Of a stretch of DNA of 36,121 nt, positions 1 to 36,121 are shown one piece after another. Below the pieces are notes generated by a model. That model was given only the letters and a program-made list of their open reading frames with translations. It ran no database searches and had not been told where the DNA came from. This stretch comes from a virus (lineage: Duplodnaviria > Heunggongvirae > Uroviricota > Caudoviricetes), in IMG/VR virus record IMGVR_UViG_2778261180_000005; one strand, written 5' to 3'. How positions within the stretch are numbered: position 1 is the stretch's first letter; each line of letters starts with the position of its first letter. The position numbers and the translations under genes are program-made.

Positions 1-387
1 ATGTTCAATATCATGATTCGTAAATTTGGCGAGATGACTTTCGAGAAAGCTGGTGTTGCTCGTACCGAAGAAGAAGCAATGGCCTTAGTTCTGGTAGCAC
101 TGAGATCATCACCTGAGATTATCGACGCTGAATATGTAGCTGCTGAGGGTGAGATTAAAGAGATTAAAGCGGTGGCTAAGGAATTAGGTGTTAAAGGTTT
201 CCGTAAGCTGAGACTATCCCGCGAGTCATATGTAATTGGTAAGCAAGGACAATACCTAGATGAGAATACCGTGATTATTCTACTGAATAAGATCACCCGC
301 TATGGTTTCCAGATTGAGCAATATAAAACGTGTTTCGAATTATACGAAAAAGGTTTGCTGGATACTCTGACCATCGTTCGCGCTTAA
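1..387 (+). CDS. hypothetical protein (128 aa)
   Basis: Long ORF starting at the window edge, so the true start is uncertain; hairpin GGTGGG..CCCACC at 403..420 follows. Confidence 0.5.
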   Translation: MFNIMIRKFGEMTFEKAGVARTEEEAMALVLVALRSSPEIIDAEYVAAEGEIKEIKAVAKELGVKGFRKLRLSRESYVIGKQGQYLDENTVIILLNKITRYGFQIEQYKTCFELYEKGLLDTLTIVRA

Positions 388-443
388 TTAATTTCTAATT
401 TGGTGGGTGTAATTCCCACCGCTGTTTAAATGGAGAATCAAAC

Positions 444-524
444 ATGTTAGCTTTTATCTCATTCGTGGGAGGTAGTCTCACAACTATGATTAGTCTTGCT
501 TATCTTGTCGTTAGTATGGGGTGA
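444..524 (+). CDS. small hydrophobic peptide (26 aa), candidate
   Basis: ATG preceded by GGAGAA at 7 nt; product MLAFISFVGGSLTTMISLAYLVVSMG is entirely hydrophobic. Confidence 0.25.
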   Translation: MLAFISFVGGSLTTMISLAYLVVSMG

Positions 525-527
525 GCA

Positions 528-653
528 ATGAAACAATTTCATGATGGCATTTCATCTAAGACATTCAAGAAAGAATATAGCGGATTGTGTATTAACTGGA
601 TGGATTTGATTGGCGCGGTTGTGTTTGGTCTGATTATTAGTATTAACTTTTAA
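528..653 (+). CDS. small membrane protein (41 aa), candidate
   Basis: ATG 4 nt after the previous stop, with GGGGTGAG upstream; C-terminal transmembrane segment LIGAVVFGLIISINF. Confidence 0.3.
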   Translation: MKQFHDGISSKTFKKEYSGLCINWMDLIGAVVFGLIISINF

Positions 654-698
654 CGATATAAATATATCGTAATTCAAACAACAAGAGGAAATTCTACT

Positions 699-944
699 AT
701 GAAAAAGATTATCGCTGGTGTTGTTCTTGCTCTGGGTTTGGTTGGTGCTGCGAATGCCGAACAATATGTACAGGGTGATAGTGTCAAACGTGCTGCCGTT
801 GCACCTTCTTTAAATCAACTGTGTACTGAATTAGCACAGGTTGCCGGAGTTGGTGACGATGACGACTTTATTACTGCGTGTGTATGGAGTCATATCGAGG
901 ATATTAATAAACGTGATGCAAAACTAACTGGAAAGAAATATTAA
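699..944 (+). CDS. small secreted protein (81 aa) with Sec signal peptide
   Basis: SD AAGAGGA 9 nt upstream; N-terminus MKKIIAGVVLALGLVGAANA with an AxA cleavage motif; two Cys in the mature part. Confidence 0.6.
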   Translation: MKKIIAGVVLALGLVGAANAEQYVQGDSVKRAAVAPSLNQLCTELAQVAGVGDDDDFITACVWSHIEDINKRDAKLTGKKY

Positions 945-960
945 TGACTTACTAACCAAT

Positions 961-1000
961 GCCCCTATCGTTATAATACGCGGTAGGGGCGTTTTTGTTT
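961..1000 (+). terminator. rho-independent terminator
   Basis: GCCCCTA(961-967)/TAGGGGC(984-990) stem followed by TTTTTGTTT. Confidence 0.7.
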
Positions 1001-1009
1001 GGAAATGGT

Positions 1010-2689
1010 ATGAAAACTAAACTGTATTCGTATATTCGCTTCTCGTCTATGAAGCAAGCGGATGGTAGTTCTTATGAACGCCAGAAGAGAACAGCCGCAG
1101 AGATAGCCGCAAAATATGATCTTGAGCTAGTTACAAGCTATCAGGATTTTGGTGTATCTGCATTCAAAGGGGCTAACAGTAGAACAGGTGCACTATCTCG
1201 CTTTCTGGATGAGATTGGTCGATCCGTTCCGGTTGGTAGCTGGCTGGTTGTGGAAAACTTAGACCGTATCTCTCGCCAATCCATCATTGAAGCACAAGAG
1301 CTATTTCTCTCGATTATCCGTAGGGGAATAACTATCGTAACTGGCATGGATGGTAAGGTCTATAGCAAGGAATCGGTTAATGCCAATCCTATTGATTTGC
1401 TGTTGAGTGTCATGTTGTTTGCGAGAGCTAACGAGGAAAGTCAGACTAAGCGCAATCGTACTAACTCAAGCGCATTGATTAAGATTAAAGCTCATCAAGA
1501 AAATCCACAAAATCCGGCTGTTGCAATCGAGGAAATTGGAAAGAATATGTGGTGGACTGATACCACATCTGGTTATGTGCTTCCTCATCCGGTCTTCTTC
1601 CCTATTGTTCAGGAAGTTGTGGAATTACGCAGGAATGGACGGTCAACCGCCGAGATACTGGATCACCTTAACGCGACATACACACCACCACCAGCCGCAA
1701 GTCACAAGAGGCATTCAAACTGGTCACGGGCAATGATTGAAAGGTTGTTCCATACCCGCGCTTTGATTGGTATCAAGGAAATCTCTGTAGATGGCGTTAA
1801 GTATGAGTTAAAGGATTATTATCCTCGTGTGCTAGATGACGCTGAGTTTTATCACCTTAAGAAAAGCATTGGTGTTAGAGCATGTAACTATGGAGACAAG
1901 GAAGAAGTTAAACCTATTCCCTTGCTTAGTGGTGTTGGTCTATTGAAATGTGAACATTGCGGTTCCGCTATGGTTAAGGTGAAAGGAACTAACAAACGTC
2001 CTAACCAATATCGTTATTCATGCGATGCAATGCGCTCTAGTCGTATTGCATGTGTGCATACAAACTGGAGTTTTCGAGGTGATCAATTAGAGAAAGCTGT
2101 ATTGCAATTGCTGGCTGATAAAATCTGGATTGCTGAGGATAAGGCTAATCCGGTTCCGGCTTTGAAAGTACAGATTGATGAAATATCACGCAAGATTGAT
2201 AACCTGATTACCCTTTCTGCTATGACAGGAGCAACGAAGGAGCTAGCCGATCAGATTACTACCCTCAATAGCGAGCGTGAAACACTCTACAATCAAATTA
2301 AGATGGCAGAAGAGGAAATGTATTCTGTTGACTCTCAAGGCTGGGAGAAGCTCGCAGAATTTGATTTAGAAGATGTTTACAACGAGGATCGCATTAAGGT
2401 CCGGTTTAAGATTAAGCAAGCTCTAAAACGGATCGGGTGTAGCAGGATTGACAAGTACAAAAACTTGTTTGTACTGGAATACATCGATGGCAAGACCCAG
2501 AGAGTTGTAATAGAAAATTCAAGAGGACCGAGGAAAGGCCGGATCTTCGTTGATTTGAAAACTATCAATGATAGACAGATTCTGGAAAGTAACGGGCTTG
2601 TTTTGCATCCATGTTTAGACATGCTGACAGATAAGAACTGGAAACCAGAAGAGGAAATACCAGGTCCATTACAGGAATTTGGAATTTAA
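1010..2689 (+). CDS. large serine recombinase (integrase-type), 559 aa
   Basis: N-terminal resolvase-like catalytic region (YIRFSSMKQ..SYERQ); central recombinase domain; Cys-rich zinc-ribbon (CEHCGSAMVKV...YSCDAMRSSRIACVH); C-terminal coiled coil. ATG at 1010 preferred over the TTG at 995. Confidence 0.85.
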   Translation: MKTKLYSYIRFSSMKQADGSSYERQKRTAAEIAAKYDLELVTSYQDFGVSAFKGANSRTGALSRFLDEIGRSVPVGSWLVVENLDRISRQSIIEAQELFLSIIRRGITIVTGMDGKVYSKESVNANPIDLLLSVMLFARANEESQTKRNRTNSSALIKIKAHQENPQNPAVAIEEIGKNMWWTDTTSGYVLPHPVFFPIVQEVVELRRNGRSTAEILDHLNATYTPPPAASHKRHSNWSRAMIERLFHTRALIGIKEISVDGVKYELKDYYPRVLDDAEFYHLKKSIGVRACNYGDKEEVKPIPLLSGVGLLKCEHCGSAMVKVKGTNKRPNQYRYSCDAMRSSRIACVHTNWSFRGDQLEKAVLQLLADKIWIAEDKANPVPALKVQIDEISRKIDNLITLSAMTGATKELADQITTLNSERETLYNQIKMAEEEMYSVDSQGWEKLAEFDLEDVYNEDRIKVRFKIKQALKRIGCSRIDKYKNLFVLEYIDGKTQRVVIENSRGPRKGRIFVDLKTINDRQILESNGLVLHPCLDMLTDKNWKPEEEIPGPLQEFGI

Positions 2690-2725
2690 GCGGCCTAAAT
2701 CGACGTATAACGAGCTAAAACAGTT

Positions 2726-2750
2726 AAGGGGTACATTCGTACCCCTTTTG
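2726..2750. terminator. bidirectional intrinsic terminator between convergent genes
   Basis: AAGGGGTAC attc GTACCCCTT perfect hairpin, flanked by an A-run upstream and TTTT downstream. Confidence 0.7.
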
Positions 2751-2762
2751 AATTTAATTGCG

Positions 2763-3761
2763 TTAGAGAGCCTCTAAAGGGCTTAAATCGAGTTCTAAGT
2801 TTTCCGGTGTTAAATCAGCTAACGGTGCATTCATCCACTGCGATAAATCTCGTTCTATGTCTTCATCACTAATGTAGTTGTTCAGATTGATTGCGTTGGT
2901 ATCATCAAAATACATTGGCTTAGATGGGTTGGTGTGGATGTATTCATTGATGAATGATTTAACATCTTTCAGCTTGCTAATCGGTAGCGTTTCTGTGAAT
3001 CCGCTATTCATTACCTTACGTGGGATTTTCTTGCCCTGAATATTCTTTTTAATCCCCATTTCTAAATCACCAGCTTTCCATCCAATGTTAAACAAATGTG
3101 AGCATTCAAAGGTGATTTTCTCGCTGGTGTGCTTCTGGTGTTCTCTTACCCGTTGCATCGGATCTTTGCGAGTGGTAATTCCATATTTGAAAAACTTCTC
3201 GCCAACACGAATTAGATAAAAGTGCATAGGGCGCTGTGCAAACTTGTTTCTGATAACCTGTTTTCTACCATTCTGAATTGATTTAAGTACACCCCTAACC
3301 AAAGGGCATGTTAACCCGCCTTGTCTGCGGTTATTGTGTAAATCACCTTTCTTGTGAATCTTTCCGTGGCACTTACAACGAAGAATTAGTTTAGTGTCAA
3401 CACCCTGATAAGGTTCAGCCAGACCTAACACATCCCACCCTATCGGCTTGTAGAACTTGCGAGCGTTTTCTAAGTGTTCTTCTTCGGTAAATCTAAACTT
3501 CTTCTTAGGCGGTGATACTCTATCTTTGCCAGTAAACTGACCAGTTAGAACATGACTAATACATGGCGTTTTAACCTTTCCGTTAACTTCTATGCAAACT
3601 TTGGTGTTCTGGAATGGTTTCTTTACAGGAAGCACAAAACCACTGTATAACCATCCATGCGCTTGACAAACTTTAATGATTCTGGTTTCATATTCGACCG
3701 GAGGGGTCGCACGTTTGCTTTTTGCGGTAAATTCGATATCCTTTGCTAAAGTAGTATTCAT
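2763..3761 (-). CDS. Zn-finger plus T5orf172/GIY-YIG-like domain protein (homing-endonuclease-like), 332 aa
   Basis: Start moved to ATG at 3761 (SD GAGGA 7 nt upstream); CxxC..CxxC-type cluster (CKCHGK..TCPLV) followed by FYLIRVGEKFFKYGITTRKDPMQRVREH. Confidence 0.65.
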   Translation of the reverse strand: MNTTLAKDIEFTAKSKRATPPVEYETRIIKVCQAHGWLYSGFVLPVKKPFQNTKVCIEVNGKVKTPCISHVLTGQFTGKDRVSPPKKKFRFTEEEHLENARKFYKPIGWDVLGLAEPYQGVDTKLILRCKCHGKIHKKGDLHNNRRQGGLTCPLVRGVLKSIQNGRKQVIRNKFAQRPMHFYLIRVGEKFFKYGITTRKDPMQRVREHQKHTSEKITFECSHLFNIGWKAGDLEMGIKKNIQGKKIPRKVMNSGFTETLPISKLKDVKSFINEYIHTNPSKPMYFDDTNAINLNNYISDEDIERDLSQWMNAPLADLTPENLELDLSPLEAL

Positions 3762-3796
3762 ATTAGTGTCCTCGAAAATAATAAGTTCACTACTAT

Positions 3797-4249
3797 TTAT
3801 TGAGAAAAATTTGTTGTAATGGTTGAAGACCACGGGCATGAGTAGTAACCACGACCGCCACCGATCAAGCAAATGGTCGGACGGAAGCCAGTAAGATCGC
3901 AAAATGAATCAGTGTCATGTGCTGGGGAACGATGCTCTGCTTCGTTAGAGAAAATGTTGGCTACCGGAGATTCCACTTTAACTTCCGGTGCTTCTTCAAC
4001 ATCTGACTTAACTTCTTCGACCACTGGTTCAACTGCCGGAGATTCTTCTTTTGTTTCTTCAATGACGATCTCAGGTTCTTTCATTGCTTCAACCAGAGAC
4101 GGATCAACTTCGTCGAATACCACTTTATCATCTGCGGTGTCTGCTGCCAGAATAAGATCGTTAATACTGGTTCCTTCTGCCGGAGTTTCTTCTTCCATTT
4201 CGGAAGCCAGTTTAGTTAATTCGGTTTCTACGAACTCGATCATCAACAT
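3797..4249 (-). CDS. acidic hypothetical protein (150 aa)
   Basis: Glu/Asp-rich ORF; the opposite-strand ORF 3873..4277 is Ser/Thr-rich as expected for an antisense artefact; weak RBS. Confidence 0.4.
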   Translation of the reverse strand: MLMIEFVETELTKLASEMEEETPAEGTSINDLILAADTADDKVVFDEVDPSLVEAMKEPEIVIEETKEESPAVEPVVEEVKSDVEEAPEVKVESPVANIFSNEAEHRSPAHDTDSFCDLTGFRPTICLIGGGRGYYSCPWSSTITTNFSQ

Positions 4250-4289
4250 TAAAGGTAATGCCTATAAGATAAATTAAGTGAGGTTTTTT

Positions 4290-4871
4290 ATGATGAATGA
4301 TGTGCGCAAAGCATGTGATATCCCGTTCAATTTTATCCGCACCAAAAATGGCAAAGCGCCATCACATCCAATTGATATGGAAGCAAGGATCGTGACCCGT
4401 ATTGAAAACGAGGGTTTACCCTTGATTTATCACGGATTCAAAGGTGAGTATAAATCAATCAATAGCCGTATTGTGCTAGAGTGTGAAAGCTGCGCAAGAA
4501 TCAGAGATATAACAGCAAAACAATTCTTACATAATCCTACTGTGTGCCCGTGTAATCGTAGCAAATATGACAACAAATATAAAAATGGGCAACCAGTATT
4601 ATATGTTATGCGGTGTGGTGATGTGGGTAAGGTTGGAGTAAGTCACAATGTGTTGACGAGAAAACATAAGCTAAGATGCCAGAATAAGATGAAATTTGAT
4701 ATCATCGAGACTTTCGAATTTCAAGACGAAAAAGACGCATACGCGGCAGAATTGTTTATCAAGAAAAACCTAGTAAAAGGTGATTTTGATATTAAAGAAG
4801 GTGCTACAGAAACGTTTGTTTATAATGAAAAAATGGTCAGAAATATAGCTAACGTCGCCAGCATATTCTAA
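4290..4871 (+). CDS. Zn-finger plus T5orf172/GIY-YIG-like domain protein, paralog of 2763..3761 (193 aa)
   Basis: ATG at 4290 with AGTGAGG SD; CESC..CPC cluster followed by LYVMRCGDVGKVGVSHNVLTRKHKL. Confidence 0.65.
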   Translation: MMNDVRKACDIPFNFIRTKNGKAPSHPIDMEARIVTRIENEGLPLIYHGFKGEYKSINSRIVLECESCARIRDITAKQFLHNPTVCPCNRSKYDNKYKNGQPVLYVMRCGDVGKVGVSHNVLTRKHKLRCQNKMKFDIIETFEFQDEKDAYAAELFIKKNLVKGDFDIKEGATETFVYNEKMVRNIANVASIF

Positions 4872-4872
4872 C

Positions 4873-4905
4873 AAAAAAGCGCCCACTAGAGGCGCTTTAA
4901 TTTTA
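4873..4905. terminator. bidirectional intrinsic terminator
   Basis: AGCGCC cactaga GGCGCT hairpin between an A6 run and TTTAATTTT; sits between convergent genes. Confidence 0.7.
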
Positions 4906-5256
4906 TCCATTCCACCGTGATTTTTTTGATCTGGAATCAATATGCGTAAAGGTTTTATATTTTCCTAAGCCGTATTGAGTAGGATATTTCCCATCAAGAT
5001 AAGCATGGACAATATCAGGGGAGACACCCTTGACCACAATGTCAGCCGCACGGCCTCGAACGTGATAGCTGTTGGTTGCCCCGCCTACATTCTTGTTATG
5101 AGCCGGGCAACGGTTGCCACTGTTAATAATCACTGGTTTACCGAAGTGTTCTCGTACATCCTCAAGAATTACCAGTAATTCAGCGTCGATTGTATCATAA
5201 TCACATTTTCCGCATTTACATTTAAATTCCTTGCGAGAAAAATGTTTGCTTAACAT
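4903..5256 (-). CDS. endolysin, peptidase M15 family (117 aa)
   Basis: Motifs SRKEFKCKCGKC, GGATNSYHVRGRAADI and FTHID typical of zinc M15 peptidoglycan peptidases; SD AAGGGGG. Confidence 0.85.
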   Translation of the reverse strand: MLSKHFSRKEFKCKCGKCDYDTIDAELLVILEDVREHFGKPVIINSGNRCPAHNKNVGGATNSYHVRGRAADIVVKGVSPDIVHAYLDGKYPTQYGLGKYKTFTHIDSRSKKSRWNG

Positions 5257-5265
5257 ATTACCCCC

Positions 5266-5613
5266 TTAGATCATTTCGAAGATATAACCAATAAAGCGCA
5301 TACCCTTGATATAATAAGGAGCAGTGCCTACACACACCGCGCGTGCATCACCCAGACAGTTAAAGCTATAAGGATTAACCACATCAACTTCTTGCCCTAC
5401 ACGAAAACGATATTTAGGACGTTTAGCCAATGTAGCGACACAAAACACGGTCCCTTTTTCATGATCGCGGATACATTCTTTATATTGTTTATGTTTAACT
5501 CTCTTCGCCTCAAAATCATGTGTCATAGATTCTGGGCTAATGCCATTAATAAAAATACCGGAAAGCTGATCGACCGGATAAGTAGGAAATTCAGTGAAAA
5601 TATTTTTAGCCAT
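5266..5613 (-). CDS. hypothetical protein (115 aa)
   Basis: ORF with GGGGG SD 7 nt upstream; no recognisable motif. Confidence 0.55.
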   Translation of the reverse strand: MAKNIFTEFPTYPVDQLSGIFINGISPESMTHDFEAKRVKHKQYKECIRDHEKGTVFCVATLAKRPKYRFRVGQEVDVVNPYSFNCLGDARAVCVGTAPYYIKGMRFIGYIFEMI

Positions 5614-5651
5614 GTTATACCCCCATAAGTTTCTATGAGGGTATTTATGGA

Positions 5652-6335
5652 TTAAACGTATTTCATGCGCGATTTAATGTGCTTATTGATGTTTTCAAGC
5701 ATCATTGCTTCGTTGCTTTCCCACGATCCTAGCGTCGAATAACGAGTAGAAATTTTATCCGATTTAACGGCAACAATTCGCTTACTCTGTTTCTGTATGC
5801 GTTTCTCTAAGCGACGTTTTGCCACCGCCGATCCATTCTTAGCGCGTTTGGTTCGGGATTTCTTAGGCTTGTACTTCTTCATGATAAAAGTCCCTTCCTT
5901 GTTCTCTACCTTGATGAAGTTGCCATTTTCGATGTTACGCATCATCTTACCGCCTTTGATGGCCTTAATGTTCCCGTGGGAGTCTAAGACCTTGCCGTTA
6001 GCGATTGGAACTAGCTTATTGATTTTGCCACCATCGAAATAGTGTTTCAAATAGTCGTCCTGACTTCCGATCTTCTTGTCCTTATCCCTTGCGCCCTTGA
6101 TGAAGATTTGGTGTCTGGTCCCTGATCGGTTCTTGTAGTTGGTATTACCTACAGCTTGCTGAGTCCAGCGAGTAGGTCTATCAACATTCTTGTTAATCTT
6201 CTTCTGGAGTGCTCTGGAAGCAAAGATCGCCCCTTCCCCTATCGCCCTTTCGAATGTATCGGTTGCCTTTTCAGACCATTGCCGTAACGCTTTCTTAGTC
6301 CTTAGAGCGTTTCGTTTATTGGTACTGGTTGCCAT
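5652..6335 (-). CDS. basic hypothetical protein (227 aa)
   Basis: Lys/Arg-rich ORF; AGGGGG SD; start overlaps the stop of the upstream small gene (TAACATG). Confidence 0.6.
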   Translation of the reverse strand: MATSTNKRNALRTKKALRQWSEKATDTFERAIGEGAIFASRALQKKINKNVDRPTRWTQQAVGNTNYKNRSGTRHQIFIKGARDKDKKIGSQDDYLKHYFDGGKINKLVPIANGKVLDSHGNIKAIKGGKMMRNIENGNFIKVENKEGTFIMKKYKPKKSRTKRAKNGSAVAKRRLEKRIQKQSKRIVAVKSDKISTRYSTLGSWESNEAMMLENINKHIKSRMKYV

Positions 6336-6336
6336 G

Positions 6337-6507
6337 TTAGCCCCCTAATAACGAAAAGACCCCCGCCAGTGTCCTTAGCAATTGTTCGTCCACGGTCATA
6401 GCCGGGAGTTCAAGCCCAAAGGACGTAAGCAGAGGTCTAATTGCTACGTTATAAGTGAGGGCGATAATCAAGAGATAACCAAAATATTTCTTAAGTTTAT
6501 TCTTCAT
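6337..6507 (-). CDS. small membrane protein (56 aa), possible holin-like lysis component
   Basis: Not in the ORF track (under 60 aa); AAGGGGTG SD 6 nt upstream; N-terminal TM segment YFGYLLIIALTYNVAI; no Cys, so not a lipoprotein o-spanin. Confidence 0.4.
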   Translation of the reverse strand: MKNKLKKYFGYLLIIALTYNVAIRPLLTSFGLELPAMTVDEQLLRTLAGVFSLLGG

Positions 6508-6525
6508 ATATTCACCCCTTTATTA

Positions 6526-6804
6526 TTATTTTTGTTTGAGTATGTCGAGAACTTGGTCAAATTTAGCGTCCATCGCAACCACTTTCTTTTCTATACCGTG
6601 AAGGGTTTGTTCCATGCGATAAACTCTCTCGGCGATCTGGTCATGGTTACTTTGCATCGTCTCAAACTTCTGGTTTAACAATGCGTCGCTGGATTCTAAT
6701 TTCGACAATCTATTTTCTGTGGCTAATTGATTTCGGTGAAGTCTCCATAATCCACCACAAATTAAGGCGATAACACCGATACCGCCATATATAATTTCAG
6801 TCAT
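6526..6804 (-). CDS. membrane-anchored coiled-coil protein, i-spanin-like (93 aa)
   Basis: Start moved to ATG at 6804 (GGGGGCG SD); N-terminal TM segment IIYGGIGVIALICGGLW followed by a predicted coiled coil. Confidence 0.45.
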   Translation of the reverse strand: MTEIIYGGIGVIALICGGLWRLHRNQLATENRLSKLESSDALLNQKFETMQSNHDQIAERVYRMEQTLHGIEKKVVAMDAKFDQVLDILKQK

Positions 6805-6848
6805 TACGCCCCCGATATTTTTATATAGTTTAATGGCAAAATTATTTA

Positions 6849-6891
6849 GATAAAAATAATCCCGCCTAACCACAAAGAATTAAGCGGGATT
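6849..6891 (-). terminator. intrinsic terminator downstream of the tip-fibre gene
   Basis: AATCCCGC...GCGGGATT stem followed on the minus strand by a U-run. Confidence 0.6.
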
Positions 6892-6909
6892 AATTATAAA
6901 AATTAAATT

Positions 6910-9900
6910 TTAAGAAACAGAAATACCCGTAGCGGCTTTCTTAGTAACAATTACAGAAAGATCGCTGATCCATGTGCTGGGAGTCCAGTTGTTGATTGCG
7001 CTTGAACTTACTTCAAAAGTTAGCGTAACTGGTCCGTGTCCGGCTGGCATATCAATAACAGCACTATACAATCCAGTCTGTCTACCATATGCACGGTTAT
7101 ATAATTCAGCACCGTTCTTGCGAACAATCAAGCGACAGTTATCATAGTAAGTATTGTTATTCGAGCCTTCACGCGCATTAAGACCACCAAAGCTAATAGC
7201 AGGAACGATAATCTGACGATCAAACGGGTGATCATCTTCAATTCGAACAGTGATTGTACCTTGCGGATAACCGGGATAGCCCAATGATGGGTTTTCGTCC
7301 CAATGTGGGAATCGACGACCAATAGCTTTCACGAAGTCACCACGCACCTGATTAGCATCAAGCATACCCAAAATGCGGCAACTTGAATTAATCGTTACGT
7401 TGTTCATTTCGCCGGAATCAGCCACCAAATGACCACGAATATTAGCGTGTCTAAAATGACAAGTGCCATCTTTGCCGATATACCATCCATCGTTACCATT
7501 CCAGTTATAAGACTGGATATAGTTACCAATTTTAGCATTATCGATAGAGCCATCAATAATATGACCTGTTCCGATCTGTGCGTGTTGGATGTGAGCGCCG
7601 TTAATCTGGGCTGTGCCGATCTTAGCCGTGGTAATAGCCGCATCACTAATCTGGGCTGTGCCAATTGCAGCATTACGAATCATCGCATTATCGAGATAAA
7701 CTTTGTTATCTTCGATGCCAAACGGACAAACTTCTGATCCGTCTTGTGGAGCTACCGCGATTTTATCAGCCGTAAAGATGATTCTCGTCGGTTCTGCCGG
7801 ATCATTGGTTGCGCTCATATGAATACCAGCCACGCGACCATCTGCATTAACTGCCAGATTATATTTGCTGTTAATGGTTCCCTTCAAAGCATCGATTTTT
7901 ACATCTGCTTCCTGATTCACACCAGCAATCTTGCCATCCATTTCTACCCGAACTTGATCAATCTTACTTGCGCTTGCTGCCTCACTGGTAGCAATTGCTT
8001 GTTTCAGGGTAGTAGCAGATGCGCTAACTTCATTGGTGATATCGCCTTTCAGTTCAGCTTTAACCTGATCAATCTTAGTGGAGCTAGCTTGCTCGCTGGT
8101 AGCAATCAGACTCTTTAAGGTATTGGCTGAGGCTTGGACCGTCTGCCCTGTTTCGGTAGTGATTTGCTTATGCATTGCATCAATTTTAGCATCGGCATTA
8201 GCGCCAGCTTGAGCAATAGCATCCGCGATAGTTTCATCTAAGCGGTCTTGTAAACCAATCAGGTCTTCCAGTGCTTCTTTGTCCTGATCGTCCCAACTAA
8301 TGGTAGATTTCATTTGCATGAAATACGGTTCAGACCAAACAGCATCATCCATACCGAAAATATCATAGTGAGCACCACGGATATAATAATCACCGTCAGC
8401 CAAATCAAAGGAAGTATGACTAACGCTATTGGTAGTCACTGCCCTTGCATCGGAGAAAGTATTATCGGTTGCATACTGAATGATTGACCCTGCATAGTCA
8501 TGTTCTACGTCATCCGCCCAGCTAACAAACGCAGTATTAAAGCCACCACGCGCACTAAAACCTTTCATTGGCTTATGCTGTGGGTTAATAGCCACTAAAC
8601 GCGCTGGGGCGCTCTCTGAGTTGTTATAGCCCTTAGCCGATACTTCTACCGTAAGTTGACGCGAAAGGCCGTTAAACTGGTTCATATCAAGCGTATAAGT
8701 CCATGATTCAGGATCGCGGGTACGGTACTGAATAGACTTACCAGCCTTGTTAGTTACCTTGATAATGTAGGCTTCAAACAGGTCACTAAACTTGTTAGTT
8801 TCACCGTTGATAACCACATCTAAGGCTTGCTGATTTTCCCATTCGATAATCAGATCATTGCCTTCGAAAGTACCAGGTGAGCTACCCTGATTTTTGATGC
8901 GGATCACTGGCGTAGGCAGTTCATAGGTAACTTCTGGATTCTGGTTAACCAGTTCCACCCATTCGGAACGAGCAATAATACCGAAAGCACAAACGCGGTA
9001 ATCGTAGGAACGATCTTTAGCCAGTGCATTGATATTGAAAATTTGCTGTGAAGTCTGTCCCAGCTTAATCCAGTTAGGTGATCCACTCACACGATAATCA
9101 ATCTGGAAACCGTAGCGGTTAAAATCTTCCGGTGCGTCCCATGTCAAAGTTACGTTTTTACCGTGGATTGTCTCACCAGTTGCCTTAATTCTGAAATTAG
9201 TCGGTTTCTGTACTGTCATTGAATCCGGTAAACCAGTCGGTCTATTGTCTGGAGTCGCCGCATAGTTCAGGTCAGTATAAACCTGAGAATTATATTCTGT
9301 GGCGGTGATAGTCATCATCCCAGCAATACCAGAATCAATCGAGCGATCAATTGCAGTAATACGCCATAAGGAATTATTCAGCTTCAATTCATCATAGGTT
9401 ACGCTGATAACATCCCAAACTTCGGCAGTGAATGCGTCAGTAGTCATAAAGCTGATAACCTGAGTGATACGAGATTTATTTCGCTCAATGCTCGCGAGTT
9501 TATCAATCTGGGTTTTAGACTTAACAAAACGATATTCAATATCTTTAGCGATAATTCGACCATCTTGACGAATAGTAGCATCGTTTTCAGCATCAGCCGG
9601 ATAACGGAGCATTTGCTCGGAATAGTCAATTGATGGTTCTTGATACATCGCGTTAATGGTATTGAAATAACCGTTAGTGCCACCTGTTTTCAGTGATACT
9701 TTTCCCATCATGATATTGTCTTCATTGAAGGTATGCTTAACAATATCAGGAGCATCCAGTTTCAGAGTAATACGTCCAAAGGATTCGAACATTACCCCGC
9801 CGAAAGTCTGCATAAGGCTAGTCAAGTTCTCTTTAAAGCTGGCGTTCGGATCACATGCACCGTTTGAATGCAAATCCATCTGGCGTACTTGCTTACGTAC

Positions 9901-10686
9901 TTTCAGGAATGAATCAACGTTAATGTTTTCAATCGGTACGGATAATCCATATTTTTCATTTGTTAGGTAGTGGAAAATCTGGTCCACGCCGTTAGTGCTA
10001 GCCTCAATAGCATTGGTTTCGAGGTTACGAATTTTAAGGCCGCAAACGTCTACCGCTACCTGGCTATTAGGCTGGAGAATATCAACACCAGCAGCCAAAG
10101 ATTTGTCATCACGACGTAAAACAATACACATAGTCGCAATGCCGTTACCCTGATACCGGTCATCCCAATCAGCGCCCAAATGATGTTTAGCAAGATCTAA
10201 TGCAGTGTTAGGATTTTTACCAGTGCGAAACTCGACTTCTAACACTTTGCGATATTCGTCTTTAATGTTTCCTTTATCGAGAATACCATCACGAATTGTC
10301 ATATTCTGACTAATGAGAACGTTTTTATTATCGATGTGCAGTGCTTTAAAGTGATCGATCTCACCTTCGGCAATAGCAAAAATTTGTACCAGTTTGTTAT
10401 TTTCACGCTGTGAAATTGCTTTGTAAACGCAGATTGCACCAGTTCGGGTAGTACCGAAAAGAACGGGTAATACTGTCTTAGGATCGTTTGATGTTCCTAG
10501 TGTCACCGCATTATCTGGGCTTTGTACTTTCGGTGTTTTTGGTGCGCCTACAGTGGAAGCAATCAAGGTCATTGCACCAGCAGCCATACCGATAGCGACT
10601 GCGGTCATAACAGAAAATGTTGCAGCAGCAGCCATCCCAGCAGACGCACCAGCAATAACCGCGCCTACCAATACTTCAAATCCCAT
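6910..10686 (-). CDS. central tail fibre / host-specificity protein, lambda J-like (1258 aa)
   Basis: Position after K/L/M-like genes; fibronectin-III-like middle; C-terminus (DDHPFDRQIIVPAISFGG...VIDMPAGHG...) resembles the lambda J receptor-binding end; N-terminal Gly/Ala-rich hydrophobic segment resembles the gpI C-terminal region. Confidence 0.85.
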   Translation of the reverse strand: MGFEVLVGAVIAGASAGMAAAATFSVMTAVAIGMAAGAMTLIASTVGAPKTPKVQSPDNAVTLGTSNDPKTVLPVLFGTTRTGAICVYKAISQRENNKLVQIFAIAEGEIDHFKALHIDNKNVLISQNMTIRDGILDKGNIKDEYRKVLEVEFRTGKNPNTALDLAKHHLGADWDDRYQGNGIATMCIVLRRDDKSLAAGVDILQPNSQVAVDVCGLKIRNLETNAIEASTNGVDQIFHYLTNEKYGLSVPIENINVDSFLKVRKQVRQMDLHSNGACDPNASFKENLTSLMQTFGGVMFESFGRITLKLDAPDIVKHTFNEDNIMMGKVSLKTGGTNGYFNTINAMYQEPSIDYSEQMLRYPADAENDATIRQDGRIIAKDIEYRFVKSKTQIDKLASIERNKSRITQVISFMTTDAFTAEVWDVISVTYDELKLNNSLWRITAIDRSIDSGIAGMMTITATEYNSQVYTDLNYAATPDNRPTGLPDSMTVQKPTNFRIKATGETIHGKNVTLTWDAPEDFNRYGFQIDYRVSGSPNWIKLGQTSQQIFNINALAKDRSYDYRVCAFGIIARSEWVELVNQNPEVTYELPTPVIRIKNQGSSPGTFEGNDLIIEWENQQALDVVINGETNKFSDLFEAYIIKVTNKAGKSIQYRTRDPESWTYTLDMNQFNGLSRQLTVEVSAKGYNNSESAPARLVAINPQHKPMKGFSARGGFNTAFVSWADDVEHDYAGSIIQYATDNTFSDARAVTTNSVSHTSFDLADGDYYIRGAHYDIFGMDDAVWSEPYFMQMKSTISWDDQDKEALEDLIGLQDRLDETIADAIAQAGANADAKIDAMHKQITTETGQTVQASANTLKSLIATSEQASSTKIDQVKAELKGDITNEVSASATTLKQAIATSEAASASKIDQVRVEMDGKIAGVNQEADVKIDALKGTINSKYNLAVNADGRVAGIHMSATNDPAEPTRIIFTADKIAVAPQDGSEVCPFGIEDNKVYLDNAMIRNAAIGTAQISDAAITTAKIGTAQINGAHIQHAQIGTGHIIDGSIDNAKIGNYIQSYNWNGNDGWYIGKDGTCHFRHANIRGHLVADSGEMNNVTINSSCRILGMLDANQVRGDFVKAIGRRFPHWDENPSLGYPGYPQGTITVRIEDDHPFDRQIIVPAISFGGLNAREGSNNNTYYDNCRLIVRKNGAELYNRAYGRQTGLYSAVIDMPAGHGPVTLTFEVSSSAINNWTPSTWISDLSVIVTKKAATGISVS

Positions 10687-11105
10687 TATTCACCCCCGAA
10701 TCTATAAACTTGTTCATAGTCAATGTCTGAAACAGGAATGGTCATCCAGATACCATCTTCTTCAACGAGGCCATAACCGGAATAATGAGGAACTACGGAA
10801 TAATATTTGCGGTTTCCTAATTTGTGGGCTGTGACCAGTAAGTCGCCGTCCTGTAAGTCATCAGTGACTAATTTGAAATGTTTCTTAATTGGTTGAAGGA
10901 TATTTGAATACCCGCTTAATTCTTTGCAGATTTTCAAGCCTTCTTCTTTAGTTGAATATTTTTTATAAAGAGAATTATATAGGTCAGTACCAGCGAGAAT
11001 ATCGATGATCTTACATGCAATGAGATTGCAATCATTCTCGCCTTGAACGAACTCCTGACCTATTAAAGAATTGATATAATCGGTGATAAGCCTAGTTTTT
11101 AGCAT
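10686..11105 (-). CDS. tail assembly protein, NlpC/P60-like (gpK-like), 139 aa
   Basis: Start at 11105 with GGAGGT SD; conserved Cys (GENDCNL) and His (VVPHYSGYG); stop overlaps the J-like start (TAATG). Confidence 0.55.
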   Translation of the reverse strand: MLKTRLITDYINSLIGQEFVQGENDCNLIACKIIDILAGTDLYNSLYKKYSTKEEGLKICKELSGYSNILQPIKKHFKLVTDDLQDGDLLVTAHKLGNRKYYSVVPHYSGYGLVEEDGIWMTIPVSDIDYEQVYRFGGE

Positions 11106-11151
11106 GTTGAATACCTCCATGCTGTTATTTACTAGGCTTAGGGAGAAGGGA

Positions 11152-11805
11152 TTATTTCTTCGATGAATGCCACTTACTTTCGCTATTCCAGCGACCCGTC
11201 CTTGAGAAGAATAGATCGTTCTCGTTTCCAACATAGGATCGGTGGATACCATCGGAGGCATGACTTCGAGCGTTTTTATCTAGAACTTCCCAGATACTAT
11301 TAAGCTGAAATTCTGATTCGTTTTTACACTCATCATCTTCATGTTCGATGTTAATACCGATGGAATCGACTACCCCACGGAAAACAGGGTAAGTGGTTTC
11401 AACCTTGCCCGTGTTGGGGTTAAGGAAAACCATCTCGATTTTCACATCAGATTTATCGAATTGCTTGTTTCGAATCAGGGTAATGTATTCTTCGCGAACG
11501 TTAGAAACAGTTACGTTGATCCCGTTGTTGTTGATCTCCTTCTCTTCGGTATTCGATGAGATTTGAAGAAAATCACCCGTTGCGAGATACGTAAAACCGT
11601 TATAGTCCAAATCGAAATACCCATCTGTAAGCCGTAGAACGTCCCCTGACGCTGTTATCACTTCGATAATGTGAAACATCGATCCAGTGGAGAAAAGCTG
11701 CGGTAGTGTCAATCTAGACACGTTCTGACCTGTCTGGTCGTTGTATACCTCGATGAAGTCCAGATTAGTGCATAGTTTGCTGAATGATTCCTGAATAGTT
11801 GCCAT
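11152..11805 (-). CDS. minor tail protein (gpL position), 217 aa
   Basis: Start ATG at 11805 overlapping the upstream stop; synteny within the tail tip module. Confidence 0.55.
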   Translation of the reverse strand: MATIQESFSKLCTNLDFIEVYNDQTGQNVSRLTLPQLFSTGSMFHIIEVITASGDVLRLTDGYFDLDYNGFTYLATGDFLQISSNTEEKEINNNGINVTVSNVREEYITLIRNKQFDKSDVKIEMVFLNPNTGKVETTYPVFRGVVDSIGINIEHEDDECKNESEFQLNSIWEVLDKNARSHASDGIHRSYVGNENDLFFSRTGRWNSESKWHSSKK

Positions 11806-12365
11806 TATACATTCTCCACTAATTCGAATTTCATCTTGCCAATCTGGGCGATCTTCCAATCGATATTTTCAGTTTTGAGAACAAATTCACCTTCTACGTT
11901 CTGATACTTGATCACCTCACCCGCCAGGACGTTCTGACGCAAGTTAGGGAAGAGTTTCATTTCGCCACCTGATTTCACATCTTCGGTGATCGTGTAGATT
12001 TTCTTGTGGTTCTCAAACTGTACAATCGTTCCCGCTTTCAGTGTTCCGGTGAAGTTGGAGAGTCTTACCTTACGCCCACCGCGAGCAGTACCAGCAGCAG
12101 CCGTAACCATCTGGCGTACATCACCTGTATATTTTGAAAAGTAAGACAGTGGCACACTAAAAGGACGACCAAAAAGGTGACGTGCTACAAATTCTTTTAC
12201 TTCGTTAATATCCTGAGCCATGAAATTCGCGGTAAATTCTGCTTCGTAAAAATGGATGCCAGTAAAGCGACGTTGGAACTTACCAGAAATAGATTGCGCC
12301 TTGAAGAAAGGCTGTTTTGATTTAAGAGTAAAATCTGTGATTTTAATATTCTTGGATTTGAACAT
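11805..12365 (-). CDS. minor tail protein (gpM position), 186 aa
   Basis: Second ATG (12365) chosen: GGGGGC SD, and the first ATG is buried in the terminator stem. Confidence 0.55.
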   Translation of the reverse strand: MFKSKNIKITDFTLKSKQPFFKAQSISGKFQRRFTGIHFYEAEFTANFMAQDINEVKEFVARHLFGRPFSVPLSYFSKYTGDVRQMVTAAAGTARGGRKVRLSNFTGTLKAGTIVQFENHKKIYTITEDVKSGGEMKLFPNLRQNVLAGEVIKYQNVEGEFVLKTENIDWKIAQIGKMKFELVENV

Positions 12366-12367
12366 AG

Positions 12368-12414
12368 AAAAAGCCCCCATAGTTTTATGATTATTTATGA
12401 CTATGGGGGCTTTT
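12368..12414 (-). terminator. strong hairpin/terminator after the tape-measure gene, overlapping the next start region
   Basis: 14-bp perfect inverted repeat AAAAGCCCCCATAG...CTATGGGGGCTTTT with a 19-nt loop and a following U-run. Confidence 0.6.
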
Positions 12415-12416
12415 AA

Positions 12417-14846
12417 TTACATCTTACGGCGCTGTGCGTCTTCTACCGCCTGAGCAACTAACTTAGCGTGACGTTTGATAGCATCCATGACCATCTTGTC
12501 TGAGCTATTAACGTTGCCGTTAATGTTCAAAGGCGCATTAACTTCAATCGGCTGAGAGTTACCACCGCCTGATTTTTGAGCAGCAAGGAAGTCTTTCAAA
12601 TCACCGTTAGTACGCTGATCAACTACTCGTTCACCCTTATCAAGCAACCATGTACCCTCACGAGGGATGTTATCAATACCATCATGAGCCATACCGCTAA
12701 CGTTAGTAGACTTGATGTTTGCGATGCTCCCCATGTTCTGAGAAACAGCCAATGCAGCAGCCGCGATTTTTTGACCTGTGGTTACGTTGGTTGGATCGTT
12801 CCATGCATCGGTAGCAGCCGTCCACATGTTCACCGTCGCTTGTCCAATGGAGAATGCTTTATGAGCAGTGAAAGCCATCTGCATAGCTTTAGTGTTTTCC
12901 TGCCCGAAGAGAGTCATTGCAGCAGCAAAACCGCCATACATATCATCGGCTATTGACTGTCGAGCATCAGCATATTTCTTCTCAATTGCAGCCATTCGTT
13001 TTTGATGGTTTTCATTGAGTTTTTCTAATGCTTCCATCCGTTTAGCCGGATCGGTGATCCCATCAATCTTGAGTTTATCGGTTTTATAATCTTGTTCAGC
13101 GTCCGATTTCTCTTTATCGATTGCATTAAATTTAGCAAACGGGTTATTCGAGTCCTGATAATCTAAACCATTGGTCAACTGATTGGTTTTAAAACCATCC
13201 ATTCCCTGTAAAGAATTTTCAATCTGAGAATAGTTTTGCTCGGTATCGTTCACACGACGCATATATTCTTCGTAGGAGATAGCTTTACCATCAAGTAACC
13301 GTTTATGGCTTTCTAGCTCGTTGTCCCTTATTTGTTGCAATTGTGTTAAGGCATTCAAAGCATCAACCGGATCAGCACCTAAAACCATTTTGTATACGTT
13401 TTCAGTATTCTGATCGATTAAGGATTGGCGTTTCGCGGCTGCGTCTTGCTGAGAGATTAAGCCCAGATCTAAAGCAGTGTCCAAATCTTTCAAGCTGGCT
13501 TCTAACTGCTTGTTCTGAGAAGCAATAGACGCGGCGACCTGCCCTTGCAATTTAACATCAAGTGCATTCAGACGCTTGATTGCATCCTCACGTTCTTTCT
13601 GTGCTTTTTCTGCGGCTTCCTTAGCCTTTTTAGCTGCCTCTTCCGCTTTCTTGCGTGCTTCTTCTTCGGCTTTCTTCTCATTGCCAGACTTACCCAATGA
13701 TTCTGGTCTTACTGGTTTATTTGGTATAGTCAAATCACGGTTAGGATCTGCCTTGCGAGTTAGATGTTCCCCGTTATCGACAACAATCAGAGAGCCATTT
13801 TTCTTATAAGAATCACCAAAACGTTTCTTAAATCCTTCAACATCAAAGCCAGCAGTACGAGGATCGACACCAGCACCACGGATCGCGGCCTTTTCCCAAT
13901 CTGCCAGATTATTCCAACGCTTTTCTTTATTGTACTTGTCAATAATCTTTTGAGCGTCTTTATGGTTGGTGTTAAGAATACCACCAGTTGCGGTCTTGCC
14001 TTCTTTATTCAGTCGATCTAATGCCCTGAATAGAGAACTCTTTTCCCAATCAATATTAAACCAGTCAAATAGCCAGTTTAAGCTATCAACCAAAGGACCA
14101 GTAATGGTCATGCCGACACCTTTCAGGTTATTTTCCAGCTTATTAATATTCTGAGAAAATTTATCATATTTTTTAGCGTTTTCTTCGGTGACGTTAACAG
14201 ATTGATTCTGAATAGCGATCATCGCCTCTTGAGCACTATTATATTTCTCAAGCTGGCTGGTCATATGGCTTGAATCACTGGCTAAAGATTCCATCATGAA
14301 CTTGATTTCAGCCATTGATTTTCCGGCTTTCTTCATGTCATAGAACACTTGGATCGCCGCTTTCATACCACCTTGCGGATCTGTCATGAAGTGAGCATAG
14401 TTTTCTAACTTAAGGCCAACCGATTCTAAGTCATCAGCAATACCACCACCGTTAGCCCACGCATCACCCATCTTATCTAAGGTGTCTTTGTTGATATCGC
14501 CAAATTTTTCAACTGTTAAGCCAGTGCCAGAAAATTCCTTTTCCAGTCTTTGAAGGGATTCAATCGAGAGTCCGGTCGCCTTAGATACTTCTGAATACTG
14601 TTTAACGTATTCCGCGCCAGCTTTAGCGGCTGCAACCACTGCGGTCGCAACTAAGCCGATACCACCAGCAGCCAAACCAGCAGAGCCAGCGATCCCACGA
14701 AGAGACCCAGTCAGACCAGATAAGCCACCACCAAAATCAATATTACTTGCCTTTTCAGACAAACTATCGAGAAGGTCGGCGGCTTCATTGGTACTTCTCC
14801 TTAGACCTTTATTATCCCCTTCTATTGTTACTATATGTCTTGTCAT
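12417..14846 (-). CDS. tail tape measure protein (809 aa)
   Basis: Large coiled-coil-rich ORF downstream of the G/T chaperones; Lys/Glu/Ala repeats (KKAEEEARKKAEEAAKKAKEAAEKAQ); AAGGGG SD. Confidence 0.9.
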   Translation of the reverse strand: MTRHIVTIEGDNKGLRRSTNEAADLLDSLSEKASNIDFGGGLSGLTGSLRGIAGSAGLAAGGIGLVATAVVAAAKAGAEYVKQYSEVSKATGLSIESLQRLEKEFSGTGLTVEKFGDINKDTLDKMGDAWANGGGIADDLESVGLKLENYAHFMTDPQGGMKAAIQVFYDMKKAGKSMAEIKFMMESLASDSSHMTSQLEKYNSAQEAMIAIQNQSVNVTEENAKKYDKFSQNINKLENNLKGVGMTITGPLVDSLNWLFDWFNIDWEKSSLFRALDRLNKEGKTATGGILNTNHKDAQKIIDKYNKEKRWNNLADWEKAAIRGAGVDPRTAGFDVEGFKKRFGDSYKKNGSLIVVDNGEHLTRKADPNRDLTIPNKPVRPESLGKSGNEKKAEEEARKKAEEAAKKAKEAAEKAQKEREDAIKRLNALDVKLQGQVAASIASQNKQLEASLKDLDTALDLGLISQQDAAAKRQSLIDQNTENVYKMVLGADPVDALNALTQLQQIRDNELESHKRLLDGKAISYEEYMRRVNDTEQNYSQIENSLQGMDGFKTNQLTNGLDYQDSNNPFAKFNAIDKEKSDAEQDYKTDKLKIDGITDPAKRMEALEKLNENHQKRMAAIEKKYADARQSIADDMYGGFAAAMTLFGQENTKAMQMAFTAHKAFSIGQATVNMWTAATDAWNDPTNVTTGQKIAAAALAVSQNMGSIANIKSTNVSGMAHDGIDNIPREGTWLLDKGERVVDQRTNGDLKDFLAAQKSGGGNSQPIEVNAPLNINGNVNSSDKMVMDAIKRHAKLVAQAVEDAQRRKM

Positions 14847-14857
14847 AAATTACCCCT

Positions 14858-15199
14858 TTAACCGCTTCTGAGTTTCTCAAGCAAAGATGGATCAAACATG
14901 TTCAGCATTGCCGCTTTACGTTCTTCTTCTTTCTTGCGTGCAATTTCTTCCAGTTCTTCTTTAGTTTTAAAGAGTTTTTCTTCTCTAATTAATTGGAATT
15001 GGCTAGGCTTGAGTTTACGTGCAGTTTCGCGTGTCATTCCTTGCGACGTCATATACATGGAATATTGCAACATCGCATTCTGCATATCATGAAACGCGGG
15101 GCTTTGTGGTTCTAAGTAGGTGTCGAAAATGTATAATTTCCAAAACAGAGTGATTGGCATATTATCCATTTCATCTTTACTAAGCCCCGATCTCATCAT
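14858..15199 (-). CDS. tail assembly chaperone, T-like ORF, probably made as a G-T fusion by -1 frameshift
   Basis: No SD before its own ATG; its reading frame is open back to 18 nt upstream of the G stop; candidate slip site AAAG-UAA at the G stop. Confidence 0.5.
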   Translation of the reverse strand: MMRSGLSKDEMDNMPITLFWKLYIFDTYLEPQSPAFHDMQNAMLQYSMYMTSQGMTRETARKLKPSQFQLIREEKLFKTKEELEEIARKKEEERKAAMLNMFDPSLLEKLRSG

Positions 15200-15228
15200 T
15201 TGCCGGAAATAGAAATTCAGAAGCGGGT

Positions 15229-15537
15229 TTACTTTACCTCGTTTTCAATTACTGCCGGATCTTGCATCAATGACGCTTGAGCAACTAAACCGATTAATTC
15301 ACTTCGAACGTTAGTATACAGTGCCTTAACTTGTTCCATAGATTCAAATACTGGCTTACCGTCTTCATCTTCAATACAACGAAGAATAGAACGTTCATCA
15401 CGGTCTTCTTTATCAGTATTGAAAACATGTTCGTTAAATTCTTTTACTGACATAGGGCGAGCATAGAAAGTGAATCCACCGATGGTCAAAGATTCACGTT
15501 TCGGAGAGAGTGCGGCTAACATTTCATTAATATTCAT
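15229..15537 (-). CDS. tail assembly chaperone, G-like (102 aa)
   Basis: Conserved position between tail tube and tape measure; AGGAAA SD. Confidence 0.65.
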   Translation of the reverse strand: MNINEMLAALSPKRESLTIGGFTFYARPMSVKEFNEHVFNTDKEDRDERSILRCIEDEDGKPVFESMEQVKALYTNVRSELIGLVAQASLMQDPAVIENEVK

Positions 15538-15585
15538 TCTTGTTTCCTCTTAAGTTAATTCGATATGTTTATTTAGAATTGGAAA

Positions 15586-15612
15586 CAAAAAAGCCACCCC
15601 GAAGGATGGCTA
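15586..15612 (-). terminator. intrinsic terminator after the major tail gene
   Basis: AGCCATCC ttcg GGGTGGCT hairpin followed by UUUUUU on the minus strand. Confidence 0.7.
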
Positions 15613-15619
15613 GATAATA

Positions 15620-16093
15620 TTAGACGACTTTCTGGAAAACAGCTTGTTTAACCGGAGCACCATCTACTACAAAGGTGAAGGTACGGCCTACTACAGCATC
15701 CTCACCACCAGTCATGGTAGTTTTAGACAGGAAGCCGTTATAAGCGATATGTACACCAGATTTTTTCGTAGCATCGATGTAGTAAGCAATTTTAAGCTGT
15801 ACGCGCTTACCGTCTTCGGTTGCTTTAATCAGTTTTTCGTGTACTTCGTTACCCGGCATGTAGTTGATCGAAAGTTCGATATCCGGTACAGACATACGAC
15901 CAACCAGCTTACGGTTATAAGCACCAGAGAAGTTAGGAACATCGATCGTAGAACGTTCTACACCAGTTTCCGGGAACGCTGCGCATTCTGGGATTTCCAG
16001 ATAGGTTTCAGCATCAAGGTCTTTATTGCTTACGTCTTCTTGCAGAAACAGACCAACGAGGCCACCAGAGAAAATATCAAATTTAGTAGTCAT
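15620..16093 (-). CDS. major tail (tube) protein (157 aa)
   Basis: Immediately upstream of the G/T chaperones; AAGGAAAAG SD; followed by its own terminator. Confidence 0.7.
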   Translation of the reverse strand: MTTKFDIFSGGLVGLFLQEDVSNKDLDAETYLEIPECAAFPETGVERSTIDVPNFSGAYNRKLVGRMSVPDIELSINYMPGNEVHEKLIKATEDGKRVQLKIAYYIDATKKSGVHIAYNGFLSKTTMTGGEDAVVGRTFTFVVDGAPVKQAVFQKVV

Positions 16094-16147
16094 TATTCTT
16101 TTCCTTCTATTTTAAACAATAGGGCACATACCCGTAATTCTATTTAT

Positions 16148-16450
16148 TTAGCGGTTGCTCAAACGTCTATAACGAAGATGAGCGACCCCCCTATTTGTGC
16201 TAACGGTAATTACCGCCCCTTGCGGTGCAATACAAGAATGGATCTGTCCCCAATCATGCCCCTTATGGCTTCCAGAAACACAAAAACCATGAATAAACAA
16301 TTCAGAGTCACCGCCGCCACCACCGGAAGAATGAGCACAGAATGAAATAGTCCCGAAAGCGTCGGCTGTCCAACCGTTAGGAATATCAAACCATCCTTGA
16401 TTTGCTTTACCCGCCCTATTCCCCAAAGCGCCATCTACCCAAAATGCCAT
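16148..16450 (-). CDS. small Gly-rich protein, paralog 3 (FDIPNGW family)
   Basis: One of three tandem paralogs sharing M.xW...FDIPNGW...G-rich...(Y/H)FKF; start overlaps the upstream stop. Confidence 0.6.
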   Translation of the reverse strand: MAFWVDGALGNRAGKANQGWFDIPNGWTADAFGTISFCAHSSGGGGGDSELFIHGFCVSGSHKGHDWGQIHSCIAPQGAVITVSTNRGVAHLRYRRLSNR

Positions 16451-16755
16451 TAGTGCATTCTCCTGAATTTGAAATAATGCAATCCACCTTTACCCAATGT
16501 AAAGCTAACGGTAGCACCAGCGCCAACTAAAGAACTAGCGCCCCAACTTCCGGCATTACCAGCGTGATGACCTGATTCAATCAATCCATTTACAGCCAAT
16601 TCAGAATCAAGATCACCAGCACCGTTAATGGCTTCCATATGAGCAAAAACAATTCCGCATGAATCAGTGACCCAACCGTTGGGGATATCAAAATATCCAC
16701 CATTAGCCCAAATACTAATAGCGTTTGACATTCTTTGATTTATCCATCCAGCCAT
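16450..16755 (-). CDS. small Gly-rich protein, paralog 2 (FDIPNGW family)
   Basis: Tandem paralog, tightly packed with its neighbours. Confidence 0.6.
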   Translation of the reverse strand: MAGWINQRMSNAISIWANGGYFDIPNGWVTDSCGIVFAHMEAINGAGDLDSELAVNGLIESGHHAGNAGSWGASSLVGAGATVSFTLGKGGLHYFKFRRMH

Positions 16756-16757
16756 AA

Positions 16758-17054
16758 TTAAAACTCCATGAATTTAAAATATTCAACACCACCTTCACCC
16801 CCTAAACCAAAGGAGACGGTGCAGCCAGCAGGAACAAACGAATTTATAGTAGATCCCCAATTGGACCCACCACGACGACGAGCAACGGTCAAACCATCTA
16901 CGTTAATATGTGCATCAGACCATCCACCACCAGCATTATGACGCATGACAGCAACGCCAGCGCGAGCAGTACCATAGCCGTTAGGAATATCAAATACATG
17001 CCATTTTAAAGCATCGATTTTAGTATTAATTTCACTACTTACCCAATATCCCAT
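16758..17054 (-). CDS. small Gly-rich protein, paralog 1 (FDIPNGY family)
   Basis: Tandem paralog; AAGGA SD; preceded on the mRNA by hairpin GCGGGGA..TCCCCGC (17068..17085). Confidence 0.6.
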   Translation of the reverse strand: MGYWVSSEINTKIDALKWHVFDIPNGYGTARAGVAVMRHNAGGGWSDAHINVDGLTVARRRGGSNWGSTINSFVPAGCTVSFGLGGEGGVEYFKFMEF

Positions 17055-17091
17055 ATAAGAATCCTTAGCGGGGATTTCTCCCCGCTTCCAA

Positions 17092-20000
17092 TTACCCTAA
17101 TTTAGCTTCAATTGCAGCAAGACGTTCACGAAGAAGTTTATTTTCTTCGCTCATTTCTTGGACCGCTTTAATTAAAAGCGCGTTCACTGCGGAGTTTGAA
17201 ATTGTTAAAATTTCTTCTGGGTTATCAAGAGATCCGACATTAGAAGTGCTAACAGCTTCCGGTAAAATTTCTTGTAAATCCTGTGCGATAATACCAATCT
17301 CATGTGCGATGACTTCTCTGTCAGAAAGAGACTTAACTTTATCGTAGGTTTTAACTTTTAGTTTATTTACCTTATCTACCGCATTTTCTTCGTAGTCTTC
17401 AACGTTAATTTTCAGACGACGGTCGGAACGAATATAAACATCGTTACAGTAAACCGACGCACTAGATGTGAAATCACCATTTGCAGCCCATGAATACCAG
17501 CCGCCTTTGTTCATATGCATCATTACGGTAGCTTGACCACCGCCAGCATGAACACCCATTGCCGCAAGATGATCAACACCCCAATGAGTTGCTTTCCAAA
17601 TTGAATATGCTTGGGTATGTGAATCCTGACAATCTAAGAGAATACCAGCAGGACGGTTGCGCCAGTCATCCCATGCACCACCAGAAACCTCACCACGGAT
17701 AAGAGCGTATTCACCATTATATGGAACACGTTCTCCCGCTTTAATCATTGCACCCTGGAAGTGATGACTAAATGAACCCCCATGATTATTTCGTATATGT
17801 AAAATACCATCATCTGTAGCCCAGATAACAGCCTTTTCCGATTCGCTGTCATCTCTAAACCAGATATGGCGTGCACCAGTTGAGTTTTTGATGGTTATTC
17901 CGGTAGGTCCATGCACGGTCAAAGCACCAGCTACATCAAATAAAACGGTGTTATCTGTTCTACGTTCAGTATAGAAGTGATAACCTTTGGAATCGCCGAT
18001 TTCCATTACTGCCGCGCGTCCAACTTCTGAATTTCCCCAATTGTTGATAGAGAATCGTTCAGAGCTATTATTCATCTGATTTAGGTATAATGTACCGTCA
18101 GTGAATGTTTCGCCAAAGAATCTAGTTTTAATGCTATTGGTTCCGGTGCGTTCAAATTCGGCTAAAAATCCTTTTGAGTCACGAAGACTTAAAACGTTAT
18201 TTCGACCTGTATTGCTTGCCCCCCAATGGACGAGTTCCATATAGTCCATAGATTGACGAGAACCAGATTTAAATAAAAGGTTGTCTTCGAGACGAGTGCT
18301 ACCATCAATTCCCAGGTGCAAACAACGAGCGGTTTCAGTACCACCTAAATATAGTCCACCATCATCAAAATTATAGCTGAATGGTCTGCGATTATTCCAA
18401 CTACCAAAAGAATCTTTTAAATTGGTAGTAAGAATATGGAAGCTAGAACCGTCATTGCGTAACATCAAACCATAGTTACCGCCTTTAACAGCCAAACGAG
18501 CATTTTCAGATAATGCAACTTCGCTATTCATTACAATTTTCTGGCCTTTACCACCAGTAATATGTAATTCACCGTCTTCGATCAAATTTATCGAGTTTTG
18601 ACCGTTATCGTTCCACCAAATAAAATCTTTGGTCGTCAAATCACCAAAACCAAACCAGCCATTACGAACATCTTGACCAGTGCGATAATCCATAAAATTA
18701 AAATGGCTTGCTTCGTTTGGTCCTCGACGAATATCAATACCAGCATTAGAACCGGAACCTAAGCCACCATCGATGGTCAATCTACGAATATGCAAACCGG
18801 TTACAGCCGAAAGCAATAATTGTTGGGTTACATCGGTATATCCAGTAGCAAGACGATAATTTTGGTCATCAACACTTTCGTGCCAGATAGTGGCAGGAGC
18901 AGAACTACGGAAGCGACGCAACATCTTTTTAGCATTTGTCGGTTGTTCGTTCATATGCTCAATGTCGTATTGGCCTTGATGGTTTCCAGCAAAATTTAAC
19001 GTTCCACGGTTGCTAAAGTTATTGAACGATGAAATGTTAAGAGCATCAAAAATTTCATCTGCAACAGGTTTTTCACCACCCAGATATTCAGGAGTATCCA
19101 ACAGGTTTAAAGAAACACCACCGGAAGAAACTTGATATTCTGCTAAAACAAATCCTGTATGTGCACCGTAGTAAGCGTAAAGATCGTAATTATCACCATC
19201 GGTTGGAATAGCGCAAAAATGTTGTTCATAATGCCAAATAGTATAATACGCATTGAATACAACACCTTTCGGGCTATTGTTGCCGCATCGAATCACCAAT
19301 TCGATAATATTGGCTTGTCCATTCATCCCGACGTTATAACCGTTACCACCAACCAAACGGATCTTAGCGGTGCGACCGTGTTGCTGTGGCATTGTCAAAG
19401 TGCCTAGTTTAAACCAACCACCCTCGATCCCAAAATTAAGCGTCTTCTGGAACAGTCGGTCAATTTCTGCTTTCGAATATGCGCCAATTTCAGCCGGAGT
19501 AGGTTTATCGCCTTCATGATACATGCGGTGAGAATATGACAAGTTACCCAATTCATCGTAGCCGTATGTTCTTACCGTATGAACCGGATTAGACCCATAA
19601 GTGAACTCAAAGCCACGAGCATGATTAACACCAGATGGATGCGGAACATGCAAGATCATTGCAATATGACCCGCCAGGTCATTCATGCGGAATGCACCAA
19701 AGTAGTCAAGATTACGCGCACTCGGATCATCAAAATAGTTTGCGGTCTTAGACAACAAATAACCATCAGTATAAGTGTTTACGTGTTTTTTGATGTACTT
19801 GCCATCACTCGATCCGTCGGCTGCATCAATACGGCTTTCTAAGCGTGCCAGTTCAGAATCAGTGTAAGACTTGTTATTGTCAACTTTGCTATGAATTGCT
19901 GAATTTTTGGCTTCAACATCACGGGTTAATGCTGCGACGTTATCCGCTGCCTCTTGCTTATTAGCCGCAATCACACCAGTAAGGTTATTGTAGGTGTCAG

Positions 20001-20613
20001 TTAACTGATTTTCCGCATAGACTTTATTTGCTGCGATAGTGCGGTCAGTTTCTGTCTTAATCAGATCAACTTTGTCATTGATTGCTTTGTCATTACTTGC
20101 GATTGTCGCGTCGGTACGGGATTTAATATCATCAACTTTTTTATTGATGCGGGTGTCCAGTTCCTGAGTTGCTACAGCAGCCGCATTTTTATTAGCGTTG
20201 ATGGTATCCGACAATTCAGCTTTAACACCAGCAAGATCGGAAGCAGCTTTATTTTTATTAGCTTCGATTGTCGCGTCGGTTTCGCGTTTAATTACATCAA
20301 CTTTATTGTTAATTTCTGCATGATTTGCTGCGATAGTAGAATCAGTAGTTTGTTTAATTTCATCTACTTTAGCGTGAATATTGCGGTCATTTACTGCAAT
20401 TGTGCTATCCAATTCTTGTTTGTTAGCATCAACTTTAGATTCTAGTGCCGCGTGAGTTTCAGGAGAAACAGAGATTTGAACTACTTCATGATCTCGGTCT
20501 TTGGTAAAAATAACATGGTCTTTAAGGTTGATTGCCACCTCACCGACCTGTAATTGTTCCGGCGTTGGCTTTTTGCCAGAAACATTAGTTCGTTTAAATT
20601 GGATTGATTGCAT
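17092..20613 (-). CDS. side tail fibre with C-terminal intramolecular chaperone (peptidase S74-like) domain, 1173 aa
   Basis: N-terminus KPTPEQLQVGEVAINLKD; about six ~22-aa repeats (KVDxIKxxTDxTIxAN); C-terminus SDRRLKINVEDYE...GIIAQDLQEILPEAV typical of autocleaving fibre chaperone domains; GAGGTGA SD. Confidence 0.85.
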   Translation of the reverse strand: MQSIQFKRTNVSGKKPTPEQLQVGEVAINLKDHVIFTKDRDHEVVQISVSPETHAALESKVDANKQELDSTIAVNDRNIHAKVDEIKQTTDSTIAANHAEINNKVDVIKRETDATIEANKNKAASDLAGVKAELSDTINANKNAAAVATQELDTRINKKVDDIKSRTDATIASNDKAINDKVDLIKTETDRTIAANKVYAENQLTDTYNNLTGVIAANKQEAADNVAALTRDVEAKNSAIHSKVDNNKSYTDSELARLESRIDAADGSSDGKYIKKHVNTYTDGYLLSKTANYFDDPSARNLDYFGAFRMNDLAGHIAMILHVPHPSGVNHARGFEFTYGSNPVHTVRTYGYDELGNLSYSHRMYHEGDKPTPAEIGAYSKAEIDRLFQKTLNFGIEGGWFKLGTLTMPQQHGRTAKIRLVGGNGYNVGMNGQANIIELVIRCGNNSPKGVVFNAYYTIWHYEQHFCAIPTDGDNYDLYAYYGAHTGFVLAEYQVSSGGVSLNLLDTPEYLGGEKPVADEIFDALNISSFNNFSNRGTLNFAGNHQGQYDIEHMNEQPTNAKKMLRRFRSSAPATIWHESVDDQNYRLATGYTDVTQQLLLSAVTGLHIRRLTIDGGLGSGSNAGIDIRRGPNEASHFNFMDYRTGQDVRNGWFGFGDLTTKDFIWWNDNGQNSINLIEDGELHITGGKGQKIVMNSEVALSENARLAVKGGNYGLMLRNDGSSFHILTTNLKDSFGSWNNRRPFSYNFDDGGLYLGGTETARCLHLGIDGSTRLEDNLLFKSGSRQSMDYMELVHWGASNTGRNNVLSLRDSKGFLAEFERTGTNSIKTRFFGETFTDGTLYLNQMNNSSERFSINNWGNSEVGRAAVMEIGDSKGYHFYTERRTDNTVLFDVAGALTVHGPTGITIKNSTGARHIWFRDDSESEKAVIWATDDGILHIRNNHGGSFSHHFQGAMIKAGERVPYNGEYALIRGEVSGGAWDDWRNRPAGILLDCQDSHTQAYSIWKATHWGVDHLAAMGVHAGGGQATVMMHMNKGGWYSWAANGDFTSSASVYCNDVYIRSDRRLKINVEDYEENAVDKVNKLKVKTYDKVKSLSDREVIAHEIGIIAQDLQEILPEAVSTSNVGSLDNPEEILTISNSAVNALLIKAVQEMSEENKLLRERLAAIEAKLG
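20010..20470 (-). repeat. in-frame tandem coding repeats within the side-fibre gene
   Basis: Recurrent DNA blocks (such as CGATTGTCGCGTCGGT...ATCAACTTT) encoding the KVDxIK..TDxTIxAN repeats; coordinates approximate. Confidence 0.6.
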
Positions 20614-20688
20614 CTAATCACCTCACATAAAACAGGAATAAGGGAGGCGTTAACCTCCCCGCGTCATGTTTTATTTAGGAAGTGAATA

Positions 20689-21522
20689 CTAGAACTCACC
20701 GAAGTCGATCCGGTCATGGATAGAAACGGCTTCAATCTCGGCTGGTGTCGGTTTTTCTTCTGTGGAATACACTTTCACCCATCCCGAATTACCGTCTTTC
20801 TGGACTGTGCGAACTCGTAAACGTGGTGCGCCGGAAGCGGTGCAAGTTAATTGCCATCCACCATCTTCATTAGGTTGAACGTGAATTAGTGAAGTATCAG
20901 CACTAAATGGATTAGATGCGCTCGATCCCTGATAAGTTACGAAACGGTTTCCGGCTAATGCTTCACTATCAATCGGACCAGTGAATGGATGTACACCAGC
21001 ACCAATACCAAAATCACCTTGTCGCAGAATTTTTCCCTCGGTCGCTATACCCCTTGCTAGAATCCCGCCATCTGGTTCAAGTTTAAATTCCAGTGTTACA
21101 GCTTTGTTATCACTACCACGGGTTTTATGTGATGTGACGTAAGCATCATAGATGACATAGTAACCAGTGTTAGCAGCACTATAGCCAGAGTTCACAACAT
21201 AGAACATACGGAAGCGTAAAGGTGTTTTATCCTCTACCGCTTTCATCAACATTGCTTGATGTTCGTCATCCAGAACACGGTTTAACGTGAGTGTCGTCGG
21301 TTCCAGTTTACGATAACCAGCAAGTTTCCCCGTAGCGTCCTGATCATACTCTTCTAACGTCTGGATATCTGTAGATTCGGTTATCGTCGGGAATGCTGCG
21401 ATGTTCTCGATAGGACTAAATGCAGGATCGAAAAAGTCCGGCTGGTTATCCACCATAGTAGACACGGAGACTTCAACATGCGACCCCGTGAAAATGTCTA
21501 AGTTATCTTGTGTAATATTCAT
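20689..21522 (-). CDS. structural protein (277 aa), possibly fibre-associated
   Basis: AAGGGG SD; C-terminal EEKPTPAEIEAVS shares the KPTPAEI motif with the side fibre (DKPTPAEIGAYS). Confidence 0.55.
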   Translation of the reverse strand: MNITQDNLDIFTGSHVEVSVSTMVDNQPDFFDPAFSPIENIAAFPTITESTDIQTLEEYDQDATGKLAGYRKLEPTTLTLNRVLDDEHQAMLMKAVEDKTPLRFRMFYVVNSGYSAANTGYYVIYDAYVTSHKTRGSDNKAVTLEFKLEPDGGILARGIATEGKILRQGDFGIGAGVHPFTGPIDSEALAGNRFVTYQGSSASNPFSADTSLIHVQPNEDGGWQLTCTASGAPRLRVRTVQKDGNSGWVKVYSTEEKPTPAEIEAVSIHDRIDFGEF

Positions 21523-21531
21523 TATTACCCC

Positions 21532-21954
21532 TTAAAAACGCGCTAGATAAGAAAATTTAAGGCTAAGTGTCCCAACGATACCACCATCACTAGAATCATC
21601 GTCATAATCGGTATTAGAGGCTACTGGAGTGATATCTGAAATTGAGAAGCCCAAATCTTTAAAACGTGGGTTATCCGGCTGAATCTGGATTATCTGGCAA
21701 ATACCCTCATGAATTTTTGTTTCATGAATCTGAGAATATAATTGCATTTCGATAACACATTCAGCTTGCATTGCATTACCGCCACGAACACGCGTGTAAG
21801 TCTCATTCATTCCGGTGATCCAACAAACCACGTCATCACTAAAGCCTTGCTGAGTTTGTTCTACGTTTAAAGCCAGACCTAAATCTTGTTCGATAATATC
21901 TTGCAAGGCGCGTTTGATTTTCAGTCTAGGCATGTTATTAACGGTAGCGAGCAT
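21532..21954 (-). CDS. head-tail joining/neck-region protein (140 aa), hypothetical
   Basis: Start moved to ATG at 21954 (GGGGG SD); overlaps the upstream gene by 17 nt. Confidence 0.5.
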   Translation of the reverse strand: MLATVNNMPRLKIKRALQDIIEQDLGLALNVEQTQQGFSDDVVCWITGMNETYTRVRGGNAMQAECVIEMQLYSQIHETKIHEGICQIIQIQPDNPRFKDLGFSISDITPVASNTDYDDDSSDGGIVGTLSLKFSYLARF

Positions 21955-22228
21955 GTGTACCCCCTGCCAGAGTAATAAAGCAATCAGAAGTATTATCACC
22001 ATTGCGCTTAACGTATTGAACTTTGAAACGCTGATTTTCTACAATGACAATATCACCCTGCTTTAAGTCTCCCTCACGACAAAATAGAAATTCTGTTTCT
22101 GTCATTACCCCTTGTTCGTCGGTAGTAGTAATTTCATGATAAGCACGAATTGATTTACCACCTTCCACCGAAAATACAGGAGCACTTCGGAACATTCTTG
22201 ATAATTGTGATTCTGATAATTTGAACAT
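21938..22228 (-). CDS. head completion/connector-region protein (96 aa), hypothetical
   Basis: AAGGGGG SD; first gene after the capsid gene. Confidence 0.55.
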   Translation of the reverse strand: MFKLSESQLSRMFRSAPVFSVEGGKSIRAYHEITTTDEQGVMTETEFLFCREGDLKQGDIVIVENQRFKVQYVKRNGDNTSDCFITLAGGTHARYR

Positions 22229-22257
22229 AGTTACCCCCTTTATGGAGTATTTACATA

Positions 22258-22285
22258 CAAAAAAGCCCCACCGTTAGGCAGGGCT
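22258..22285 (-). terminator. partial terminator in the 200-nt structured region downstream of the capsid gene
   Basis: AGCCC...GGGCT stem followed by a U-run on the minus strand; further hairpins at 22308..22322 and 22384..22402. Confidence 0.45.
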
Positions 22286-22425
22286 AATTATTATTTTGCT
22301 TTCGGTGGACGTCCCACCTTTTTAGCTGTGGCTTTCGCCGTAACCGTCTGGGATTCTTCTTCCTGAGATGGAATCAGATTTTCTTCCCCCAAATCGGGGG
22401 AAGGTACAGAAGGTTCTACGCTAGT

Positions 22426-24405
22426 TCATTCGGAGATGTGAAGAACTTTCAGAGCTTCCGGCTGGGTTACAACATAGTCCAGATCTACCCAGATACGCGG
22501 AACGATAGCGGACTGTGCACGGTAGGTGGTGTCGTCCATATCCAGTTCCAGACCGCCCCACTCACCGATAGTAATACCGGAGAAGTCACCCAGAACGATG
22601 TGATCTGCCGGGATAACACCAGAAGTAACTACATCGTAACCAGCCAGTTTGCCGTTTTCGATGATATAACCGGAAACACCGTTATCTTTCAGGGTAGATT
22701 CCAGTTCAGCAGCAGTTGCACCGCTCATCGCAAACTTGATCGCCTGAGCAGGAACGCCAGCGTCGGTCAGTGCTGCAATTTCTTTCAGGAAGTCTTTGTA
22801 GCTGAAAGCGGCTTTCTTAGTAACACGGCTTGCATCAACCAGTTGTTTAACCAGACCAGCAGGACCGCGCTCATTGTCTTTGTCAGACAGAATCAGTTGT
22901 TCCAGTTTGATGCGAACAGCCTGGTTGATGTGATCAGTGATCAGGGTAGCGATACCCGGAACGGTTTTAATGCTCTGACGGCTGATCGGGTTGCCACCAG
23001 CAAAAGTCTTAGGAGACAGTTTCACGTTTGCAAATTCAGCTTTGCCTTCCGGTGCAGCACCGTTTTCATCAACGAAGCCGAAAGCGTCAACGCTGGATTT
23101 AGTCATTTTTGGAATAGCGGTCGGAGCAGTCAAGCCACTGTAAACAGTCACACCCAGACGACCCAGAACGGATTCCGGCATCAGCATTTCGATGTAGGAT
23201 TCAGTCAGCAGTTTTTCGTCGGTGATAGCAGTCAGGTCAGCTTTGGTGTTACCAGCAGCAGCAGCACGCATAGCAGCAGCAGGAACGAATACAGAGCCAC
23301 CACGAGCAGCACGACCACGCTGCATAGTTGCAGTAGCAGCCATTGCGGAATATTCAGCTTCATGAGCGCCGAGCACGTCGCCATCTACCAGGGAGCGGAT
23401 TACGTTATTAAGATCGAAAGTTTTTTCCATTTTAGAGTCCTTAATTTGTTGTTCGTTGTTACGTTGAGCAGTAGCGATTTTATTTAGTGCCTTAGTGCGG
23501 AATGCTTCCGGCGTCATGTCTTTAATTGCTAATGCGCGTTTCAATTCTTCGTCATCAATATTTAGTTCGCGTGCAATTTCGCGAATTTCTAATTCGTCTT
23601 CTTCGGAACGTTCAGCCACTTCTTCGATTTTTTCTTCTTCAATCGGAGCGGCTTCACGTTCTTCTTTTACTTCTTCTGCTTCCCGAACAGTTGAACTATC
23701 ATCATCAACACTTTCAGGATGTTCAGCGTCTTTTCCGTCTTCGAGATTTTCATCTTCTTTATTCTCTTCAACTTTCGGTTCTTTATTTTCTTCTACCGGA
23801 GTTTCTTCAACCTGAGCGGGTTCTTGTTCTTCTTTGATTTCTTCGATTTGTTCTTTAGTCATATCGCGTTTAGCCTCCAAATTAACTGTGATAGTATTTA
23901 GAGAGCGATTTAAACCGACCGTATCGTCAGCAGGAACTGTCACAAATGAAATTTCAAAGGGTGCCCACTTAGTAACAATCAATTGTCCTTTAGCGTAATC
24001 GATGTGATACTCTTTAATGTCATAGCCGACCGATATTTTTTCCATCGTACCTTCAATGACTTTATTACGAATATCATTAGCCAAAGTCCCATGCTTAGAG
24101 AATTTAACCAGAGCACGGCCTACGTTATCCGCATCGATTCGAGCGTTACAGACAACACCAATGTGATTATCGAAATTATGATTGAACAGCAACGGAGCGT
24201 TATTATTCAGGCGAGACAGATCAACCGCTTCCGGTGTATGTACCAGAATTTCATCTAATACCACCATTTCTTGATTTTGCTCATCCCAGAATTGGCGCTG
24301 GTAAGGCTGGGTACTGGAGAAAGCAATTTCAAATTCGTATTGATCGTTATGCCCTTCGTTAATAACTCCACCGTAACCGTTAAGATCGCGGCGAAATTTA
24401 AGCAT
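22426..24405 (-). CDS. prohead protease - scaffold - major capsid protein fusion (659 aa)
   Basis: N-terminal HK97-type prohead protease motifs (LLFNHNFDNHIGVV, KISVGYD, EISFVTVPAD); acidic linker; C-terminal HK97-fold capsid-like region; host-like codon usage; AAGGTGA SD. Confidence 0.8.
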   Translation of the reverse strand: MLKFRRDLNGYGGVINEGHNDQYEFEIAFSSTQPYQRQFWDEQNQEMVVLDEILVHTPEAVDLSRLNNNAPLLFNHNFDNHIGVVCNARIDADNVGRALVKFSKHGTLANDIRNKVIEGTMEKISVGYDIKEYHIDYAKGQLIVTKWAPFEISFVTVPADDTVGLNRSLNTITVNLEAKRDMTKEQIEEIKEEQEPAQVEETPVEENKEPKVEENKEDENLEDGKDAEHPESVDDDSSTVREAEEVKEEREAAPIEEEKIEEVAERSEEDELEIREIARELNIDDEELKRALAIKDMTPEAFRTKALNKIATAQRNNEQQIKDSKMEKTFDLNNVIRSLVDGDVLGAHEAEYSAMAATATMQRGRAARGGSVFVPAAAMRAAAAGNTKADLTAITDEKLLTESYIEMLMPESVLGRLGVTVYSGLTAPTAIPKMTKSSVDAFGFVDENGAAPEGKAEFANVKLSPKTFAGGNPISRQSIKTVPGIATLITDHINQAVRIKLEQLILSDKDNERGPAGLVKQLVDASRVTKKAAFSYKDFLKEIAALTDAGVPAQAIKFAMSGATAAELESTLKDNGVSGYIIENGKLAGYDVVTSGVIPADHIVLGDFSGITIGEWGGLELDMDDTTYRAQSAIVPRIWVDLDYVVTQPEALKVLHISE

Positions 24406-24450
24406 TTAATCACCTTTAATTAATTGGGGGCATTGCGCCCCCGTTGGTTA

Positions 24451-25962
24451 TTAGGGATCGGCTGGGGAATTTTTTTCTTCACCCTCGCCATTAACGATAA
24501 TATTTAGTGCGCTCTTTTCGGCTTGAATCTCTGAGAATACTTTTTCAGGATCATCACCACGTTCCAATATAACGGCAGTACGTGATTTAAGTCCGTTATC
24601 AATTAAAGCAATCTCGGCGCTTACGTCTTTAAATGGATCGACGGATTCAAAACGCGGACGGATAATAGTTGTATTATCGATAATATGCGGAATTGCAGTA
24701 ATACGAATCGGAACAATACCACGCGCGGAATAATGGCGTAGATATGCTTCGAAAATTGGCAATACCACTGTTTCAATTAATTTGTTTTGCAGTGCTTTAA
24801 CTCGTGTGCGCTGGGTTAATTCACCAAAACGTGCGGCTGAGTAGTTGATCTGGGAAGTGTCACCAGTCAAGCCCTGTTTAAACACGCCTAAGCCCATTGA
24901 TACGCTAGTAAACATCGCATCATTGAAGCTGTTAAAATCATCGCCTGATTGAGTAGATTGGATTGATTTAATCGTTGCCCCTTCCGGTAATTCCTGAATA
25001 GTACCTGGCGCGAAATCGTGAATAACTTCTGGCGCTTGATATTGTTCATCATCTTCACCAGTATCAAAATCGTCACCAGAATCTTTCGGACGCTCGATGA
25101 ACGCCATGTTACAAGCTGAAATTCGTTTCATGACCAGTACAGCTTCGCGGAATGCGTCTTGATGTGCGATATCCTTAATCACTGGCAGGAAGTCAGTCAC
25201 ACCACGTAAACTTTCCGCGCACAGTGGCTGGTAGTAGTGGCACACCTGAGAAGCATCTACGCGATAATTTTCGCCAGTGTAGGTCTGAGTCAGTAGATTG
25301 ATTTTTCTAAACCAGTATGCTACAGGGCGCATTGTGTCTACGTCATACTCAATCCCCTGATAGATCGCACGTTCTTTGCTTATTTCACGACTAAGCGACC
25401 AGTCGCACCTATCAGCAGACAGAATAGAAACTTGTAACTCATTGTTCTCTTTGGTTAAAACGATGAAGCATTCTCCACCCTGAACACGTTCAGATTCTGC
25501 CATTGCCAGCATTTCACGGAAGTTAAAGCGACCGTTGCGAGAGAAGCGTTTAGCACTCTGCGCCCACTTCCAGAAAGCATTCTCGATCTGCTTATTCAGT
25601 GCGGTGTCAAGTTTGCCATTTGATTTAACGATTGATGGTTTCGGATCAAGCCCCGTACCAACAACTTGGTCAACGATATACTGCTTGTATCGCTTACCTA
25701 CAGCATTGTTTATAGCCAGAGTACGACCCTGATCATAAAGGCGCTTACCGTTCGATTTGAGAGCCTTATTGAAGGTTCCTGTAATGGTGTCTTGTTGAAG
25801 CTGTCCATCAATGCGATCACCGACTAAGCCCAAAGAACGCTTAGACAAATCTTTCTGGAATTTTTCTACTTGTTTGTCGATAAAGATTTTTTGTTGTTGC
25901 TGGCGGTGATTAGTTTTAACTGGAGTTTCTACCGCCTTTTTGCGTCGAAAAAGATTAAACAT
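24451..25962 (-). CDS. portal protein (503 aa)
   Basis: Size and position between terminase and capsid; AAGGGG SD. Confidence 0.65.
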   Translation of the reverse strand: MFNLFRRKKAVETPVKTNHRQQQQKIFIDKQVEKFQKDLSKRSLGLVGDRIDGQLQQDTITGTFNKALKSNGKRLYDQGRTLAINNAVGKRYKQYIVDQVVGTGLDPKPSIVKSNGKLDTALNKQIENAFWKWAQSAKRFSRNGRFNFREMLAMAESERVQGGECFIVLTKENNELQVSILSADRCDWSLSREISKERAIYQGIEYDVDTMRPVAYWFRKINLLTQTYTGENYRVDASQVCHYYQPLCAESLRGVTDFLPVIKDIAHQDAFREAVLVMKRISACNMAFIERPKDSGDDFDTGEDDEQYQAPEVIHDFAPGTIQELPEGATIKSIQSTQSGDDFNSFNDAMFTSVSMGLGVFKQGLTGDTSQINYSAARFGELTQRTRVKALQNKLIETVVLPIFEAYLRHYSARGIVPIRITAIPHIIDNTTIIRPRFESVDPFKDVSAEIALIDNGLKSRTAVILERGDDPEKVFSEIQAEKSALNIIVNGEGEEKNSPADP

Positions 25963-25972
25963 GATTTACCCC

Positions 25973-26467
25973 TTATCGCGTAAGACGTACTTTAATATTT
26001 TTAATCGGGCTAATTCCCTGTTTACGTCGTTCGGCTTGAATTAATTTAGACAGTTGACGTTCATAATCAGTCTTTAATTGCTGGAGAACACCTAATGACT
26101 CATAGGCGAAAGTATTCCCTTTCACGGTCATTTGAGATAATGCGGCTTCGTCCCCAGATAAACGGGCGAAAATAACTTGCTCGATTAAGGCGATAGTTTC
26201 CCGCAGATATTCTTTTTTGGATTGTTTGGCGAATACTGGCAAAACAGTTAATTCCTGCATTGATACCAGTTCATCATCCAAAGTTATTACGATGGTATAT
26301 TTACCTTCGGCAAAATCTAAGGTTTTAATCTCATGATTAGCCGGAGTATCATCAACCTGATAAATGATACCTTTACTATTTCCTACCTGAATTGTTACAC
26401 CCTCTTCATTCGCCAGCGTGATTTTTTCGCCTTTACGAATTACTAAGGGAATTAGTTCTAAACTCAT
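25973..26467 (-). CDS. hypothetical head-associated protein (164 aa)
   Basis: Lies between the large terminase and portal genes; AAGGGG SD. Confidence 0.55.
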   Translation of the reverse strand: MSLELIPLVIRKGEKITLANEEGVTIQVGNSKGIIYQVDDTPANHEIKTLDFAEGKYTIVITLDDELVSMQELTVLPVFAKQSKKEYLRETIALIEQVIFARLSGDEAALSQMTVKGNTFAYESLGVLQQLKTDYERQLSKLIQAERRKQGISPIKNIKVRLTR

Positions 26468-26539
26468 AATTACCCCTTATTTAATTGTTATTGGATTAAC
26501 AATATTTAGGAGTAAGCCGCCCCGAAGGACGGCGAGTTA

Positions 26540-28444
26540 TTAGAACGATGTTACCCAACTACGGCCTCTATTTGGACGTCTGGCGATGTTTTTACGTTGT
26601 GGTCGTGTGATTGGCTTAGTTTCTTCGATTTTCTCGTCAGATTGCGATTTAGGAGCTTTTACGGGTTCTTCGACAACACGGTTTAAGCTGTCTTTCATTG
26701 CAATGAGTTTATCCCATGACATTTTTGAAAGGACGTAGCGAGAAGCCGCTGTAGCATACACGGCGCAGTCGAGCGCCTCGTTCCTAACGCCTGGGTTCTT
26801 TACCCATCTCACGCCAGTAGTAGTACGCTTGACAGATTCACTTAAAAGCTGATCGAGATAATCATCAGGAACGGTGTCTGATATTTCTAAGCCAATATGA
26901 GGATTATCTTTCAGGTTCCTAGCCAACATTTCACGAAATGCAGTTTTACCCACATTAACACCCAACATAAGCAATTCATGACCACCTGTGCGGGTAGGTT
27001 TAACCGGAATGATCGGAGCGTTACCAGCAGAACTACCTTTGATAGCGTGTAAGTTCTTCCACTTGCCGCAAATACGGTATCCAGCTTGAGTGAATCGACC
27101 GTTCGATGTATCAAGGAAGCTGGCGAGCATAGGAACACGATCACCCGATACAGTAGTAAATTTGGTTTTATGGAAGTTGATTAATCTATCCCATACAGGG
27201 GATTCATATCGTTCACAGTTATGATCGTAAAAGCTGCGATGATCCAGAATATAAATCTTATCCTTTGCCACGCCCATGATTGTAGTTTCTGCGCGATCTA
27301 ATTGCTGGTCGGTACCCGCACACAAGAAAATCACGTCATCAGGGATATTCTCGATAGAAACATCTGTTTTTAGTTGTTCCAGTTCATTTGCTTCTACTGC
27401 CGTGTCCTGATCGTCGTATACCTTGCCTAACACGGTGTTATAAAATGATTGTAAATCAAAGGATTGCCACGCATGGCTAAAATCAACCACACAAGCGCGG
27501 ATCGTGCTGAAAGGTGAATACAGACGGCTGATCCAGAATCCTGCTACCTCACTTTCACGGGTTGCTCTCCACTCGCCTTGTGCTACTGCCCTGATTCGTT
27601 CCCCTTCGGTCCATGCGTTCTTACAGTGGGGGCAAATATAACGAGCGGTATCAGGATCGGGTAAGTTCTTACCATCGATGTTACGCCATTCAAATTGAAC
27701 GTTTTCCCACTCGATCACCTGGTGTTCCCCGCAATGAGGACACGGAACAAAAAACATACGCATATCACTTGATAACCATTGCTGGTTAATGCTTCCGAGC
27801 TTACTGGTCGGGGTACTGGATACGACTAATCGGCCTTCATCGCCAAAGGTAGTTAAACGGTTAGCAGCCAGTGCCACCGGATCACCTTCTTCTGAGGCTG
27901 TAGCAGCATCGATTTCGTCAAGCAATCCAACCTTTGCGGTCTTACCGCGTAGGGTTGATGGACTAGTAAGCGATACCATATAAAGGAAGTGGTTTGATTT
28001 GAGCTGGAGCTGATTGTTGTTATTAACAGAATTGCGATCATTCTTGTCTGTAACCACGTCTTTTAATGCATCACATGCTTCGATAGACGGTCGGATCTTA
28101 CCCGCGAGATATTGAGACATTTCTTTAGCGGTTGATTGTCCGATAATCATATTGCATGGATCGTTAGCCATCTGGTTAAACAGGATACCGTTTAGGATGG
28201 TAGTTTTTCCGATCTGCGCACTGGTCATCAGTACATACTTTTTCTTATTCTCAAGGAAAGGAGCATCAATCATGCCTTTCTGGAATGACAGCAATTTAAC
28301 TTTATCCCCCGCTTGAGGACCATCTACCAGCACCATATTCGCTTCGCACCATTCAGAAGGAAGGAGTTTAGGCGGTGGCGTAATATATTTGGCTGCATTT
28401 TTGAGAATCTTTTTTAATTTGGCCTTATTAGAAATCAGTTTCAT
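26540..28444 (-). CDS. terminase large subunit, lambda gpA family (634 aa)
   Basis: Walker A (SAQIGKTT); gpA-like motifs [30 protein letters not shown]; GAGGGT SD. Confidence 0.9.
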
Positions 28445-28487
28445 GTAATTACCCTCATTACGAAATATGAAGGTATTTATTAAATTG

Positions 28488-28515
28488 TTGATATTTTGAT
28501 AAATACGGGTATTAA
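28488..28515 (+). promoter_or_regulatory. candidate sigma70 promoter for the rightward accessory genes
   Basis: TTGATA, 16-nt spacer, TATTAA. Confidence 0.35.
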
Positions 28516-28529
28516 TTAAAGGGGGGTGT

Positions 28530-29132
28530 ATGCTAATTAATCAGCAACAAAGAGATGAATTAGAATTAGCCTTGTCTTGTACCGATCATGAATATCGTTT
28601 ACCAGTTAAGCATAAGCATTTAAAAACCGACTACACAACATCTGGCTTTAGTCGTGAGGAAGCGAAAGAGATTTTAATAGAGTTTTACCGCGATAATGGT
28701 TATACAGACGTTCACAACTTCTTTAAGAAGCATAGAACATCACATACAGAGTTTCGGAGAGTCCGAGATTGGTTTGATTTTGATATCAAGCGTTATTATC
28801 GAGTGGATGACGGTCCTATCTATCGGTTGCAGTGGACACCGATCAGGGAAGTGTTGAAACAGAAGAGATTGAATCACGCAATTACACGCTATCGTAACGA
28901 GGCTTTCAAGAAAGGCTATGGTGATACAAGGGAACTATTCGTTGAACTCGCTAACGTGCGTTATAGCCACTATTACAACGATCCTAAAGGGTTCTTTGAA
29001 GTGCTTCGCAAGGTTGATATAAGTCGGGGTACATACTATTCACGGTTGAAGAAGTACGGGATTAAGGCAGAGTTCTTTATGAGTATTGACGATGGAGAAC
29101 TTTTTCCGATAAAATGTAAGTCCTCTAAATAA
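28530..29132 (+). CDS. hypothetical protein with C-terminal HTH (200 aa)
   Basis: AAAGGGGGG SD; C-terminal [17 protein letters not shown] is homologous to the HTH of the 77-aa and 60-aa proteins. Confidence 0.6.
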
Positions 29133-29160
29133 AGGTGAACATTCACTTTAATTTGGAGAA

Positions 29161-29394
29161 ATGACTATGACTACTAAAGCTACTCGCGGTCGTCCTTGCC
29201 GTTTTAACGCTGAACAGATGGCTGATATTGCCTACGCTTACTATACAGCGGATCGTGGTAAGGAAGCGAAAGAACAGATTCTTAGTGAACATGGGATCTC
29301 AATCGCCCAATTCTATAAGAATATGAAGAAGTTAGACATTAAATTCTATGTTCAGATCGGTGATGGTCAGATCGTAGAAGCAACAGGTTTTTGA
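29161..29394 (+). CDS. small HTH protein (77 aa), terminase-small-subunit N-domain-like
   Basis: RGRPCRFNAEQ...GISIAQFYKNMKKLDIK; the ATG at 29167 has better SD spacing than 29161. Confidence 0.6.
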   Translation: MTMTTKATRGRPCRFNAEQMADIAYAYYTADRGKEAKEQILSEHGISIAQFYKNMKKLDIKFYVQIGDGQIVEATGF

Positions 29395-29409
29395 GTTTTG
29401 ATTCTCTTT

Positions 29410-29433
29410 GCCACTCTTCGGAGTGGCTTTTTT
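29410..29433 (+). terminator. intrinsic terminator
   Basis: GCCACTC ttcg GAGTGGC followed by TTTTTT. Confidence 0.85.
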
Positions 29434-29566
29434 GTATGTAAAACAATCTCGCCAGTTTTGGTGAGATCTATAGATGCCCTCAAAACTGAGGGGATGTGCT
29501 TAAAGTTCAGCATATCTATCTAAGTGGTTGATTCTTTCTAGAAATCCAAATCTGGATGCATCAGAT

Positions 29567-29598
29567 ACAAAAAAGCCCAGCGCAATTATGCGCCGGGC
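29567..29598 (-). terminator. intrinsic terminator after the Rha-like gene
   Basis: GCCCAGCGCA atta TGCGCCGGGC stem followed by a U-run on the minus strand. Confidence 0.8.
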
Positions 29599-29604
29599 GA
29601 TTAA

Positions 29605-30435
29605 TCAGATCCCAAAATCAACAAGGGAAATTACGTTACCTGATTCACGAATCTGTTTAGCAGCTTTGTTTTGAATCAGAATAGTGTTGTTCGGCTTAGG
29701 AAGATTCAGAGTTGCTTTTTGTTCTTCTTCCAGAATACCCAATTCAACCAACACAGGAAGAACATCAACCGTAAACTCAAGTTGGTAGTGAGCATTCATG
29801 CGGCAGAAAGACAGAGAAGAGTCATTAGCAACATACCCACACGGCTTGTTATTTTCATCGTAGACGCGCTCAATGTAGCCAGCAGTACGCAAGGCCGTTA
29901 GTGCTTCTTTAACCTTCGTAGCGCCCTTTTTAGCGCCTAACAGACGGGTCATTGAATGGCTATCTACTGATTTGCGAACATGAAGTTCAATCAGCTTTTT
30001 ATTTTCGCGAGTTTTCTTTAATGCCAGTTCGATCCAGTCTGTTTCTTCAAAGTCTGCATATGGATTAACGGCTAAACGTTCCTGACGCAGTTTTTCATTT
30101 TCTTCTTTCAGTCGCTTCCATTCCTGAATAACAACCATTCGACGCTTAACATCGTAACCAGTGACAAGAGTCAGCGTCATTTCTTCGTCTAAGTGATATA
30201 CTGGTTCTTTAACAGCATATCCTAAGTTATTGATTCTCTCGACAAATTCAGTTTTGAGCTGATCGATAATACCTAAAGATTCGTACATTTCGCGAATATC
30301 GCGCATTACATTGCTGTGCTTCTTATCGGTAAATTCAGCGATCTGACGAGAAGACATGGTCAGCGGTTTGGTGTTATCAACAACCAGAGACATTGAAGCA
30401 GTTTTAACAGTATTCATAGTAGTAACAGTATTCAT
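29605..30435 (-). CDS. Rha-family phage regulatory protein (antirepressor-like), 276 aa
   Basis: N-terminal LTMSSRQIAEFTDKKHSNVMRDIRE; start uncertain because of a tandem ATGAATACTGTTA duplication at the 5' end. Confidence 0.7.
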   Translation of the reverse strand: MNTVTTMNTVKTASMSLVVDNTKPLTMSSRQIAEFTDKKHSNVMRDIREMYESLGIIDQLKTEFVERINNLGYAVKEPVYHLDEEMTLTLVTGYDVKRRMVVIQEWKRLKEENEKLRQERLAVNPYADFEETDWIELALKKTRENKKLIELHVRKSVDSHSMTRLLGAKKGATKVKEALTALRTAGYIERVYDENNKPCGYVANDSSLSFCRMNAHYQLEFTVDVLPVLVELGILEEEQKATLNLPKPNNTILIQNKAAKQIRESGNVISLVDFGI

Positions 30436-30538
30436 AGTAAAAATTCCCCTTAAACGGTTTAGTGATTGATTCTCCTGTTTTTAACTGTCCACACGCCAAC
30501 GGCGCGCGGAACAATTTTATTTATAAGAAGTTTTTATC

Positions 30539-30685
30539 TCATTTAGATTCAGCAATCGCGCGATCAATTTCTTCTTGAATGCGACGCTGGCGTTCATGGA
30601 AGTCAACCATTGAGAAATTCAGGTTTGGGGTCCACGGTTTGCGGTTCGGGTTTTTACGTCCATCAATTTTCTTAGTAGTGTTCAT
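30539..30685 (-). CDS. small basic protein (48 aa), candidate
   Basis: Not in the ORF track (under 60 aa); AAGAGGA SD 7 nt upstream; consensus promoter directly upstream. Confidence 0.5.
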   Translation of the reverse strand: MNTTKKIDGRKNPNRKPWTPNLNFSMVDFHERQRRIQEEIDRAIAESK

Positions 30686-30743
30686 AATTAACATCCTCTT
30701 TACAAATCTAGGTCAAATAGGTTCAAAGTTGTCAAGTGCGATA

Positions 30744-30772
30744 ATCATAAAAAAGTCATAAAATTTTGTCAA
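30744..30772 (-). promoter_or_regulatory. sigma70 promoter (minus strand)
   Basis: TTGACA, 17-nt spacer, TATGAT when read on the minus strand. Confidence 0.6.
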
Positions 30773-30807
30773 TACCCCTTGACAAGACGCCAAAGGGTTG
30801 ACCTAAC

Positions 30808-31260
30808 TTACAGCATATCTAAGCCTTCATCGTAACCGTAGAAGCCATTCTGAGAAGAGAAGCAGATTGGTGCGTAGTCGTCGTCATCTTCGTCTTGTTC
30901 ATCGTGTTCTGGGGCTTCCTGAGCGGGTTGTTTACCATAATCAGCCATAATCTGGTCAAGATCGGCGATCCCATAGTAAGAGCCTAAATCAACGTCATAT
31001 TCACGAACATCAAACGGCAGGTCATCACGAACAATAATTGCCGGAATGTTGTTGTATTGTTCACGACCTTCATCAGTAAAGCAGTCTACGATCACCGTAG
31101 GGCGACCATTACGTTTAAGAGCATAGAAAGCAGTTGAGAAATTGGAGTCTTCGGAATGACGAATGATGTTATAACCACGATTAGCGAAAACATGCATCAT
31201 AGCCAGATTATCATCATGGTTCAGACCCAGAAGAATGAAAGGAGTTTTAGTATTGATCAT
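30808..31260 (-). CDS. hypothetical protein with acidic C-terminal tail (150 aa)
   Basis: AGAGGA SD; a 6-bp inverted repeat operator-like site sits upstream. Confidence 0.6.
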   Translation of the reverse strand: MINTKTPFILLGLNHDDNLAMMHVFANRGYNIIRHSEDSNFSTAFYALKRNGRPTVIVDCFTDEGREQYNNIPAIIVRDDLPFDVREYDVDLGSYYGIADLDQIMADYGKQPAQEAPEHDEQDEDDDDYAPICFSSQNGFYGYDEGLDML

Positions 31261-31281
31261 AGTGGAAATCCTCTAAAAGAA

Positions 31282-31303
31282 AGTGAATCAAAGTAAGTTC
31301 ACT
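31282..31303. promoter_or_regulatory. palindromic operator-like site
   Basis: AGTGAA-N10-TTCACT between the putative promoter and RBS of the 150-aa gene. Confidence 0.4.
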
Positions 31304-31464
31304 ATTATTTATAACGAGAAATTTTTGTCTAATTTGAAAGGAATTGGTATTCAGTCGGCTTCGCCTCCTTCATAGATTTTGATTAAATCATCATCAAAAC
31401 GAAGAAGTATCTTTAGAATATAAGAATCTTTCTTTTGGAGAAATAATAATCCGGAAGCAATTTA

Positions 31465-31493
31465 GCAACCGAAGGTTGCAATCCCGAAGGGAT
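31465..31493. other. two adjacent short hairpins with GAAG loops
   Basis: GCAACC gaag GTTGC and ATCCC gaa GGGAT. Confidence 0.4.
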
Positions 31494-31522
31494 ACCAATA
31501 CCTTTCATGATCATTAAAGTGA

Positions 31523-31750
31523 TCTAGAATCATCTAGTAACCAGTTAACTACTATTATCTTCAAAGTGATTATTACTATCTTTCTAGAATCAGTTAGTAA
31601 CTAGTTTAAAATCCCTTTCAAGAAAATCCTTTCAGAAGTGATTCTCGATGCCACGCAGTGGCGTCGCAGACGTTTGAGAGTGAGCGAAGCGAGCGAGCAA
31701 ACTAGTTAATTCCTTCTAAGACCATCTAGTATCATCTAGTTTAAATTAGT
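31523..31750. repeat. CTAG-rich direct repeats (about 27 bp, 3 copies)
   Basis: TCTAGAATCATCTAGTAACCAGTTAAC at 31523, TCTAGAATCAGTTAGTAACTAGTTTAA at 31583, related copy at 31723; TCTAGAA also occurs at 29537. Confidence 0.6.
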
Positions 31751-31943
31751 GTTACTAGAAGTAATTGGTTAGCGCTTCGCGCAGTCGGGCTACGCCCTCC
31801 TAATATCTTTTTGGTTATTTGTTGTTTTTGGTTTTACACATGAGCGTAGCGAATGTGTTATATAATATCTATGCACGCCCGATCCCCCGCTTTTGCCCCT
31901 CACTAAGTTAATGTTTTATAAAGAGTTTTTCTCACCAATCCTT

Positions 31944-32131
31944 TTCGGGGGCAAATTTCAGGGGCAAAAATTAGATTTTCAGGGGCAATTATTGGCATTT
32001 CAGGGGCAAAAATGAGGGGCAAAATCACTGTTTCCCAGAATTTCAGGGGCAAAAATAGTGGGTTTCAGGGGCAAAAATGGGATAGTGAAATCTAGGGGAT
32101 TTTGGTTCAGGGGCAAAATTCAGGGGCAAAT
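31944..32131. repeat. iteron array, about 10 copies of TTCAGGGGCAAAA
   Basis: Copies begin at about 31944, 31957, 31978, 31999, 32013, 32041, 32063, 32092 (variant), 32106 and 32119; spacing is mostly 13-22 bp. Confidence 0.85.
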
Positions 32132-32135
32132 TTCA

Positions 32136-32185
32136 TAGTGTAGGGCTAGTGTAGGTTTGAAAATCCTTTGTTGACACTGTGTAGG
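32136..32185. promoter_or_regulatory. TAGTGTAGG direct repeats (2 copies plus a TGTGTAGG inside the promoter spacer)
   Basis: Copies at 32136..32144 and 32147..32155; related copy at 32178..32185. Confidence 0.5.
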
Positions 32186-32199
32186 ATCGGTGGTATACT
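32171..32199 (+). promoter_or_regulatory. near-consensus sigma70 promoter
   Basis: TTGACA (32171-32176), 17-nt spacer, TATACT (32194-32199). Confidence 0.75.
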
Positions 32200-32591
32200 T
32201 GAAAATTCGAGATAAATATGTTATAATATTTGTATTGAAAGTGAAAATTTACCGATTTTCCTTCCTATTGTTATCACTGTGTTAAATTGTTATATGTCTG
32301 TGAAGATTTGGATCTGAGAGAAAATCTTGTAACAAATCTTTACAATTCATAGCTCAATTAATGCTCACCGCTTTAGCAAAAAGTGCTATGCCTTTTTCTA
32401 AATTGATTGAATAAACATCAATTTGGTTAATTCGTGTTCTTCTCTTTAGCAATTCGTGCTGCGGTTTAACACATTTAACACGCCTGATAACATCCAAATA
32501 ACATTTTAACATATCTCTGTTCTAAATACATATATAAGAGATAAATGTGAGGGGTTGAAAAATTAAAAACAATCCCCATATAAATAATAGT

Positions 32592-32612
32592 GAGCGGTTA
32601 ACGCTCTTTTTT
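32592..32612 (+). terminator. intrinsic terminator/attenuator ending a ~400-nt untranslated transcript
   Basis: GAGCG gttaa CGCTC followed by TTTTTT. Confidence 0.55.
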
Positions 32613-32647
32613 AAGAAATCATTAATCCAGATTTAGGAGGATTCAAG

Positions 32648-32830
32648 ATGGCACGACCTGTTAAGTTCACTCGTGAAATCGTTTTAGAAATGGCAAAGCG
32701 TTATTTTGAACTGACGCCTGATGTAGTGATTGGTGAATGGTTTAAAGGTGAAGGTATTGATCAATCAACCTTCCACAAACTCTTAAAGAAGTATGACATT
32801 AAAGTAAAGATAACCGCAGAGGTTTACTGA
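32648..32830 (+). CDS. small HTH protein (60 aa), paralog of the 77-aa protein
   Basis: Strong SD TAGGAGGA at 7 nt; MARPVKFTRE...GIDQSTFHKLLKKYDIK. Confidence 0.7.
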   Translation: MARPVKFTREIVLEMAKRYFELTPDVVIGEWFKGEGIDQSTFHKLLKKYDIKVKITAEVY

Positions 32831-32871
32831 TACTTTGACTGAGAATTATATGATGGCTTTAAAAATAAAAA

Positions 32872-32900
32872 AGCCCCCTTGCGGCAACAAGGAGGCTTTT
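32872..32900. terminator. intrinsic terminator (leaky/bidirectional)
   Basis: AGCCCCCTTG cggcaa CAAGGAGGCT followed by TTTT; an A-run lies upstream. Confidence 0.65.
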
Positions 32901-32942
32901 GCGATGAACAATTAAAACTAACTTTCCACAGGAGTATTTATA

Positions 32943-33884
32943 ATGTTATTTTCCGCTAACTTTTTCACTAACGAAGTAACCAACGCTAAAGCAGTTATCA
33001 AATTTGGCACCGAAGCAAACAAGAAGATTCAGCCGAAAGTTGTTGCTCATGTTTCCTTTGCGCAGCAGAAATCCGCTTTCGCTGGCTTTAAAGCACATCG
33101 TGAAGCACTGATCGCGGCTGGCTTTGGTGTTGACGGTAAACTGCCTAACGGCATTCGTAAAGCAATCGACCGCGTTAAACCTGCTAAAGACGTTGCAGTA
33201 GACCACATCGTTACTTTTACCGTTAAGAACTCTTCTGAACTGTTCCACCTGGTTATTGCTGGTGATACTGCTATCGTTTCCGCTCCTAACATGGATTTTC
33301 AGGATACCGCTGATTGCCAGATCACCTTCGGTCGTCGTAAAGAAGTTACCGGAAAAGCTAAACTGAACTTCACTAAATCCGGCAATCCTTACTTTGCTGT
33401 TTTCTTTAACAGCCACGCTACCGAAAAAGAAGTTGTAGAACTGGTTGCTTATGAAGGTGAAGAGAAAGAACGTATTGAATCTTGCGAAGCATTTCTGGAA
33501 CTGGAAGCACAGGTGAATGCTGTTTCTCCGGTTGTTGAAGATCGCTTTGCTGCACTGGAAGCACAGATCGCAGAACTGAAAGCTGCACTGGAAGAAAAAG
33601 ACCAGATTATCGAAGCACAGAAAGCTGAGATTGAAGAACTGAAAGCTAAAGAAGTTGCTCCGGTAGCAGTAGTTGAAAACGCGGCTGATGAGGCCGCAAA
33701 TGATGAAGTAGAAGTGAAAATCGATGTGATGCGTGATCCGATGGCTGCACTGCAATTACTTCGTTCTTTTAAGGGCAAATCTCATTTTTCTAGTGATGTA
33801 GAAGATGAGGAAGAAGAACAGAAACGCAATGCTGCAATGCTTCATGATGAAATGTACGGTACTAACTTTTCTTACTGCCAATAA
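32943..33884 (+). CDS. hypothetical coiled-coil protein with strongly host-optimised codon usage (313 aa)
   Basis: SD AGGAG; codons dominated by CTG, CGT, GGT, GAA, AAA and CCG, unlike the rest of the element; central coiled coil and acidic C-terminus. Confidence 0.8.
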   Translation: MLFSANFFTNEVTNAKAVIKFGTEANKKIQPKVVAHVSFAQQKSAFAGFKAHREALIAAGFGVDGKLPNGIRKAIDRVKPAKDVAVDHIVTFTVKNSSELFHLVIAGDTAIVSAPNMDFQDTADCQITFGRRKEVTGKAKLNFTKSGNPYFAVFFNSHATEKEVVELVAYEGEEKERIESCEAFLELEAQVNAVSPVVEDRFAALEAQIAELKAALEEKDQIIEAQKAEIEELKAKEVAPVAVVENAADEAANDEVEVKIDVMRDPMAALQLLRSFKGKSHFSSDVEDEEEEQKRNAAMLHDEMYGTNFSYCQ

Positions 33885-33906
33885 AAAAGGGACTCCGAAG
33901 AGTCCC
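33883..33906. terminator. intrinsic terminator (mainly for minus-strand transcripts; hairpin abuts the stop of the 313-aa gene)
   Basis: A6 then GGGACTC cgaa GAGTCCC. Confidence 0.7.
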
Positions 33907-33983
33907 TAGTAAGTTTAGGTTAGGTTTTGCACAACAAAGATGAGGTTATAATGAACATAATGCTACATTATTCTTTAAAGCCA

Positions 33984-34010
33984 GAAAAATAACCGCCCCC
34001 TTCGGGGCGG
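33984..34010 (-). terminator. intrinsic terminator (minus strand)
   Basis: CCGCCCC cttc GGGGCGG preceded on the plus strand by AAAAATAA, which is a U-run on the minus strand. Confidence 0.7.
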
Positions 34011-34168
34011 GAGGATTAATACTCAATCTATACTTGTTATGTTTTTATGTTGTATAGTCACTGACTATGAAAACACTGTACTGAATGTGTTTTATGGCTT
34101 TTAATCGGGAACTCTCTTTCGAAAATTCCCTGTTAAAACCACATAAGGAGAAAAGGCAGATTACAATA

Positions 34169-34453
34169 TTATTTAGTCTGTTTGAAAACAAACGTTAAAA
34201 ATTCGATTAAGCAATATACCCAAAGTACGGTCAGCATCAAATGCATAGCAATAGTTGGATGGAAGTTAAAAAGTGTCATACTAACTAGGCCAACAATATA
34301 AGAAATCCCTTCGACAATTAACGCAAGGCTAGCAAATGCAACAAACGCACCTAAGAATAATTCGCCTCGTTCTTTCGGTTCGGTTCCGAGTTTATAAGCA
34401 GAGATAGCAGCCAGAATAGTAATGATGACAGCATAGGTAATAAAAGTAGCCAT
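34169..34453 (-). CDS. small integral membrane protein (94 aa, about 3 TM segments)
   Basis: AAGAGGA SD; hydrophobic segments ITYAVIITILAAISAY, LGAFVAFASLALIVEGISYIVGLV and LMLTVLWVYCLIEFLTFVF. Confidence 0.65.
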   Translation of the reverse strand: MATFITYAVIITILAAISAYKLGTEPKERGELFLGAFVAFASLALIVEGISYIVGLVSMTLFNFHPTIAMHLMLTVLWVYCLIEFLTFVFKQTK

Positions 34454-34547
34454 AGTTTTATATCCTCTTAAAAGTTAAGCGGGGGATGTTCTCCCCCGTA
34501 GACGTTGACCCGTTCAACATCTTTCTCACTATTATTTATAACGCGTT

Positions 34548-35105
34548 TTAAGACACATCAAATTCATCGTCTTCTTCTGGTTCTTGTTCTTCCGGTTCAT
34601 CCATTAATGGTAATTCTTCTTCCTCGTCTTCTCCCAAATCTGCATTTTCGAACAAGTCCCCTACTTCATTTAAACGACGCTCGATAATCTCCCTTAGCTT
34701 ATTCTTTAATGTTTTCTGGTCAGTGGCAGATTCGAGAATTTCTAAAGCGTCGATTGTGGCGATCTGCAAAATAGTCTGCTTCACTTTCCCGCAGTATTCC
34801 GCTAGCTCCTGCTCCACATAACCGACGGGAATCAGGAGATTCATTTTTTCCTGGTTCTCTCGTTCGATGGCGTCCGCTAATGCTCTTTCTCTGCGGAGAC
34901 GTTCTTGATCAATCGCTTCTTTGATTGAAGTTTGTTTAAGTGGGTTAATTACGTTCTTTAGCACCCAATCGCAACCTTCCTTTGCTGGTACACGACGCGT
35001 GTGGGTGTTCATCGGTAGTCCCCTTTCTAACCATCGCTTACCGCCACCATTCAATGTATAGCCATATAAACGGGAAATTTCTGTAAGGGTTAATTCTTCT
35101 TTCAT
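34548..35105 (-). CDS. Nu1-like winged-HTH protein; candidate terminase small subunit (or other DNA-binding factor), 185 aa
   Basis: GGAGGA SD; N-terminal LTLTEISRLYGYT...WLERGLP resembles the Nu1/MerR-type wHTH; coiled coil; acidic C-terminal tail. Confidence 0.5.
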   Translation of the reverse strand: MKEELTLTEISRLYGYTLNGGGKRWLERGLPMNTHTRRVPAKEGCDWVLKNVINPLKQTSIKEAIDQERLRRERALADAIERENQEKMNLLIPVGYVEQELAEYCGKVKQTILQIATIDALEILESATDQKTLKNKLREIIERRLNEVGDLFENADLGEDEEEELPLMDEPEEQEPEEDDEFDVS

Positions 35106-35401
35106 TGGTTATCCTCCATTAAATTTGCGTAATTTTATTTATTGGTTTTACGCAAAATCTAAGCGCCTAAATCGCATTCTAACGAAGGGAAAGATCCAGT
35201 AATGGTAAGGGTTAGGAAGTGGGTTAATAGTCGCGTAGCGACCGCGCCATGAGTGAAGTGATCACGTTTTAGATCCTGACGCGCACATCAAATAACGGGG
35301 TGCCGAAAACTCGCTTTATTTCACCCGTGGAACAGTACCTTTTGATTTTGTCAAGTCTTTTTTATAAATAATCGAAAATATTTTTCACGCGAGGGCAAAT
35401 C

Positions 35402-35707
35402 ATGAAGACTAAAGATATTAAGATTGAATTTGAAACTGTTGATGACGTTCGGGAACATCGTATTGATTCTACTGGCTGCATCTTCCAGCTTACTAACTCC
35501 CCTATTGGATTGATTATCTATGTAGCAGAAGATGACGTGTACGCTATGTGGGATGGACAGGATGAATTTAAAGGCGGGAATAGCCATCTGATCAATACTC
35601 ATGAGGGATTCGATCCGACTCCTGTCTGTATGCTTGCTTATCACGTAACACTGGATGAACTACCGGAAGCAAGCGCGCGTATCCGTAAAATGAAAGATAT
35701 TAAGTGA
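35402..35707 (+). CDS. hypothetical protein (101 aa)
   Basis: GAGGG SD 7 nt upstream; followed by a terminator. Confidence 0.6.
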   Translation: MKTKDIKIEFETVDDVREHRIDSTGCIFQLTNSPIGLIIYVAEDDVYAMWDGQDEFKGGNSHLINTHEGFDPTPVCMLAYHVTLDELPEASARIRKMKDIK

Positions 35708-35726
35708 TGTAAGTGATTGATTCTAT

Positions 35727-35755
35727 AGCCCTGTCCTTGTGATGGGGCTTTTTTA
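35727..35755 (+). terminator. intrinsic terminator
   Basis: AGCCC...GGGCT stem followed by TTTTTTATT. Confidence 0.6.
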
Positions 35756-35770
35756 TTGCAAAAATTTTAG

Positions 35771-36121
35771 TTATTGGGGTTTACAACATTTAGGTTTGCC
35801 AATTCGCCTGGCTAACTCTTGCTGAGTGATTTCTGACTGTAAAAAAGCATTTAACAGCAATACTTTAGAGGCGACGCTCAAAGGTACTTCAATAAAGTGA
35901 TCATGACTATTTAATGGCGAAGGTAACGGGATAAGCTCGTTATCTTCAAAATAAAAATCAAATGCGGTCAGTAAAGCATCTTTTGCCGCTTCCATCGCTT
36001 CAGCGACAGTTTCGCCCTGCGTCAACGCTTCAGGGATATCCACAAAAGAAACCATATAACCGCCTTCCGGCGCGGGTGTAAGAGTGACGGGATAACGCAT
36101 AATTTCGACTGTCTCTCGCAT
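35771..36121 (-). CDS. hicB: HicB-like antitoxin, apparently truncated at its 3' end
   Basis: MRYPVTLTPAPEGGYMVSFVDIPEALTQGETVAEA... N-domain with enterobacterial-like codon usage; HTH begins (SEITQQELARRIGKPK) but the ORF ends CCKPQ* five codons later, at the composition switch. Confidence 0.7.
   Translation of the reverse strand: MRETVEIMRYPVTLTPAPEGGYMVSFVDIPEALTQGETVAEAMEAAKDALLTAFDFYFEDNELIPLPSPLNSHDHFIEVPLSVASKVLLLNAFLQSEITQQELARRIGKPKCCKPQ

Follow-up and report, generated by a model that had tools for sequence, protein, structure and literature searches.

Terminase genes terS and terL are separated by a conserved control and probable replication region in a lineage of enterobacterial prophages

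The analysed stretch of DNA (IMG/VR record IMGVR_UViG_2778261180_000005; 36,121 nucleotides, hereafter the window) comprises almost one whole temperate prophage of E. coli of about 35.8 kb, which a large serine recombinase integrated into hicB. The right end of the prophage is the attR crossover core AAACCTAAA (35789..35797) inside the host gene hicB, where the hicB reading frame is broken. The window terminates within this gene, about 690 bp past terS, and the other half of hicB borders the left end of the prophage in NZ_CP157110. The large terminase gene terL (26540..28444, minus strand) encodes a gpA-type protein of 634 amino acids (Pfam GpA_ATPase, E = 7.8e-57; GpA_nuclease, 7.7e-46; PHROG_15, 3.8e-141). 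It is the first gene of a long structural operon, 6.1 kb from terS, and is followed by a gene for a protein of about 165 amino acids (the 164-aa type) and a lambda-type portal gene. Two terL alleles with about 58% identity circulate in E. coli, which have the first 14 and the last 60 or so amino acids in common. The island of about 6 kb that the initial annotation had described between terL and a Nu1-like terS candidate was recovered with all its features in place. A gap of 85 bp (28445..28529) separates terL from a divergent gene for a 200-aa protein, p200, and no same-strand open reading frame capable of encoding TerS was found adjoining terL. Of the divergent promoter region previously placed here, the divergent gene stood, but inspection of the sequence and promoter prediction revealed no sigma-70-like promoter or consensus match in the gap.

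On profile, hhalign and gene-context evidence, the 185-aa protein with an acidic tail encoded at 34548..35105 (minus strand) is assigned as a divergent small terminase of the lambda Nu1 type, as the earlier reading had proposed. The assignment is based on the match of residues 58-169 to PHROG_57 'terminase small subunit' (E = 6.4e-10), on the alignment of the TerS family with lambda Nu1 (hhalign, 95% probability, E = 3.2e-8, residues 5-92) and on relatives with about 37% identity (35-39%) whose genes lie directly upstream of gpA-type terL. Among PDB entries, the family profile matched the TerS chain 6hn7_B (1e-3) and the Nu1 DNA-binding domain 1j9i (2e-3). Pfam Phage_Nu1 was matched by 27 of 61 remote relatives; TerS itself fell below the threshold of this model, its close relatives scoring 21.5 bits where 30 are required, and structure searches with an AF2 model of TerS returned nothing useful. 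In all E. coli loci the protein is 84-96% identical, whichever iteron type is present.

The initial annotation had also considered that the 185-aa protein might be a recombination directionality factor (RDF), with terS located outside the window. We regard it as very improbable that a co-opted RDF or regulator next to the att site is encoded here and that p200 or its neighbour p77 is the true DNA-recognition subunit. The distance of about 690 bp to attR, the score under the Pfam threshold, the occurrence of Nu1-like N-domains in non-terminase proteins such as RppC and the invariable position of p200 and p77, both DNA-binding-type proteins, beside terL would suit such a role. However, the homology runs past the winged helix into the helical region of Nu1, the PHROG profile extends to residue 169, and conservation is full-length with relatives that overlap terL in the canonical position. 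Furthermore, a conserved upstream motif moves with terS in both gene arrangements, whereas transcription of p200 and p77 is divergent and neither protein matched a TerS family. Since the window holds nearly the whole prophage with defined ends, terS cannot lie beyond it; in a near-identical prophage, the annotation from the left attachment site to the first gene of the window includes no terS.

The spacer between the terminase genes carries several small units. Next to terL, p200 (28530..29132, plus strand) is composed of two tandem copies of an HTH module also present in the 60-aa protein p60 (BLASTP, residues 40-87, E = 0.039; residues 133-182, E = 7e-4). It is 67-99% identical in all 30 loci of the closely related clade and divergent from terL in each of them. 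The small HTH protein p77 (29161..29394, plus strand) is a p60 paralogue (33% identity, E = 3e-6). A Rha-family regulator of 276 amino acids (29605..30435, minus strand; Pfam Phage_pRha, 3.2e-12; PHROG anti-repressor families, 3e-17) occupies a variable allele slot, with 38-99% identity among relatives, and is missing in Proteus. A 51-aa open reading frame on the minus strand lies between rha and the non-coding DNA, as does the gene for p150 (30808..31260, minus strand), which has an acidic aromatic C-terminal tail and is conserved in E. coli, Salmonella (40%) and Proteus (36%) loci. On the far side of the non-coding DNA, p60 (32648..32830, plus strand) is the first gene of a unit with p313 (32943..33884, plus strand). 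The small hydrophobic protein p94 (34169..34453, minus strand), swapped for other small hydrophobic open reading frames in several relatives, is co-oriented with terS and forms with it a short, terminated transcription unit of its own close to the right end of the prophage. The strong terminators previously thought to isolate these units were borne out: 14 terminator-like hairpins were predicted against 5.8 +/- 2.1 expected, and they lie at unit ends, after p77 (29410-29427, plus strand), after rha (29575-29598, minus strand), at 32869-32900 (minus strand) and after p94 (33993-34010 and 33888-33907, minus strand). Searches of Pfam, NCBIfam, PHROG and PADLOC yielded no replication or immunity family for any island protein, and no family at all for p200 and p150.

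The separation of terS and terL is genuine and conserved. The order terS, spacer, terL was present in 37 of 37 related loci from two TerS clades, which span E. coli, Salmonella and Proteus genomes as well as uncultured viral contigs, with 5.4-9.1 kb from start to start. This distance is 6.1-9.1 kb in the close clade (30 loci in E. coli, Salmonella and Proteus) and 5.4-6.7 kb in a more distant one (seven loci, TerS 33-40% identical). In the next clade out (TerS 35-39%, TerL 39-41% identical), the two genes are immediate neighbours, with the 164-aa-type gene and the portal gene after them; this adjacency in the sister clade indicates that the split is the derived state. The sister clade also implies that one insertion or rearrangement did occur, and the spacer could be viewed as dispensable cargo or a foreign insertion (a moron block, satellite or integrated element) which parted two formerly adjacent genes, as the initial annotation had suggested as one option. 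The mosaic and exchangeable rha allele, slot protein (p313 in the window) and p94, and the bracketing of units by terminators, agree with such an origin. This explanation is nevertheless largely refuted and highly improbable, as all relatives examined, across three genera and both split clades, have the spacer in synteny and with a similar size, and it lacks an integrase, a transposase and its own flanking repeats. The window outside the spacer consists of the recombinase, strain-variable cargo, lysis and structural genes. The spacer is thus the sole non-structural, non-integration module and the only place available for early genes within the prophage; without it, the phage would lack control and replication genes altogether. 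What lies between terS and terL is a conserved control and probable replication region and not cargo.

The half of the spacer next to terS holds a non-coding control region of 1.4 kb (31261..32647), and an equivalent gap of 1.2-1.6 kb is found in all close relatives. It contains the promoter-like motif TTATAAATAATAGTGA at 31299-31314 (minus strand) and 32578-32593 (plus strand), TCTAGAATCATCTAGTAAC-type repeats (31523-31748), GC-rich hairpins and an array of ten copies of TTCAGGGGCAAA (31892..32136, plus strand), nine of them direct and one inverted (31892-31903). The copies are spaced by 13, 21, 22, 42-43 and 64 bp. In total, TTCAGGGGCAAA matched 11 times with at most two mismatches, ten times inside the array at 31892-32130, against 3.1 +/- 1.8 expected, and none of 100 shuffles reached 11. 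Two near-consensus sigma-70 promoters (32171-32227, plus strand) follow directly downstream, facing p60 and p313, and a stretch of 80% A+T is located at 32211-32260. Near the iterons, no consensus DnaA box and a single relaxed one (at 31832) were detected.

In relatives, other arrays occupy the same place, and the protein encoded at the position of p313, here called the slot protein, changes with them. The TTCAGGGGCAAA array was present in all 11 loci with p313 and in none of 33 others (Fisher p = 1.3e-10; such values overstate the evidence, as the loci are not phylogenetically independent). Iterons of the type TAGTGTAGGTTT accompany a slot protein of 328-333 amino acids, (C/T)ATCCCTAG iterons with an 11-bp period accompany one of 318-330 amino acids, and loci with two arrays possess two slot proteins. 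The alleles of p60, p150 and TerL assort independently of the iteron type or only loosely with it (p = 0.004, 0.0014 and 0.14); those of p60, with identities of 55-58% or at least 80%, vary independently of it. Slot proteins of the other types (287-371 amino acids) are remote homologues, with BLASTP values of 1e-5 to 1e-7 among themselves and of 2e-3 to 0.06 against p313, and none matched known Rep, repressor or ParB families. For p313, which consists of an N-terminal domain of about 170 amino acids, a coiled coil and an acidic C-terminus, family and PDB searches gave coiled-coil matches only, and its AF2 model reached a pLDDT of only 37. The earlier statement that no replication or immunity genes are recognisable thus holds for family searches, but not for covariation, which marks a candidate pair of origin and initiator, or of operator and repressor.

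From this covariation we infer that the iterons and p313 constitute the former pair. It is less likely, though to be taken seriously, that they form an immunity system, a repressor acting on a cooperative operator array, and that replication is encoded elsewhere or depends on host or unknown functions. In favour of this reading, covariation as mosaic cassettes is likewise seen for pairs of repressor and operator, and the array immediately precedes the promoters of p60 and p313. The p313 gene is on the strand opposite to the lytic genes, as would suit expression in the lysogen, p313 is 99-100% conserved across more than 1000 contigs, and no DnaA-box cluster was found. However, phage operators generally come as a small number of palindromes, while 10-25 head-to-tail repeats at spacings of 11, 13 and 21-22 bp typically mark iteron origins or centromeres. 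Moreover, the phage needs an origin, and nothing else in the 35.8 kb, cis element or protein, qualifies as a candidate for one; p200, p77, p60 and Rha are better candidates for a switch. The phage encodes neither a helicase loader nor a primase or helicase, all of which an initiator would therefore need to recruit from the host.

Upstream of terS, the composite motif AGGTACT-N23-GTTTTCG followed by the GC-rich GCACCCCGTTAT (35292..35340, minus strand) is located 198 bp from the ATG and represents a candidate cos site. The lambda cohesive end lies 190 bp from nu1, at the junction of GTTACG and GGGCGGCGACCT. Across three TerS clades, 33 of 40 loci have the motif on the terS strand, 62-276 bp ahead of the gene, a count for which the pattern was built partly from the same sequences. 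Just upstream of the terS ribosome-binding site, the inverted repeat TTGCGTAA-N15-TTACGCAA (35125..35155, minus strand), kept in Salmonella and L031 relatives, is possibly an operator or a cosB-like TerS-binding site.

The locus encodes a Nu1/gpA terminase of the lambda type with unlinked genes. Taken together, the spacer is probably the early and control module of the phage itself, fixed throughout the lineage. In the half of the spacer next to terL, the divergent HTH proteins p200 and p77 together with the Rha-type regulator would take the decision between lysis and lysogeny. In the half next to terS, the iterons of the non-coding region would be recognised by the downstream p313 and serve as the origin for this initiator, with the initiator promoter beside them; in other variants, unrelated-looking but remotely homologous slot proteins would recognise other iterons. 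After circularisation and replication, TerS may bind near the cos-like site and recruit TerL produced from the distant operon. The expression of both genes would be co-ordinated; a promoter or regulator common to the two was not found. The virion chromosome is predicted to begin with terS, followed by the early region and then the structural genes, and to end just past attP.

Iteron-type replicons, such as lambda O/ori and the Rep/iteron systems of plasmids pSC101 and P1, resemble the control region in their tandem direct repeats in helical phase by an A+T-rich stretch and the promoter of an adjacent gene, and in the joint change of repeat sequence and adjacent protein between variants. The prophage differs in slot proteins that match no Rep or O family, in the lack of a clear DnaA-box cluster and in the high copy number of its repeats (10-25); unlike in lambda, the origin would not lie inside the initiator gene. 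Phage P2, a cos phage with the gpA-related large terminase gpP, also has non-adjacent terminase genes, with the small-subunit gene M in a divergent operon. In P2, only capsid and scaffold genes lie between P and M, both within the late structural cluster, whereas here a complete early and control region intervenes. The resemblance to lambda cos-Nu1-A includes a gpA-type TerL followed by a lambda-type portal, a TerS with a Nu1-like winged-helix N-domain and subsequent helical region, and a conserved GC-rich site at the position of cosN relative to terS. In lambda, however, nu1 and A overlap (736/711), while the prophage has its terminase genes in separate terminated units on either side of the whole early region. 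Its TerS diverges too far to pass the Pfam threshold, and integration depends on a large serine recombinase adjoining the cos-terS unit. The sister clade (L041-L047, uncultured viral contigs from IMG/VR) shares the upstream motif AGGTWCT...TTTCG with its GC-rich continuation and the order of terL, the gene for the 165-aa protein and portal, but has terS abutting or overlapping terL and none of the island genes between them. The split order is an unusual form of a known type of packaging system and is conserved across a lineage of enterobacterial prophages.

The window comprises almost exactly one prophage of ~35.8 kb, because the two parts of the host gene hicB flank its ends and both junctions share the crossover core AAACCTAAA (35789-35797). 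Right of the prophage, hicA and a truncated hicB of E. coli remain (hicB at 35771-36121, minus strand, up to the right window end), the frame of the latter being broken between ...GKPK and CCKPQ followed by a stop. The near-identical prophage of E. coli UTME-9 (NZ_CP157110) carries the N-terminal part of hicB at its right end and a C-terminal remnant at its left end, 36 bp before the 387-nt gene that is the first ORF of the window. Insertion in hicB was also noted at L004 (18291-18446); other members of the lineage are inserted next to ycdX instead. The left end encodes a 128-aa protein and a small secreted protein. Next come the gene for a large serine recombinase at 995-2689 (Pfam Resolvase, Recombinase and Zn_ribbon_recom), a cargo segment of about 2 kb that varies among strains (2763-4871), lysis genes including a Peptidase_M15 (4903-5256) and a long structural operon on the minus strand, headed by the large terminase gene terL at 28444. 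In the window, the cargo encodes a 379-aa protein for which no family match was significant, and a 197-aa protein that contains a CapR-homology domain. UTME-9 has other genes at this position, which is probably a defence or moron slot. PADLOC returned nothing significant for the proteins of the cargo and of the island between the terminase genes.

The 185-aa protein encoded at 34548-35105 (minus strand) is a divergent small terminase of the Nu1 type, a role for which the initial annotation had named it the only candidate, and its gene is termed terS here. The strongest evidence was the genomic context of its relatives. In loci L041-L047 (P0078 clade), TerS relatives with 35-39% identity are encoded directly upstream of, and overlapping with, a gpA-type terL; downstream of it, as in the window, come the same ~165-aa gene and the portal gene. 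The best similarities of the protein itself were all to small terminases. PHROG_57 ('terminase small subunit') matched residues 58-169 (E 6.4e-10), and hhalign of the family alignment with lambda Nu1, the sequence used agreeing with PDB chains over its first 101 residues, aligned the winged helix and the next helix (residues 5-92) to residues 3-110 of Nu1 with a probability of 95% (E 3.2e-8). Against the PDB, the profile of 14-15 family members retrieved related TerS chains and the N-terminal DNA-binding domain of gpNu1 at 1e-3 to 7.5e-3, among them 6hn7_B (1e-3) and the gpNu1 domain 1j9i (2e-3); a broadened TerS profile matched Nu1 structures at 9e-16 to 2e-13. The protein had no match in NCBIfam and none in Pfam at E ≤ 0.01, so it falls below the gathering threshold of PF07471 (Phage_Nu1), and the relatives P0073 and P0080 scored 21.5 bits, the cut-off being 30. 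When 1.8 billion representatives were searched exhaustively with HMMER, 223 TerS relatives emerged, and PF07471 was matched by 27 of 61 aligned more distant ones (best E 6e-20). When a single genome of each species was scanned with the TerS alignment, no locus was confirmed. The AlphaFold2 (AF2) model of TerS (pLDDT 74) began with a strand, two helices and a wing, continued in long helices and ended in a disordered acidic tail; it was all-helical over residues 41-154 (pLDDT 70-91). Together with the PHROG_57 match, the model predicts the central and C-terminal helical region typical of a small subunit, which would serve oligomerisation and TerL binding. The model is an extended helical monomer and gave no informative Foldseek match in PDB or BFVD.

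The initial annotation had also considered that the 185-aa protein could be a recombination directionality factor (RDF), with the true terS located outside the window. Families of Xis and RDF proteins in Pfam, NCBIfam and PHROG gave no match to a protein that has terminase features, and this reading is unsupported, even if the RDFs of serine integrases are too diverse to exclude such a role by sequence. A terS beyond the window is ruled out because the ends of the prophage are known.

The separation of terS from terL, likewise proposed in the initial annotation, is real; the explanation by cargo insertion failed, as did that by a terS located elsewhere. All elements that had been named in the ~6.1-kb island were recovered at their positions. 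A clear gpA-type large terminase is encoded by terL (26540-28444, minus strand). No terS-like ORF precedes it directly on the same strand; an 85-bp gap is followed by a divergent 200-aa gene, and the start codons of terS and terL are 6.66 kb apart. Terminator-like hairpins, which had been described as isolating the island units, numbered 14 versus 5.8 ± 2.1 expected and were located at the ends of transcription units.

Apart from the window, both genes were located in 44 loci. The close clade accounts for 30 of these and comprises E. coli, Salmonella (TerS 51% identical) and Proteus (57%) genomes and IMG/VR contigs, with TerS identities down to 44%; in every one of its loci the starts lie 6.1-9.1 kb apart and the gene order is constant. 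A second clade (P0075 type, 7 loci) shares 33-40% of TerS and 47-51% of TerL residues and has a distance of 5.4-6.7 kb. Besides a long non-coding gap, its spacer contains Rha/Ant-like genes and a gene for a small HTH protein, with an endonuclease-VII-like gene beside terL. The canonical adjacent order was limited to the third clade, L041-L047. The spacer was thus present with conserved order in 37/37 split-type loci, where only the Rha allele, the slot protein (the product of the gene downstream of p60; p denotes a protein by its length in aa) and p94 were swapped, each individually. A cargo or moron island would be variably present and dispensable, and a large cargo insertion that splits the packaging genes can be dismissed. 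As 37 loci of two clades are split and only the third clade is adjacent, the gene order compared here argues for a derived, old and stable trait of the lineage rather than a recent insertion. The spacer must be the early region of the phage, because the remainder of the 35.8 kb contains no candidate for lysogeny control or replication. The resulting architecture is unusual but conserved among prophages of a common enterobacterial lineage: a cassette of terS and its candidate cos site lies beside attP and is parted from terL by a compact early module.

When the island was compared with GenBank phages by megablast, no match was obtained. The sole relative in the phage database was the first ~26.3 kb, from terL to terS, of the 141-kb record PQ671644.1 'Escherichia phage DCP80' (L001/L002). 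This record is classified as a T4-like Gaprivervirus and joins T4-like genes right after the terS homologue; it is probably a chimeric assembly and for this reason cannot show the distance between terS and terL. Literature searches on prophages in hicB and on non-adjacent terminase genes found no account of this lineage.

Next to terL, p200 (28530-29132) consists of two tandem copies of an HTH module that occurs singly in p77 (29161-29394) and p60 (32648-32830), giving four copies in three genes with 33-34% identity. The genes for p200 and p77 are the best conserved of the island and always divergent from terL. On its minus strand, the island encodes a Rha-family protein, the alleles of which are exchangeable, as well as a 51-aa ORF and the conserved p150 (30808-31260). 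The acidic, aromatic tail of p150 (DEQDEDDDDYAPICF...GFYGYDEGLDML) recalls the C-terminal peptide of SSB; p150 is kept from E. coli to Proteus, and its gene adjoins the putative origin. A 16-nt motif, TTATAAATAATAGTGA, occurs with 0-1 mismatch 39-73 bp upstream of p150, p60 and p94 (31299-31314, minus; 32578-32593, plus; 34526-34541, minus) and in weaker form before Rha and p101 (30511-30526, minus; 35362-35377, plus). Over these five island genes, its upstream distance ranges from 25 to 76 bp. There were seven matches in total versus 0.7 expected, and the motif probably serves as a common promoter or operator.

Between p150 and p60 lies a non-coding region of 1.4 kb (31261-32647), the left part of which is conserved among the variants and contains several short GC hairpins. 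At 31335-31507 and 31640-31800 these include GCAACC-GAAG-GTTGC, CCC-GAAG-GG and GCCAC-GCA-GTGGC, the GAAG hairpins being UUCG loops on the minus strand. Stems are kept among variants while loops vary (GGC-TTC-GCC, GGGC-AAA-GCCC, GGGC-TAAA-GCCC); an Rfam search of 28-36.1 kb returned nothing below E 0.49. The hairpins are followed by TCTAGAATCATCTAGTAAC-type repeats and by the iteron array (31892-32136), beyond which lie two sigma-70 promoters close to consensus (32171-32227); these are predicted to point at p60 and p313 (32943-33884, plus strand) and are overlapped by a stretch of 80% A+T (32211-32260). In the array, TTCAGGGGCAAA occurs ten times, spaced by 13, 21, 22 and 42-43 bp, which makes it an array of direct repeats in helical phase. 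Arrays of relatives at this position may have an 11-bp period and 9-25 copies; in Salmonella and Proteus these are formed by (C/T)ATCCCTAG at an exact 11-bp period. Other relatives have TAGTGTAGGTTT there in about eight copies, CGGGGA-type repeats, or CTTGTACATC together with CTAATACCGGGG. A partition (ParR/parC-like) reading of the 11-bp arrays was set aside, since the phage integrates and encodes no partition ATPase. Between the TTCAGGGGCAAA array and the -35 element of the p60/p313 promoter, TAGTGTAGG, which forms the iterons of the other E. coli replicon type, occurs twice (32136-32155); these copies could have been left behind by cassette exchange or could act as a common operator.

The slot protein changes along with the array type. 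The TTCAGGGGCAAA array was found in 11/11 loci encoding p313 and in 0/33 others, and four further pairings of array and protein were identified, including two loci where two kinds of array go together with two slot proteins. The p60 allele, located between array and slot gene, assorts independently of the array, the p150 and TerL alleles do so independently or with only loose association, and TerS is 84-96% identical among E. coli loci of either iteron type. This covariation suggests that the slot protein recognises the array. Among themselves, the slot proteins are only remotely homologous (BLASTP 1e-5 to 1e-7 among the proteins of relatives, 2e-3 to 0.06 to p313); all have an N-domain of ~170 aa, which is followed by a coiled coil and then by an acidic C-terminus. 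They matched no known Rep/O or other family, profile searches against PDB and PHROGs gave coiled coils only, and a six-sequence profile of the N-domain returned two subfamilies only. A homologue search with p313 retrieved only near-identical copies, present on > 1000 E. coli and Shigella contigs, and AF2 yielded no usable model from the shallow alignment (pLDDT 37). A C-terminus of ...AA, ...VA or ...LAAA(M), which recalls ssrA-like degradation tags, occurs in many slot proteins (L013, L006, L005, L011, L031, L034-L040) as well as in Rha/Ant-like proteins encoded by the second clade; p313 itself ends in ...SYCQ (33840-33884).

We favour the array and slot protein as a putative origin and its initiator, since so many phased direct repeats typically mark an iteron origin and no other origin or initiator is present in the phage. 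A repressor-operator cassette conferring immunity is a serious rival and would fit the lack of a DnaA-box cluster near the iterons, where only one relaxed box (31832) and no consensus box was detected. In either role, origin-initiator or repressor-operator, the slot-protein family probably controls replication or immunity in a phage without recognisable replication genes, and the spacer is an early module with an uncharacterised iteron/protein specificity system. The pairs provide several natural specificity variants of an uncharacterised, putatively DNA-binding family.

Two terL alleles with ~58% identity occur with the same terS partner among otherwise near-identical E. coli prophages. Sharing of the first 14 and the last ~60 residues suggests that recombination had its boundaries at the partner-binding ends of TerL. 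We consider it possible, at somewhat less than even chance, that the 287-371-aa slot proteins are undescribed, fast-diversifying phage initiators that bind iterons, each with its own array and defining interchangeable replicon types, and that cos-terS is parted from terL by the early region so that packaging specificity and motor could reassort independently. If true, cos and terS would supply the specificity and the two terL alleles the motor. The contrast with the sister clade of canonical order makes the lineage a good case for work on gene-order change in phages and on a possible independent exchange of this kind after the unlinking of terS from terL. Annotation pipelines and cos/pac predictors presume that terS adjoins terL, and PGAP calls terS a 'hypothetical protein' in most genomes of this lineage.

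An alignment of the DNA upstream of terS across genera contained one conserved block, the rest being unalignable; no motif common to the upstream regions of terS and terL was found. The block reads AG(G/T)T(A/T)CT, 20-27 nt, (G/A)TTTCG, a variable GC-rich stretch of 8-12 nt and a T-run. In 33 of 40 loci of three clades, it precedes terS by 62-276 bp on the same strand, and these loci include 7 of the 14 from two clades not used to first see the pattern; the background is about one match per 43 kb of single strand. In the window, it corresponds to AGGTACT-N23-GTTTTCG with a GC-rich core (35292-35340, minus strand), and an inverted repeat lies at 35125-35155, also upstream of terS. The block could represent a cosN-like site kept with terS in both gene orders. 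If this assignment is right, the virion chromosome would start with terS and the early region and end about 490 bp beyond attP; a cos-terS cassette beside attP and 6 kb from terL would fix the likely virion map and offer a testable cos site. Among characterised phages, we take P2 to be the nearest precedent for non-adjacent terminase genes. The candidate cos site resembles that of lambda in sequence and position: the cohesive end of lambda starts 190 bp from nu1 at the junction GTTACG/GGGCGGCGACCT, and the core in the window, GCACCCCGTTAT (35303-35292), is located 198 bp from the ATG of terS.

Follow-up and report, generated by a model that had tools for sequence, protein, structure and literature searches.

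The HTH domains of IS3 OrfA (PF01527, HTH_Tnp_1) and of the HTH_23, HTH_28, and HTH_7 (Hin/resolvase) families have a basic arm with the pattern R-P-x-x-F/Y-[ST]-x-E directly before helix 1 of a tri-helical HTH, the recognition helix of which reads 'G-[IV]-S-x-x-T-[FLY]-Y-[KR]'. The N-terminal domain of CENP-B and the bipartite domain of Tc3 transposase, both of which are bipartite DNA binders with HTHs in tandem, are also among the systems closest to the module described here. Two types of small terminase subunit (TerS) are relevant for comparison. In TerS of phage Sf6 (gp1; PF20901, Sf6_terminase), a GRPxxY arm is followed by an N-terminal HTH. Nu1 of phage lambda (PHROG 57, PF07471) has a winged HTH of the excisionase/MerR-like type at its extreme N-terminus and a coiled coil after it. 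The module shares the arm, the predicted tri-helical HTH, and the recognition-helix pattern with the IS3 OrfA group. However, it adds a C-terminal beta-hairpin, and it occurs alone or in tandem in conserved phage genes, without a transposase or recombinase catalytic partner. The arm and HTH layout is also that of Sf6 TerS, whereas the module lacks an oligomerization domain, and its genes are not positioned co-oriented upstream of that of the large terminase (TerL). The module has nothing in common with Nu1.

The window analyzed here is the whole 36,121-nucleotide stretch of a Caudoviricetes genome (IMG/VR record IMGVR_UViG_2778261180_000005). Three genes on its plus strand encode proteins of 200 (p200; 28530..29132), 77 (p77; 29161..29394), and 60 residues (p60; 32648..32830). 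The first-pass annotation of the sequence had described a motif common to the three open reading frames, and this description is borne out. The strict form of the motif, [GD]I[SD]xx[TQ][YF][YH]xx[LM]KK[YL][DG]IK, has exactly three matches in the six-frame translation, at nt 29016, 29293, and 32753, and these are confined to p200, p77, and p60. The absence of matches in 200 shuffled sequences is a trivial control, as these very sequences were the source of the motif. The two short proteins carry basic arms, RGRPCRF at residues 9–15 of p77 and ARPVKF at residues 2–7, the extreme N-terminus, of p60. Relatives of p77 start at its third codon (75 aa). All three proteins are basic (pI 8.8–9.4), and the p60 gene is located immediately upstream of that encoding a 313-residue protein (p313). 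That p200, p77, and p60 are real genes under purifying selection is indicated by the good Shine-Dalgarno sequence before each of them, the intrinsic terminator at the end of the p200-p77 unit (29410..29437, plus strand), and pN values far below pS in comparisons with relatives (dN/dS 0.09–0.38 where dS was calculable). The Rha operon ends in a terminator convergent with this one (29598-29575). The three gene families are all annotated as 'hypothetical' and lack a Pfam domain; the p200 family comprises 43 protein clusters from Enterobacterales.

The proteins had been proposed to form a family of three HTH modules, including one at the C-terminus of p200. The modules are indeed small HTH-type paralogs, but the count was too low, since p200 contains a second copy in its N-terminal part. 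BLASTP and hhalign comparisons delimit p200 module 1, which lacks the RGRP arm, to residues ~36–100 (28635..28829, plus strand) and module 2 to residues ~130–195 (28917..29114, plus strand). Module 1 matches p77 (BLASTP E=3e-4), module 2 matches p60 (E=7e-4), and p77 matches p60 over 52 residues (E=3e-6). Profile-profile E-values among the modules range from 1e-5 to 4e-10. The alignments of the 77-aa and 60-aa families match each other with an hhalign E-value of 4.4e-10 (probability 97%). The N-terminal module of p200 matches the 77-aa and 60-aa families with E-values of 1.5e-8 and 1e-8, respectively, the C-terminal module matches them with 3.4e-6 and 1.7e-8, and the two p200 modules match each other with 1.7e-5. 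With two modules in p200 and one each in p77 and p60, the three genes thus encode four copies of the module.

In AlphaFold models, a disordered basic arm (RGRP/ARP) is followed by three helices and a beta-hairpin. In the AF2 model of p77 (pLDDT 79, pTM 0.62), residues 1–11 are disordered, and helices 17–29, 34–43, and 48–57 precede beta-strands 63–66 and 70–73. The model of p200 (pLDDT 75) starts with an N-terminal helix (residues 3–16), which is followed by two tandem HTH-plus-hairpin modules. The first is formed by helices 42–56, 61–67, and 72–82 and strands 86–92 and 97–99, and the second by helices 134–147, 152–161, and 166–175 and strand 180–186. In p60, the C-terminal tail is shortened. 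Each complete module is predicted to be a unit of ~60 residues, in which a flexible basic N-terminal arm precedes a three-helix HTH, with the conserved [GD]I[SD]xx[TQ][YF][YH] motif in its third helix, and a short beta-hairpin 'wing'. Seventeen members of the p77 family have an invariant core (EH-ISxAQ-YK) in the recognition-helix region, the remainder of which is nearly invariant.

A search of PDB sequences with the module profile provided no match below E=0.03. An HMMER search covering 1.84 billion representative proteins matched, outside the module's own families, only IS3 OrfA-like proteins (P0116 and P0117, with database-corrected E-values of about 4e-4 to 6e-4) and HTH proteins with multiple repeats, for which E was as low as 2e-15. 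All seven of these proteins that were checked (five repeat and two OrfA-like proteins) have strong HTH_Tnp_1, HTH_28, HTH_23, or HTH_7 scores. In a direct hhalign comparison, the module profile matches the IS3-type OrfA HTH of P0117 with E=2e-10 and a probability of 97%. None of 23 module sequences reaches a Pfam gathering threshold (best E=0.017, bits below 24.1). Their sub-threshold matches are to HTH_Tnp_1, in 8 of the 23, and also to HTH_7, HTH_23, and HTH_28. These profile similarities make the module a divergent branch, specific to this lineage, of the transposase/resolvase-type ('homeodomain-like') HTH group formed by HTH_Tnp_1, HTH_23, HTH_28, and HTH_7. The relationship to IS3-type OrfA domains, together with the label 'Transposase' that one public source gives to the ortholog P0034, could be read as a sign that the modules are decaying remnants of IS transposase OrfA without a function in the phage. 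However, the genes are intact, are under purifying selection, and keep their positions across four genera, and the modules gained a beta-hairpin and a tandem architecture. Furthermore, no module gene adjoins a transposase catalytic reading frame: the neighboring reading frames encode TerL, Rha, and unknown proteins, and the phage's large serine recombinase (995-2689) is located 26 kb from the modules and has domains of its own. It is hardly credible that the modules are such remnants.

The basic arms of p77 and p60 had been taken as typical of the N-terminal domains of small terminases, and the two proteins as possible truncated TerS-like decoys. The resemblance holds weakly. The module profile aligns in register with Sf6 gp1 over residues 7–53, but the match is not significant (hhalign E=0.04, probability 1.3%), and there is no similarity to lambda Nu1 (E=0.68). 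No terminase family was found at E<=1 in Pfam for the 23 module sequences, and none in PHROGs was matched by p200, p77, or p60. TerS was absent among the meaningful fold matches of the modules, and a Foldseek comparison with viral structures had no match below E=0.1; the sole TerS was at rank 26, with a TM-score of 0.31. The Pfam Sf6_terminase model cross-matches HTH_Tnp_1-like repeats (P0090), which places them in one broad group. The only link of the module to TerS is that the N-terminal domain of Sf6-type TerS belongs to the same broad HTH group, and the 'GRPxxF...E' arm is a trait common to the transposase, resolvase, and Sf6-TerS HTHs rather than a TerS signature.

The phage has a complete TerS of its own. 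A full-length, Nu1-type protein of 185 residues is encoded on the minus strand (34548-35105), 6 kb from TerL, and matches phrog_57, which includes lambda Nu1 itself, with E=6e-10. Its orthologs match phrog_57 over their full length with E-values of 1e-22 and 2.5e-15, and the window TerS and its orthologs match Phage_Nu1 (PF07471) at 1.2e-5. Its HTH is of a different type from that of the module, and the module profile has no similarity to it (E=0.3); therefore, the modules cannot mimic the phage's own TerS, and the idea of a decoy is unsupported. The earlier observation that the two short proteins lack an oligomerization or TerL-binding region stands: p77 and p60 stop right after the module. 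In the AF2 model of p200, the place of such a region is occupied by the second HTH module. A role in packaging, as decoys or as specificity factors through binding of cos or competition with the small terminase, would fit the location of the p200-p77 pair, which adjoins TerL in most relatives, and the arm and HTH layout shared with Sf6 TerS. However, p200 and p77 are divergent from TerL, in Edwardsiella they do not adjoin it, and a p60-like gene is present in a T4-like phage, where no terminase gene is near it. The 204-aa protein encoded next to that p60-like gene in the T4-like contig is not related to either p200 or p313. The decoy role is highly improbable, having been largely refuted already by the profile comparison.

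The window is an E. coli prophage of a lineage of mosaic, lambda-like-headed temperate phages of Enterobacterales. Prophages of this lineage occur in about 1% of the complete genomes of E. coli and were also found in Salmonella, Proteus, and Edwardsiella. All three module genes were found in every sufficiently long locus among 40 related loci, and their order is the same in E. coli, Salmonella, and Proteus. The structural and lytic genes are on the other strand, and the module genes are located in a ~6-kb regulatory block between the genes of the Nu1-type small terminase and the gpA-type large terminase. Among cultured phages, there was no megablast match to the region and no tblastn match to p200, and therefore no characterized phage carries these genes. 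A profile search of genome contigs with the p200 alignment also had no match. In phage DCP80, the TerL of which is the closest, the small reading frames upstream of TerL are unrelated to the module. No CI, Cro, or Q regulator is recognizable: scans of the non-structural reading frames with Pfam, PHROGs, NCBIfam, and PADLOC identified Rha/Ant as the only known regulator, with no match in NCBIfam and no link to defense systems in PADLOC. Neither an Rfam nor a tRNA match was present in the window.

Relatives of the phage integrate into ycdX by means of a large serine recombinase; a literature search on ycdX and prophages found nothing relevant. The known excision factors of serine integrases are diverse small proteins that are difficult to identify from sequence, and none is recognizable here, so one of the small proteins might be the recombination directionality factor, or might act mainly through protein-protein contacts. 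This is very unlikely, given that the proteins have no similarity to any excisionase-annotated family, that four paralogous modules exceed the needs of such a role, and that the conserved basic arm and recognition-helix pattern favor DNA binding.

The first-pass annotation had also suggested that the proteins are regulators acting on the nearby iteron and CTAG repeats, and this part of the proposal is partly refuted. In 41 loci, at least four CAGGGGCAA copies were found in all 20 loci with type-A p313 and not a single copy in the 21 others, and the iteron type was independent of the p60 allele. Loci in which p60 is 92–97% identical to that of the window have neither type-A iterons nor type-A p313, and the p60 of Proteus, which is 75% identical and has nearly the same recognition helix, occurs with iterons that read CTAGGGAT. 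Across five loci, the iteron type does not track the overall similarity of p77, p200, or TerS, and p77 retains a nearly invariant recognition-helix region, with invariant core residues, across iteron types. The CTAG repeats are an unlikely target of p200, since they are identical in locus L042, where p200 is only ~52% identical and has different recognition helices. The motif TTCTAGAAAGGATT, which is found repeatedly in the noncoding region of relatives from Salmonella and Proteus, was rejected as a universal target because it is poorly conserved in the window. The position of p60, always directly upstream of the gene at the p313 position and downstream of the iteron region, would suit an accessory factor of that region, a possible replication origin or comparable element, where p60 might, for instance, control its own operon with p313 or assist in loading p313 onto the iterons. 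In Edwardsiella, all the module genes are in a single cluster with the p313 homolog on the plus strand, directly downstream of the iterons. Nevertheless, the perfect association of iterons with the p313 allele, their independence of p60, the differing iterons of Proteus, and the near-invariance of the p77 recognition helix make an accessory role unlikely. We infer that the modules neither are truncated terminase subunits nor set iteron specificity.

Candidate targets of other kinds are conserved, promoter-like motifs with consistent orientation. The divergent TerL/p200 control region (28445..28529, 85 bp) is a candidate promoter/operator that contains two back-to-back ATAAATA elements, TTAATAAATAC directed toward TerL (28473-28483) and GATAAATAC directed toward p200 (28496-28506), and is conserved in E. 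coli, Salmonella, and Proteus loci. The putative TerL promoter element, (A/C)TAAATACCT, is about 30 nt before the start codon. It persists in Edwardsiella, where p200 does not adjoin it and where it directly follows a terminator, without a -35 box. Because the TerL-side arm is kept without an adjacent p200, the apparent inverted repeat is explained at least as well by two divergent -10-like promoter elements as by an operator. A 16-nt promoter-like motif, (A/T)TATAAATAATAGTGA, is located on the plus strand at 32578..32593, 55 nt upstream of the p60 start, and also occurs upstream of p150 and p94. It is conceivable, but distinctly unlikely, that the four modules and Rha make up the entire transcriptional switch of this temperate lineage, with p200 or p77 as an activator or sigma-like factor for '-10-only' TAAATA promoters, which would be a small-phage analog of T4-type late promoter recognition.

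Since the module is related to transposase-type HTHs and not to the phage's own small terminase, p200, p77, and p60 are most likely ordinary but uncharacterized phage regulators. We favor, at somewhat better than even odds, the explanation that a single DNA-binding module of the transposase-type HTH branch is present in four copies in putative transcription regulators. p200 is the product of an internal tandem duplication and would act as a bipartite binder, and p77 and p60 are single modules. The three proteins would be sequence-specific transcription regulators of a phage without a recognizable CI-, Cro-, or Q-type regulator, probably acting at promoter-proximal sites such as the ATAAATA-type candidate elements before TerL, p200, p60, p150, and p94.

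The analysis corrects the annotation of the packaging genes, as the true small terminase is encoded by the Nu1-type gene at a distance of 6 kb from TerL. It also cautions that the pattern of GRPxxF followed by an HTH should not be taken as a terminase signature. Confirmation of the module would establish a new family of small DNA-binding phage proteins, at present unannotated, and would provide a first handle on regulation in a widespread prophage lineage that has no recognizable classical repressor.

The plus-strand genes for p200 (200 aa, 28530–29132), p77 (77 aa, 29161–29394), and p60 (60 aa, 32648–32830) are real genes, as judged from their ribosome-binding sites, a terminator, and the purifying selection on them (pN is much lower than pS, and dN/dS is 0.09–0.38 where dS is unsaturated). 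The three ORFs are present as described in the first-pass annotation, and the motif that it reported as shared has three occurrences, confined to these ORFs. The relatedness extends beyond the motif to whole-domain similarity detected by BLASTP and hhalign. p77 matches p60 with an E-value of 3e-6 in BLASTP. Family alignments were built from homologues (A1 for p77, n = 17; A2 for p60, n = 15; A3, n = 29 sequences), and A1 matches A2 with an E-value of 4.4e-10 and a probability of 97% (hhalign). Residues ~36–100 of p200 match the 77-aa family (1.5e-8) and the 60-aa family (1e-8), residues ~130–195 match the 60-aa family (1.7e-8) and the 77-aa family (3.4e-6), and the two halves of p200 match each other (1.7e-5). 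We conclude that p200 carries the module as a tandem duplicate, which brings the number of paralogous modules to four, spread over three genes. The modules are a real paralogous family, new and unannotated, and belong to a familiar type of DNA-binding domain. The earlier three-module family was correctly spotted as paralogous but was mis-attributed to small terminases (TerS).

The AlphaFold2 model of p77 (pLDDT 79, pTM 0.62) contains a disordered arm of residues 1–11, which includes the RGRP sequence, followed by helices 17–29, 34–43, and 48–57 and a beta-hairpin with strands 63–66 and 70–73. The model of p200 (pLDDT 75) has an N-terminal helix and then two units of this type. A search of 1.84 billion representative proteins with the module profile A4 using HMMER identified, outside the module's own three families, two proteins similar to IS3-type transposase OrfA, P0116 and P0117 (whole-library E-values of about 4e-4 to 6e-4), and proteins composed of four to seven tandem similar units (E down to 2e-15). 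The strongest outside matches, P0087, P0088, P0090, and P0092, are 250–980 aa long and contain four to seven tandem HTH_Tnp_1-like repeats. All five repeat proteins and both IS3 OrfA-like proteins that were checked have strong scores to Pfam HTH_Tnp_1, HTH_28, HTH_23, or HTH_7, and the module profile matches P0117 with an E-value of 2e-10 and a probability of 97% (hhalign). The module proteins are thus very probably DNA-binding helix-turn-helix (HTH) proteins of the transposase/resolvase-type group, in which we place the module as a divergent, lineage-specific branch that carries an added wing. The similarity to OrfA could also indicate remnants of an insertion sequence; for genes under purifying selection, this origin is hardly credible.

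The proposed resemblance of the modules to TerS N-domains holds only in the loosest sense, as no module matches a terminase family in Pfam or PHROGs. The module profile aligns in register with Sf6 gp1, a TerS whose N-terminus reads AGRPSDY, but the match is not significant (E = 0.04, probability 1.3%, hhalign), and profile comparison with lambda Nu1 found nothing. A Foldseek search of the module against viral structures gave no match below E = 0.1; the best was a “resolvase”, and the sole TerS in the list was at rank 26 with a TM-score of 0.31. The Pfam Sf6_terminase model cross-matches HTH_Tnp_1-like repeats. The TerS attribution was partly right, because the pattern of an arm followed by an HTH is common to the whole group.

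The phage has a complete TerS of the lambda Nu1 type, encoded at 34548–35105 on the minus strand. This 185-aa protein matches PHROG 57, “terminase small subunit”, with an E-value of 6.4e-10, and its Proteus and Salmonella orthologues match it over their full length (1.3e-22 and 2.5e-15). Nu1 itself is a member of PHROG 57 (1.3e-76), the Edwardsiella orthologue matches Pfam Phage_Nu1 (1.2e-5), and the BLASTP alignment of the 185-aa protein with Nu1 is collinear and weak. The 185-aa TerS has no similarity to the module. The suggestion that the modules are TerS-like decoys that affect packaging makes little sense, since a decoy would mimic a different HTH class from that of the Nu1-type TerS; despite the shared arm-plus-HTH pattern, this role is very improbable. 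The region 35106–35260, upstream of the TerS gene, may be a cos region by analogy with the lambda cosN/cosB layout. It contains the inverted repeat TTTGCGTAA (35124–35132)/TTACGCAAA (35148–35156) and the GC-rich, partly palindromic GTCGCGTAGCGACCGCGCC (35230–35248).

The window represents a nearly complete temperate prophage of Escherichia coli; of the 5,426 complete genomes of this species, 58 match its DNA at chromosomal sites with 80–99% identity. The insertion site in strain UTME-12 and in Salmonella and Proteus relatives is ycdX, a PHP-domain gene adjoining ghrA. At the ends of the window (1–387, plus strand, and 35771–36121, minus strand), the right flank encodes a HicB-like antitoxin in place of the ycdX seen in UTME-12. 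A large serine recombinase gene (995–2689) lies at the left end, and the ORFs between it and the lysis genes (2763–4871) are cargo genes of unclear role. Two of them match the “endonuclease” PHROG 681 (2763–3902, minus strand, and 4278–4871, plus strand), one with a CapR homology domain. Opposite-strand ORFs overlap at 3.8–4.3 kb (3797–4249, minus, and 3873–4277, plus), and the minus-strand ORF of this pair matches a PHROG named “minor head protein inhibitor of protease”. On the minus strand, 4.9–28.4 kb is occupied by the genes for lysis, tail, and head. At the end of this block are a lambda-family portal, a gpW-like protein, and a gpA-type large terminase (TerL, 26540–28444, minus strand). 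The prophage has no DNA-level resemblance to the cultured phages in the phage collection, none of which encodes a p200 homologue.

The genes for TerS and TerL are about 6 kb apart, with the regulatory and iteron block and the module genes between them. This unusual split is kept in E. coli, Salmonella, Proteus, and Edwardsiella relatives. Phage DCP80 (PQ671644.1, 1734–3716), a 141-kb record annotated as T4-like, has the collection's closest TerL (45% identity); in this record a Nu1-like TerS homologue is located at 25784–26215, 22 kb from TerL. Its assembly may be chimeric, or its terminase genes may likewise be split.

The gene order shared by the E. coli, Salmonella, and Proteus loci is TerL on the minus strand, p200 and p77 on the plus strand, a variable block of Rha and other genes on the minus strand, ~1.4 kb of repeat-bearing noncoding DNA, p60 and p313 (a 313-aa protein, 32943–33884) on the plus strand, and p94 and TerS on the minus strand. 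All of 40 related loci carry p200 and p77, and those that extend far enough also carry p60. Alleles of every gene are freely reassorted among these loci, and the lineage is therefore a mosaic. The Edwardsiella relative has a different order, with iterons, a split p200, a p77-like gene, p60, and a p313 homologue on a single strand; Rha lies directly upstream of TerL, and the plus-strand cluster of module genes and p313 is just downstream of the iterons (7614–10579 of locus L045). The adjacency to TerL is thus not universal, and the module genes are probably an old tandem gene array. The Edwardsiella p200 homologue is divided into ORFs of 121 and 117 aa inside module 1, so that it is a pseudogene or else was sequenced incorrectly. 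The gene for a 64-aa p60-like protein (MARPVKFTRE...) lies between those for tail-tube and baseplate proteins in a metagenomic T4-like contig (L043, 5454–5648); the module therefore occurs beyond this prophage lineage.

The iterons at 31943–32131 comprise about ten copies of TTCAGGGGCAAA with a spacing of 10–21 bp. They are replaced by CTAGGGAT repeats with 11-bp spacing in Proteus and one Salmonella relative, and other p313 alleles accompany CTAGGGAT (11-bp period) or TCAAATGCTAC repeats. The p313 proteins are 57–100% identical within an iteron type and 20–27% identical between types. Among 41 loci, at least four copies of CAGGGGCAA are present in all 20 with type-A p313 and none in the 21 without it. 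The pairing of iterons with p313 holds even where p60 is 92–97% identical to that of the window, and in five diverged loci the overall similarity of p77, p200, and TerS likewise fails to group by iteron type. Since the iteron type tracks the p313 allele, the unannotated coiled-coil/acidic protein p313 is the likely iteron binder, probably an initiator-like protein of unknown family. The idea that the modules act on the iterons is partly contradicted by the same 41 loci, in which iteron type does not follow p60; an accessory role for the modules in the iteron region, near which they are encoded, is unlikely. The CTAG repeats (31523–31748) are an unlikely target of p200, because they are identical in the relative L042, whose p200 is ~52% identical with different recognition helices.

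The 85-bp gap between TerL and p200 is conserved across genera and contains two back-to-back ATAAATA elements (28473–28483 and 28496–28506). The TerL-side element, (A/C)TAAATACCT, is located some 30 nt ahead of the ATG and is also found in Edwardsiella (~4575–4590 of L045), where it follows directly after a terminator and has no -35 box, reminiscent of “-10-only” late promoters. A 16-nt motif, TTATAAATAATAGTGA, is located upstream of p150 (31299–31314, minus), p60 (32578–32593, plus), and p94 (34526–34541, minus), with weaker copies before Rha (30511–30526, minus) and p101 (35362–35377, plus). The copies always point toward the downstream gene, the motif is conserved in relatives, and its seven matches compare with 0.72 expected; none of 100 shuffles gave as many as seven. 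Both the ATAAATA elements and TTATAAATAATAGTGA look like promoter elements, the latter phage-specific, and are candidate binding sites for the module proteins.

The non-structural ORFs encode no known regulators except Rha/Ant, and the module proteins, which are basic and conserved, are encoded on the other strand from the lytic genes. This combination suggests, with a slight balance in favor of the statement as a whole, that the module proteins are the transcription regulators of the phage. A basic HTH protein could instead be an excision factor or bind proteins, which is quite improbable. The surroundings of the modules add further unusual features to this phage: an apparent lack of classical repressors, TAAATA-type promoter motifs, the split of TerS from TerL, and the specificity pairs of p313 and iterons.

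Follow-up and report, generated by a model that had tools for sequence, protein, structure and literature searches.

What does an array of short direct repeats do in the noncoding DNA of an uncharacterised E. coli phage lineage, and which protein recognises it? The lineage is present in ~1% of complete E. coli genomes, yet it is without known replication or switch modules, in a host whose temperate phages supply the textbook cases of replication origins and genetic switches. A matched pair of array and protein therefore offers a testable handle on replication or early-gene control.

The repeat array and its setting

The window (the whole stretch of DNA analysed, 36,121 nt) is an E. coli prophage of ~35 kb and 41% GC inserted in hicB. 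Its final ORF (35771-36121) corresponds to the disrupted hicB that adjoins this prophage in strains H2 and rl0044. Identical copies are flanked by E. coli efeUOB-phoH-pga-ghrA-ycdX or hicAB-yncJ-rlhA, and relatives are inserted in ycdX. Besides a large serine recombinase, the prophage carries a variable cargo segment, lysis genes and genes for a lambda-J-type tail tip protein, a protease/capsid fusion and a portal protein, the last assigned from a Pfam Phage_portal_2 match on the corresponding gene in sister prophages. The gene for the large terminase (TerL) is followed by a 6-kb block and then by the gene for the small terminase (TerS). The block consists of a 200-aa protein (p200), a 77-aa protein (p77), a Rha-family protein, a 51-aa ORF (some relatives are annotated with a 110-aa gene at this position), a 150-aa protein (p150), the noncoding region that holds the array, a 60-aa protein (p60) and a 313-aa protein (p313). 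The noncoding region thus falls between the TerS and TerL genes. The features are as follows.

995-2689: large serine recombinase
26540-28444: TerL, gpA-type (lambda-type) large terminase
28530-29132: p200, its C-terminus a paralog of p60
29161-29394: p77, a paralog of p60
31261-32647: noncoding region, 1.39 kb
31261-31890, no strand assigned: noncoding DNA left of the array, with the p150 promoter and leader, repeats, hairpins and AT-rich stretches
31891-31903, minus strand: single inverted motif copy, GTGAGGGGCAAAA, from the motif scan
31944-32131, plus strand: direct array, nine copies of (T)TCAGGGGCAAAA(A)T, from the motif scan
32136-32155, plus strand: two exact copies of TAGTGTAGG, 11 bp apart, starting at 32136 and 32147
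32171-32199, plus strand: predicted promoter P1, TTGACA-17-TATACT
32199-32227, plus strand: predicted promoter P2, TTGAAA-17-TATAAT
32228-32612, plus strand: untranslated structured leader, ~390 nt, from its fold score and the lack of a long ORF
32648-32830, plus strand: p60, a 60-aa HTH-like protein
32943-33884, plus strand: p313, a 313-aa orphan and the putative cognate binder, from its association with the GGGGCAA array
34548-35105: TerS, Nu1-like small terminase (phrog_57, E 6e-10), with its own noncoding region upstream

Pfam and PHROG searches of 30 window ORFs detected no replication initiator, helicase, primase or partition ATPase/NTPase, and no cI/cro repressor, the HTH_3/Peptidase_S24 type included. 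This agrees with an earlier reading of the DNA made from its sequence only, which had recognised no initiator, partition ATPase or cI/cro-type repressor. The structural-block ORFs lay outside this 30-ORF scan and carry only tail, capsid or hypothetical labels in the RefSeq copy. The DNA of a 2.5-kb region matched no phage in INPHARED and no plasmid in PLSDB; tblastn of p313 and p200 against phages gave no match, and TerS as the query gave one weak match only, to phage DCP80. Across complete E. coli genomes the noncoding region was matched in 57 of 5,426, at 63 places that are all chromosomal (0 plasmid-borne), and it is unannotated in nearly all of these genomes. Literature searches on the integration sites and on the motif found nothing relevant.

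Scanning the window for TTCAGGGGCAAAA with up to two mismatches returned ten matches, all within 31891-32131 and none elsewhere in the 36 kb. The chance expectation from 100 dinucleotide-preserving shuffles was 1.28 ± 1.02 matches, and none of the 100 shuffles gave ten. The sequence-only reading had counted about ten direct copies; the number holds, with nine copies direct and one inverted. The direct copies start at 31944, 31957, 31978, 31999, 32012, 32042, 32064, 32106 and 32119 (successive spacings of 13, 21, 21, 13, 30, 22, 42 and 13 bp), forming three 13-bp doublets together with single copies at 21-22, 30 and 42 bp. An AT-rich spacer of 40 bp separates the inverted copy from the direct array downstream. 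With its optional leading T the motif reads (T)TCAGGGGCAAAA, and the core common to every copy is AGGGGCAA(A), giving a conserved length of 8-11 bp. A CRISPR-like array was ruled out, the units being 13 bp with 0-29-bp gaps, as were coding repeats, since unit deletions in relatives break the overlapping 40- and 49-aa ORFs. No Rfam family was matched in 30500-33000.

Array types and their partner proteins

A pattern scan located the array in 15 IMG/VR proviruses, and about 20 distinct related prophages have kept the GGGGCAA array. When the 15 proviruses were aligned with the window, the noncoding region proved highly conserved throughout and the copy number of the array varied solely through loss of whole units. 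In some relatives the similarity stops right where the array ends on its 3' side, and a different promoter/leader/60-aa cassette follows; others retain the left noncoding part, and there the slot is filled by a different array. A diverged relative inserted in ycdX (L067) contains seven direct copies of AGGGGCAAA (AGGGGCAAAAA) plus an inverted one in the layout seen in the window, with spacers that are unrelated to the window spacers and cannot be aligned with them. Because L067 keeps the motif layout while its spacers have drifted, selection acts on the motif; the array is real and under selection. The inverted copy upstream of the L067 array is TTTGCCCCTG, at 4872. Scanning genome contigs with a two-copy motif gave 16 unrelated matches, none of them this prophage; two of these (L023 and L030) encode pentapeptide-repeat proteins (ANLSG...).

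Three array types were distinguished, each with its own type of partner protein.

AGGGGCAAA (GGGGCAA), 6-9 copies: 32 loci, a p313 homologue in 32 of 32, 92-100% identical
GTGTAGG, 6-9 copies, with about 7-10 of (TA)GTGTAGG in L042: 11 loci, a 328-341-aa protein in 11 of 11
NGGGGA, 16-17 copies mostly 11 bp apart, with about 17 in L041: 2 loci, a 333/337-aa protein in 2 of 2

Inverted NGGGGA copies were also seen upstream of the L041 array. The tabulation comprises 45 usable loci from about 33 distinct prophages, some contigs being entered twice, and it holds no mismatched pair of array and partner among these 45 loci, which are not phylogenetically independent. The contigs of two loci (L068 and L069) were too short to reveal the gene context. 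The partner gene is always of the matching type and lies ~0.8 kb downstream of the array, after the 60-aa gene. The array is specifically coupled to p313-type genes. A comparison with related prophages had been proposed in the sequence-only reading as a check, and its outcome is a conserved array that is always accompanied by the matching p313-type gene. The idea that the array is a multi-copy protein-binding site, resembling iterons, a centromere or an operator, is likewise borne out by its conservation and by its co-variation with protein type.

The genes around this pair behave differently. p60, p150, Rha, p77, p200, TerS and both TerL alleles all assort independently of array type. The p60 allele classes (97-100, 90-93, 83, 80 and 55-58% identity) are spread over different array types, and the 97%, 90-93% and 55-58% classes are each found with GGGGCAA as well as GTGTAGG arrays. 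Identical N-terminal 80 residues of TerS accompany GGGGCAA and GTGTAGG arrays, and likewise GGGGCAA and NGGGGA arrays. This independent assortment rules out p60 and TerS as the determinant of specificity; a host-factor site was also ruled out, because the motif switches together with a phage-encoded protein. The strongest evidence for a functional pair of site and protein is that array and partner stay matched across ~0.8 kb of freely recombining DNA, and the array and p313 are very probably a binding site and its binding protein. Since the array co-varies with p313 and not with p60, the predicted binder is p313 rather than the 60-aa HTH protein. Of the candidates put forward in the sequence-only reading, the 313-aa protein therefore stands, whereas neither the adjacent 60-aa protein nor its paralogs vary with array type. 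For prophage classification, the informative marker is the array type and not the neighbouring small HTH gene.

p313 has a basic N-terminal domain (residues ~1-170), a coiled coil (~181-236), an acidic C-terminal region and a conserved end motif. An AlphaFold2 model gave the N-domain a pLDDT of 70-88. Sequence searches of Pfam, PHROG and PDB returned no match for p313, fold searches gave no informative match, and the partners of the other array types had no Pfam, PHROG or PDB sequence match. Only 12 representatives of the p313 family were found among 1.84 billion proteins, and the homologue search yielded, among the 120 matches listed, only near-identical E. coli 'hypothetical proteins'. In L067 the partner (P0124) is ~50% identical to p313 in the N-domain and 47% identical over the whole alignment. 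Matches of two proteins (P0130 and P0132) to p313 residues 100-158 were set aside as repeats of giant unrelated proteins. The three partner types share a common architecture, in which a divergent N-terminal part of ~170 residues precedes a coiled coil, then an acidic stretch and lastly a related motif at the C-terminus. The N-domain is basic in two of the three types and about neutral in the third.

p313 (GGGGCAA): residues 1-160 net charge +8, pI 9.8; residue 161 to the end net -24
333-aa partner (GTGTAGG): residues 1-160 net charge +11, pI 9.8; residue 161 to the end net -31
337-aa partner (NGGGGA): residues 1-160 net charge +1, pI 7.8; residue 161 to the end net -18

Two relatives carry a recognisable domain at this place. 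In one protein (P0131) the N-domain position on the same coiled coil is occupied by ORF6N, which is predicted to be a DNA-binding domain of phages. In a more distant locus (L093) a Rha-family coiled-coil protein fills the slot after a p60-like gene. Members of the ORF6N and Rha families usually carry annotations as transcriptional regulators or antirepressors.

Promoters, leader and flanking DNA

To the right of the array lie the two exact copies of TAGTGTAGG. The sequence-only reading had described three such repeats. Two copies are exact, and the third, inside the P1 spacer at 32179-32185, shares only the 7-mer core GTGTAGG. These repeats do not belong to the site class of the window's array: TAGTGTAGG corresponds to the array motif of another specificity type and builds the array (6-9 copies) in sister prophages. 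The TAGTGTAGG copies go with one version of the promoter cassette, and GGGGCAA-type prophages with the other cassette lack them. A 20-mer, TAGTGTAGGGCTAGTGTAGG, is identical between the window and L067.

The near-perfect sigma-70 promoter reported in the sequence-only reading (TTGACA-17-TATACT) was recovered as P1, which matches the consensus at 11 of 12 positions and has a TG extension. It is not the only promoter, as a tandem second one had been overlooked: P2 also matches at 11 of 12 positions with a TG extension. Both are predicted from consensus match and point away from the array. Strong predicted promoters occur correspondingly in relatives (12/12 in L067, 10/12 in L042). The array ends ~40 bp upstream of P1/P2. 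Three cassettes place the main promoter ~35-40 bp from the array, a distance seen in L060 and L067, and the alternative cassette places it ~200 bp away. The cognate GGGGCAA motif has no copy over the -35, spacer or -10 of the predicted promoters, and the array, including its ends, is clear of every one of them.

P1 and P2 are followed by the untranslated leader, which has a fold z-score of -5.8 against shuffled controls and no ORF longer than 31 aa on the plus strand. A predicted intrinsic terminator (hairpin 32592-32606 with a T-run) closes the leader 35 nt before the 60-aa gene. Its hairpin is kept in relatives with a different stem, GAGCG/CGCTC in the window and GAGC/GCTC in L041 and L042. 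Another predicted hairpin/terminator separates the 60-aa gene from the 313-aa gene. With two terminators in between, expression of p313 from P1/P2 would require read-through of both.

To the left of the array, the noncoding DNA contains CTAG-containing palindromic repeats (31523-31760) and 6-8 short GC-rich hairpins with GNA triloops. GNA-triloop hairpins, GCGAAGC included, are a stable type of DNA mini-hairpin. In L042 and L067 the stems are retained by compensatory changes on both sides. The array has AT-rich DNA to its left and right. Where the alternative cassette is present, a block of 80-86% AT adjoins the array and contains the least or second least stable 40-mer of the region. Scanning the window for DnaA boxes found no enrichment. 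L067 alone has three perfect DnaA boxes by the partner gene (0.1 expected), ~560 bp from its array.

Possible roles of the array and p313

The best explanation for these observations, quite possibly correct but offered with real doubt, is that the array is a lytic replication origin and p313 its initiator; we infer both the physical binding of the array by p313 and the role in replication from comparative evidence. Through its basic N-terminal domain p313 would bind all nine direct AGGGGCAAA sites as well as the inverted one, and several p313 copies joined through the coiled coil would build a single large nucleoprotein complex. This complex would mark the lytic origin and open or remodel the adjoining AT-rich DNA, while the acidic C-terminal tail may recruit host replication proteins. 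Strong promoters firing outward on both sides would aid opening through negative supercoiling, because under the twin-domain model the region between divergent promoters should be kept negatively supercoiled. The structured untranslated P1/P2 RNA possibly assists; there is precedent for noncoding prophage origins that rely on RNA and not on a Rep protein (PMC7157519).

Several observations argue for an origin. The phage needs an origin and an initiator, and the prophage offers no other candidate. The cognate motif stays off the promoters and its distance from them is not fixed between cassettes. AT-rich DNA predicted to melt easily adjoins the array, compensatory change has preserved a cluster of DNA-type hairpins, and one relative (L067) has three perfect DnaA boxes. 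A gene placed behind two terminators, as p313 is, is expected of a delayed lytic function. The domain logic of p313-type proteins also parallels that of lambda O, in which a variable N-domain binds the iterons and a conserved C-domain binds partners. Other observations argue against an origin. The window has no enrichment of DnaA boxes, which are found in a single relative, the 8-11-bp core is short compared with classical iterons of 17-22 bp, and the Rha-family (L093) and ORF6N (P0131) proteins in the equivalent slot favour a regulatory role instead.

Such a regulatory role would make the array a multi-site operator that p313 coats or wraps as an autorepressor, immunity repressor or switch protein. 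p313 would then control rightward transcription of the p60-p313 operon and perhaps also the p150-Rha operon, which is read leftward, and the three types would be heteroimmune. This is the main rival to the origin reading, though we regard it as rather unlikely. The co-variation would be equally expected for a repressor/operator (immunity) pair, and type-specific pairs of site and protein amid conserved DNA are the classic signature of an immunity region. The array sits upstream of the promoters of p313's own operon, at similar distances in L060 and L067, and consensus promoters in a prophage require repression rather than activation; the ORF6N and Rha-family domains would fit here too. GTGTAGG copies, moreover, flank P1 and enter its spacer. 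No GGGGCAA copy, however, covers any predicted promoter element, the geometry is not conserved (~200 bp in the alternative cassette), and the 9-17 direct sites are far above the typical number for an operator. A position behind two terminators is odd for a gene that maintains lysogeny, and the palindromic CTAG sites with the three small HTH paralogs could form a conventional switch. The presence of two prophages of the same array type in one genome also speaks, weakly, against immunity.

Known operators of this kind give a similarly divided picture. The Mu repressor and P2 Cox/186 Apl are textbook binders of direct-repeat arrays, which as here lie between divergent early units of a temperate phage, and Mu c likewise binds DNA through its N-terminal domain, multimerises through a central region and ends in a regulatory tail. 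Their sites overlap the regulated promoters, whereas the cognate motif here does not, and they have no sequence or fold similarity to the proteins here. Cox and Apl are small binders (~80-90 aa), whereas the small p60 does not co-vary. A cI/Cro immunity region differs in that no such repressor was found here, and in having dyads that overlap divergent promoters instead of direct repeats.

A centromere-like, pairing (handcuffing) or copy-control site bound by p313, as in parC/ParR, the pSM19035 omega heptads or P1 incA, is improbable. The repeats are partly in helical phase (11 bp in L041, 21-22 bp in the window), a protein with a coiled coil would be able to bridge DNA, and the position next to a promoter recalls R1 parC and the omega-binding heptads, textbook cases in which at least 7-10 short direct repeats with partly helical-turn spacing adjoin a promoter and a cooperative binder is encoded in the downstream operon, as p313 would be. 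The type II partition centromere (parC-like) suggested by the sequence-only reading nevertheless did not hold up. No ParA, ParM or TubZ-type NTPase was found in the operon or among the non-structural genes of the prophage, and the partner is not a small RHH (ParR) or HTH ParB-type protein. Unlike parMRC, the operon encodes only p60 and p313 and has no PLSDB match. Integration by a serine recombinase and chromosomal location in 63 of 63 cases leave a plasmid-type partition system with no obvious use.

Disfavoured along with partition, and very improbable, is a packaging site (cosB/pac-like) at which TerS binds the repeats to initiate DNA packaging: the noncoding region does lie between the TerS and TerL genes, its inverted copy, AT-rich spacer and direct copies recall the R3-I1-R2-R1 order of lambda cosB (one inverted and two direct R sites), and the p313 domain order of DNA-binding N-domain, oligomerisation region and C-terminal tail is generic for small terminases, but array type tracks neither the N-terminal DNA-binding domain of TerS, identical over 80 residues with different array types, nor the TerL alleles, and a Nu1-like TerS is already encoded at 34548-35105 with its own upstream noncoding region.

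Returning to an origin with p313 as its initiator, the pair of array and p313 fails to qualify as a member of the Rep_3 replicons, lambda O/ori, parMRC, cosB or cI/cro regions. The principle of a repeat array with a cognate multimeric binder of exchangeable specificities is familiar; new is the protein family that carries it, in an uncharacterised E. coli phage lineage. It is possible, if somewhat doubtful, that p313 and its sisters are a new modular family of sequence-specific DNA-binding proteins and, with their exchangeable arrays, form the replication origin and initiator, or a determinant of replication incompatibility, of this low-GC lineage; the N-domain would in that case be unlike known DNA-binding folds. 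Were the origin reading true, E. coli, the best-studied bacterial host, would turn out to have phages with a new system of origin recognition. The p313 family may in addition harbour a DNA-recognition domain that is new and has at least three natural specificities, useful as a source of orthogonal DNA-binding parts.

The lambdoid ori/O systems (lambda, phi80, P22 gene 18) are alike in having repeated sites with an adjacent AT-rich segment, a variable N-terminal recognition domain with a more conserved C-terminal partner-binding part, and a gene in a terminator-controlled early operon. Site and N-domain types are also matched among related phages there, as here with 0 mismatches in 45 loci. They differ in that p313 has no similarity to Phage_rep_O or any initiator, and no analogue of P or another DnaB loader is recognisable here. 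The p313 gene is 0.8 kb downstream of the array with another gene between, whereas the lambda origin is inside O, and the array has 9-17 short direct repeats against four 19-bp iterons of dyad symmetry.

Iteron replicons (P1 oriR/RepA, F RepE, pSC101, R6K) share the direct repeats by AT-rich DNA, the array next to the promoter of the binder operon, a binder of ~300 aa and an inverted copy nearby. In contrast to these, p313 has no Rep_3 or winged-helix signature, the core is 8-11 bp and not 17-22 bp, the window has no DnaA boxes, the inverted copy is off the promoter and the array belongs to an integrated prophage. The SaPI ori/Rep system also has short iterons flanking AT-rich noncoding DNA beside the initiator gene, and its matched specificity types are swapped among related elements; its Rep, however, is a helicase recognisable by its domain, whereas p313 has no NTPase domain.

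Hairpins and CTAG repeats left of the array

To the left of the GGGGCAA-type array, the window carries six to eight short GC-rich stem-loops between 31340 and 31880, with GNA triloops and a C:G closing pair, and equivalent structures are found in the related loci L042, L067 and L093. GNA triloops closed by C:G form a stable type of DNA mini-hairpin, to which GCGAAGC belongs. A second conserved repeat class, containing CTAG, lies within the same interval (31523-31760).

Repeats and example hairpins in the window
31482-31494, 31648-31660, 31685-31691, 31774-31798 and 31844-31852; either strand, depending on the hairpin; stem-loops
31523, 31583, 31715 and 31725; CTAG-containing repeat TCTAGAATCATCTAGTAAC
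31750; CTAG-containing repeat GTTACTAGAA

The stems of the hairpins are kept in the relatives through substitutions on both sides of the stem.

Two hairpins compared between loci
Hairpin 1: window GCCAC-GCA-GTGGC; L067 GTCCC-GTA-GGGAC; L042 ACGCC-GTA-GGCGT
Hairpin 2: window GGGC-TAC-GCCC; L067 GGCC-TAC-GGCC; L042 CGGC-TAC-GCCG

These hairpins could be single-strand priming signals, could fold within the RNA of a leftward leader, or could act as protein sites. The CTAG repeats, whose place in L067 is taken by TTCTAGAA palindromes, are probably operators of a different regulator, perhaps Rha or one of the small HTH paralogs described below.

Leader RNA, terminators and a possible insertion in L067

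The untranslated leader from the predicted tandem promoters P1/P2, approximately 390 nt long, is strongly structured (z = -5.8; 32206-32615) and is closed by a conserved terminator directly ahead of the 60-aa gene. A second terminator, bidirectional in appearance, was found between the 60-aa and 313-aa genes (32869-32900). This arrangement points to an RNA with a regulatory or priming role, or to control by antitermination. Between the corresponding p60 and P0124 genes, L067 alone carries three perfect DnaA boxes (TTATCCACA; 5692-5859), accompanied by two TTAAAAATCAAT repeats and one inverted repeat. It appears to be a DnaA-dependent module acquired by insertion.

Small HTH-like proteins and partner-protein C-termini

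A C-terminal HTH-like segment (...S/T-F/Y-x-K/R-L/M-x-K-K-Y/L-D/G-I-K...) recurs in three small proteins of the window, which also have the motif R-P-x-K/R-F in common at the N-terminus; none of them has a Pfam match.

28530-29132; 200-aa protein
29161-29394; 77-aa protein
32648-32830; 60-aa protein

All three appear to be paralogs from one small DNA-binding family and are candidates for switch regulators or a recombination directionality factor. Comparison of the C-termini of the partner proteins (L042 333 aa, L041 337 aa, P0124, P0128 and P0131) revealed that most partners end in -AA (AYAA, DFAA, RRAA, LKAA, RKAA). p313 itself ends in SYCQ. The -AA ends resemble ssrA-like ClpXP degrons, and the partner proteins may therefore be under proteolytic control.

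Prophage family and gene order

Closely spaced repeats of the 12-mer TTCAGGGGCAAA also occur in unrelated MAG and genome contigs (L017-L032). These were rejected as prophage relatives and attributed to coincidence; in the two loci translated (L023, L030), the 12-mer lies inside pentapeptide-repeat protein genes (ANLSG/ANFRG repeats, 15-nt period).

Across the whole window, L039, L041-L043 and L070, the prophage family has a GC content of 41%, low for E. coli, and is integrated inside ycdX or hicB by a large serine recombinase. The TerS gene sits at the far right end of the prophage; 6 kb separate it from TerL, and this interval holds oppositely oriented early genes. Strain BS74R-D harbours two prophage copies, both of the GGGGCAA/p313 type. 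The recombinase and lysis genes flank a variable cargo segment (window 2763-4871; L040 10712-14101). The window's version encodes a 379-aa endonuclease-like protein (phrog_681) together with a CapR-domain protein of 197 aa; in KSC64 the segment carries genes for a GIY-YIG nuclease and for a helicase of the DEAD/DEAH type. The segment resembles a hotspot for anti-phage defence. A 1173-aa tail-fibre-like protein (window 17092-20613) combines a Gp34 trimerisation domain with a Peptidase_S74 chaperone domain, and its gene is sited between the head and tail-tube genes, where fibre genes are not usually found.

Follow-up and report, generated by a model that had tools for sequence, protein, structure and literature searches.

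A possible attenuating leader between a probable iteron origin and putative replication genes in an Escherichia coli prophage family

The window (the whole 36,121-nucleotide stretch of DNA analysed here) contains an untranslated, AT-rich unit that runs from two overlapping near-consensus promoters to a short hairpin with a U tract, lying between an array of phased repeats and two genes encoding proteins of 60 and 313 amino acids. Relatives with leaders of unrelated sequence keep the same layout, which makes it probable that the unit is a genuine device for controlling the downstream genes. We tentatively interpret it as a structured leader that attenuates a probable operon for replication control, made up of the 60-aa and 313-aa genes, beside a probable origin; this is the most plausible account we can offer, although we stop short of calling it likely. 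The original prediction had left three alternatives, in which the region would specify a non-coding RNA, serve as a regulated leader or attenuator, or act as an unwinding element activated by transcription. The part common to these readings, a functional untranslated promoter-to-terminator unit beside iterons with the two genes downstream, has held up through the conserved layout, the plus-strand structure and the agreement of repeat and protein class in 72/72 records, whereas the mechanisms themselves look alike at the level of sequence. The features of the region are as follows.

31880..32135, plus strand: class G iteron array, about nine direct copies and one inverted copy of TTCAGGGGCAAAA
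32137-32160: two copies of AGTGTAGG, following the iteron array
32171-32199, plus strand: promoter P1, TTGACA-17-TATACT with an upstream TG, 11/12 consensus, predicted start site ~32205
32199-32227, plus strand: promoter P2, TTGAAA-17-TATAAT with TG, 11/12, overlapping P1, predicted start site ~32234
32205-32612, plus strand: untranslated AT-rich leader, ~408 nt from P1 and 379 nt from P2
32268..32301, plus strand: 5' arm of a long inverted repeat, TGTTAT/TGTTAA motifs, with three inverted copies at 32269-32293
32374..32388, plus strand: palindrome TAGCAaaaagTGCTA, a possible operator or RNA hairpin
32399..32477, plus strand: core common to type-2 leaders, including TCTTCTCTTTAGCAATTCGTGCT (32438-32460) and the palindrome TAGCAattcgTGCTG (32447-32461)
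32466..32511, plus strand: 3' arm of the long inverted repeat, five direct WTAACA copies spaced 9, 12, 11 and 8 nt
32545..32581, plus strand: hairpin A, AUGUG-A-GGGGUUG, a 12-nt A/U loop and CAAUCCC-CAUAU
32592-32612, plus strand: intrinsic-terminator-like hairpin, stem GAGCG/CGCTC, loop GTTAA, then six T
32635-32640, plus strand: RBS AGGAGG before the 60-aa gene
32648-32830, plus strand: 60-aa gene, putative small HTH protein
32869..32900: G+C-rich hairpin of 13-14 bp between the 60-aa and 313-aa genes, -15.9 kcal/mol, z -3.4
32943..33884, plus strand: gene of the 313-aa protein; N-domain variable (~175 aa), coiled coil, acidic C-terminal tail

Four leader versions were found, namely type 1 (that of the window), type 2 and those of L046 and L066, each consisting of a promoter, a leader of 250-400 nt, a short hairpin and the RBS of the 60-aa gene. 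Type 2 carries a TTGACA-17-TATACT promoter, an ORF-free leader of ~290 nt, the hairpin AGAGC-GAAAA-GCUCU with U6 and the RBS. L046 combines a 12/12 promoter with ~245 nt of leader and the hairpin AGAGCG-UUU-CGCUCU with U6, and L066 a 10/12 promoter with ~355 nt and the hairpin GCCGUC-ACCC-GACGGC, after which the U tract, AUUUAAUUUG, is interrupted. A fifth version, in L045, is cut upstream and retains the hairpin with U6 and the RBS. The terminal hairpins of the relatives' leaders are 5-7 bp long with energies of -6.7 to -11 kcal/mol; two, taken alone, fold no better than shuffled sequence. The 60-aa gene exists as at least five alleles of 53-80% identity.

P1, the consensus promoter on which the original prediction was built, is indeed present, but it is not single, as the overlapping P2 had been overlooked. 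Both contain TTGACA/TATAAT-type hexamers with a 17-bp spacer, within the 16-18 bp of sigma-70 promoters, and are conserved among the relatives. Scanning of the whole 36-kb window revealed three sites of at least 11/12, which are P1, P2 and one minus-strand site (30772..30744), compared with 1.26 ± 1.09 sites of 11/12 in the shuffled window; P1 and P2 are thus the only plus-strand sites at this level. P1 is retained in 16/17 distinct type-1 sequences and has its homologue in the promoter of type 2, TTGACA(A)CTGT..AGGAT..TATACT, and P2 reads TTGACA-17-TATAAT (12/12) in most type-1 relatives. The palindrome TTGACAnnTGTCAA covers the -35 hexamer of the type-2 and L046 promoters, suggesting that these promoters may be repressed rather than constitutive. 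No promoter-like site of at least 9/12 lies between the terminator and the ATG of the 60-aa gene, and a single 9/12 site precedes the 313-aa gene.

The terminator assigned by the original prediction to 32592..32612, before the RBS, is also present and is predicted to be weak rather than strong. Like an intrinsic terminator it combines a G+C-rich hairpin with a U tract, predicted as a 5-bp stem with four G-C pairs, a 5-nt loop and U6; 35 nt separate its end from the start codon (ATG, 32648). The hairpin at 32869..32900 is predicted to be a strong terminator on the minus strand, with only four U on the plus strand.

The leader was described beforehand as a ~400-nt, very AT-rich transcript with repeated TTAACA-like motifs and no convincing ORF. 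The predicted distance from start site to terminator is ~380-410 nt, with two starts instead of one. The G+C content of 32206-32612 is 29.7% against 41.7% for the window, and in 80-nt windows from 32161 to 32600 it is 25-32%, making this the most AT-rich DNA of the region, directly after the iterons. The motif WTAACA or its complement TGTTAW occurs nine times in the leader, compared with 1.3 ± 1.1 expected (0/2000 shuffles), and the two clusters form the two arms of one long imperfect inverted repeat. In addition, two TAGCA-N5-TGCTA palindromes with perfect 5-bp arms, at 32374 and 32447, lie 73 bp apart and are the only sites with zero or one mismatch in the leader. The type-1 conserved core (32265-32612) has a pi of 0.029, which is no lower than in the 313-aa gene at third codon positions (0.035), and extra constraint on the leader within the type is therefore unsupported.

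The statement about coding potential also stands. No plus-strand ORF is conserved across the relatives, and type-2 leaders differ by 1- and 2-nt indels. In most type-1 relatives a minus-strand frame (32354..32512 and further upstream) runs through 85-101 codons without a stop, although G+C is 30%, so that a small protein gene on that strand (32512..32354, 52 aa in the window and up to 92 aa in relatives) might fill the leader; a hand count of its differences gave ~8 synonymous and ~8 non-synonymous. The frame is nevertheless broken by a stop in the window and by a frameshift in L010/L001. Its type-2 equivalent is open for only 33 codons and lacks an ATG/GTG start, so that the frame has no type-2 counterpart, and its amino-acid likeness to type 2 merely mirrors the shared nucleotide core. 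No convincing RBS precedes the frame and RefSeq annotates nothing there, which makes such a gene extremely unlikely.

The plus strand of the leader folds with a minimum free energy of -99.1 kcal/mol (z -5.8) and the minus strand with z -3.1, both better than shuffles; the corresponding z values of type 2 are -2.6 and -1.6. Consensus folding likewise favours the plus strand in type 1 (-86.0 against -74.4) and in type 2 (-51.8 against -38.3). Read on the plus strand, the type-2 consensus structure has standard pairs in 98.8% of its cells, compared with only 84% when the same pairs are read on the minus strand, and there are 153 G.U cells against four A.C cells, a plus-strand G.U count that is inflated because the structure was derived from the very alignment scored. 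In type 2, three pairs have both partners changed, among them C124A with G247U (L042). The covariation score was reached by only 2/500 shuffles; the covariation is modest, the type-2 changes being mostly wobble-compatible, with a few compensatory ones. One-sided stem changes are G.U-compatible in 10 pairs on the plus strand versus 3. The type-1 leaders, with a pi of 0.029, are too similar for a covariation test. Structure prediction and covariance analysis over homologues, one of the checks suggested with the original prediction, yield a plus-strand fold excess in both types and modest covariation in type 2.

A covariance model built from the island-B domain of type 2 finds type 1 at 32399..32477 (28.5 bits, E 4e-4) through the inner 8 helix pairs only, and has no match in L046, L045 or L066. 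Hairpin A is a second island in common with type 2, where it is located at position +13 of the transcript. Together with an AU-rich linker and the terminator it forms a 71-nt 3' module (32545-32615) with a z of -4.1. L066 retains the sequence of island A but lacks the 5' arm that would pair with it, and in L060 island A is found upstream of the promoter.

These occurrences of island A would also suit a control region that works as DNA, in which proteins of the phage or the host bind motif arrays and repress, roadblock or loop the promoter region, the fold being a by-product of inverted binding sites. The candidate sites would be the WTAACA motifs ~10 bp apart, about one helical turn, the two TAGCA-N5-TGCTA palindromes and the island CAATCCCCATAT; motif spacing and palindromes fit protein binding to DNA equally well, and both strands fold better than shuffles. 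However, the plus strand folds better than the minus strand in both types, one-sided type-2 changes favour it by 10 pairs to 3, a hairpin with U6 is meaningful as RNA only, and leader type is tracked by no neighbouring protein allele. We regard control at the DNA level as very unlikely.

The leader types assort independently of the repeat and N-domain class, and no neighbour gene within ~4 kb follows them. Such reassortment against every neighbour is expected if effector and target share one module, and the leader or a processed 3' module could then be a self-contained regulatory RNA acting in trans on nascent leaders or on other RNAs. Immunity of the P4 type involves a processed leader RNA with a box that is complementary to two sites of the same leader and triggers termination. 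The immunity leader of P4 (CI RNA, seqA/seqC) is an untranslated RNA with repeated complementary boxes that causes premature termination before replication genes and needs no protein repressor, and the IsrK RNA of Gifsy-1 is made from a prophage promoter as a short transcript that stops at a Rho-independent terminator, its read-through isoform being the downstream mRNA; both show that such leaders can act in trans (PMC4825925). Our leader resembles the former in being untranslated ahead of putative replication genes, with repeated complementary boxes inside it and no repressor recognised, and the latter in its predicted combination of a short terminated RNA and a read-through mRNA. It might accordingly set immunity or copy number as CI RNA does, or trigger a read-through isoform as IsrK does, the leader types then being specificity groups.

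A protein repressor could be recognised neither in the window nor in the complete DEC5A prophage, and the complementary boxes comprise three CACUG and two CAGUG in type 2 and three TGUUAW versus five WUAACA in type 1. The 71-nt 3' module is small-RNA-like by its z value, and strain UTME-9 harbours two such prophages with different leader types. On the other hand, no leader version matched an Rfam family. The covariance models, which include prophage leader and immunity RNAs such as C4 and IsrK, gave no match at gathering score for the window and five relatives, and only chance-level matches, none of them relevant, at E up to 10. The leader resembles P4 neither in sequence nor by covariance model, and trans action and processing are hypothetical here. 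IsrK differs further in its unrelated downstream genes, and our leader is one of ~400 nt beside iterons. Duplex prediction between the leader and the 37 start regions of the window reached -32.0, no better than shuffles (-28.6 ± 2.7). Strain BS74R-D has apparently two places matching the type-1 leader. Nothing points to processing of the leader RNA. A regulatory RNA of this kind therefore seems quite unlikely. We give about the same low weight to its extended form, an exchangeable RNA module that would control lysogeny or replication, the terminated leader acting on nascent copies to set read-through and the leader versions being immunity or incompatibility types; these types may reassort freely against at least three iteron/initiator specificities. 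Trans action of the RNA, if real, would provide a second case of P4-style RNA immunity, unrelated to the first.

The repeat array beside the leader is probably the phage origin. Its class G iterons start 21/22 or 42/43 nt apart (21, 21, 43, 22, 42), with some closer pairs 13 nt apart, giving direct repeats phased with the helix at ~21 nt, and the adjoining region is AT-rich, with 25-32% G+C from 32161 to 32600. The 313-aa protein is a candidate iteron-binding initiator, as repeat class and N-domain class of 313-aa-type proteins agree in 72/72 records. Three repeat classes (G, T and Y) pair with three N-domain classes, and this co-variation suggests the specificity expected of an iteron origin; L046 has a variant repeat together with a 313-aa-type protein of 50% identity overall and 55% in the N-domain. 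An exhaustive search among 1.84 billion proteins found 12 representatives of the family. Comparison with Pfam, PHROGs, NCBIfam and PDB yielded no match beyond coiled-coil noise, a word-indexed search retrieved near-identical E. coli copies only, and a single-sequence AlphaFold model was unusable (pLDDT 46). Neither the window nor the full DEC5A prophage yielded another recognisable replication gene, and the base-composition skew of the window follows gene orientation and marks no origin.

Iteron replicons such as lambda ori/O, P1 RepA, F, pSC101 and R6K have phased repeats, an A+T-rich stretch and an initiator gene promoter abutting the repeats (PMC5043065). The present region shares the phased repeats, the A+T-rich DNA and the promoter abutting the repeats, with a protein whose specificity domain tracks them. 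In contrast to those replicons, a 400-nt terminator-capped leader and the extra 60-aa gene stand between promoter and initiator-like gene, the 313-aa protein resembles no known initiator, the window is without DnaA boxes at 31-34 kb and the replication function is putative.

This setting raises the alternative that transcription itself, and not its RNA product, is what counts, with the leader DNA serving as unwinding element. Negative supercoils would pass into the repeats and AT-rich DNA behind the polymerase, or an R-loop or primer would form in the leader, and the terminator would merely confine the transcription flux. Phage lambda requires transcriptional activation of its origin, and iteron origins are normally flanked by an A+T-rich stretch and DnaA sites (PMC5043065). 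Our region has phased iterons that track the adjacent initiator-like gene, the most AT-rich DNA right after them and promoters that face away, which would increase negative superhelicity behind the polymerase. Type 2 has in addition a 200-bp very AT-rich spacer between iterons and promoter, and L046 contains three perfect DnaA boxes within 170 bp of the module. However, no DnaA box within one mismatch is found at 31-34 kb of the window, and the leader shows no G-over-C bias favouring an R-loop (GC skew -0.02). An unwinding element would need neither strand-biased pairing, nor a conserved hairpin with U6, nor sequence islands, and the replication role of the repeats and the 313-aa protein is itself putative. 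We consider origin-activating or priming transcription unlikely; it is compatible with attenuation, and the two are not mutually exclusive.

Based on these features, we propose the following course of events for the attenuating leader, in which start sites, 3' ends and termination efficiency are predictions. P1 and P2 would start transcription at ~32205 and ~32234, producing an untranslated RNA of ~380-410 nt that folds into a long helix between the TGTTAW and WTAACA arms, hairpin A and the short terminator hairpin with U6. The majority of transcripts would stop at 32607-32612, leaving a structured non-coding RNA in abundance. Read-through transcripts would be the only visible mRNA for the 60-aa gene and, past the second hairpin at 32869-32900, would also supply the 313-aa gene. 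With termination partial and the mRNA made by read-through alone, the leader would uncouple firing of a strong promoter from low output of the initiator-like protein, and read-through would be the regulatable point. The 313-aa protein may then bind the repeats and initiate replication, and promoter firing away from the repeats may also help origin opening.

The lambda pR'-6S RNA-tR' unit provides a precedent, in which a strong promoter makes a short untranslated transcript that ends at an intrinsic terminator before the controlled genes, so that read-through is needed. Both units place a promoter and an untranslated terminated transcript upstream of genes. They differ in that the leader here is twice as long and the downstream genes encode small DNA-binding and initiator-like proteins instead of late functions. 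Plasmids pT181 and pIP501/pAMbeta1 offer a second parallel, with attenuation driven by antisense RNA, a long leader of the rep mRNA, a terminator upstream of the coding region and a small HTH gene in the control module. The long leader, the terminator just before the regulated coding region and the small HTH gene recur here, but the small gene is downstream of the leader and not upstream, and no antisense promoter is conserved: type 1 has no minus-strand site of at least 9/12 for a countertranscript in its leader, and type 2 only TTTATA-17-TATCAT (9/12).

Q antitermination has been described for the lambda late unit (PMC4825925). A Q-type -10-like pause element has a possible equivalent in type 1 only, where the TATAAT of P2 falls at about +17 to +22 of P1; type 2 is without counterpart. 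No Q-like protein was recognised, as no Q or other antiterminator family matched the 20 of the window's larger ORFs that were compared with Pfam or the 18 compared with PHROGs, and the left-end genes of DEC5A (the window is without the first ~1 kb of the prophage) gave no match either. In these searches no factor relieving termination was found.

If the leader attenuates, this would explain how a consensus-strength promoter can precede an initiator-like gene without runaway expression, and the terminator would be a concrete handle on a phage replication switch. The element occupies the control point of an E. coli prophage family that is widespread but unstudied, and in which the libraries recognise no repressor, antiterminator or replication protein. 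The surrounding module also brings in a new family of initiator-like proteins, whose three repeat specificities are swappable.

Members of the family were found in ~58/5,426 complete genomes, including ETEC and O55:H7 strains; KSC64 and ETEC1703 are lysogens with a type-1 leader, and O55:H7 DEC5A is one with type 2. Megablast of the region against phage and plasmid collections gave no match, and species-representative genomes were empty by both protein scan and 20-mer scan. An unrelated 47-kb phage (L028, L039, L044) shares the 20-mer TCTCTTTAGCAATTCGTGCT, which overlaps the stop codon of a nuclease-like gene; the structure model fails there and the match was rejected as coincidence. A metagenome scan recovered only five near-identical loci, and the TerL protein is at most 45% identical to that of any deposited phage.

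The element is a real, layout-conserved feature and is probably regulatory. It sits in a 1.39-kb stretch without annotated gene (31261-32647); the 150-aa gene on one side reads leftward and the 60-aa gene on the other reads rightward.

Features of the window (coordinates, strand where assigned, description)
995-2689: large serine recombinase gene, at the left end of the window
2763-3902 and 4278-4871: endonuclease-family genes, both matching phrog_681
30744-30772, - strand: promoter TTGACA-17-TATGAT, 11/12, pointing to the 51-aa and Rha-family genes on its left
31330-31512: strongly self-complementary 183-nt element, folding z -5.4 on + and -5.0 on -
32171-32199, + strand: promoter P1, TTGACA-17-TATACT with TG, 11/12 consensus match
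32199-32227, + strand: promoter P2, TTGAAA-17-TATAAT with TG, 11/12, overlapping the -10 hexamer of P1
32592-32612, + strand: terminator hairpin GAGCG-GTTAA-CGCTC followed by six T
32635-32640, + strand: ribosome-binding site (RBS) AGGAGG
32648, + strand: ATG of the 60-aa gene
34548-35105, - strand: terminase-small-subunit-like gene (phrog_57, E 6e-10)

Among 78 related loci, drawn from E. coli genomes and from IMG/VR and metagenome contigs, many carry a different sequence between the repeat end and the middle of the 60-aa gene, with the plan unchanged. The type-2 version (15 distinct sequences, about 31 complete genomes) has TTGACA-17-TATACT, an ORF-free leader of ~290 nt, the hairpin AGAGC-GAAAA-GCTCT with T6, an RBS and a diverged 60-aa gene. 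Locus L046 has a 12/12 promoter, ~245 nt and AGAGCG-TTT-CGCTCT with T6, and L066 has a 10/12 promoter, ~355 nt and GCCGTC-ACCC-GACGGC, followed by the interrupted T tract ATTTAATTTG. In L045 the upstream part is cut off, and a hairpin with T6 still precedes the RBS. Types 1 (the version in the window) and 2 have only four items in common: P1, the hairpin-A island, located at the 3' end of the type-1 leader and at +13 in type 2, a core of ~80 nt centred on TCTTCTCTTTAGCAATTCGTGCT, and the terminal hairpin with the TTTTTTAAGA that comes after it. This layout, kept without sequence conservation, is our main argument that the element would be functional. One 20-mer of the leader core, TCTCTTTAGCAATTCGTGCT, recurs unchanged in an unrelated 47-kb phage (three loci), overlapping a nuclease-like gene at its stop codon; the sharing is probably coincidence, because the structure model does not match there.

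P1, P2 and the - strand site are the only 11/12 promoter matches in the whole window (shuffles, 1.26 ± 1.09). P1, with its TG, confirms the consensus promoter of the original prediction, which had missed the overlapping P2; in most relatives P2 carries TTGACA, making it a 12/12 promoter. The - strand site forms with P1/P2 a divergent strong-promoter pair 1.4 kb apart. The transcribed stretch 32206-32612 contains 29.7% G+C against 41.7% overall, and WTAACA or TGTTAW occurs 9 times in the leader against 1.3 expected, a count reached by 0 of 2000 shuffles; the AT-richness and TTAACA-like repeats first noticed in the sequence are thus both real. The predicted terminator is present as a hairpin with six T, and is weak rather than strong. 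No strong promoter-like site was found between this hairpin and the 60-aa ATG, so the 60-aa gene appears to depend on read-through. The claim that the leader holds no convincing ORF stands for the + strand, where no ORF is conserved among relatives, but needs a correction for the - strand. There, most type-1 relatives have an open frame of 85-101 codons, which is broken by a stop in the window and by a frameshift in L010/L001. This frame lacks a counterpart in type-2 leaders and coincides with nothing annotated in RefSeq. A small protein encoded by it is a weak rival and highly improbable.

The palindrome TTGACAnnTGTCAA spans the -35 hexamer of the type-2 (L012, 3335-3348) and L046 (3166-3179) promoters and looks like an operator; it is missing from type 1. 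A purely DNA-level operator region, which we regard as quite improbable, would fit the ~10-bp spacing of the leader motifs and two TAGCA-N5-TGCTA palindromes. In addition, a 28-nt inverted repeat, 79% complementary, joins 31299-31326 (-), at the promoter/5' UTR of the leftward 150-aa gene, with 32566-32593 (+), at the leader 3' end; its core lies around ATAAATAATAGTGA, and it may be a site common to the two divergent genes.

Folding of the window leader gave -99.1 kcal/mol on the + strand compared with -70.4 ± 4.9 for shuffles (z -5.8), and z -3.1 on the - strand. In the predicted fold, the TGTTAW arm 32268-32301 pairs with the WTAACA arm 32466-32511, followed by hairpin A and the terminator; the final 71 nt folded alone gave z -4.1. 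The type-2 leader yielded z -2.6 on + and -1.6 on -, and the consensus folds were -86.0 versus -74.4 (type 1) and -51.8 versus -38.3 (type 2) on + and - respectively, so that + is favoured in both types. Standard pairs fill 98.8% of the 1,005 cells of the type-2 consensus structure on +, compared with 84% for the same pairs read on -, with 153 G.U cells versus 4 A.C cells. Both-sided changes occur in three type-2 pairs, and the covariation score was reached by 2 of 500 shuffles, on a structure predicted from the alignment tested and sequences 92% alike. One of these three changes, C124A with G247U (L042), supports a long-range helix competing with a local terminator-like hairpin, and the closing pair of an internal hairpin with U5, AGCACUG-10 nt-CAGUGCU, is compensated. 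Type 1 is too uniform for such a test (core pi 0.029; third-position pi 0.035 in the 313-aa gene and 0.27 in the 60-aa gene). Together, these folding and covariation signals are consistent with a + strand RNA, which they would favour modestly. No leader version matched an Rfam family. Upstream, the 183-nt element has a closing stem of ~17 bp, GAAAGGAATTGGTAT / ATACCAATACCTTTC, enclosing small hairpins with GAAG loops, and there are two copies (31355-31371, 31783-31802) of the hairpin CAGTCGG(G)C-loop-GCC(C)TCC, whose stem is constant in relatives and whose loop varies (TTC, AAA, TAAA, TATC, ATA).

The reading with the best support, though a tentative one, treats the element as a structured, attenuating leader of the operon. 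In it, P1 and P2 would fire strongly, the majority of transcripts would end at the weak hairpin and U6, and read-through would supply the 60-aa gene and then, beyond a second hairpin (32869-32900), the 313-aa gene. Such a unit would work like lambda pR'-6S-tR', the P4 immunity leader, IsrK and the attenuated pT181/pIP501 rep leaders, yet it lies outside all of them: no Q-like protein was recognised, there is no covariance-model match to the P4 leader or IsrK and no conserved antisense promoter, and the downstream genes differ. By analogy with P4 CI or Gifsy-1 IsrK (PMC4825925), the leader RNA might act in trans or on itself. No repressor is visible, the leader has repeated complementary boxes, its module reassorts freely, and UTME-9 (NZ_CP157110.1) has two prophages of this family, of type 1 and type 2 (at 2805571 and 3413316), which differ also in repeat class (G, T). 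However, a duplex scan revealed no target, and two places in BS74R-D (NZ_CP063332.1) match the type-1 leader and may be two type-1 copies. We rate a trans- or self-acting RNA as rather unlikely. Attenuation, regulatory RNA, DNA-level control, origin activation and a - strand small protein are not mutually exclusive.

The iterons noted beside the leader are borne out: they are phased at ~21 nt and lie next to the part of the region richest in A+T. The repeats (31880-32135 in the window) fall into three classes that occupy one site upstream of the promoter: G, with TTCAGGGGCAAAA; T, with AGTGTAGGTTT; and Y, of ACGGGGA type. To these correspond three N-terminal domain classes of the 313- to 337-aa protein (gene at 32943-33884 in the window), alike in coiled coil, acidic region and similar C-terminal tail. 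Repeat and N-domain class agree in 72/72 locus records (L024, L027, L034 and L046 among the loci), some of the records overlapping on the same contigs, whereas the leader type and the alleles of the 60-aa and 150-aa genes assort independently. The two look like a swappable specificity pair, and we infer that the 313-aa protein may bind the repeats. L046, a distant relative, has the variant repeat GAGGGGCAAAAAT, a homologue 50% identical and, between it and the 60-aa gene, three perfect DnaA boxes TTATCCACA within 170 bp (3692-3700, 3712-3720, 3851-3859). The surrounding module shows most sequence-level features of an iteron origin, yet DnaA boxes are lacking in the window; in many leader versions the terminator is followed by TTAATCCACA, an 8/9 match to the box. 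In the gene-free stretch upstream of the iterons, 31523-31748 holds four TCTAGAATCATCTAGTA-like repeats and short G+C-rich hairpins (31640-31700). Neither a further replication gene nor a repressor was recognised in the window or the complete DEC5A prophage. The 313-aa family, with 12 representatives among 1.84 billion proteins, is otherwise without known relatives. From co-variation and context, the protein is most likely a replication initiator, and if so the repeats and flanking AT-rich DNA form a candidate origin. Transcription from the promoters might then activate it, as lambda replication needs (PMC5043065); they face away from the repeats, an orientation adding negative supercoils behind polymerase, and we consider this reading unlikely.

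The window is nearly an entire ~35-kb E. coli prophage, with lysis, tail and head genes on the - strand, and its right junction lies inside hicB (35771-36121). The insertion site is hicB in the window and O55:H7 DEC5A and ycdX in strains KSC64 and ETEC1703 (L001, L002, L079 and the left end examined); therefore, two attachment sites are in use within the same phage family. Segment 31300-33000 is present in 57 of 5,426 complete E. coli genomes, chromosomal every time, with no match in phage and plasmid collections, and TerL shares no more than 45% identity with that of any deposited phage. The terminase-small-subunit-like gene is separated by 6 kb from the large-subunit gene, with the repeat and leader module in between. 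The 60-aa protein, a 77-aa protein and the C-terminus of a 200-aa protein look like paralogous small HTH domains, because they share the motif RPxKF...GI..S.F.KLLKKY.IK. The terminase and HTH observations together concern 34548-35105 (-), 26540-28444 (-) and 28530-29394. Both phrog_681 genes (2763-4871), the second with a CapR homology domain, are probably cargo, because they are missing from the elsewhere collinear DEC5A prophage, and are possibly a defence system.

What the first reader, a model, noticed from the sequence alone, without database searches (positions are those of the whole stretch)
35700..36121. Element boundary inside a hicB-like antitoxin gene, removing its DNA-binding helix
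The minus-strand ORF at the window end has higher GC and host-like codons and encodes a HicB-type antitoxin N-domain. It then starts what reads as an XRE-type HTH (LLLNAFLQSEITQQELARRIGKPK) but terminates after the unrelated residues CCKPQ. That point (about 35789) is exactly where the sequence becomes AT-rich element DNA, with a plus-strand terminator (35727..35755) abutting. This looks like integration into the 3' end of hicB, leaving an antitoxin that could still bind its toxin but probably cannot autoregulate. The element encodes a large serine recombinase, a class known to integrate inside protein-coding genes.
Basis: partly seen in the sequence, partly recalled or inferred. Interest (0 to 1): 0.65.

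Follow-up and report, generated by a model that had tools for sequence, protein, structure and literature searches.

The report
Prophage split the hicB antitoxin gene
The right end of this window is the junction where a roughly 36-kb E. coli prophage, inserted by its own large serine integrase, cuts the chromosomal hicB antitoxin gene in two. The remaining antitoxin lacks its DNA-reading helix; this is a well-supported but fairly ordinary case of a phage integrating inside a gene.

Summary

**Junction.** Homology to chromosomal E. coli hicB starts exactly at window 35789. The minus-strand ORF 35771..36100/36121 consists of hicB codons 1-104, five phage-encoded codons (CCKPQ) and a stop.

**Missing half.** The last 105 nt of hicB lie at the other prophage end. 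In related genomes this is about 42 bp left of window position 1, next to ydcR. Joining the two halves rebuilds a 417-nt, 138-aa hicB.

**Recombination site.** attL, attR and attB share TTTAGGTTT (35789-35797). A sibling phage inserted in ycdX shows a 2-bp TT crossover. By ungapped alignment of the two attP sites, this places the crossover at 35796-35797.

**Integrase.** It is encoded at 1010..2689 and has Resolvase, Recombinase and Zn-ribbon domains.

**What is lost.** The truncation removes HTH helix 3 and everything after it, including the dimerising strand. The HicA-binding N-domain is kept.

**Prevalence.** 35 of 5426 complete E. coli genomes carry this junction. The exact chimeric protein occurs on about 600 public contigs.

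**Function.** The consequences are inferred, not shown: loss of P2 repression with toxin neutralisation kept.

**Correction.** The GC contrast is small (43.8% against 41.7%).

This is a new member of a known kind, of modest interest.

The parts
35789..36100 (-). Host-derived 5' part of hicB: codons 1-104, 312 nt. It includes the HicA-binding N-domain and HTH helices 1-2.
   Evidence: 98.8% identical to K-12 hicB from 35789 onward. Pfam HicB_lk_antitox. Identical to PDB 6HPB chain B residues 1-104.
36101..36121 (-). hicA-hicB intergenic bases. They contain an upstream in-frame ATG, the old 145-aa HicB start (MRETVEI).
   Evidence: K-12 annotation puts the hicB start at the position equivalent to 36100. 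The ORF listing starts at 36121.
35789..35797 (.). 9-bp identity TTTAGGTTT shared by attB, attL and attR. On the minus strand it encodes K-P-K (HicB 102-104).
   Evidence: Alignment of attR (window, L3Cip3, ETEC1717), attL (L003, L004) and attB (K-12). The sequence is unique in the window.
35796..35797 (.). Inferred crossover dinucleotide TT.
   Evidence: The sibling phage in ycdX shares only TT between attL, attR and attB. The attP sites of the two phage types align without gaps, with 22 nt between GTTATT and CCCTAATAT. This is an inference by homology.
35771..35788 (-). Phage-encoded tail of the chimeric ORF: CCKPQ plus a TAA stop. The same bases are the inner P arm of attP.
   Evidence: Sequence and translation. 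These bases are absent from hicB in genomes without the element.
35765..35788 (.). P arm of attP. It carries the motif GTTATTGGGG (35770-35779), which has an imperfect inverted partner, CCCCCACAATAAC, in the P' arm at attL, outside the window.
   Evidence: Reconstructed attP. The motif is conserved in the sibling phage's attP.
35727..35759 (+). Terminator-like hairpin with a T-run, closing the last phage gene.
35402..35707 (+). Last phage ORF before attR (101 aa, no family match). It occupies a variable cargo position.
   Evidence: No Pfam hit. The gene in this position differs between lysogens.
1010..2689 (+). Large serine recombinase (integrase), 559 aa. The catalytic motif is YIRFSS at the N-terminus.
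   Evidence: Pfam Resolvase, Recombinase and Zn_ribbon_recom. PHROG 95 integrase, E 9e-57. 99% identical to the integrase of the hicB-inserted prophage of L3Cip3.
1..35795 (.). Body of the prophage. The window starts about 42 bp inside the element, so attL is not in the window.
   Evidence: Terminase large subunit, portal, major head, tape measure and tail tip proteins. The left flank was read in ETEC1717 and L3Cip3.

Best explanation
Window 35700-36121 is attR of a tailed temperate prophage of about 35.8 kb. The phage's large serine integrase (gene at 1010..2689) inserted it into the chromosomal hicB gene of E. coli.

**Recombination.** It was conservative. It took place within the 9-bp identity TTTAGGTTT (35789-35797), most likely at the last TT (35796-35797).

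**Result for hicB.** Codons 1-104 stay attached to hicA and the hicAB promoters. They are fused to five phage codons (CCKPQ) and a stop. The last 34 codons are stranded about 36 kb away at attL, next to ydcR.

**What the truncated protein keeps and loses.** It keeps the N-terminal domain that masks the HicA active site. It loses the recognition helix, helices 4-5 and the C-terminal beta-strand through which E. coli HicB dimerises.

**Inferred consequences.** The protein can no longer bind the hicO operator, so the antitoxin-only promoter P2 is constitutively derepressed. HicA is still neutralised by a monomeric antitoxin that lacks a DNA-binding domain. Excision would restore hicB exactly.

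**Confidence.** About 0.95 for the integration and truncation. About 0.55 for the functional consequence.
For: **Shown here**
- The homology break is exactly at 35789.
- Both hicB halves are annotated as partial genes at the two prophage ends.
- The halves rebuild a 417-nt ORF that is 137/138 identical to K-12 HicB.
- TTTAGGTTT is shared by attB, attL and attR.
- The integrase has the three domains of a large serine recombinase (LSR).
- The element has a full set of virion genes.
- The same junction is in 35 of 5426 complete genomes. attL at hicB is in 31. The exact chimeric protein is on 592 + 23 contigs.
- A sibling phage whose integrase is 87% identical sits inside ycdX with a 2-bp TT crossover.
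- The HTH_3 match is lost in the truncated product.
- hicA is intact (same protein accession as K-12) in L3Cip3 and ETEC1717. It is annotated as hicA, not as the frameshifted 'mRNA interferase', in 27 of 35 lysogens.

**From the literature (review PMC11594946; PMC10865869)**
- The HicB N-domain neutralises HicA independently of the DNA-binding domain.
- E. coli HicB dimerises through a beta-strand after the HTH.
- P2 is repressed by HicB and yields antitoxin only.
- The Y. pestis HicB3 structure lacking its C-terminal domain still contains the toxin in a complex.
- Natural HicB proteins without a DNA-binding domain are common.
Against: - No experiment or expression data were available. The orphaned HTH helices 1-2 plus the CCKPQ tail could make the protein unstable.
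- PGAP calls the fragment a pseudogene.
- No free or circular attP form was found in IMG/VR or JGI metagenome contigs, so current mobility of this phage is not shown.
- The crossover dinucleotide in this phage is inferred from the sibling, not observed.
- hicA and attL are outside the window, so they were read in related genomes and not in the source genome.
Confidence: 0.85

Rival explanations
1. The truncated hicB is a dead pseudogene. The product is unstable or inactive and HicA is left without an antitoxin. Lysogens survive because hicA is transcribed only from the Sxy/CRP-dependent P1 promoter at low level. The lysogen would then behave like a hicB null mutant, with mild HicA activation.
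For: - PGAP annotates the fragment as a pseudogene.
- hicB/ydcQ disruptions are viable in K-12 and act through toxin activation, as cited in PMC11481867.
- A 22-bp-deletion hicA pseudogene allele is present in 8 of 35 lysogens.
Against: - The same hicA deletion allele is in 811 of 5426 genomes overall. The enrichment in lysogens is not significant (odds ratio 1.7, p = 0.23) and is confounded by lineage.
- The whole HicA-binding domain is retained.
- C-terminally truncated HicB3 still forms the toxin complex, and HicB proteins without a DNA-binding domain are common.
Confidence: 0.3
2. The prophage acts as a reversible genetic switch (active lysogeny). Regulated excision without lysis would restore hicB and normal hicAB autoregulation under particular conditions, as described for comK, sigK and spsM in Firmicutes.
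For: - Recombination is conservative, so excision would rebuild hicB exactly.
- Large serine recombinase elements are the class used in the known switches (own knowledge).
- The site is recurrent in hundreds of assemblies.
Against: - No excised or attP form was seen.
- No recombination directionality factor was identified.
- The element carries a full virion gene set, like an ordinary temperate phage.
- A sibling phage targets the unrelated gene ycdX. This suggests that site choice follows a DNA motif rather than hicB biology.
Confidence: 0.08
3. This is not an insertion. It is a natural short hicB allele, an assembly artefact, or a rearrangement by transposition or homologous recombination.
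For: None found.
Against: - The junction is identical in 35 independent complete genomes.
- The missing 3' end is at the other end of the element.
- There is no target duplication or deletion.
- A serine integrase gene lies next to attL.
Confidence: 0.01

Closest known systems
Listeria phages A118 / phi10403S integrated in comK (large serine integrase)
   Same: A temperate tailed phage with a large serine integrase inserts inside a protein-coding gene and splits it. Exact excision restores the gene.
   Different: The host is E. coli and the target is a toxin-antitoxin antitoxin gene. Only the C-terminal DNA-binding part is removed, so a possibly functional N-terminal product remains. No evidence of regulated, non-lytic excision was obtained here.
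Bacillus subtilis SPbeta in spsM and the skin element in sigK (serine recombinases SprA / SpoIVCA)
   Same: Intragenic insertion by a large serine recombinase, with conservative recombination at a short core.
   Different: Those elements are developmentally excised to rebuild a sporulation gene. Nothing comparable is shown here. The integrase here is only about 30% identical to the nearest integrase of any deposited phage (Bcep176).
Mycobacteriophage Bxb1 in groEL1 and phiC31 (model serine integrases)
   Same: Three-domain integrase architecture, short att sites and a non-palindromic central dinucleotide. Here the dinucleotide is TT, seen directly in the sibling phage.
   Different: attP and attB share 9 bp here rather than only the dinucleotide. 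The outer attP motifs lie at unequal distances from the inferred crossover. No biochemical data exist.
Natural HicB antitoxins without a DNA-binding domain (classes 1 and 2 of PMC10865869)
   Same: The truncated product would be a HicB consisting essentially of the partial RNase H-like toxin-binding domain.
   Different: Here that state arises secondarily from an HTH-type (class 3) HicB through phage insertion. It leaves two orphan HTH helices and a 5-residue foreign tail.
E. coli phage 21 / e14 integration in icd
   Same: An E. coli prophage inserted in the 3' part of a chromosomal coding gene.
   Different: Those phages use tyrosine integrases and carry a replacement 3' end that keeps icd functional. 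This phage supplies only CCKPQ and a stop, so the HTH is not replaced.

Membership tests
Large serine recombinase (serine integrase) | N-terminal resolvase-type catalytic domain with the serine nucleophile motif | tested here: met
   Pfam PF00239 Resolvase, E 7.7e-15, residues 11-158 of the 564-aa ORF. The motif YSYIRFSSMKQ is at the N-terminus (alignment).
Large serine recombinase (serine integrase) | Recombinase domain and zinc-ribbon domain C-terminal to the catalytic domain | tested here: met
   PF07508 Recombinase (E 1.4e-7) and PF13408 Zn_ribbon_recom (E 6.6e-10). PHROG 95 integrase, E 8.8e-57.
Large serine recombinase (serine integrase) | Conservative recombination between short attP and attB sites at a 2-bp crossover, with no target duplication | tested here: met
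   attL plus attR rebuild hicB exactly. The crossover is confined to 9 bp in this phage and to 2 bp (TT) in the sibling whose integrase is 87% identical.
Large serine recombinase (serine integrase) | Catalytic activity of the protein on these att sites, and dependence of excision on a directionality factor | not testable with these tools
   Needs in vitro or in vivo recombination assays.
HicB antitoxin, HTH type (E. coli HicB) | N-terminal partial RNase H-like HicA-binding domain | tested here: met
   PF15919 HicB_lk_antitox, E 5.6e-8. Residues 1-104 are identical to PDB 6HPB chain B.
HicB antitoxin, HTH type (E. coli HicB) | C-terminal XRE-type HTH DNA-binding and dimerisation domain | tested here: not met
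   HTH_3 (residues 88-134 of the intact protein) is not detected in the window's product. The sequence ends after helix 2. The window therefore encodes a truncated derivative, not a complete member.
HicB antitoxin, HTH type (E. coli HicB) | Encoded directly downstream of hicA in one operon | tested here: met
   The window ends before hicA. In genomes with the same junction, hicA lies 45 bp upstream.
Temperate tailed prophage | Virion and packaging genes plus an integrase, bounded by att sites in a host gene | tested here: met
   Terminase large subunit, portal, major head, tape measure and tail tip proteins. Endolysin-like metallohydrolase. attL and attR identified.
Active-lysogeny / gene-switch prophage | Regulated excision that restores the interrupted gene without phage production | not testable with these tools
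   No attP or empty-site evidence could be linked to lysogens. Needs read-level or experimental data.

The most novel reading that the evidence does not exclude
Integration into hicB is not incidental. By deleting only the operator-binding and dimerisation part of the antitoxin, the phage would rewire a host toxin-antitoxin/defence module in the lysogen. One possibility is constitutive over-production of a toxin-sequestering HicB fragment, which would silence HicA-based abortive infection. Another is an excision-dependent switch that restores normal hicAB control.
Probability: 0.1. Interest if true: 0.6.

Novelty: new member of a known kind. Interest (0 to 1): 0.3.

Why it matters
**hicAB biology.** The finding identifies hicB as a recurrent phage attachment site in E. 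coli and Shigella: 35 of 5426 complete genomes and hundreds of draft assemblies. These strains carry a natural separation-of-function hicB allele, with the toxin-binding domain kept and the operator-binding and dimerisation parts removed. They could be used to test directly how hicAB autoregulation and HicA control work outside the laboratory.

**Integrase specificity.** The finding also yields a pair of closely related serine integrases (87% identical) with different, precisely mapped attB/attP sites in hicB and ycdX. Such pairs are useful for studying or engineering integrase specificity.

**Limits.** The event itself is ordinary prophage biology. Annotation pipelines already flag the split gene as a pseudogene.

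Tried and rejected
1. **Free or circular phage form.** Exact attP 24-mer and 27-mer patterns gave 0 hits in IMG/VR and 0 in JGI metagenome contigs. The three IMG/VR contigs that carry the P' arm are all integrated at hicB.
2. **Described relatives.** No deposited phage among 50,697 matches beyond a tail-fibre segment. The nearest integrase is 30% identical.
3. **Selection against the toxin in lysogens.** The hicA 22-bp-deletion pseudogene is in 8 of 35 lysogens and in 811 of 5426 genomes overall. The difference is not significant (p = 0.23) and is confounded by phylogeny. The first count was unusable because BLAST joined the two half-matches. It was repeated with a stricter E-value.
4. **Expression of the stranded hicB 3' end from the phage side.** Only a 26-aa TTG ORF lies there, and nothing suggests expression.
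5. **GC or codon contrast as a boundary marker.** The difference is too small to use.
6. **Symmetry analysis of attB and attP by eye.** It gave conflicting centres. The sibling-phage comparison replaced it. My first reconstruction of the ycdX attB was one base short and was corrected from a real sequence.
7. **Literature.** No paper in the searchable library describes hicB or ycdX as a phage attachment site. The primary HicB structure paper is not in the library.
8. **Other features.** Rfam found nothing in 33000-36121, and the repeat scan of 35300-36121 showed only short, chance-level repeats.

Full report
**What is in the sequence**

The minus-strand ORF 35771..36121 encodes 116 aa ending ...QQELARRIGKPKCCKPQ*. 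Its N-terminal part matches Pfam HicB_lk_antitox. The HTH_3 domain found at residues 88-134 of intact E. coli K-12 HicB is not detected.

A megablast of 35600-36121 against 5426 complete E. coli genomes matched 5323 of them. Almost all matches begin at query base 190, which is window 35789. Only 9 genomes also matched the bases to the left. A direct blastn against the K-12 locus gave 35789-36121 at 98.8% identity.

Composition does not mark the boundary. The hicB part is 43.8% GC and the rest of the window 41.7%. The accepted hicB start corresponds to 36100, as in the K-12 annotation and PDB 6HPB. The ATG at 36121, where the window ends, is an upstream in-frame codon. A terminator-like hairpin on the + strand at 35727-35749 closes the last phage ORF, 35402..35707. 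Rfam found nothing in 33000-36121, and a repeat scan of 35300-36121 showed only short, chance-level repeats.

**The other half of the gene**

Genomes that share the window's left end include ETEC1717 (99.9% identical over 1-3000) and L3Cip3. In both, PGAP annotates a 'HicB, incomplete, missing N-terminus' fragment next to ydcR. It ends 36 bp before the base corresponding to window position 1. At the other end of the same prophages, PGAP annotates 'hicB, incomplete, missing C-terminus' next to an intact hicA.

Joining the ETEC1717 attL fragment to the window's attR fragment gives a 417-nt ORF. Its 138-aa product differs from K-12 HicB at one residue. Nothing is lost or duplicated.

**How the insertion happened**

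The three sites read as follows:
- attB: cctgTTTAGGTTTgcc
- attL: cctgTTTAGGTTTccc (gcc in L3Cip3)
- attR: aacaTTTAGGTTTgcc

They share nine bases (window 35789-35797), which occur only once in the window. On the minus strand these bases encode K102-P103-K104.

About 1 kb inside attL lies a 559-aa protein (window 1010..2689). It has Resolvase, Recombinase and zinc-ribbon domains and matches the PHROG integrase family at E 9e-57. This is the architecture of a large serine integrase. The element also encodes the large terminase subunit, portal, major head protein, tape measure, a 1258-aa tail tip protein and an endolysin-like metallohydrolase. It is therefore a tailed temperate prophage. Its length is about 35.8 kb if the source genome has the same 42-bp left flank as ETEC1717.

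**A sibling phage narrows the crossover**

Of the 58 genomes that carry this integrase region, 31 have attL at hicB. In the others that were listed or examined, the same phage left end lies inside ycdX, which is split in the same way. The ycdX-type integrase is 87% identical to the one in the window.

Its sites read:
- attB...catatttgggaTTtccggg...
- attL...atttgggaTTccctaatatc...
- attR...acgttcgggTTtccggg...

Only the dinucleotide TT is common to all three, which is the signature of a serine integrase. The reconstructed attP sites of the two phage types align without gaps, with 22 nt between GTTATT and CCCTAATAT. By homology, the crossover in the window is the last TT of the core, 35796-35797. 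This last step is an inference.

Differences between the two integrases are concentrated in three domains. They are 30 of 160 residues in the catalytic domain, 20 of 140 in the recombinase domain and 12 of 72 in the zinc-ribbon domain. Only 9 of 187 residues differ in the C-terminal part.

**How common it is**

A query containing 90 bp of phage flank, hicB' and hicA found 35 complete genomes with the junction. The exact 116-aa chimeric protein is on 592 contigs and the 109-aa version on 23, including Shigella sonnei. In all 8 contexts read, it is followed by element genes and never by ydcR, although the gene immediately next to attR varies. No full-length hicB with this ending was found.

**What the truncation removes**

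The cut is after K104. Mapping onto the HTH_3 profile shows what remains and what is lost:
- Kept: helix 1 (SVASKVLLLNAFLQS) and helix 2 (TQQELARRIG).
- Lost: recognition helix 3 (KPKQEITRLFN), the following helices and the C-terminal KELSLVMV.

Published work, as summarised in PMC11594946 and PMC10865869, states the following:
- E. coli HicB neutralises HicA through helix alpha-1 of its N-terminal partial RNase H fold, independently of the DNA-binding domain.
- It dimerises through a beta-strand that follows the HTH.
- It represses promoter P2 at the hicO operator, and P2 yields antitoxin only.
- The upstream promoter P1 is Sxy/CRP-dependent.
- The Y. pestis HicA3-HicB3 complex was crystallised with HicB3 lacking its C-terminal domain.
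- HicB proteins that naturally lack a DNA-binding domain are common.

From this I infer that the product is a monomeric antitoxin that is blind to DNA. P2 would be derepressed and HicA still sequestered. I put this at about 0.55.

**The main rival and the test I could run**

The main rival, at about 0.3, is that the fragment is unstable. The lysogen would then behave like a hicB null mutant. Such mutants are viable in K-12 and act through toxin activation (cited in PMC11481867; the primary papers are known to me but were not read here).

The genomic test available was whether lysogens have lost hicA. Eight of 35 carry a frameshifted hicA with a 22-bp deletion. The same allele is in 811 of 5426 genomes overall. 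The odds ratio is 1.7 with p = 0.23, and the genomes are not phylogenetically independent. This neither supports nor excludes a cost.

**Activity of the phage**

I found no attP (circular) form in IMG/VR or JGI metagenome contigs. The three IMG/VR contigs that contain the P' arm are integrated at hicB. The following facts argue that the family is or recently was mobile, but this is indirect:
- lysogens are diverse, at 91-99.9% identity;
- element sizes differ between strains;
- the family has two target genes;
- the junctions are exact.

**Comparison with what is known**

Large serine integrase phages and elements that split coding genes are well known. From my own knowledge, examples are A118/phi10403S in comK, SPbeta in spsM, skin in sigK and Bxb1 in groEL1. 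This case works in the same way and passes the sequence-level membership tests for a serine integrase.

The differences are these:
- The host is E. coli or Shigella.
- The phage lineage is not deposited. No near relative exists among 50,697 phage records, and the nearest integrase is 30% identical.
- The target is a toxin-antitoxin antitoxin gene, and only its regulatory and dimerisation module is removed.

I found no paper describing hicB or ycdX as a phage attachment site. The split gene is already flagged as a pseudogene by PGAP.

**Verdict**

The claimed GC and codon contrast is weak, and the functional consequence is untested. This is a new member of a known kind. Interest is modest at 0.3. 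It is a tidy, recurrent natural allele of a well-studied antitoxin and a useful integrase pair, but not a surprise to a specialist.

Noticed in passing
L005 2990-3055, L011 7770-7830, L012 (related E. coli genomes); integrase = window 1010-2689: A sibling prophage whose integrase is 87% identical is inserted inside ycdX (zinc-binding phosphatase) in other E. coli genomes. Only a 2-bp TT is shared between attB, attL and attR. The pair is a natural specificity switch between two intragenic targets, hicB and ycdX.
   Followed up: partly
hicA, just right of the window (L009 1036-1190, L010 1029-1183): A hicA pseudogene allele has a 22-bp deletion between two CGCA repeats. It is present in 811 of 5426 complete E. 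coli genomes (about 15%), mostly next to an intact hicB. It is not significantly enriched among the hicB-split lysogens.
   Followed up: yes
window 16132-19750 (ORF 17092..20613, minus strand, 1173 aa): The prophage's long tail-fibre gene is 80-95% identical at nucleotide level to the long tail fibre distal subunit genes of T4-like lytic phages such as vB_EcoM_G37-3, KFS-EC and IME340. It is the only part of the window that matches any deposited phage. This suggests recent exchange of a receptor-binding module.
   Followed up: no
window 35402-35707 and the equivalent position in L013-L020: The gene immediately inside attR differs between lysogens: a 101-aa ORF here, and 354-aa, 256-aa or 76 + 190-aa ORFs elsewhere. 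The last 72 bp or more before the crossover are conserved. This looks like a variable cargo slot. None of these ORFs has a Pfam hit.
   Followed up: no
window 35776-35788 and the 14 bp just left of window position 1 (L003 5987-5998): GGGGTTTACAACA directly left of the core is repeated in direct orientation as GGGGGTACAACA about 30 bp to the right of the core in attP, just before the ATG of the first phage ORF. In addition, the outer inverted motifs GTTATTGGGG / CCCCCACAATAAC lie at unequal distances from the inferred crossover. The meaning of both features is unknown.
   Followed up: no
window 34548-35105 (minus strand, 185 aa): A conserved acidic-tailed protein near attR gives only a weak small-terminase-like PHROG hit (E 6e-10). 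It lies 6 kb from the large terminase gene. It is in the same orientation as hicAB, so read-through from a derepressed hicAB promoter could reach it. Its role is untested; it could be a small terminase subunit, or possibly an excision factor.
   Followed up: no
window 1 and 36121: The window begins exactly at the ATG of the first prophage ORF and ends exactly at an in-frame ATG upstream of hicB. attL, hicA and the hicAB promoters are therefore all just outside it.
   Followed up: yes
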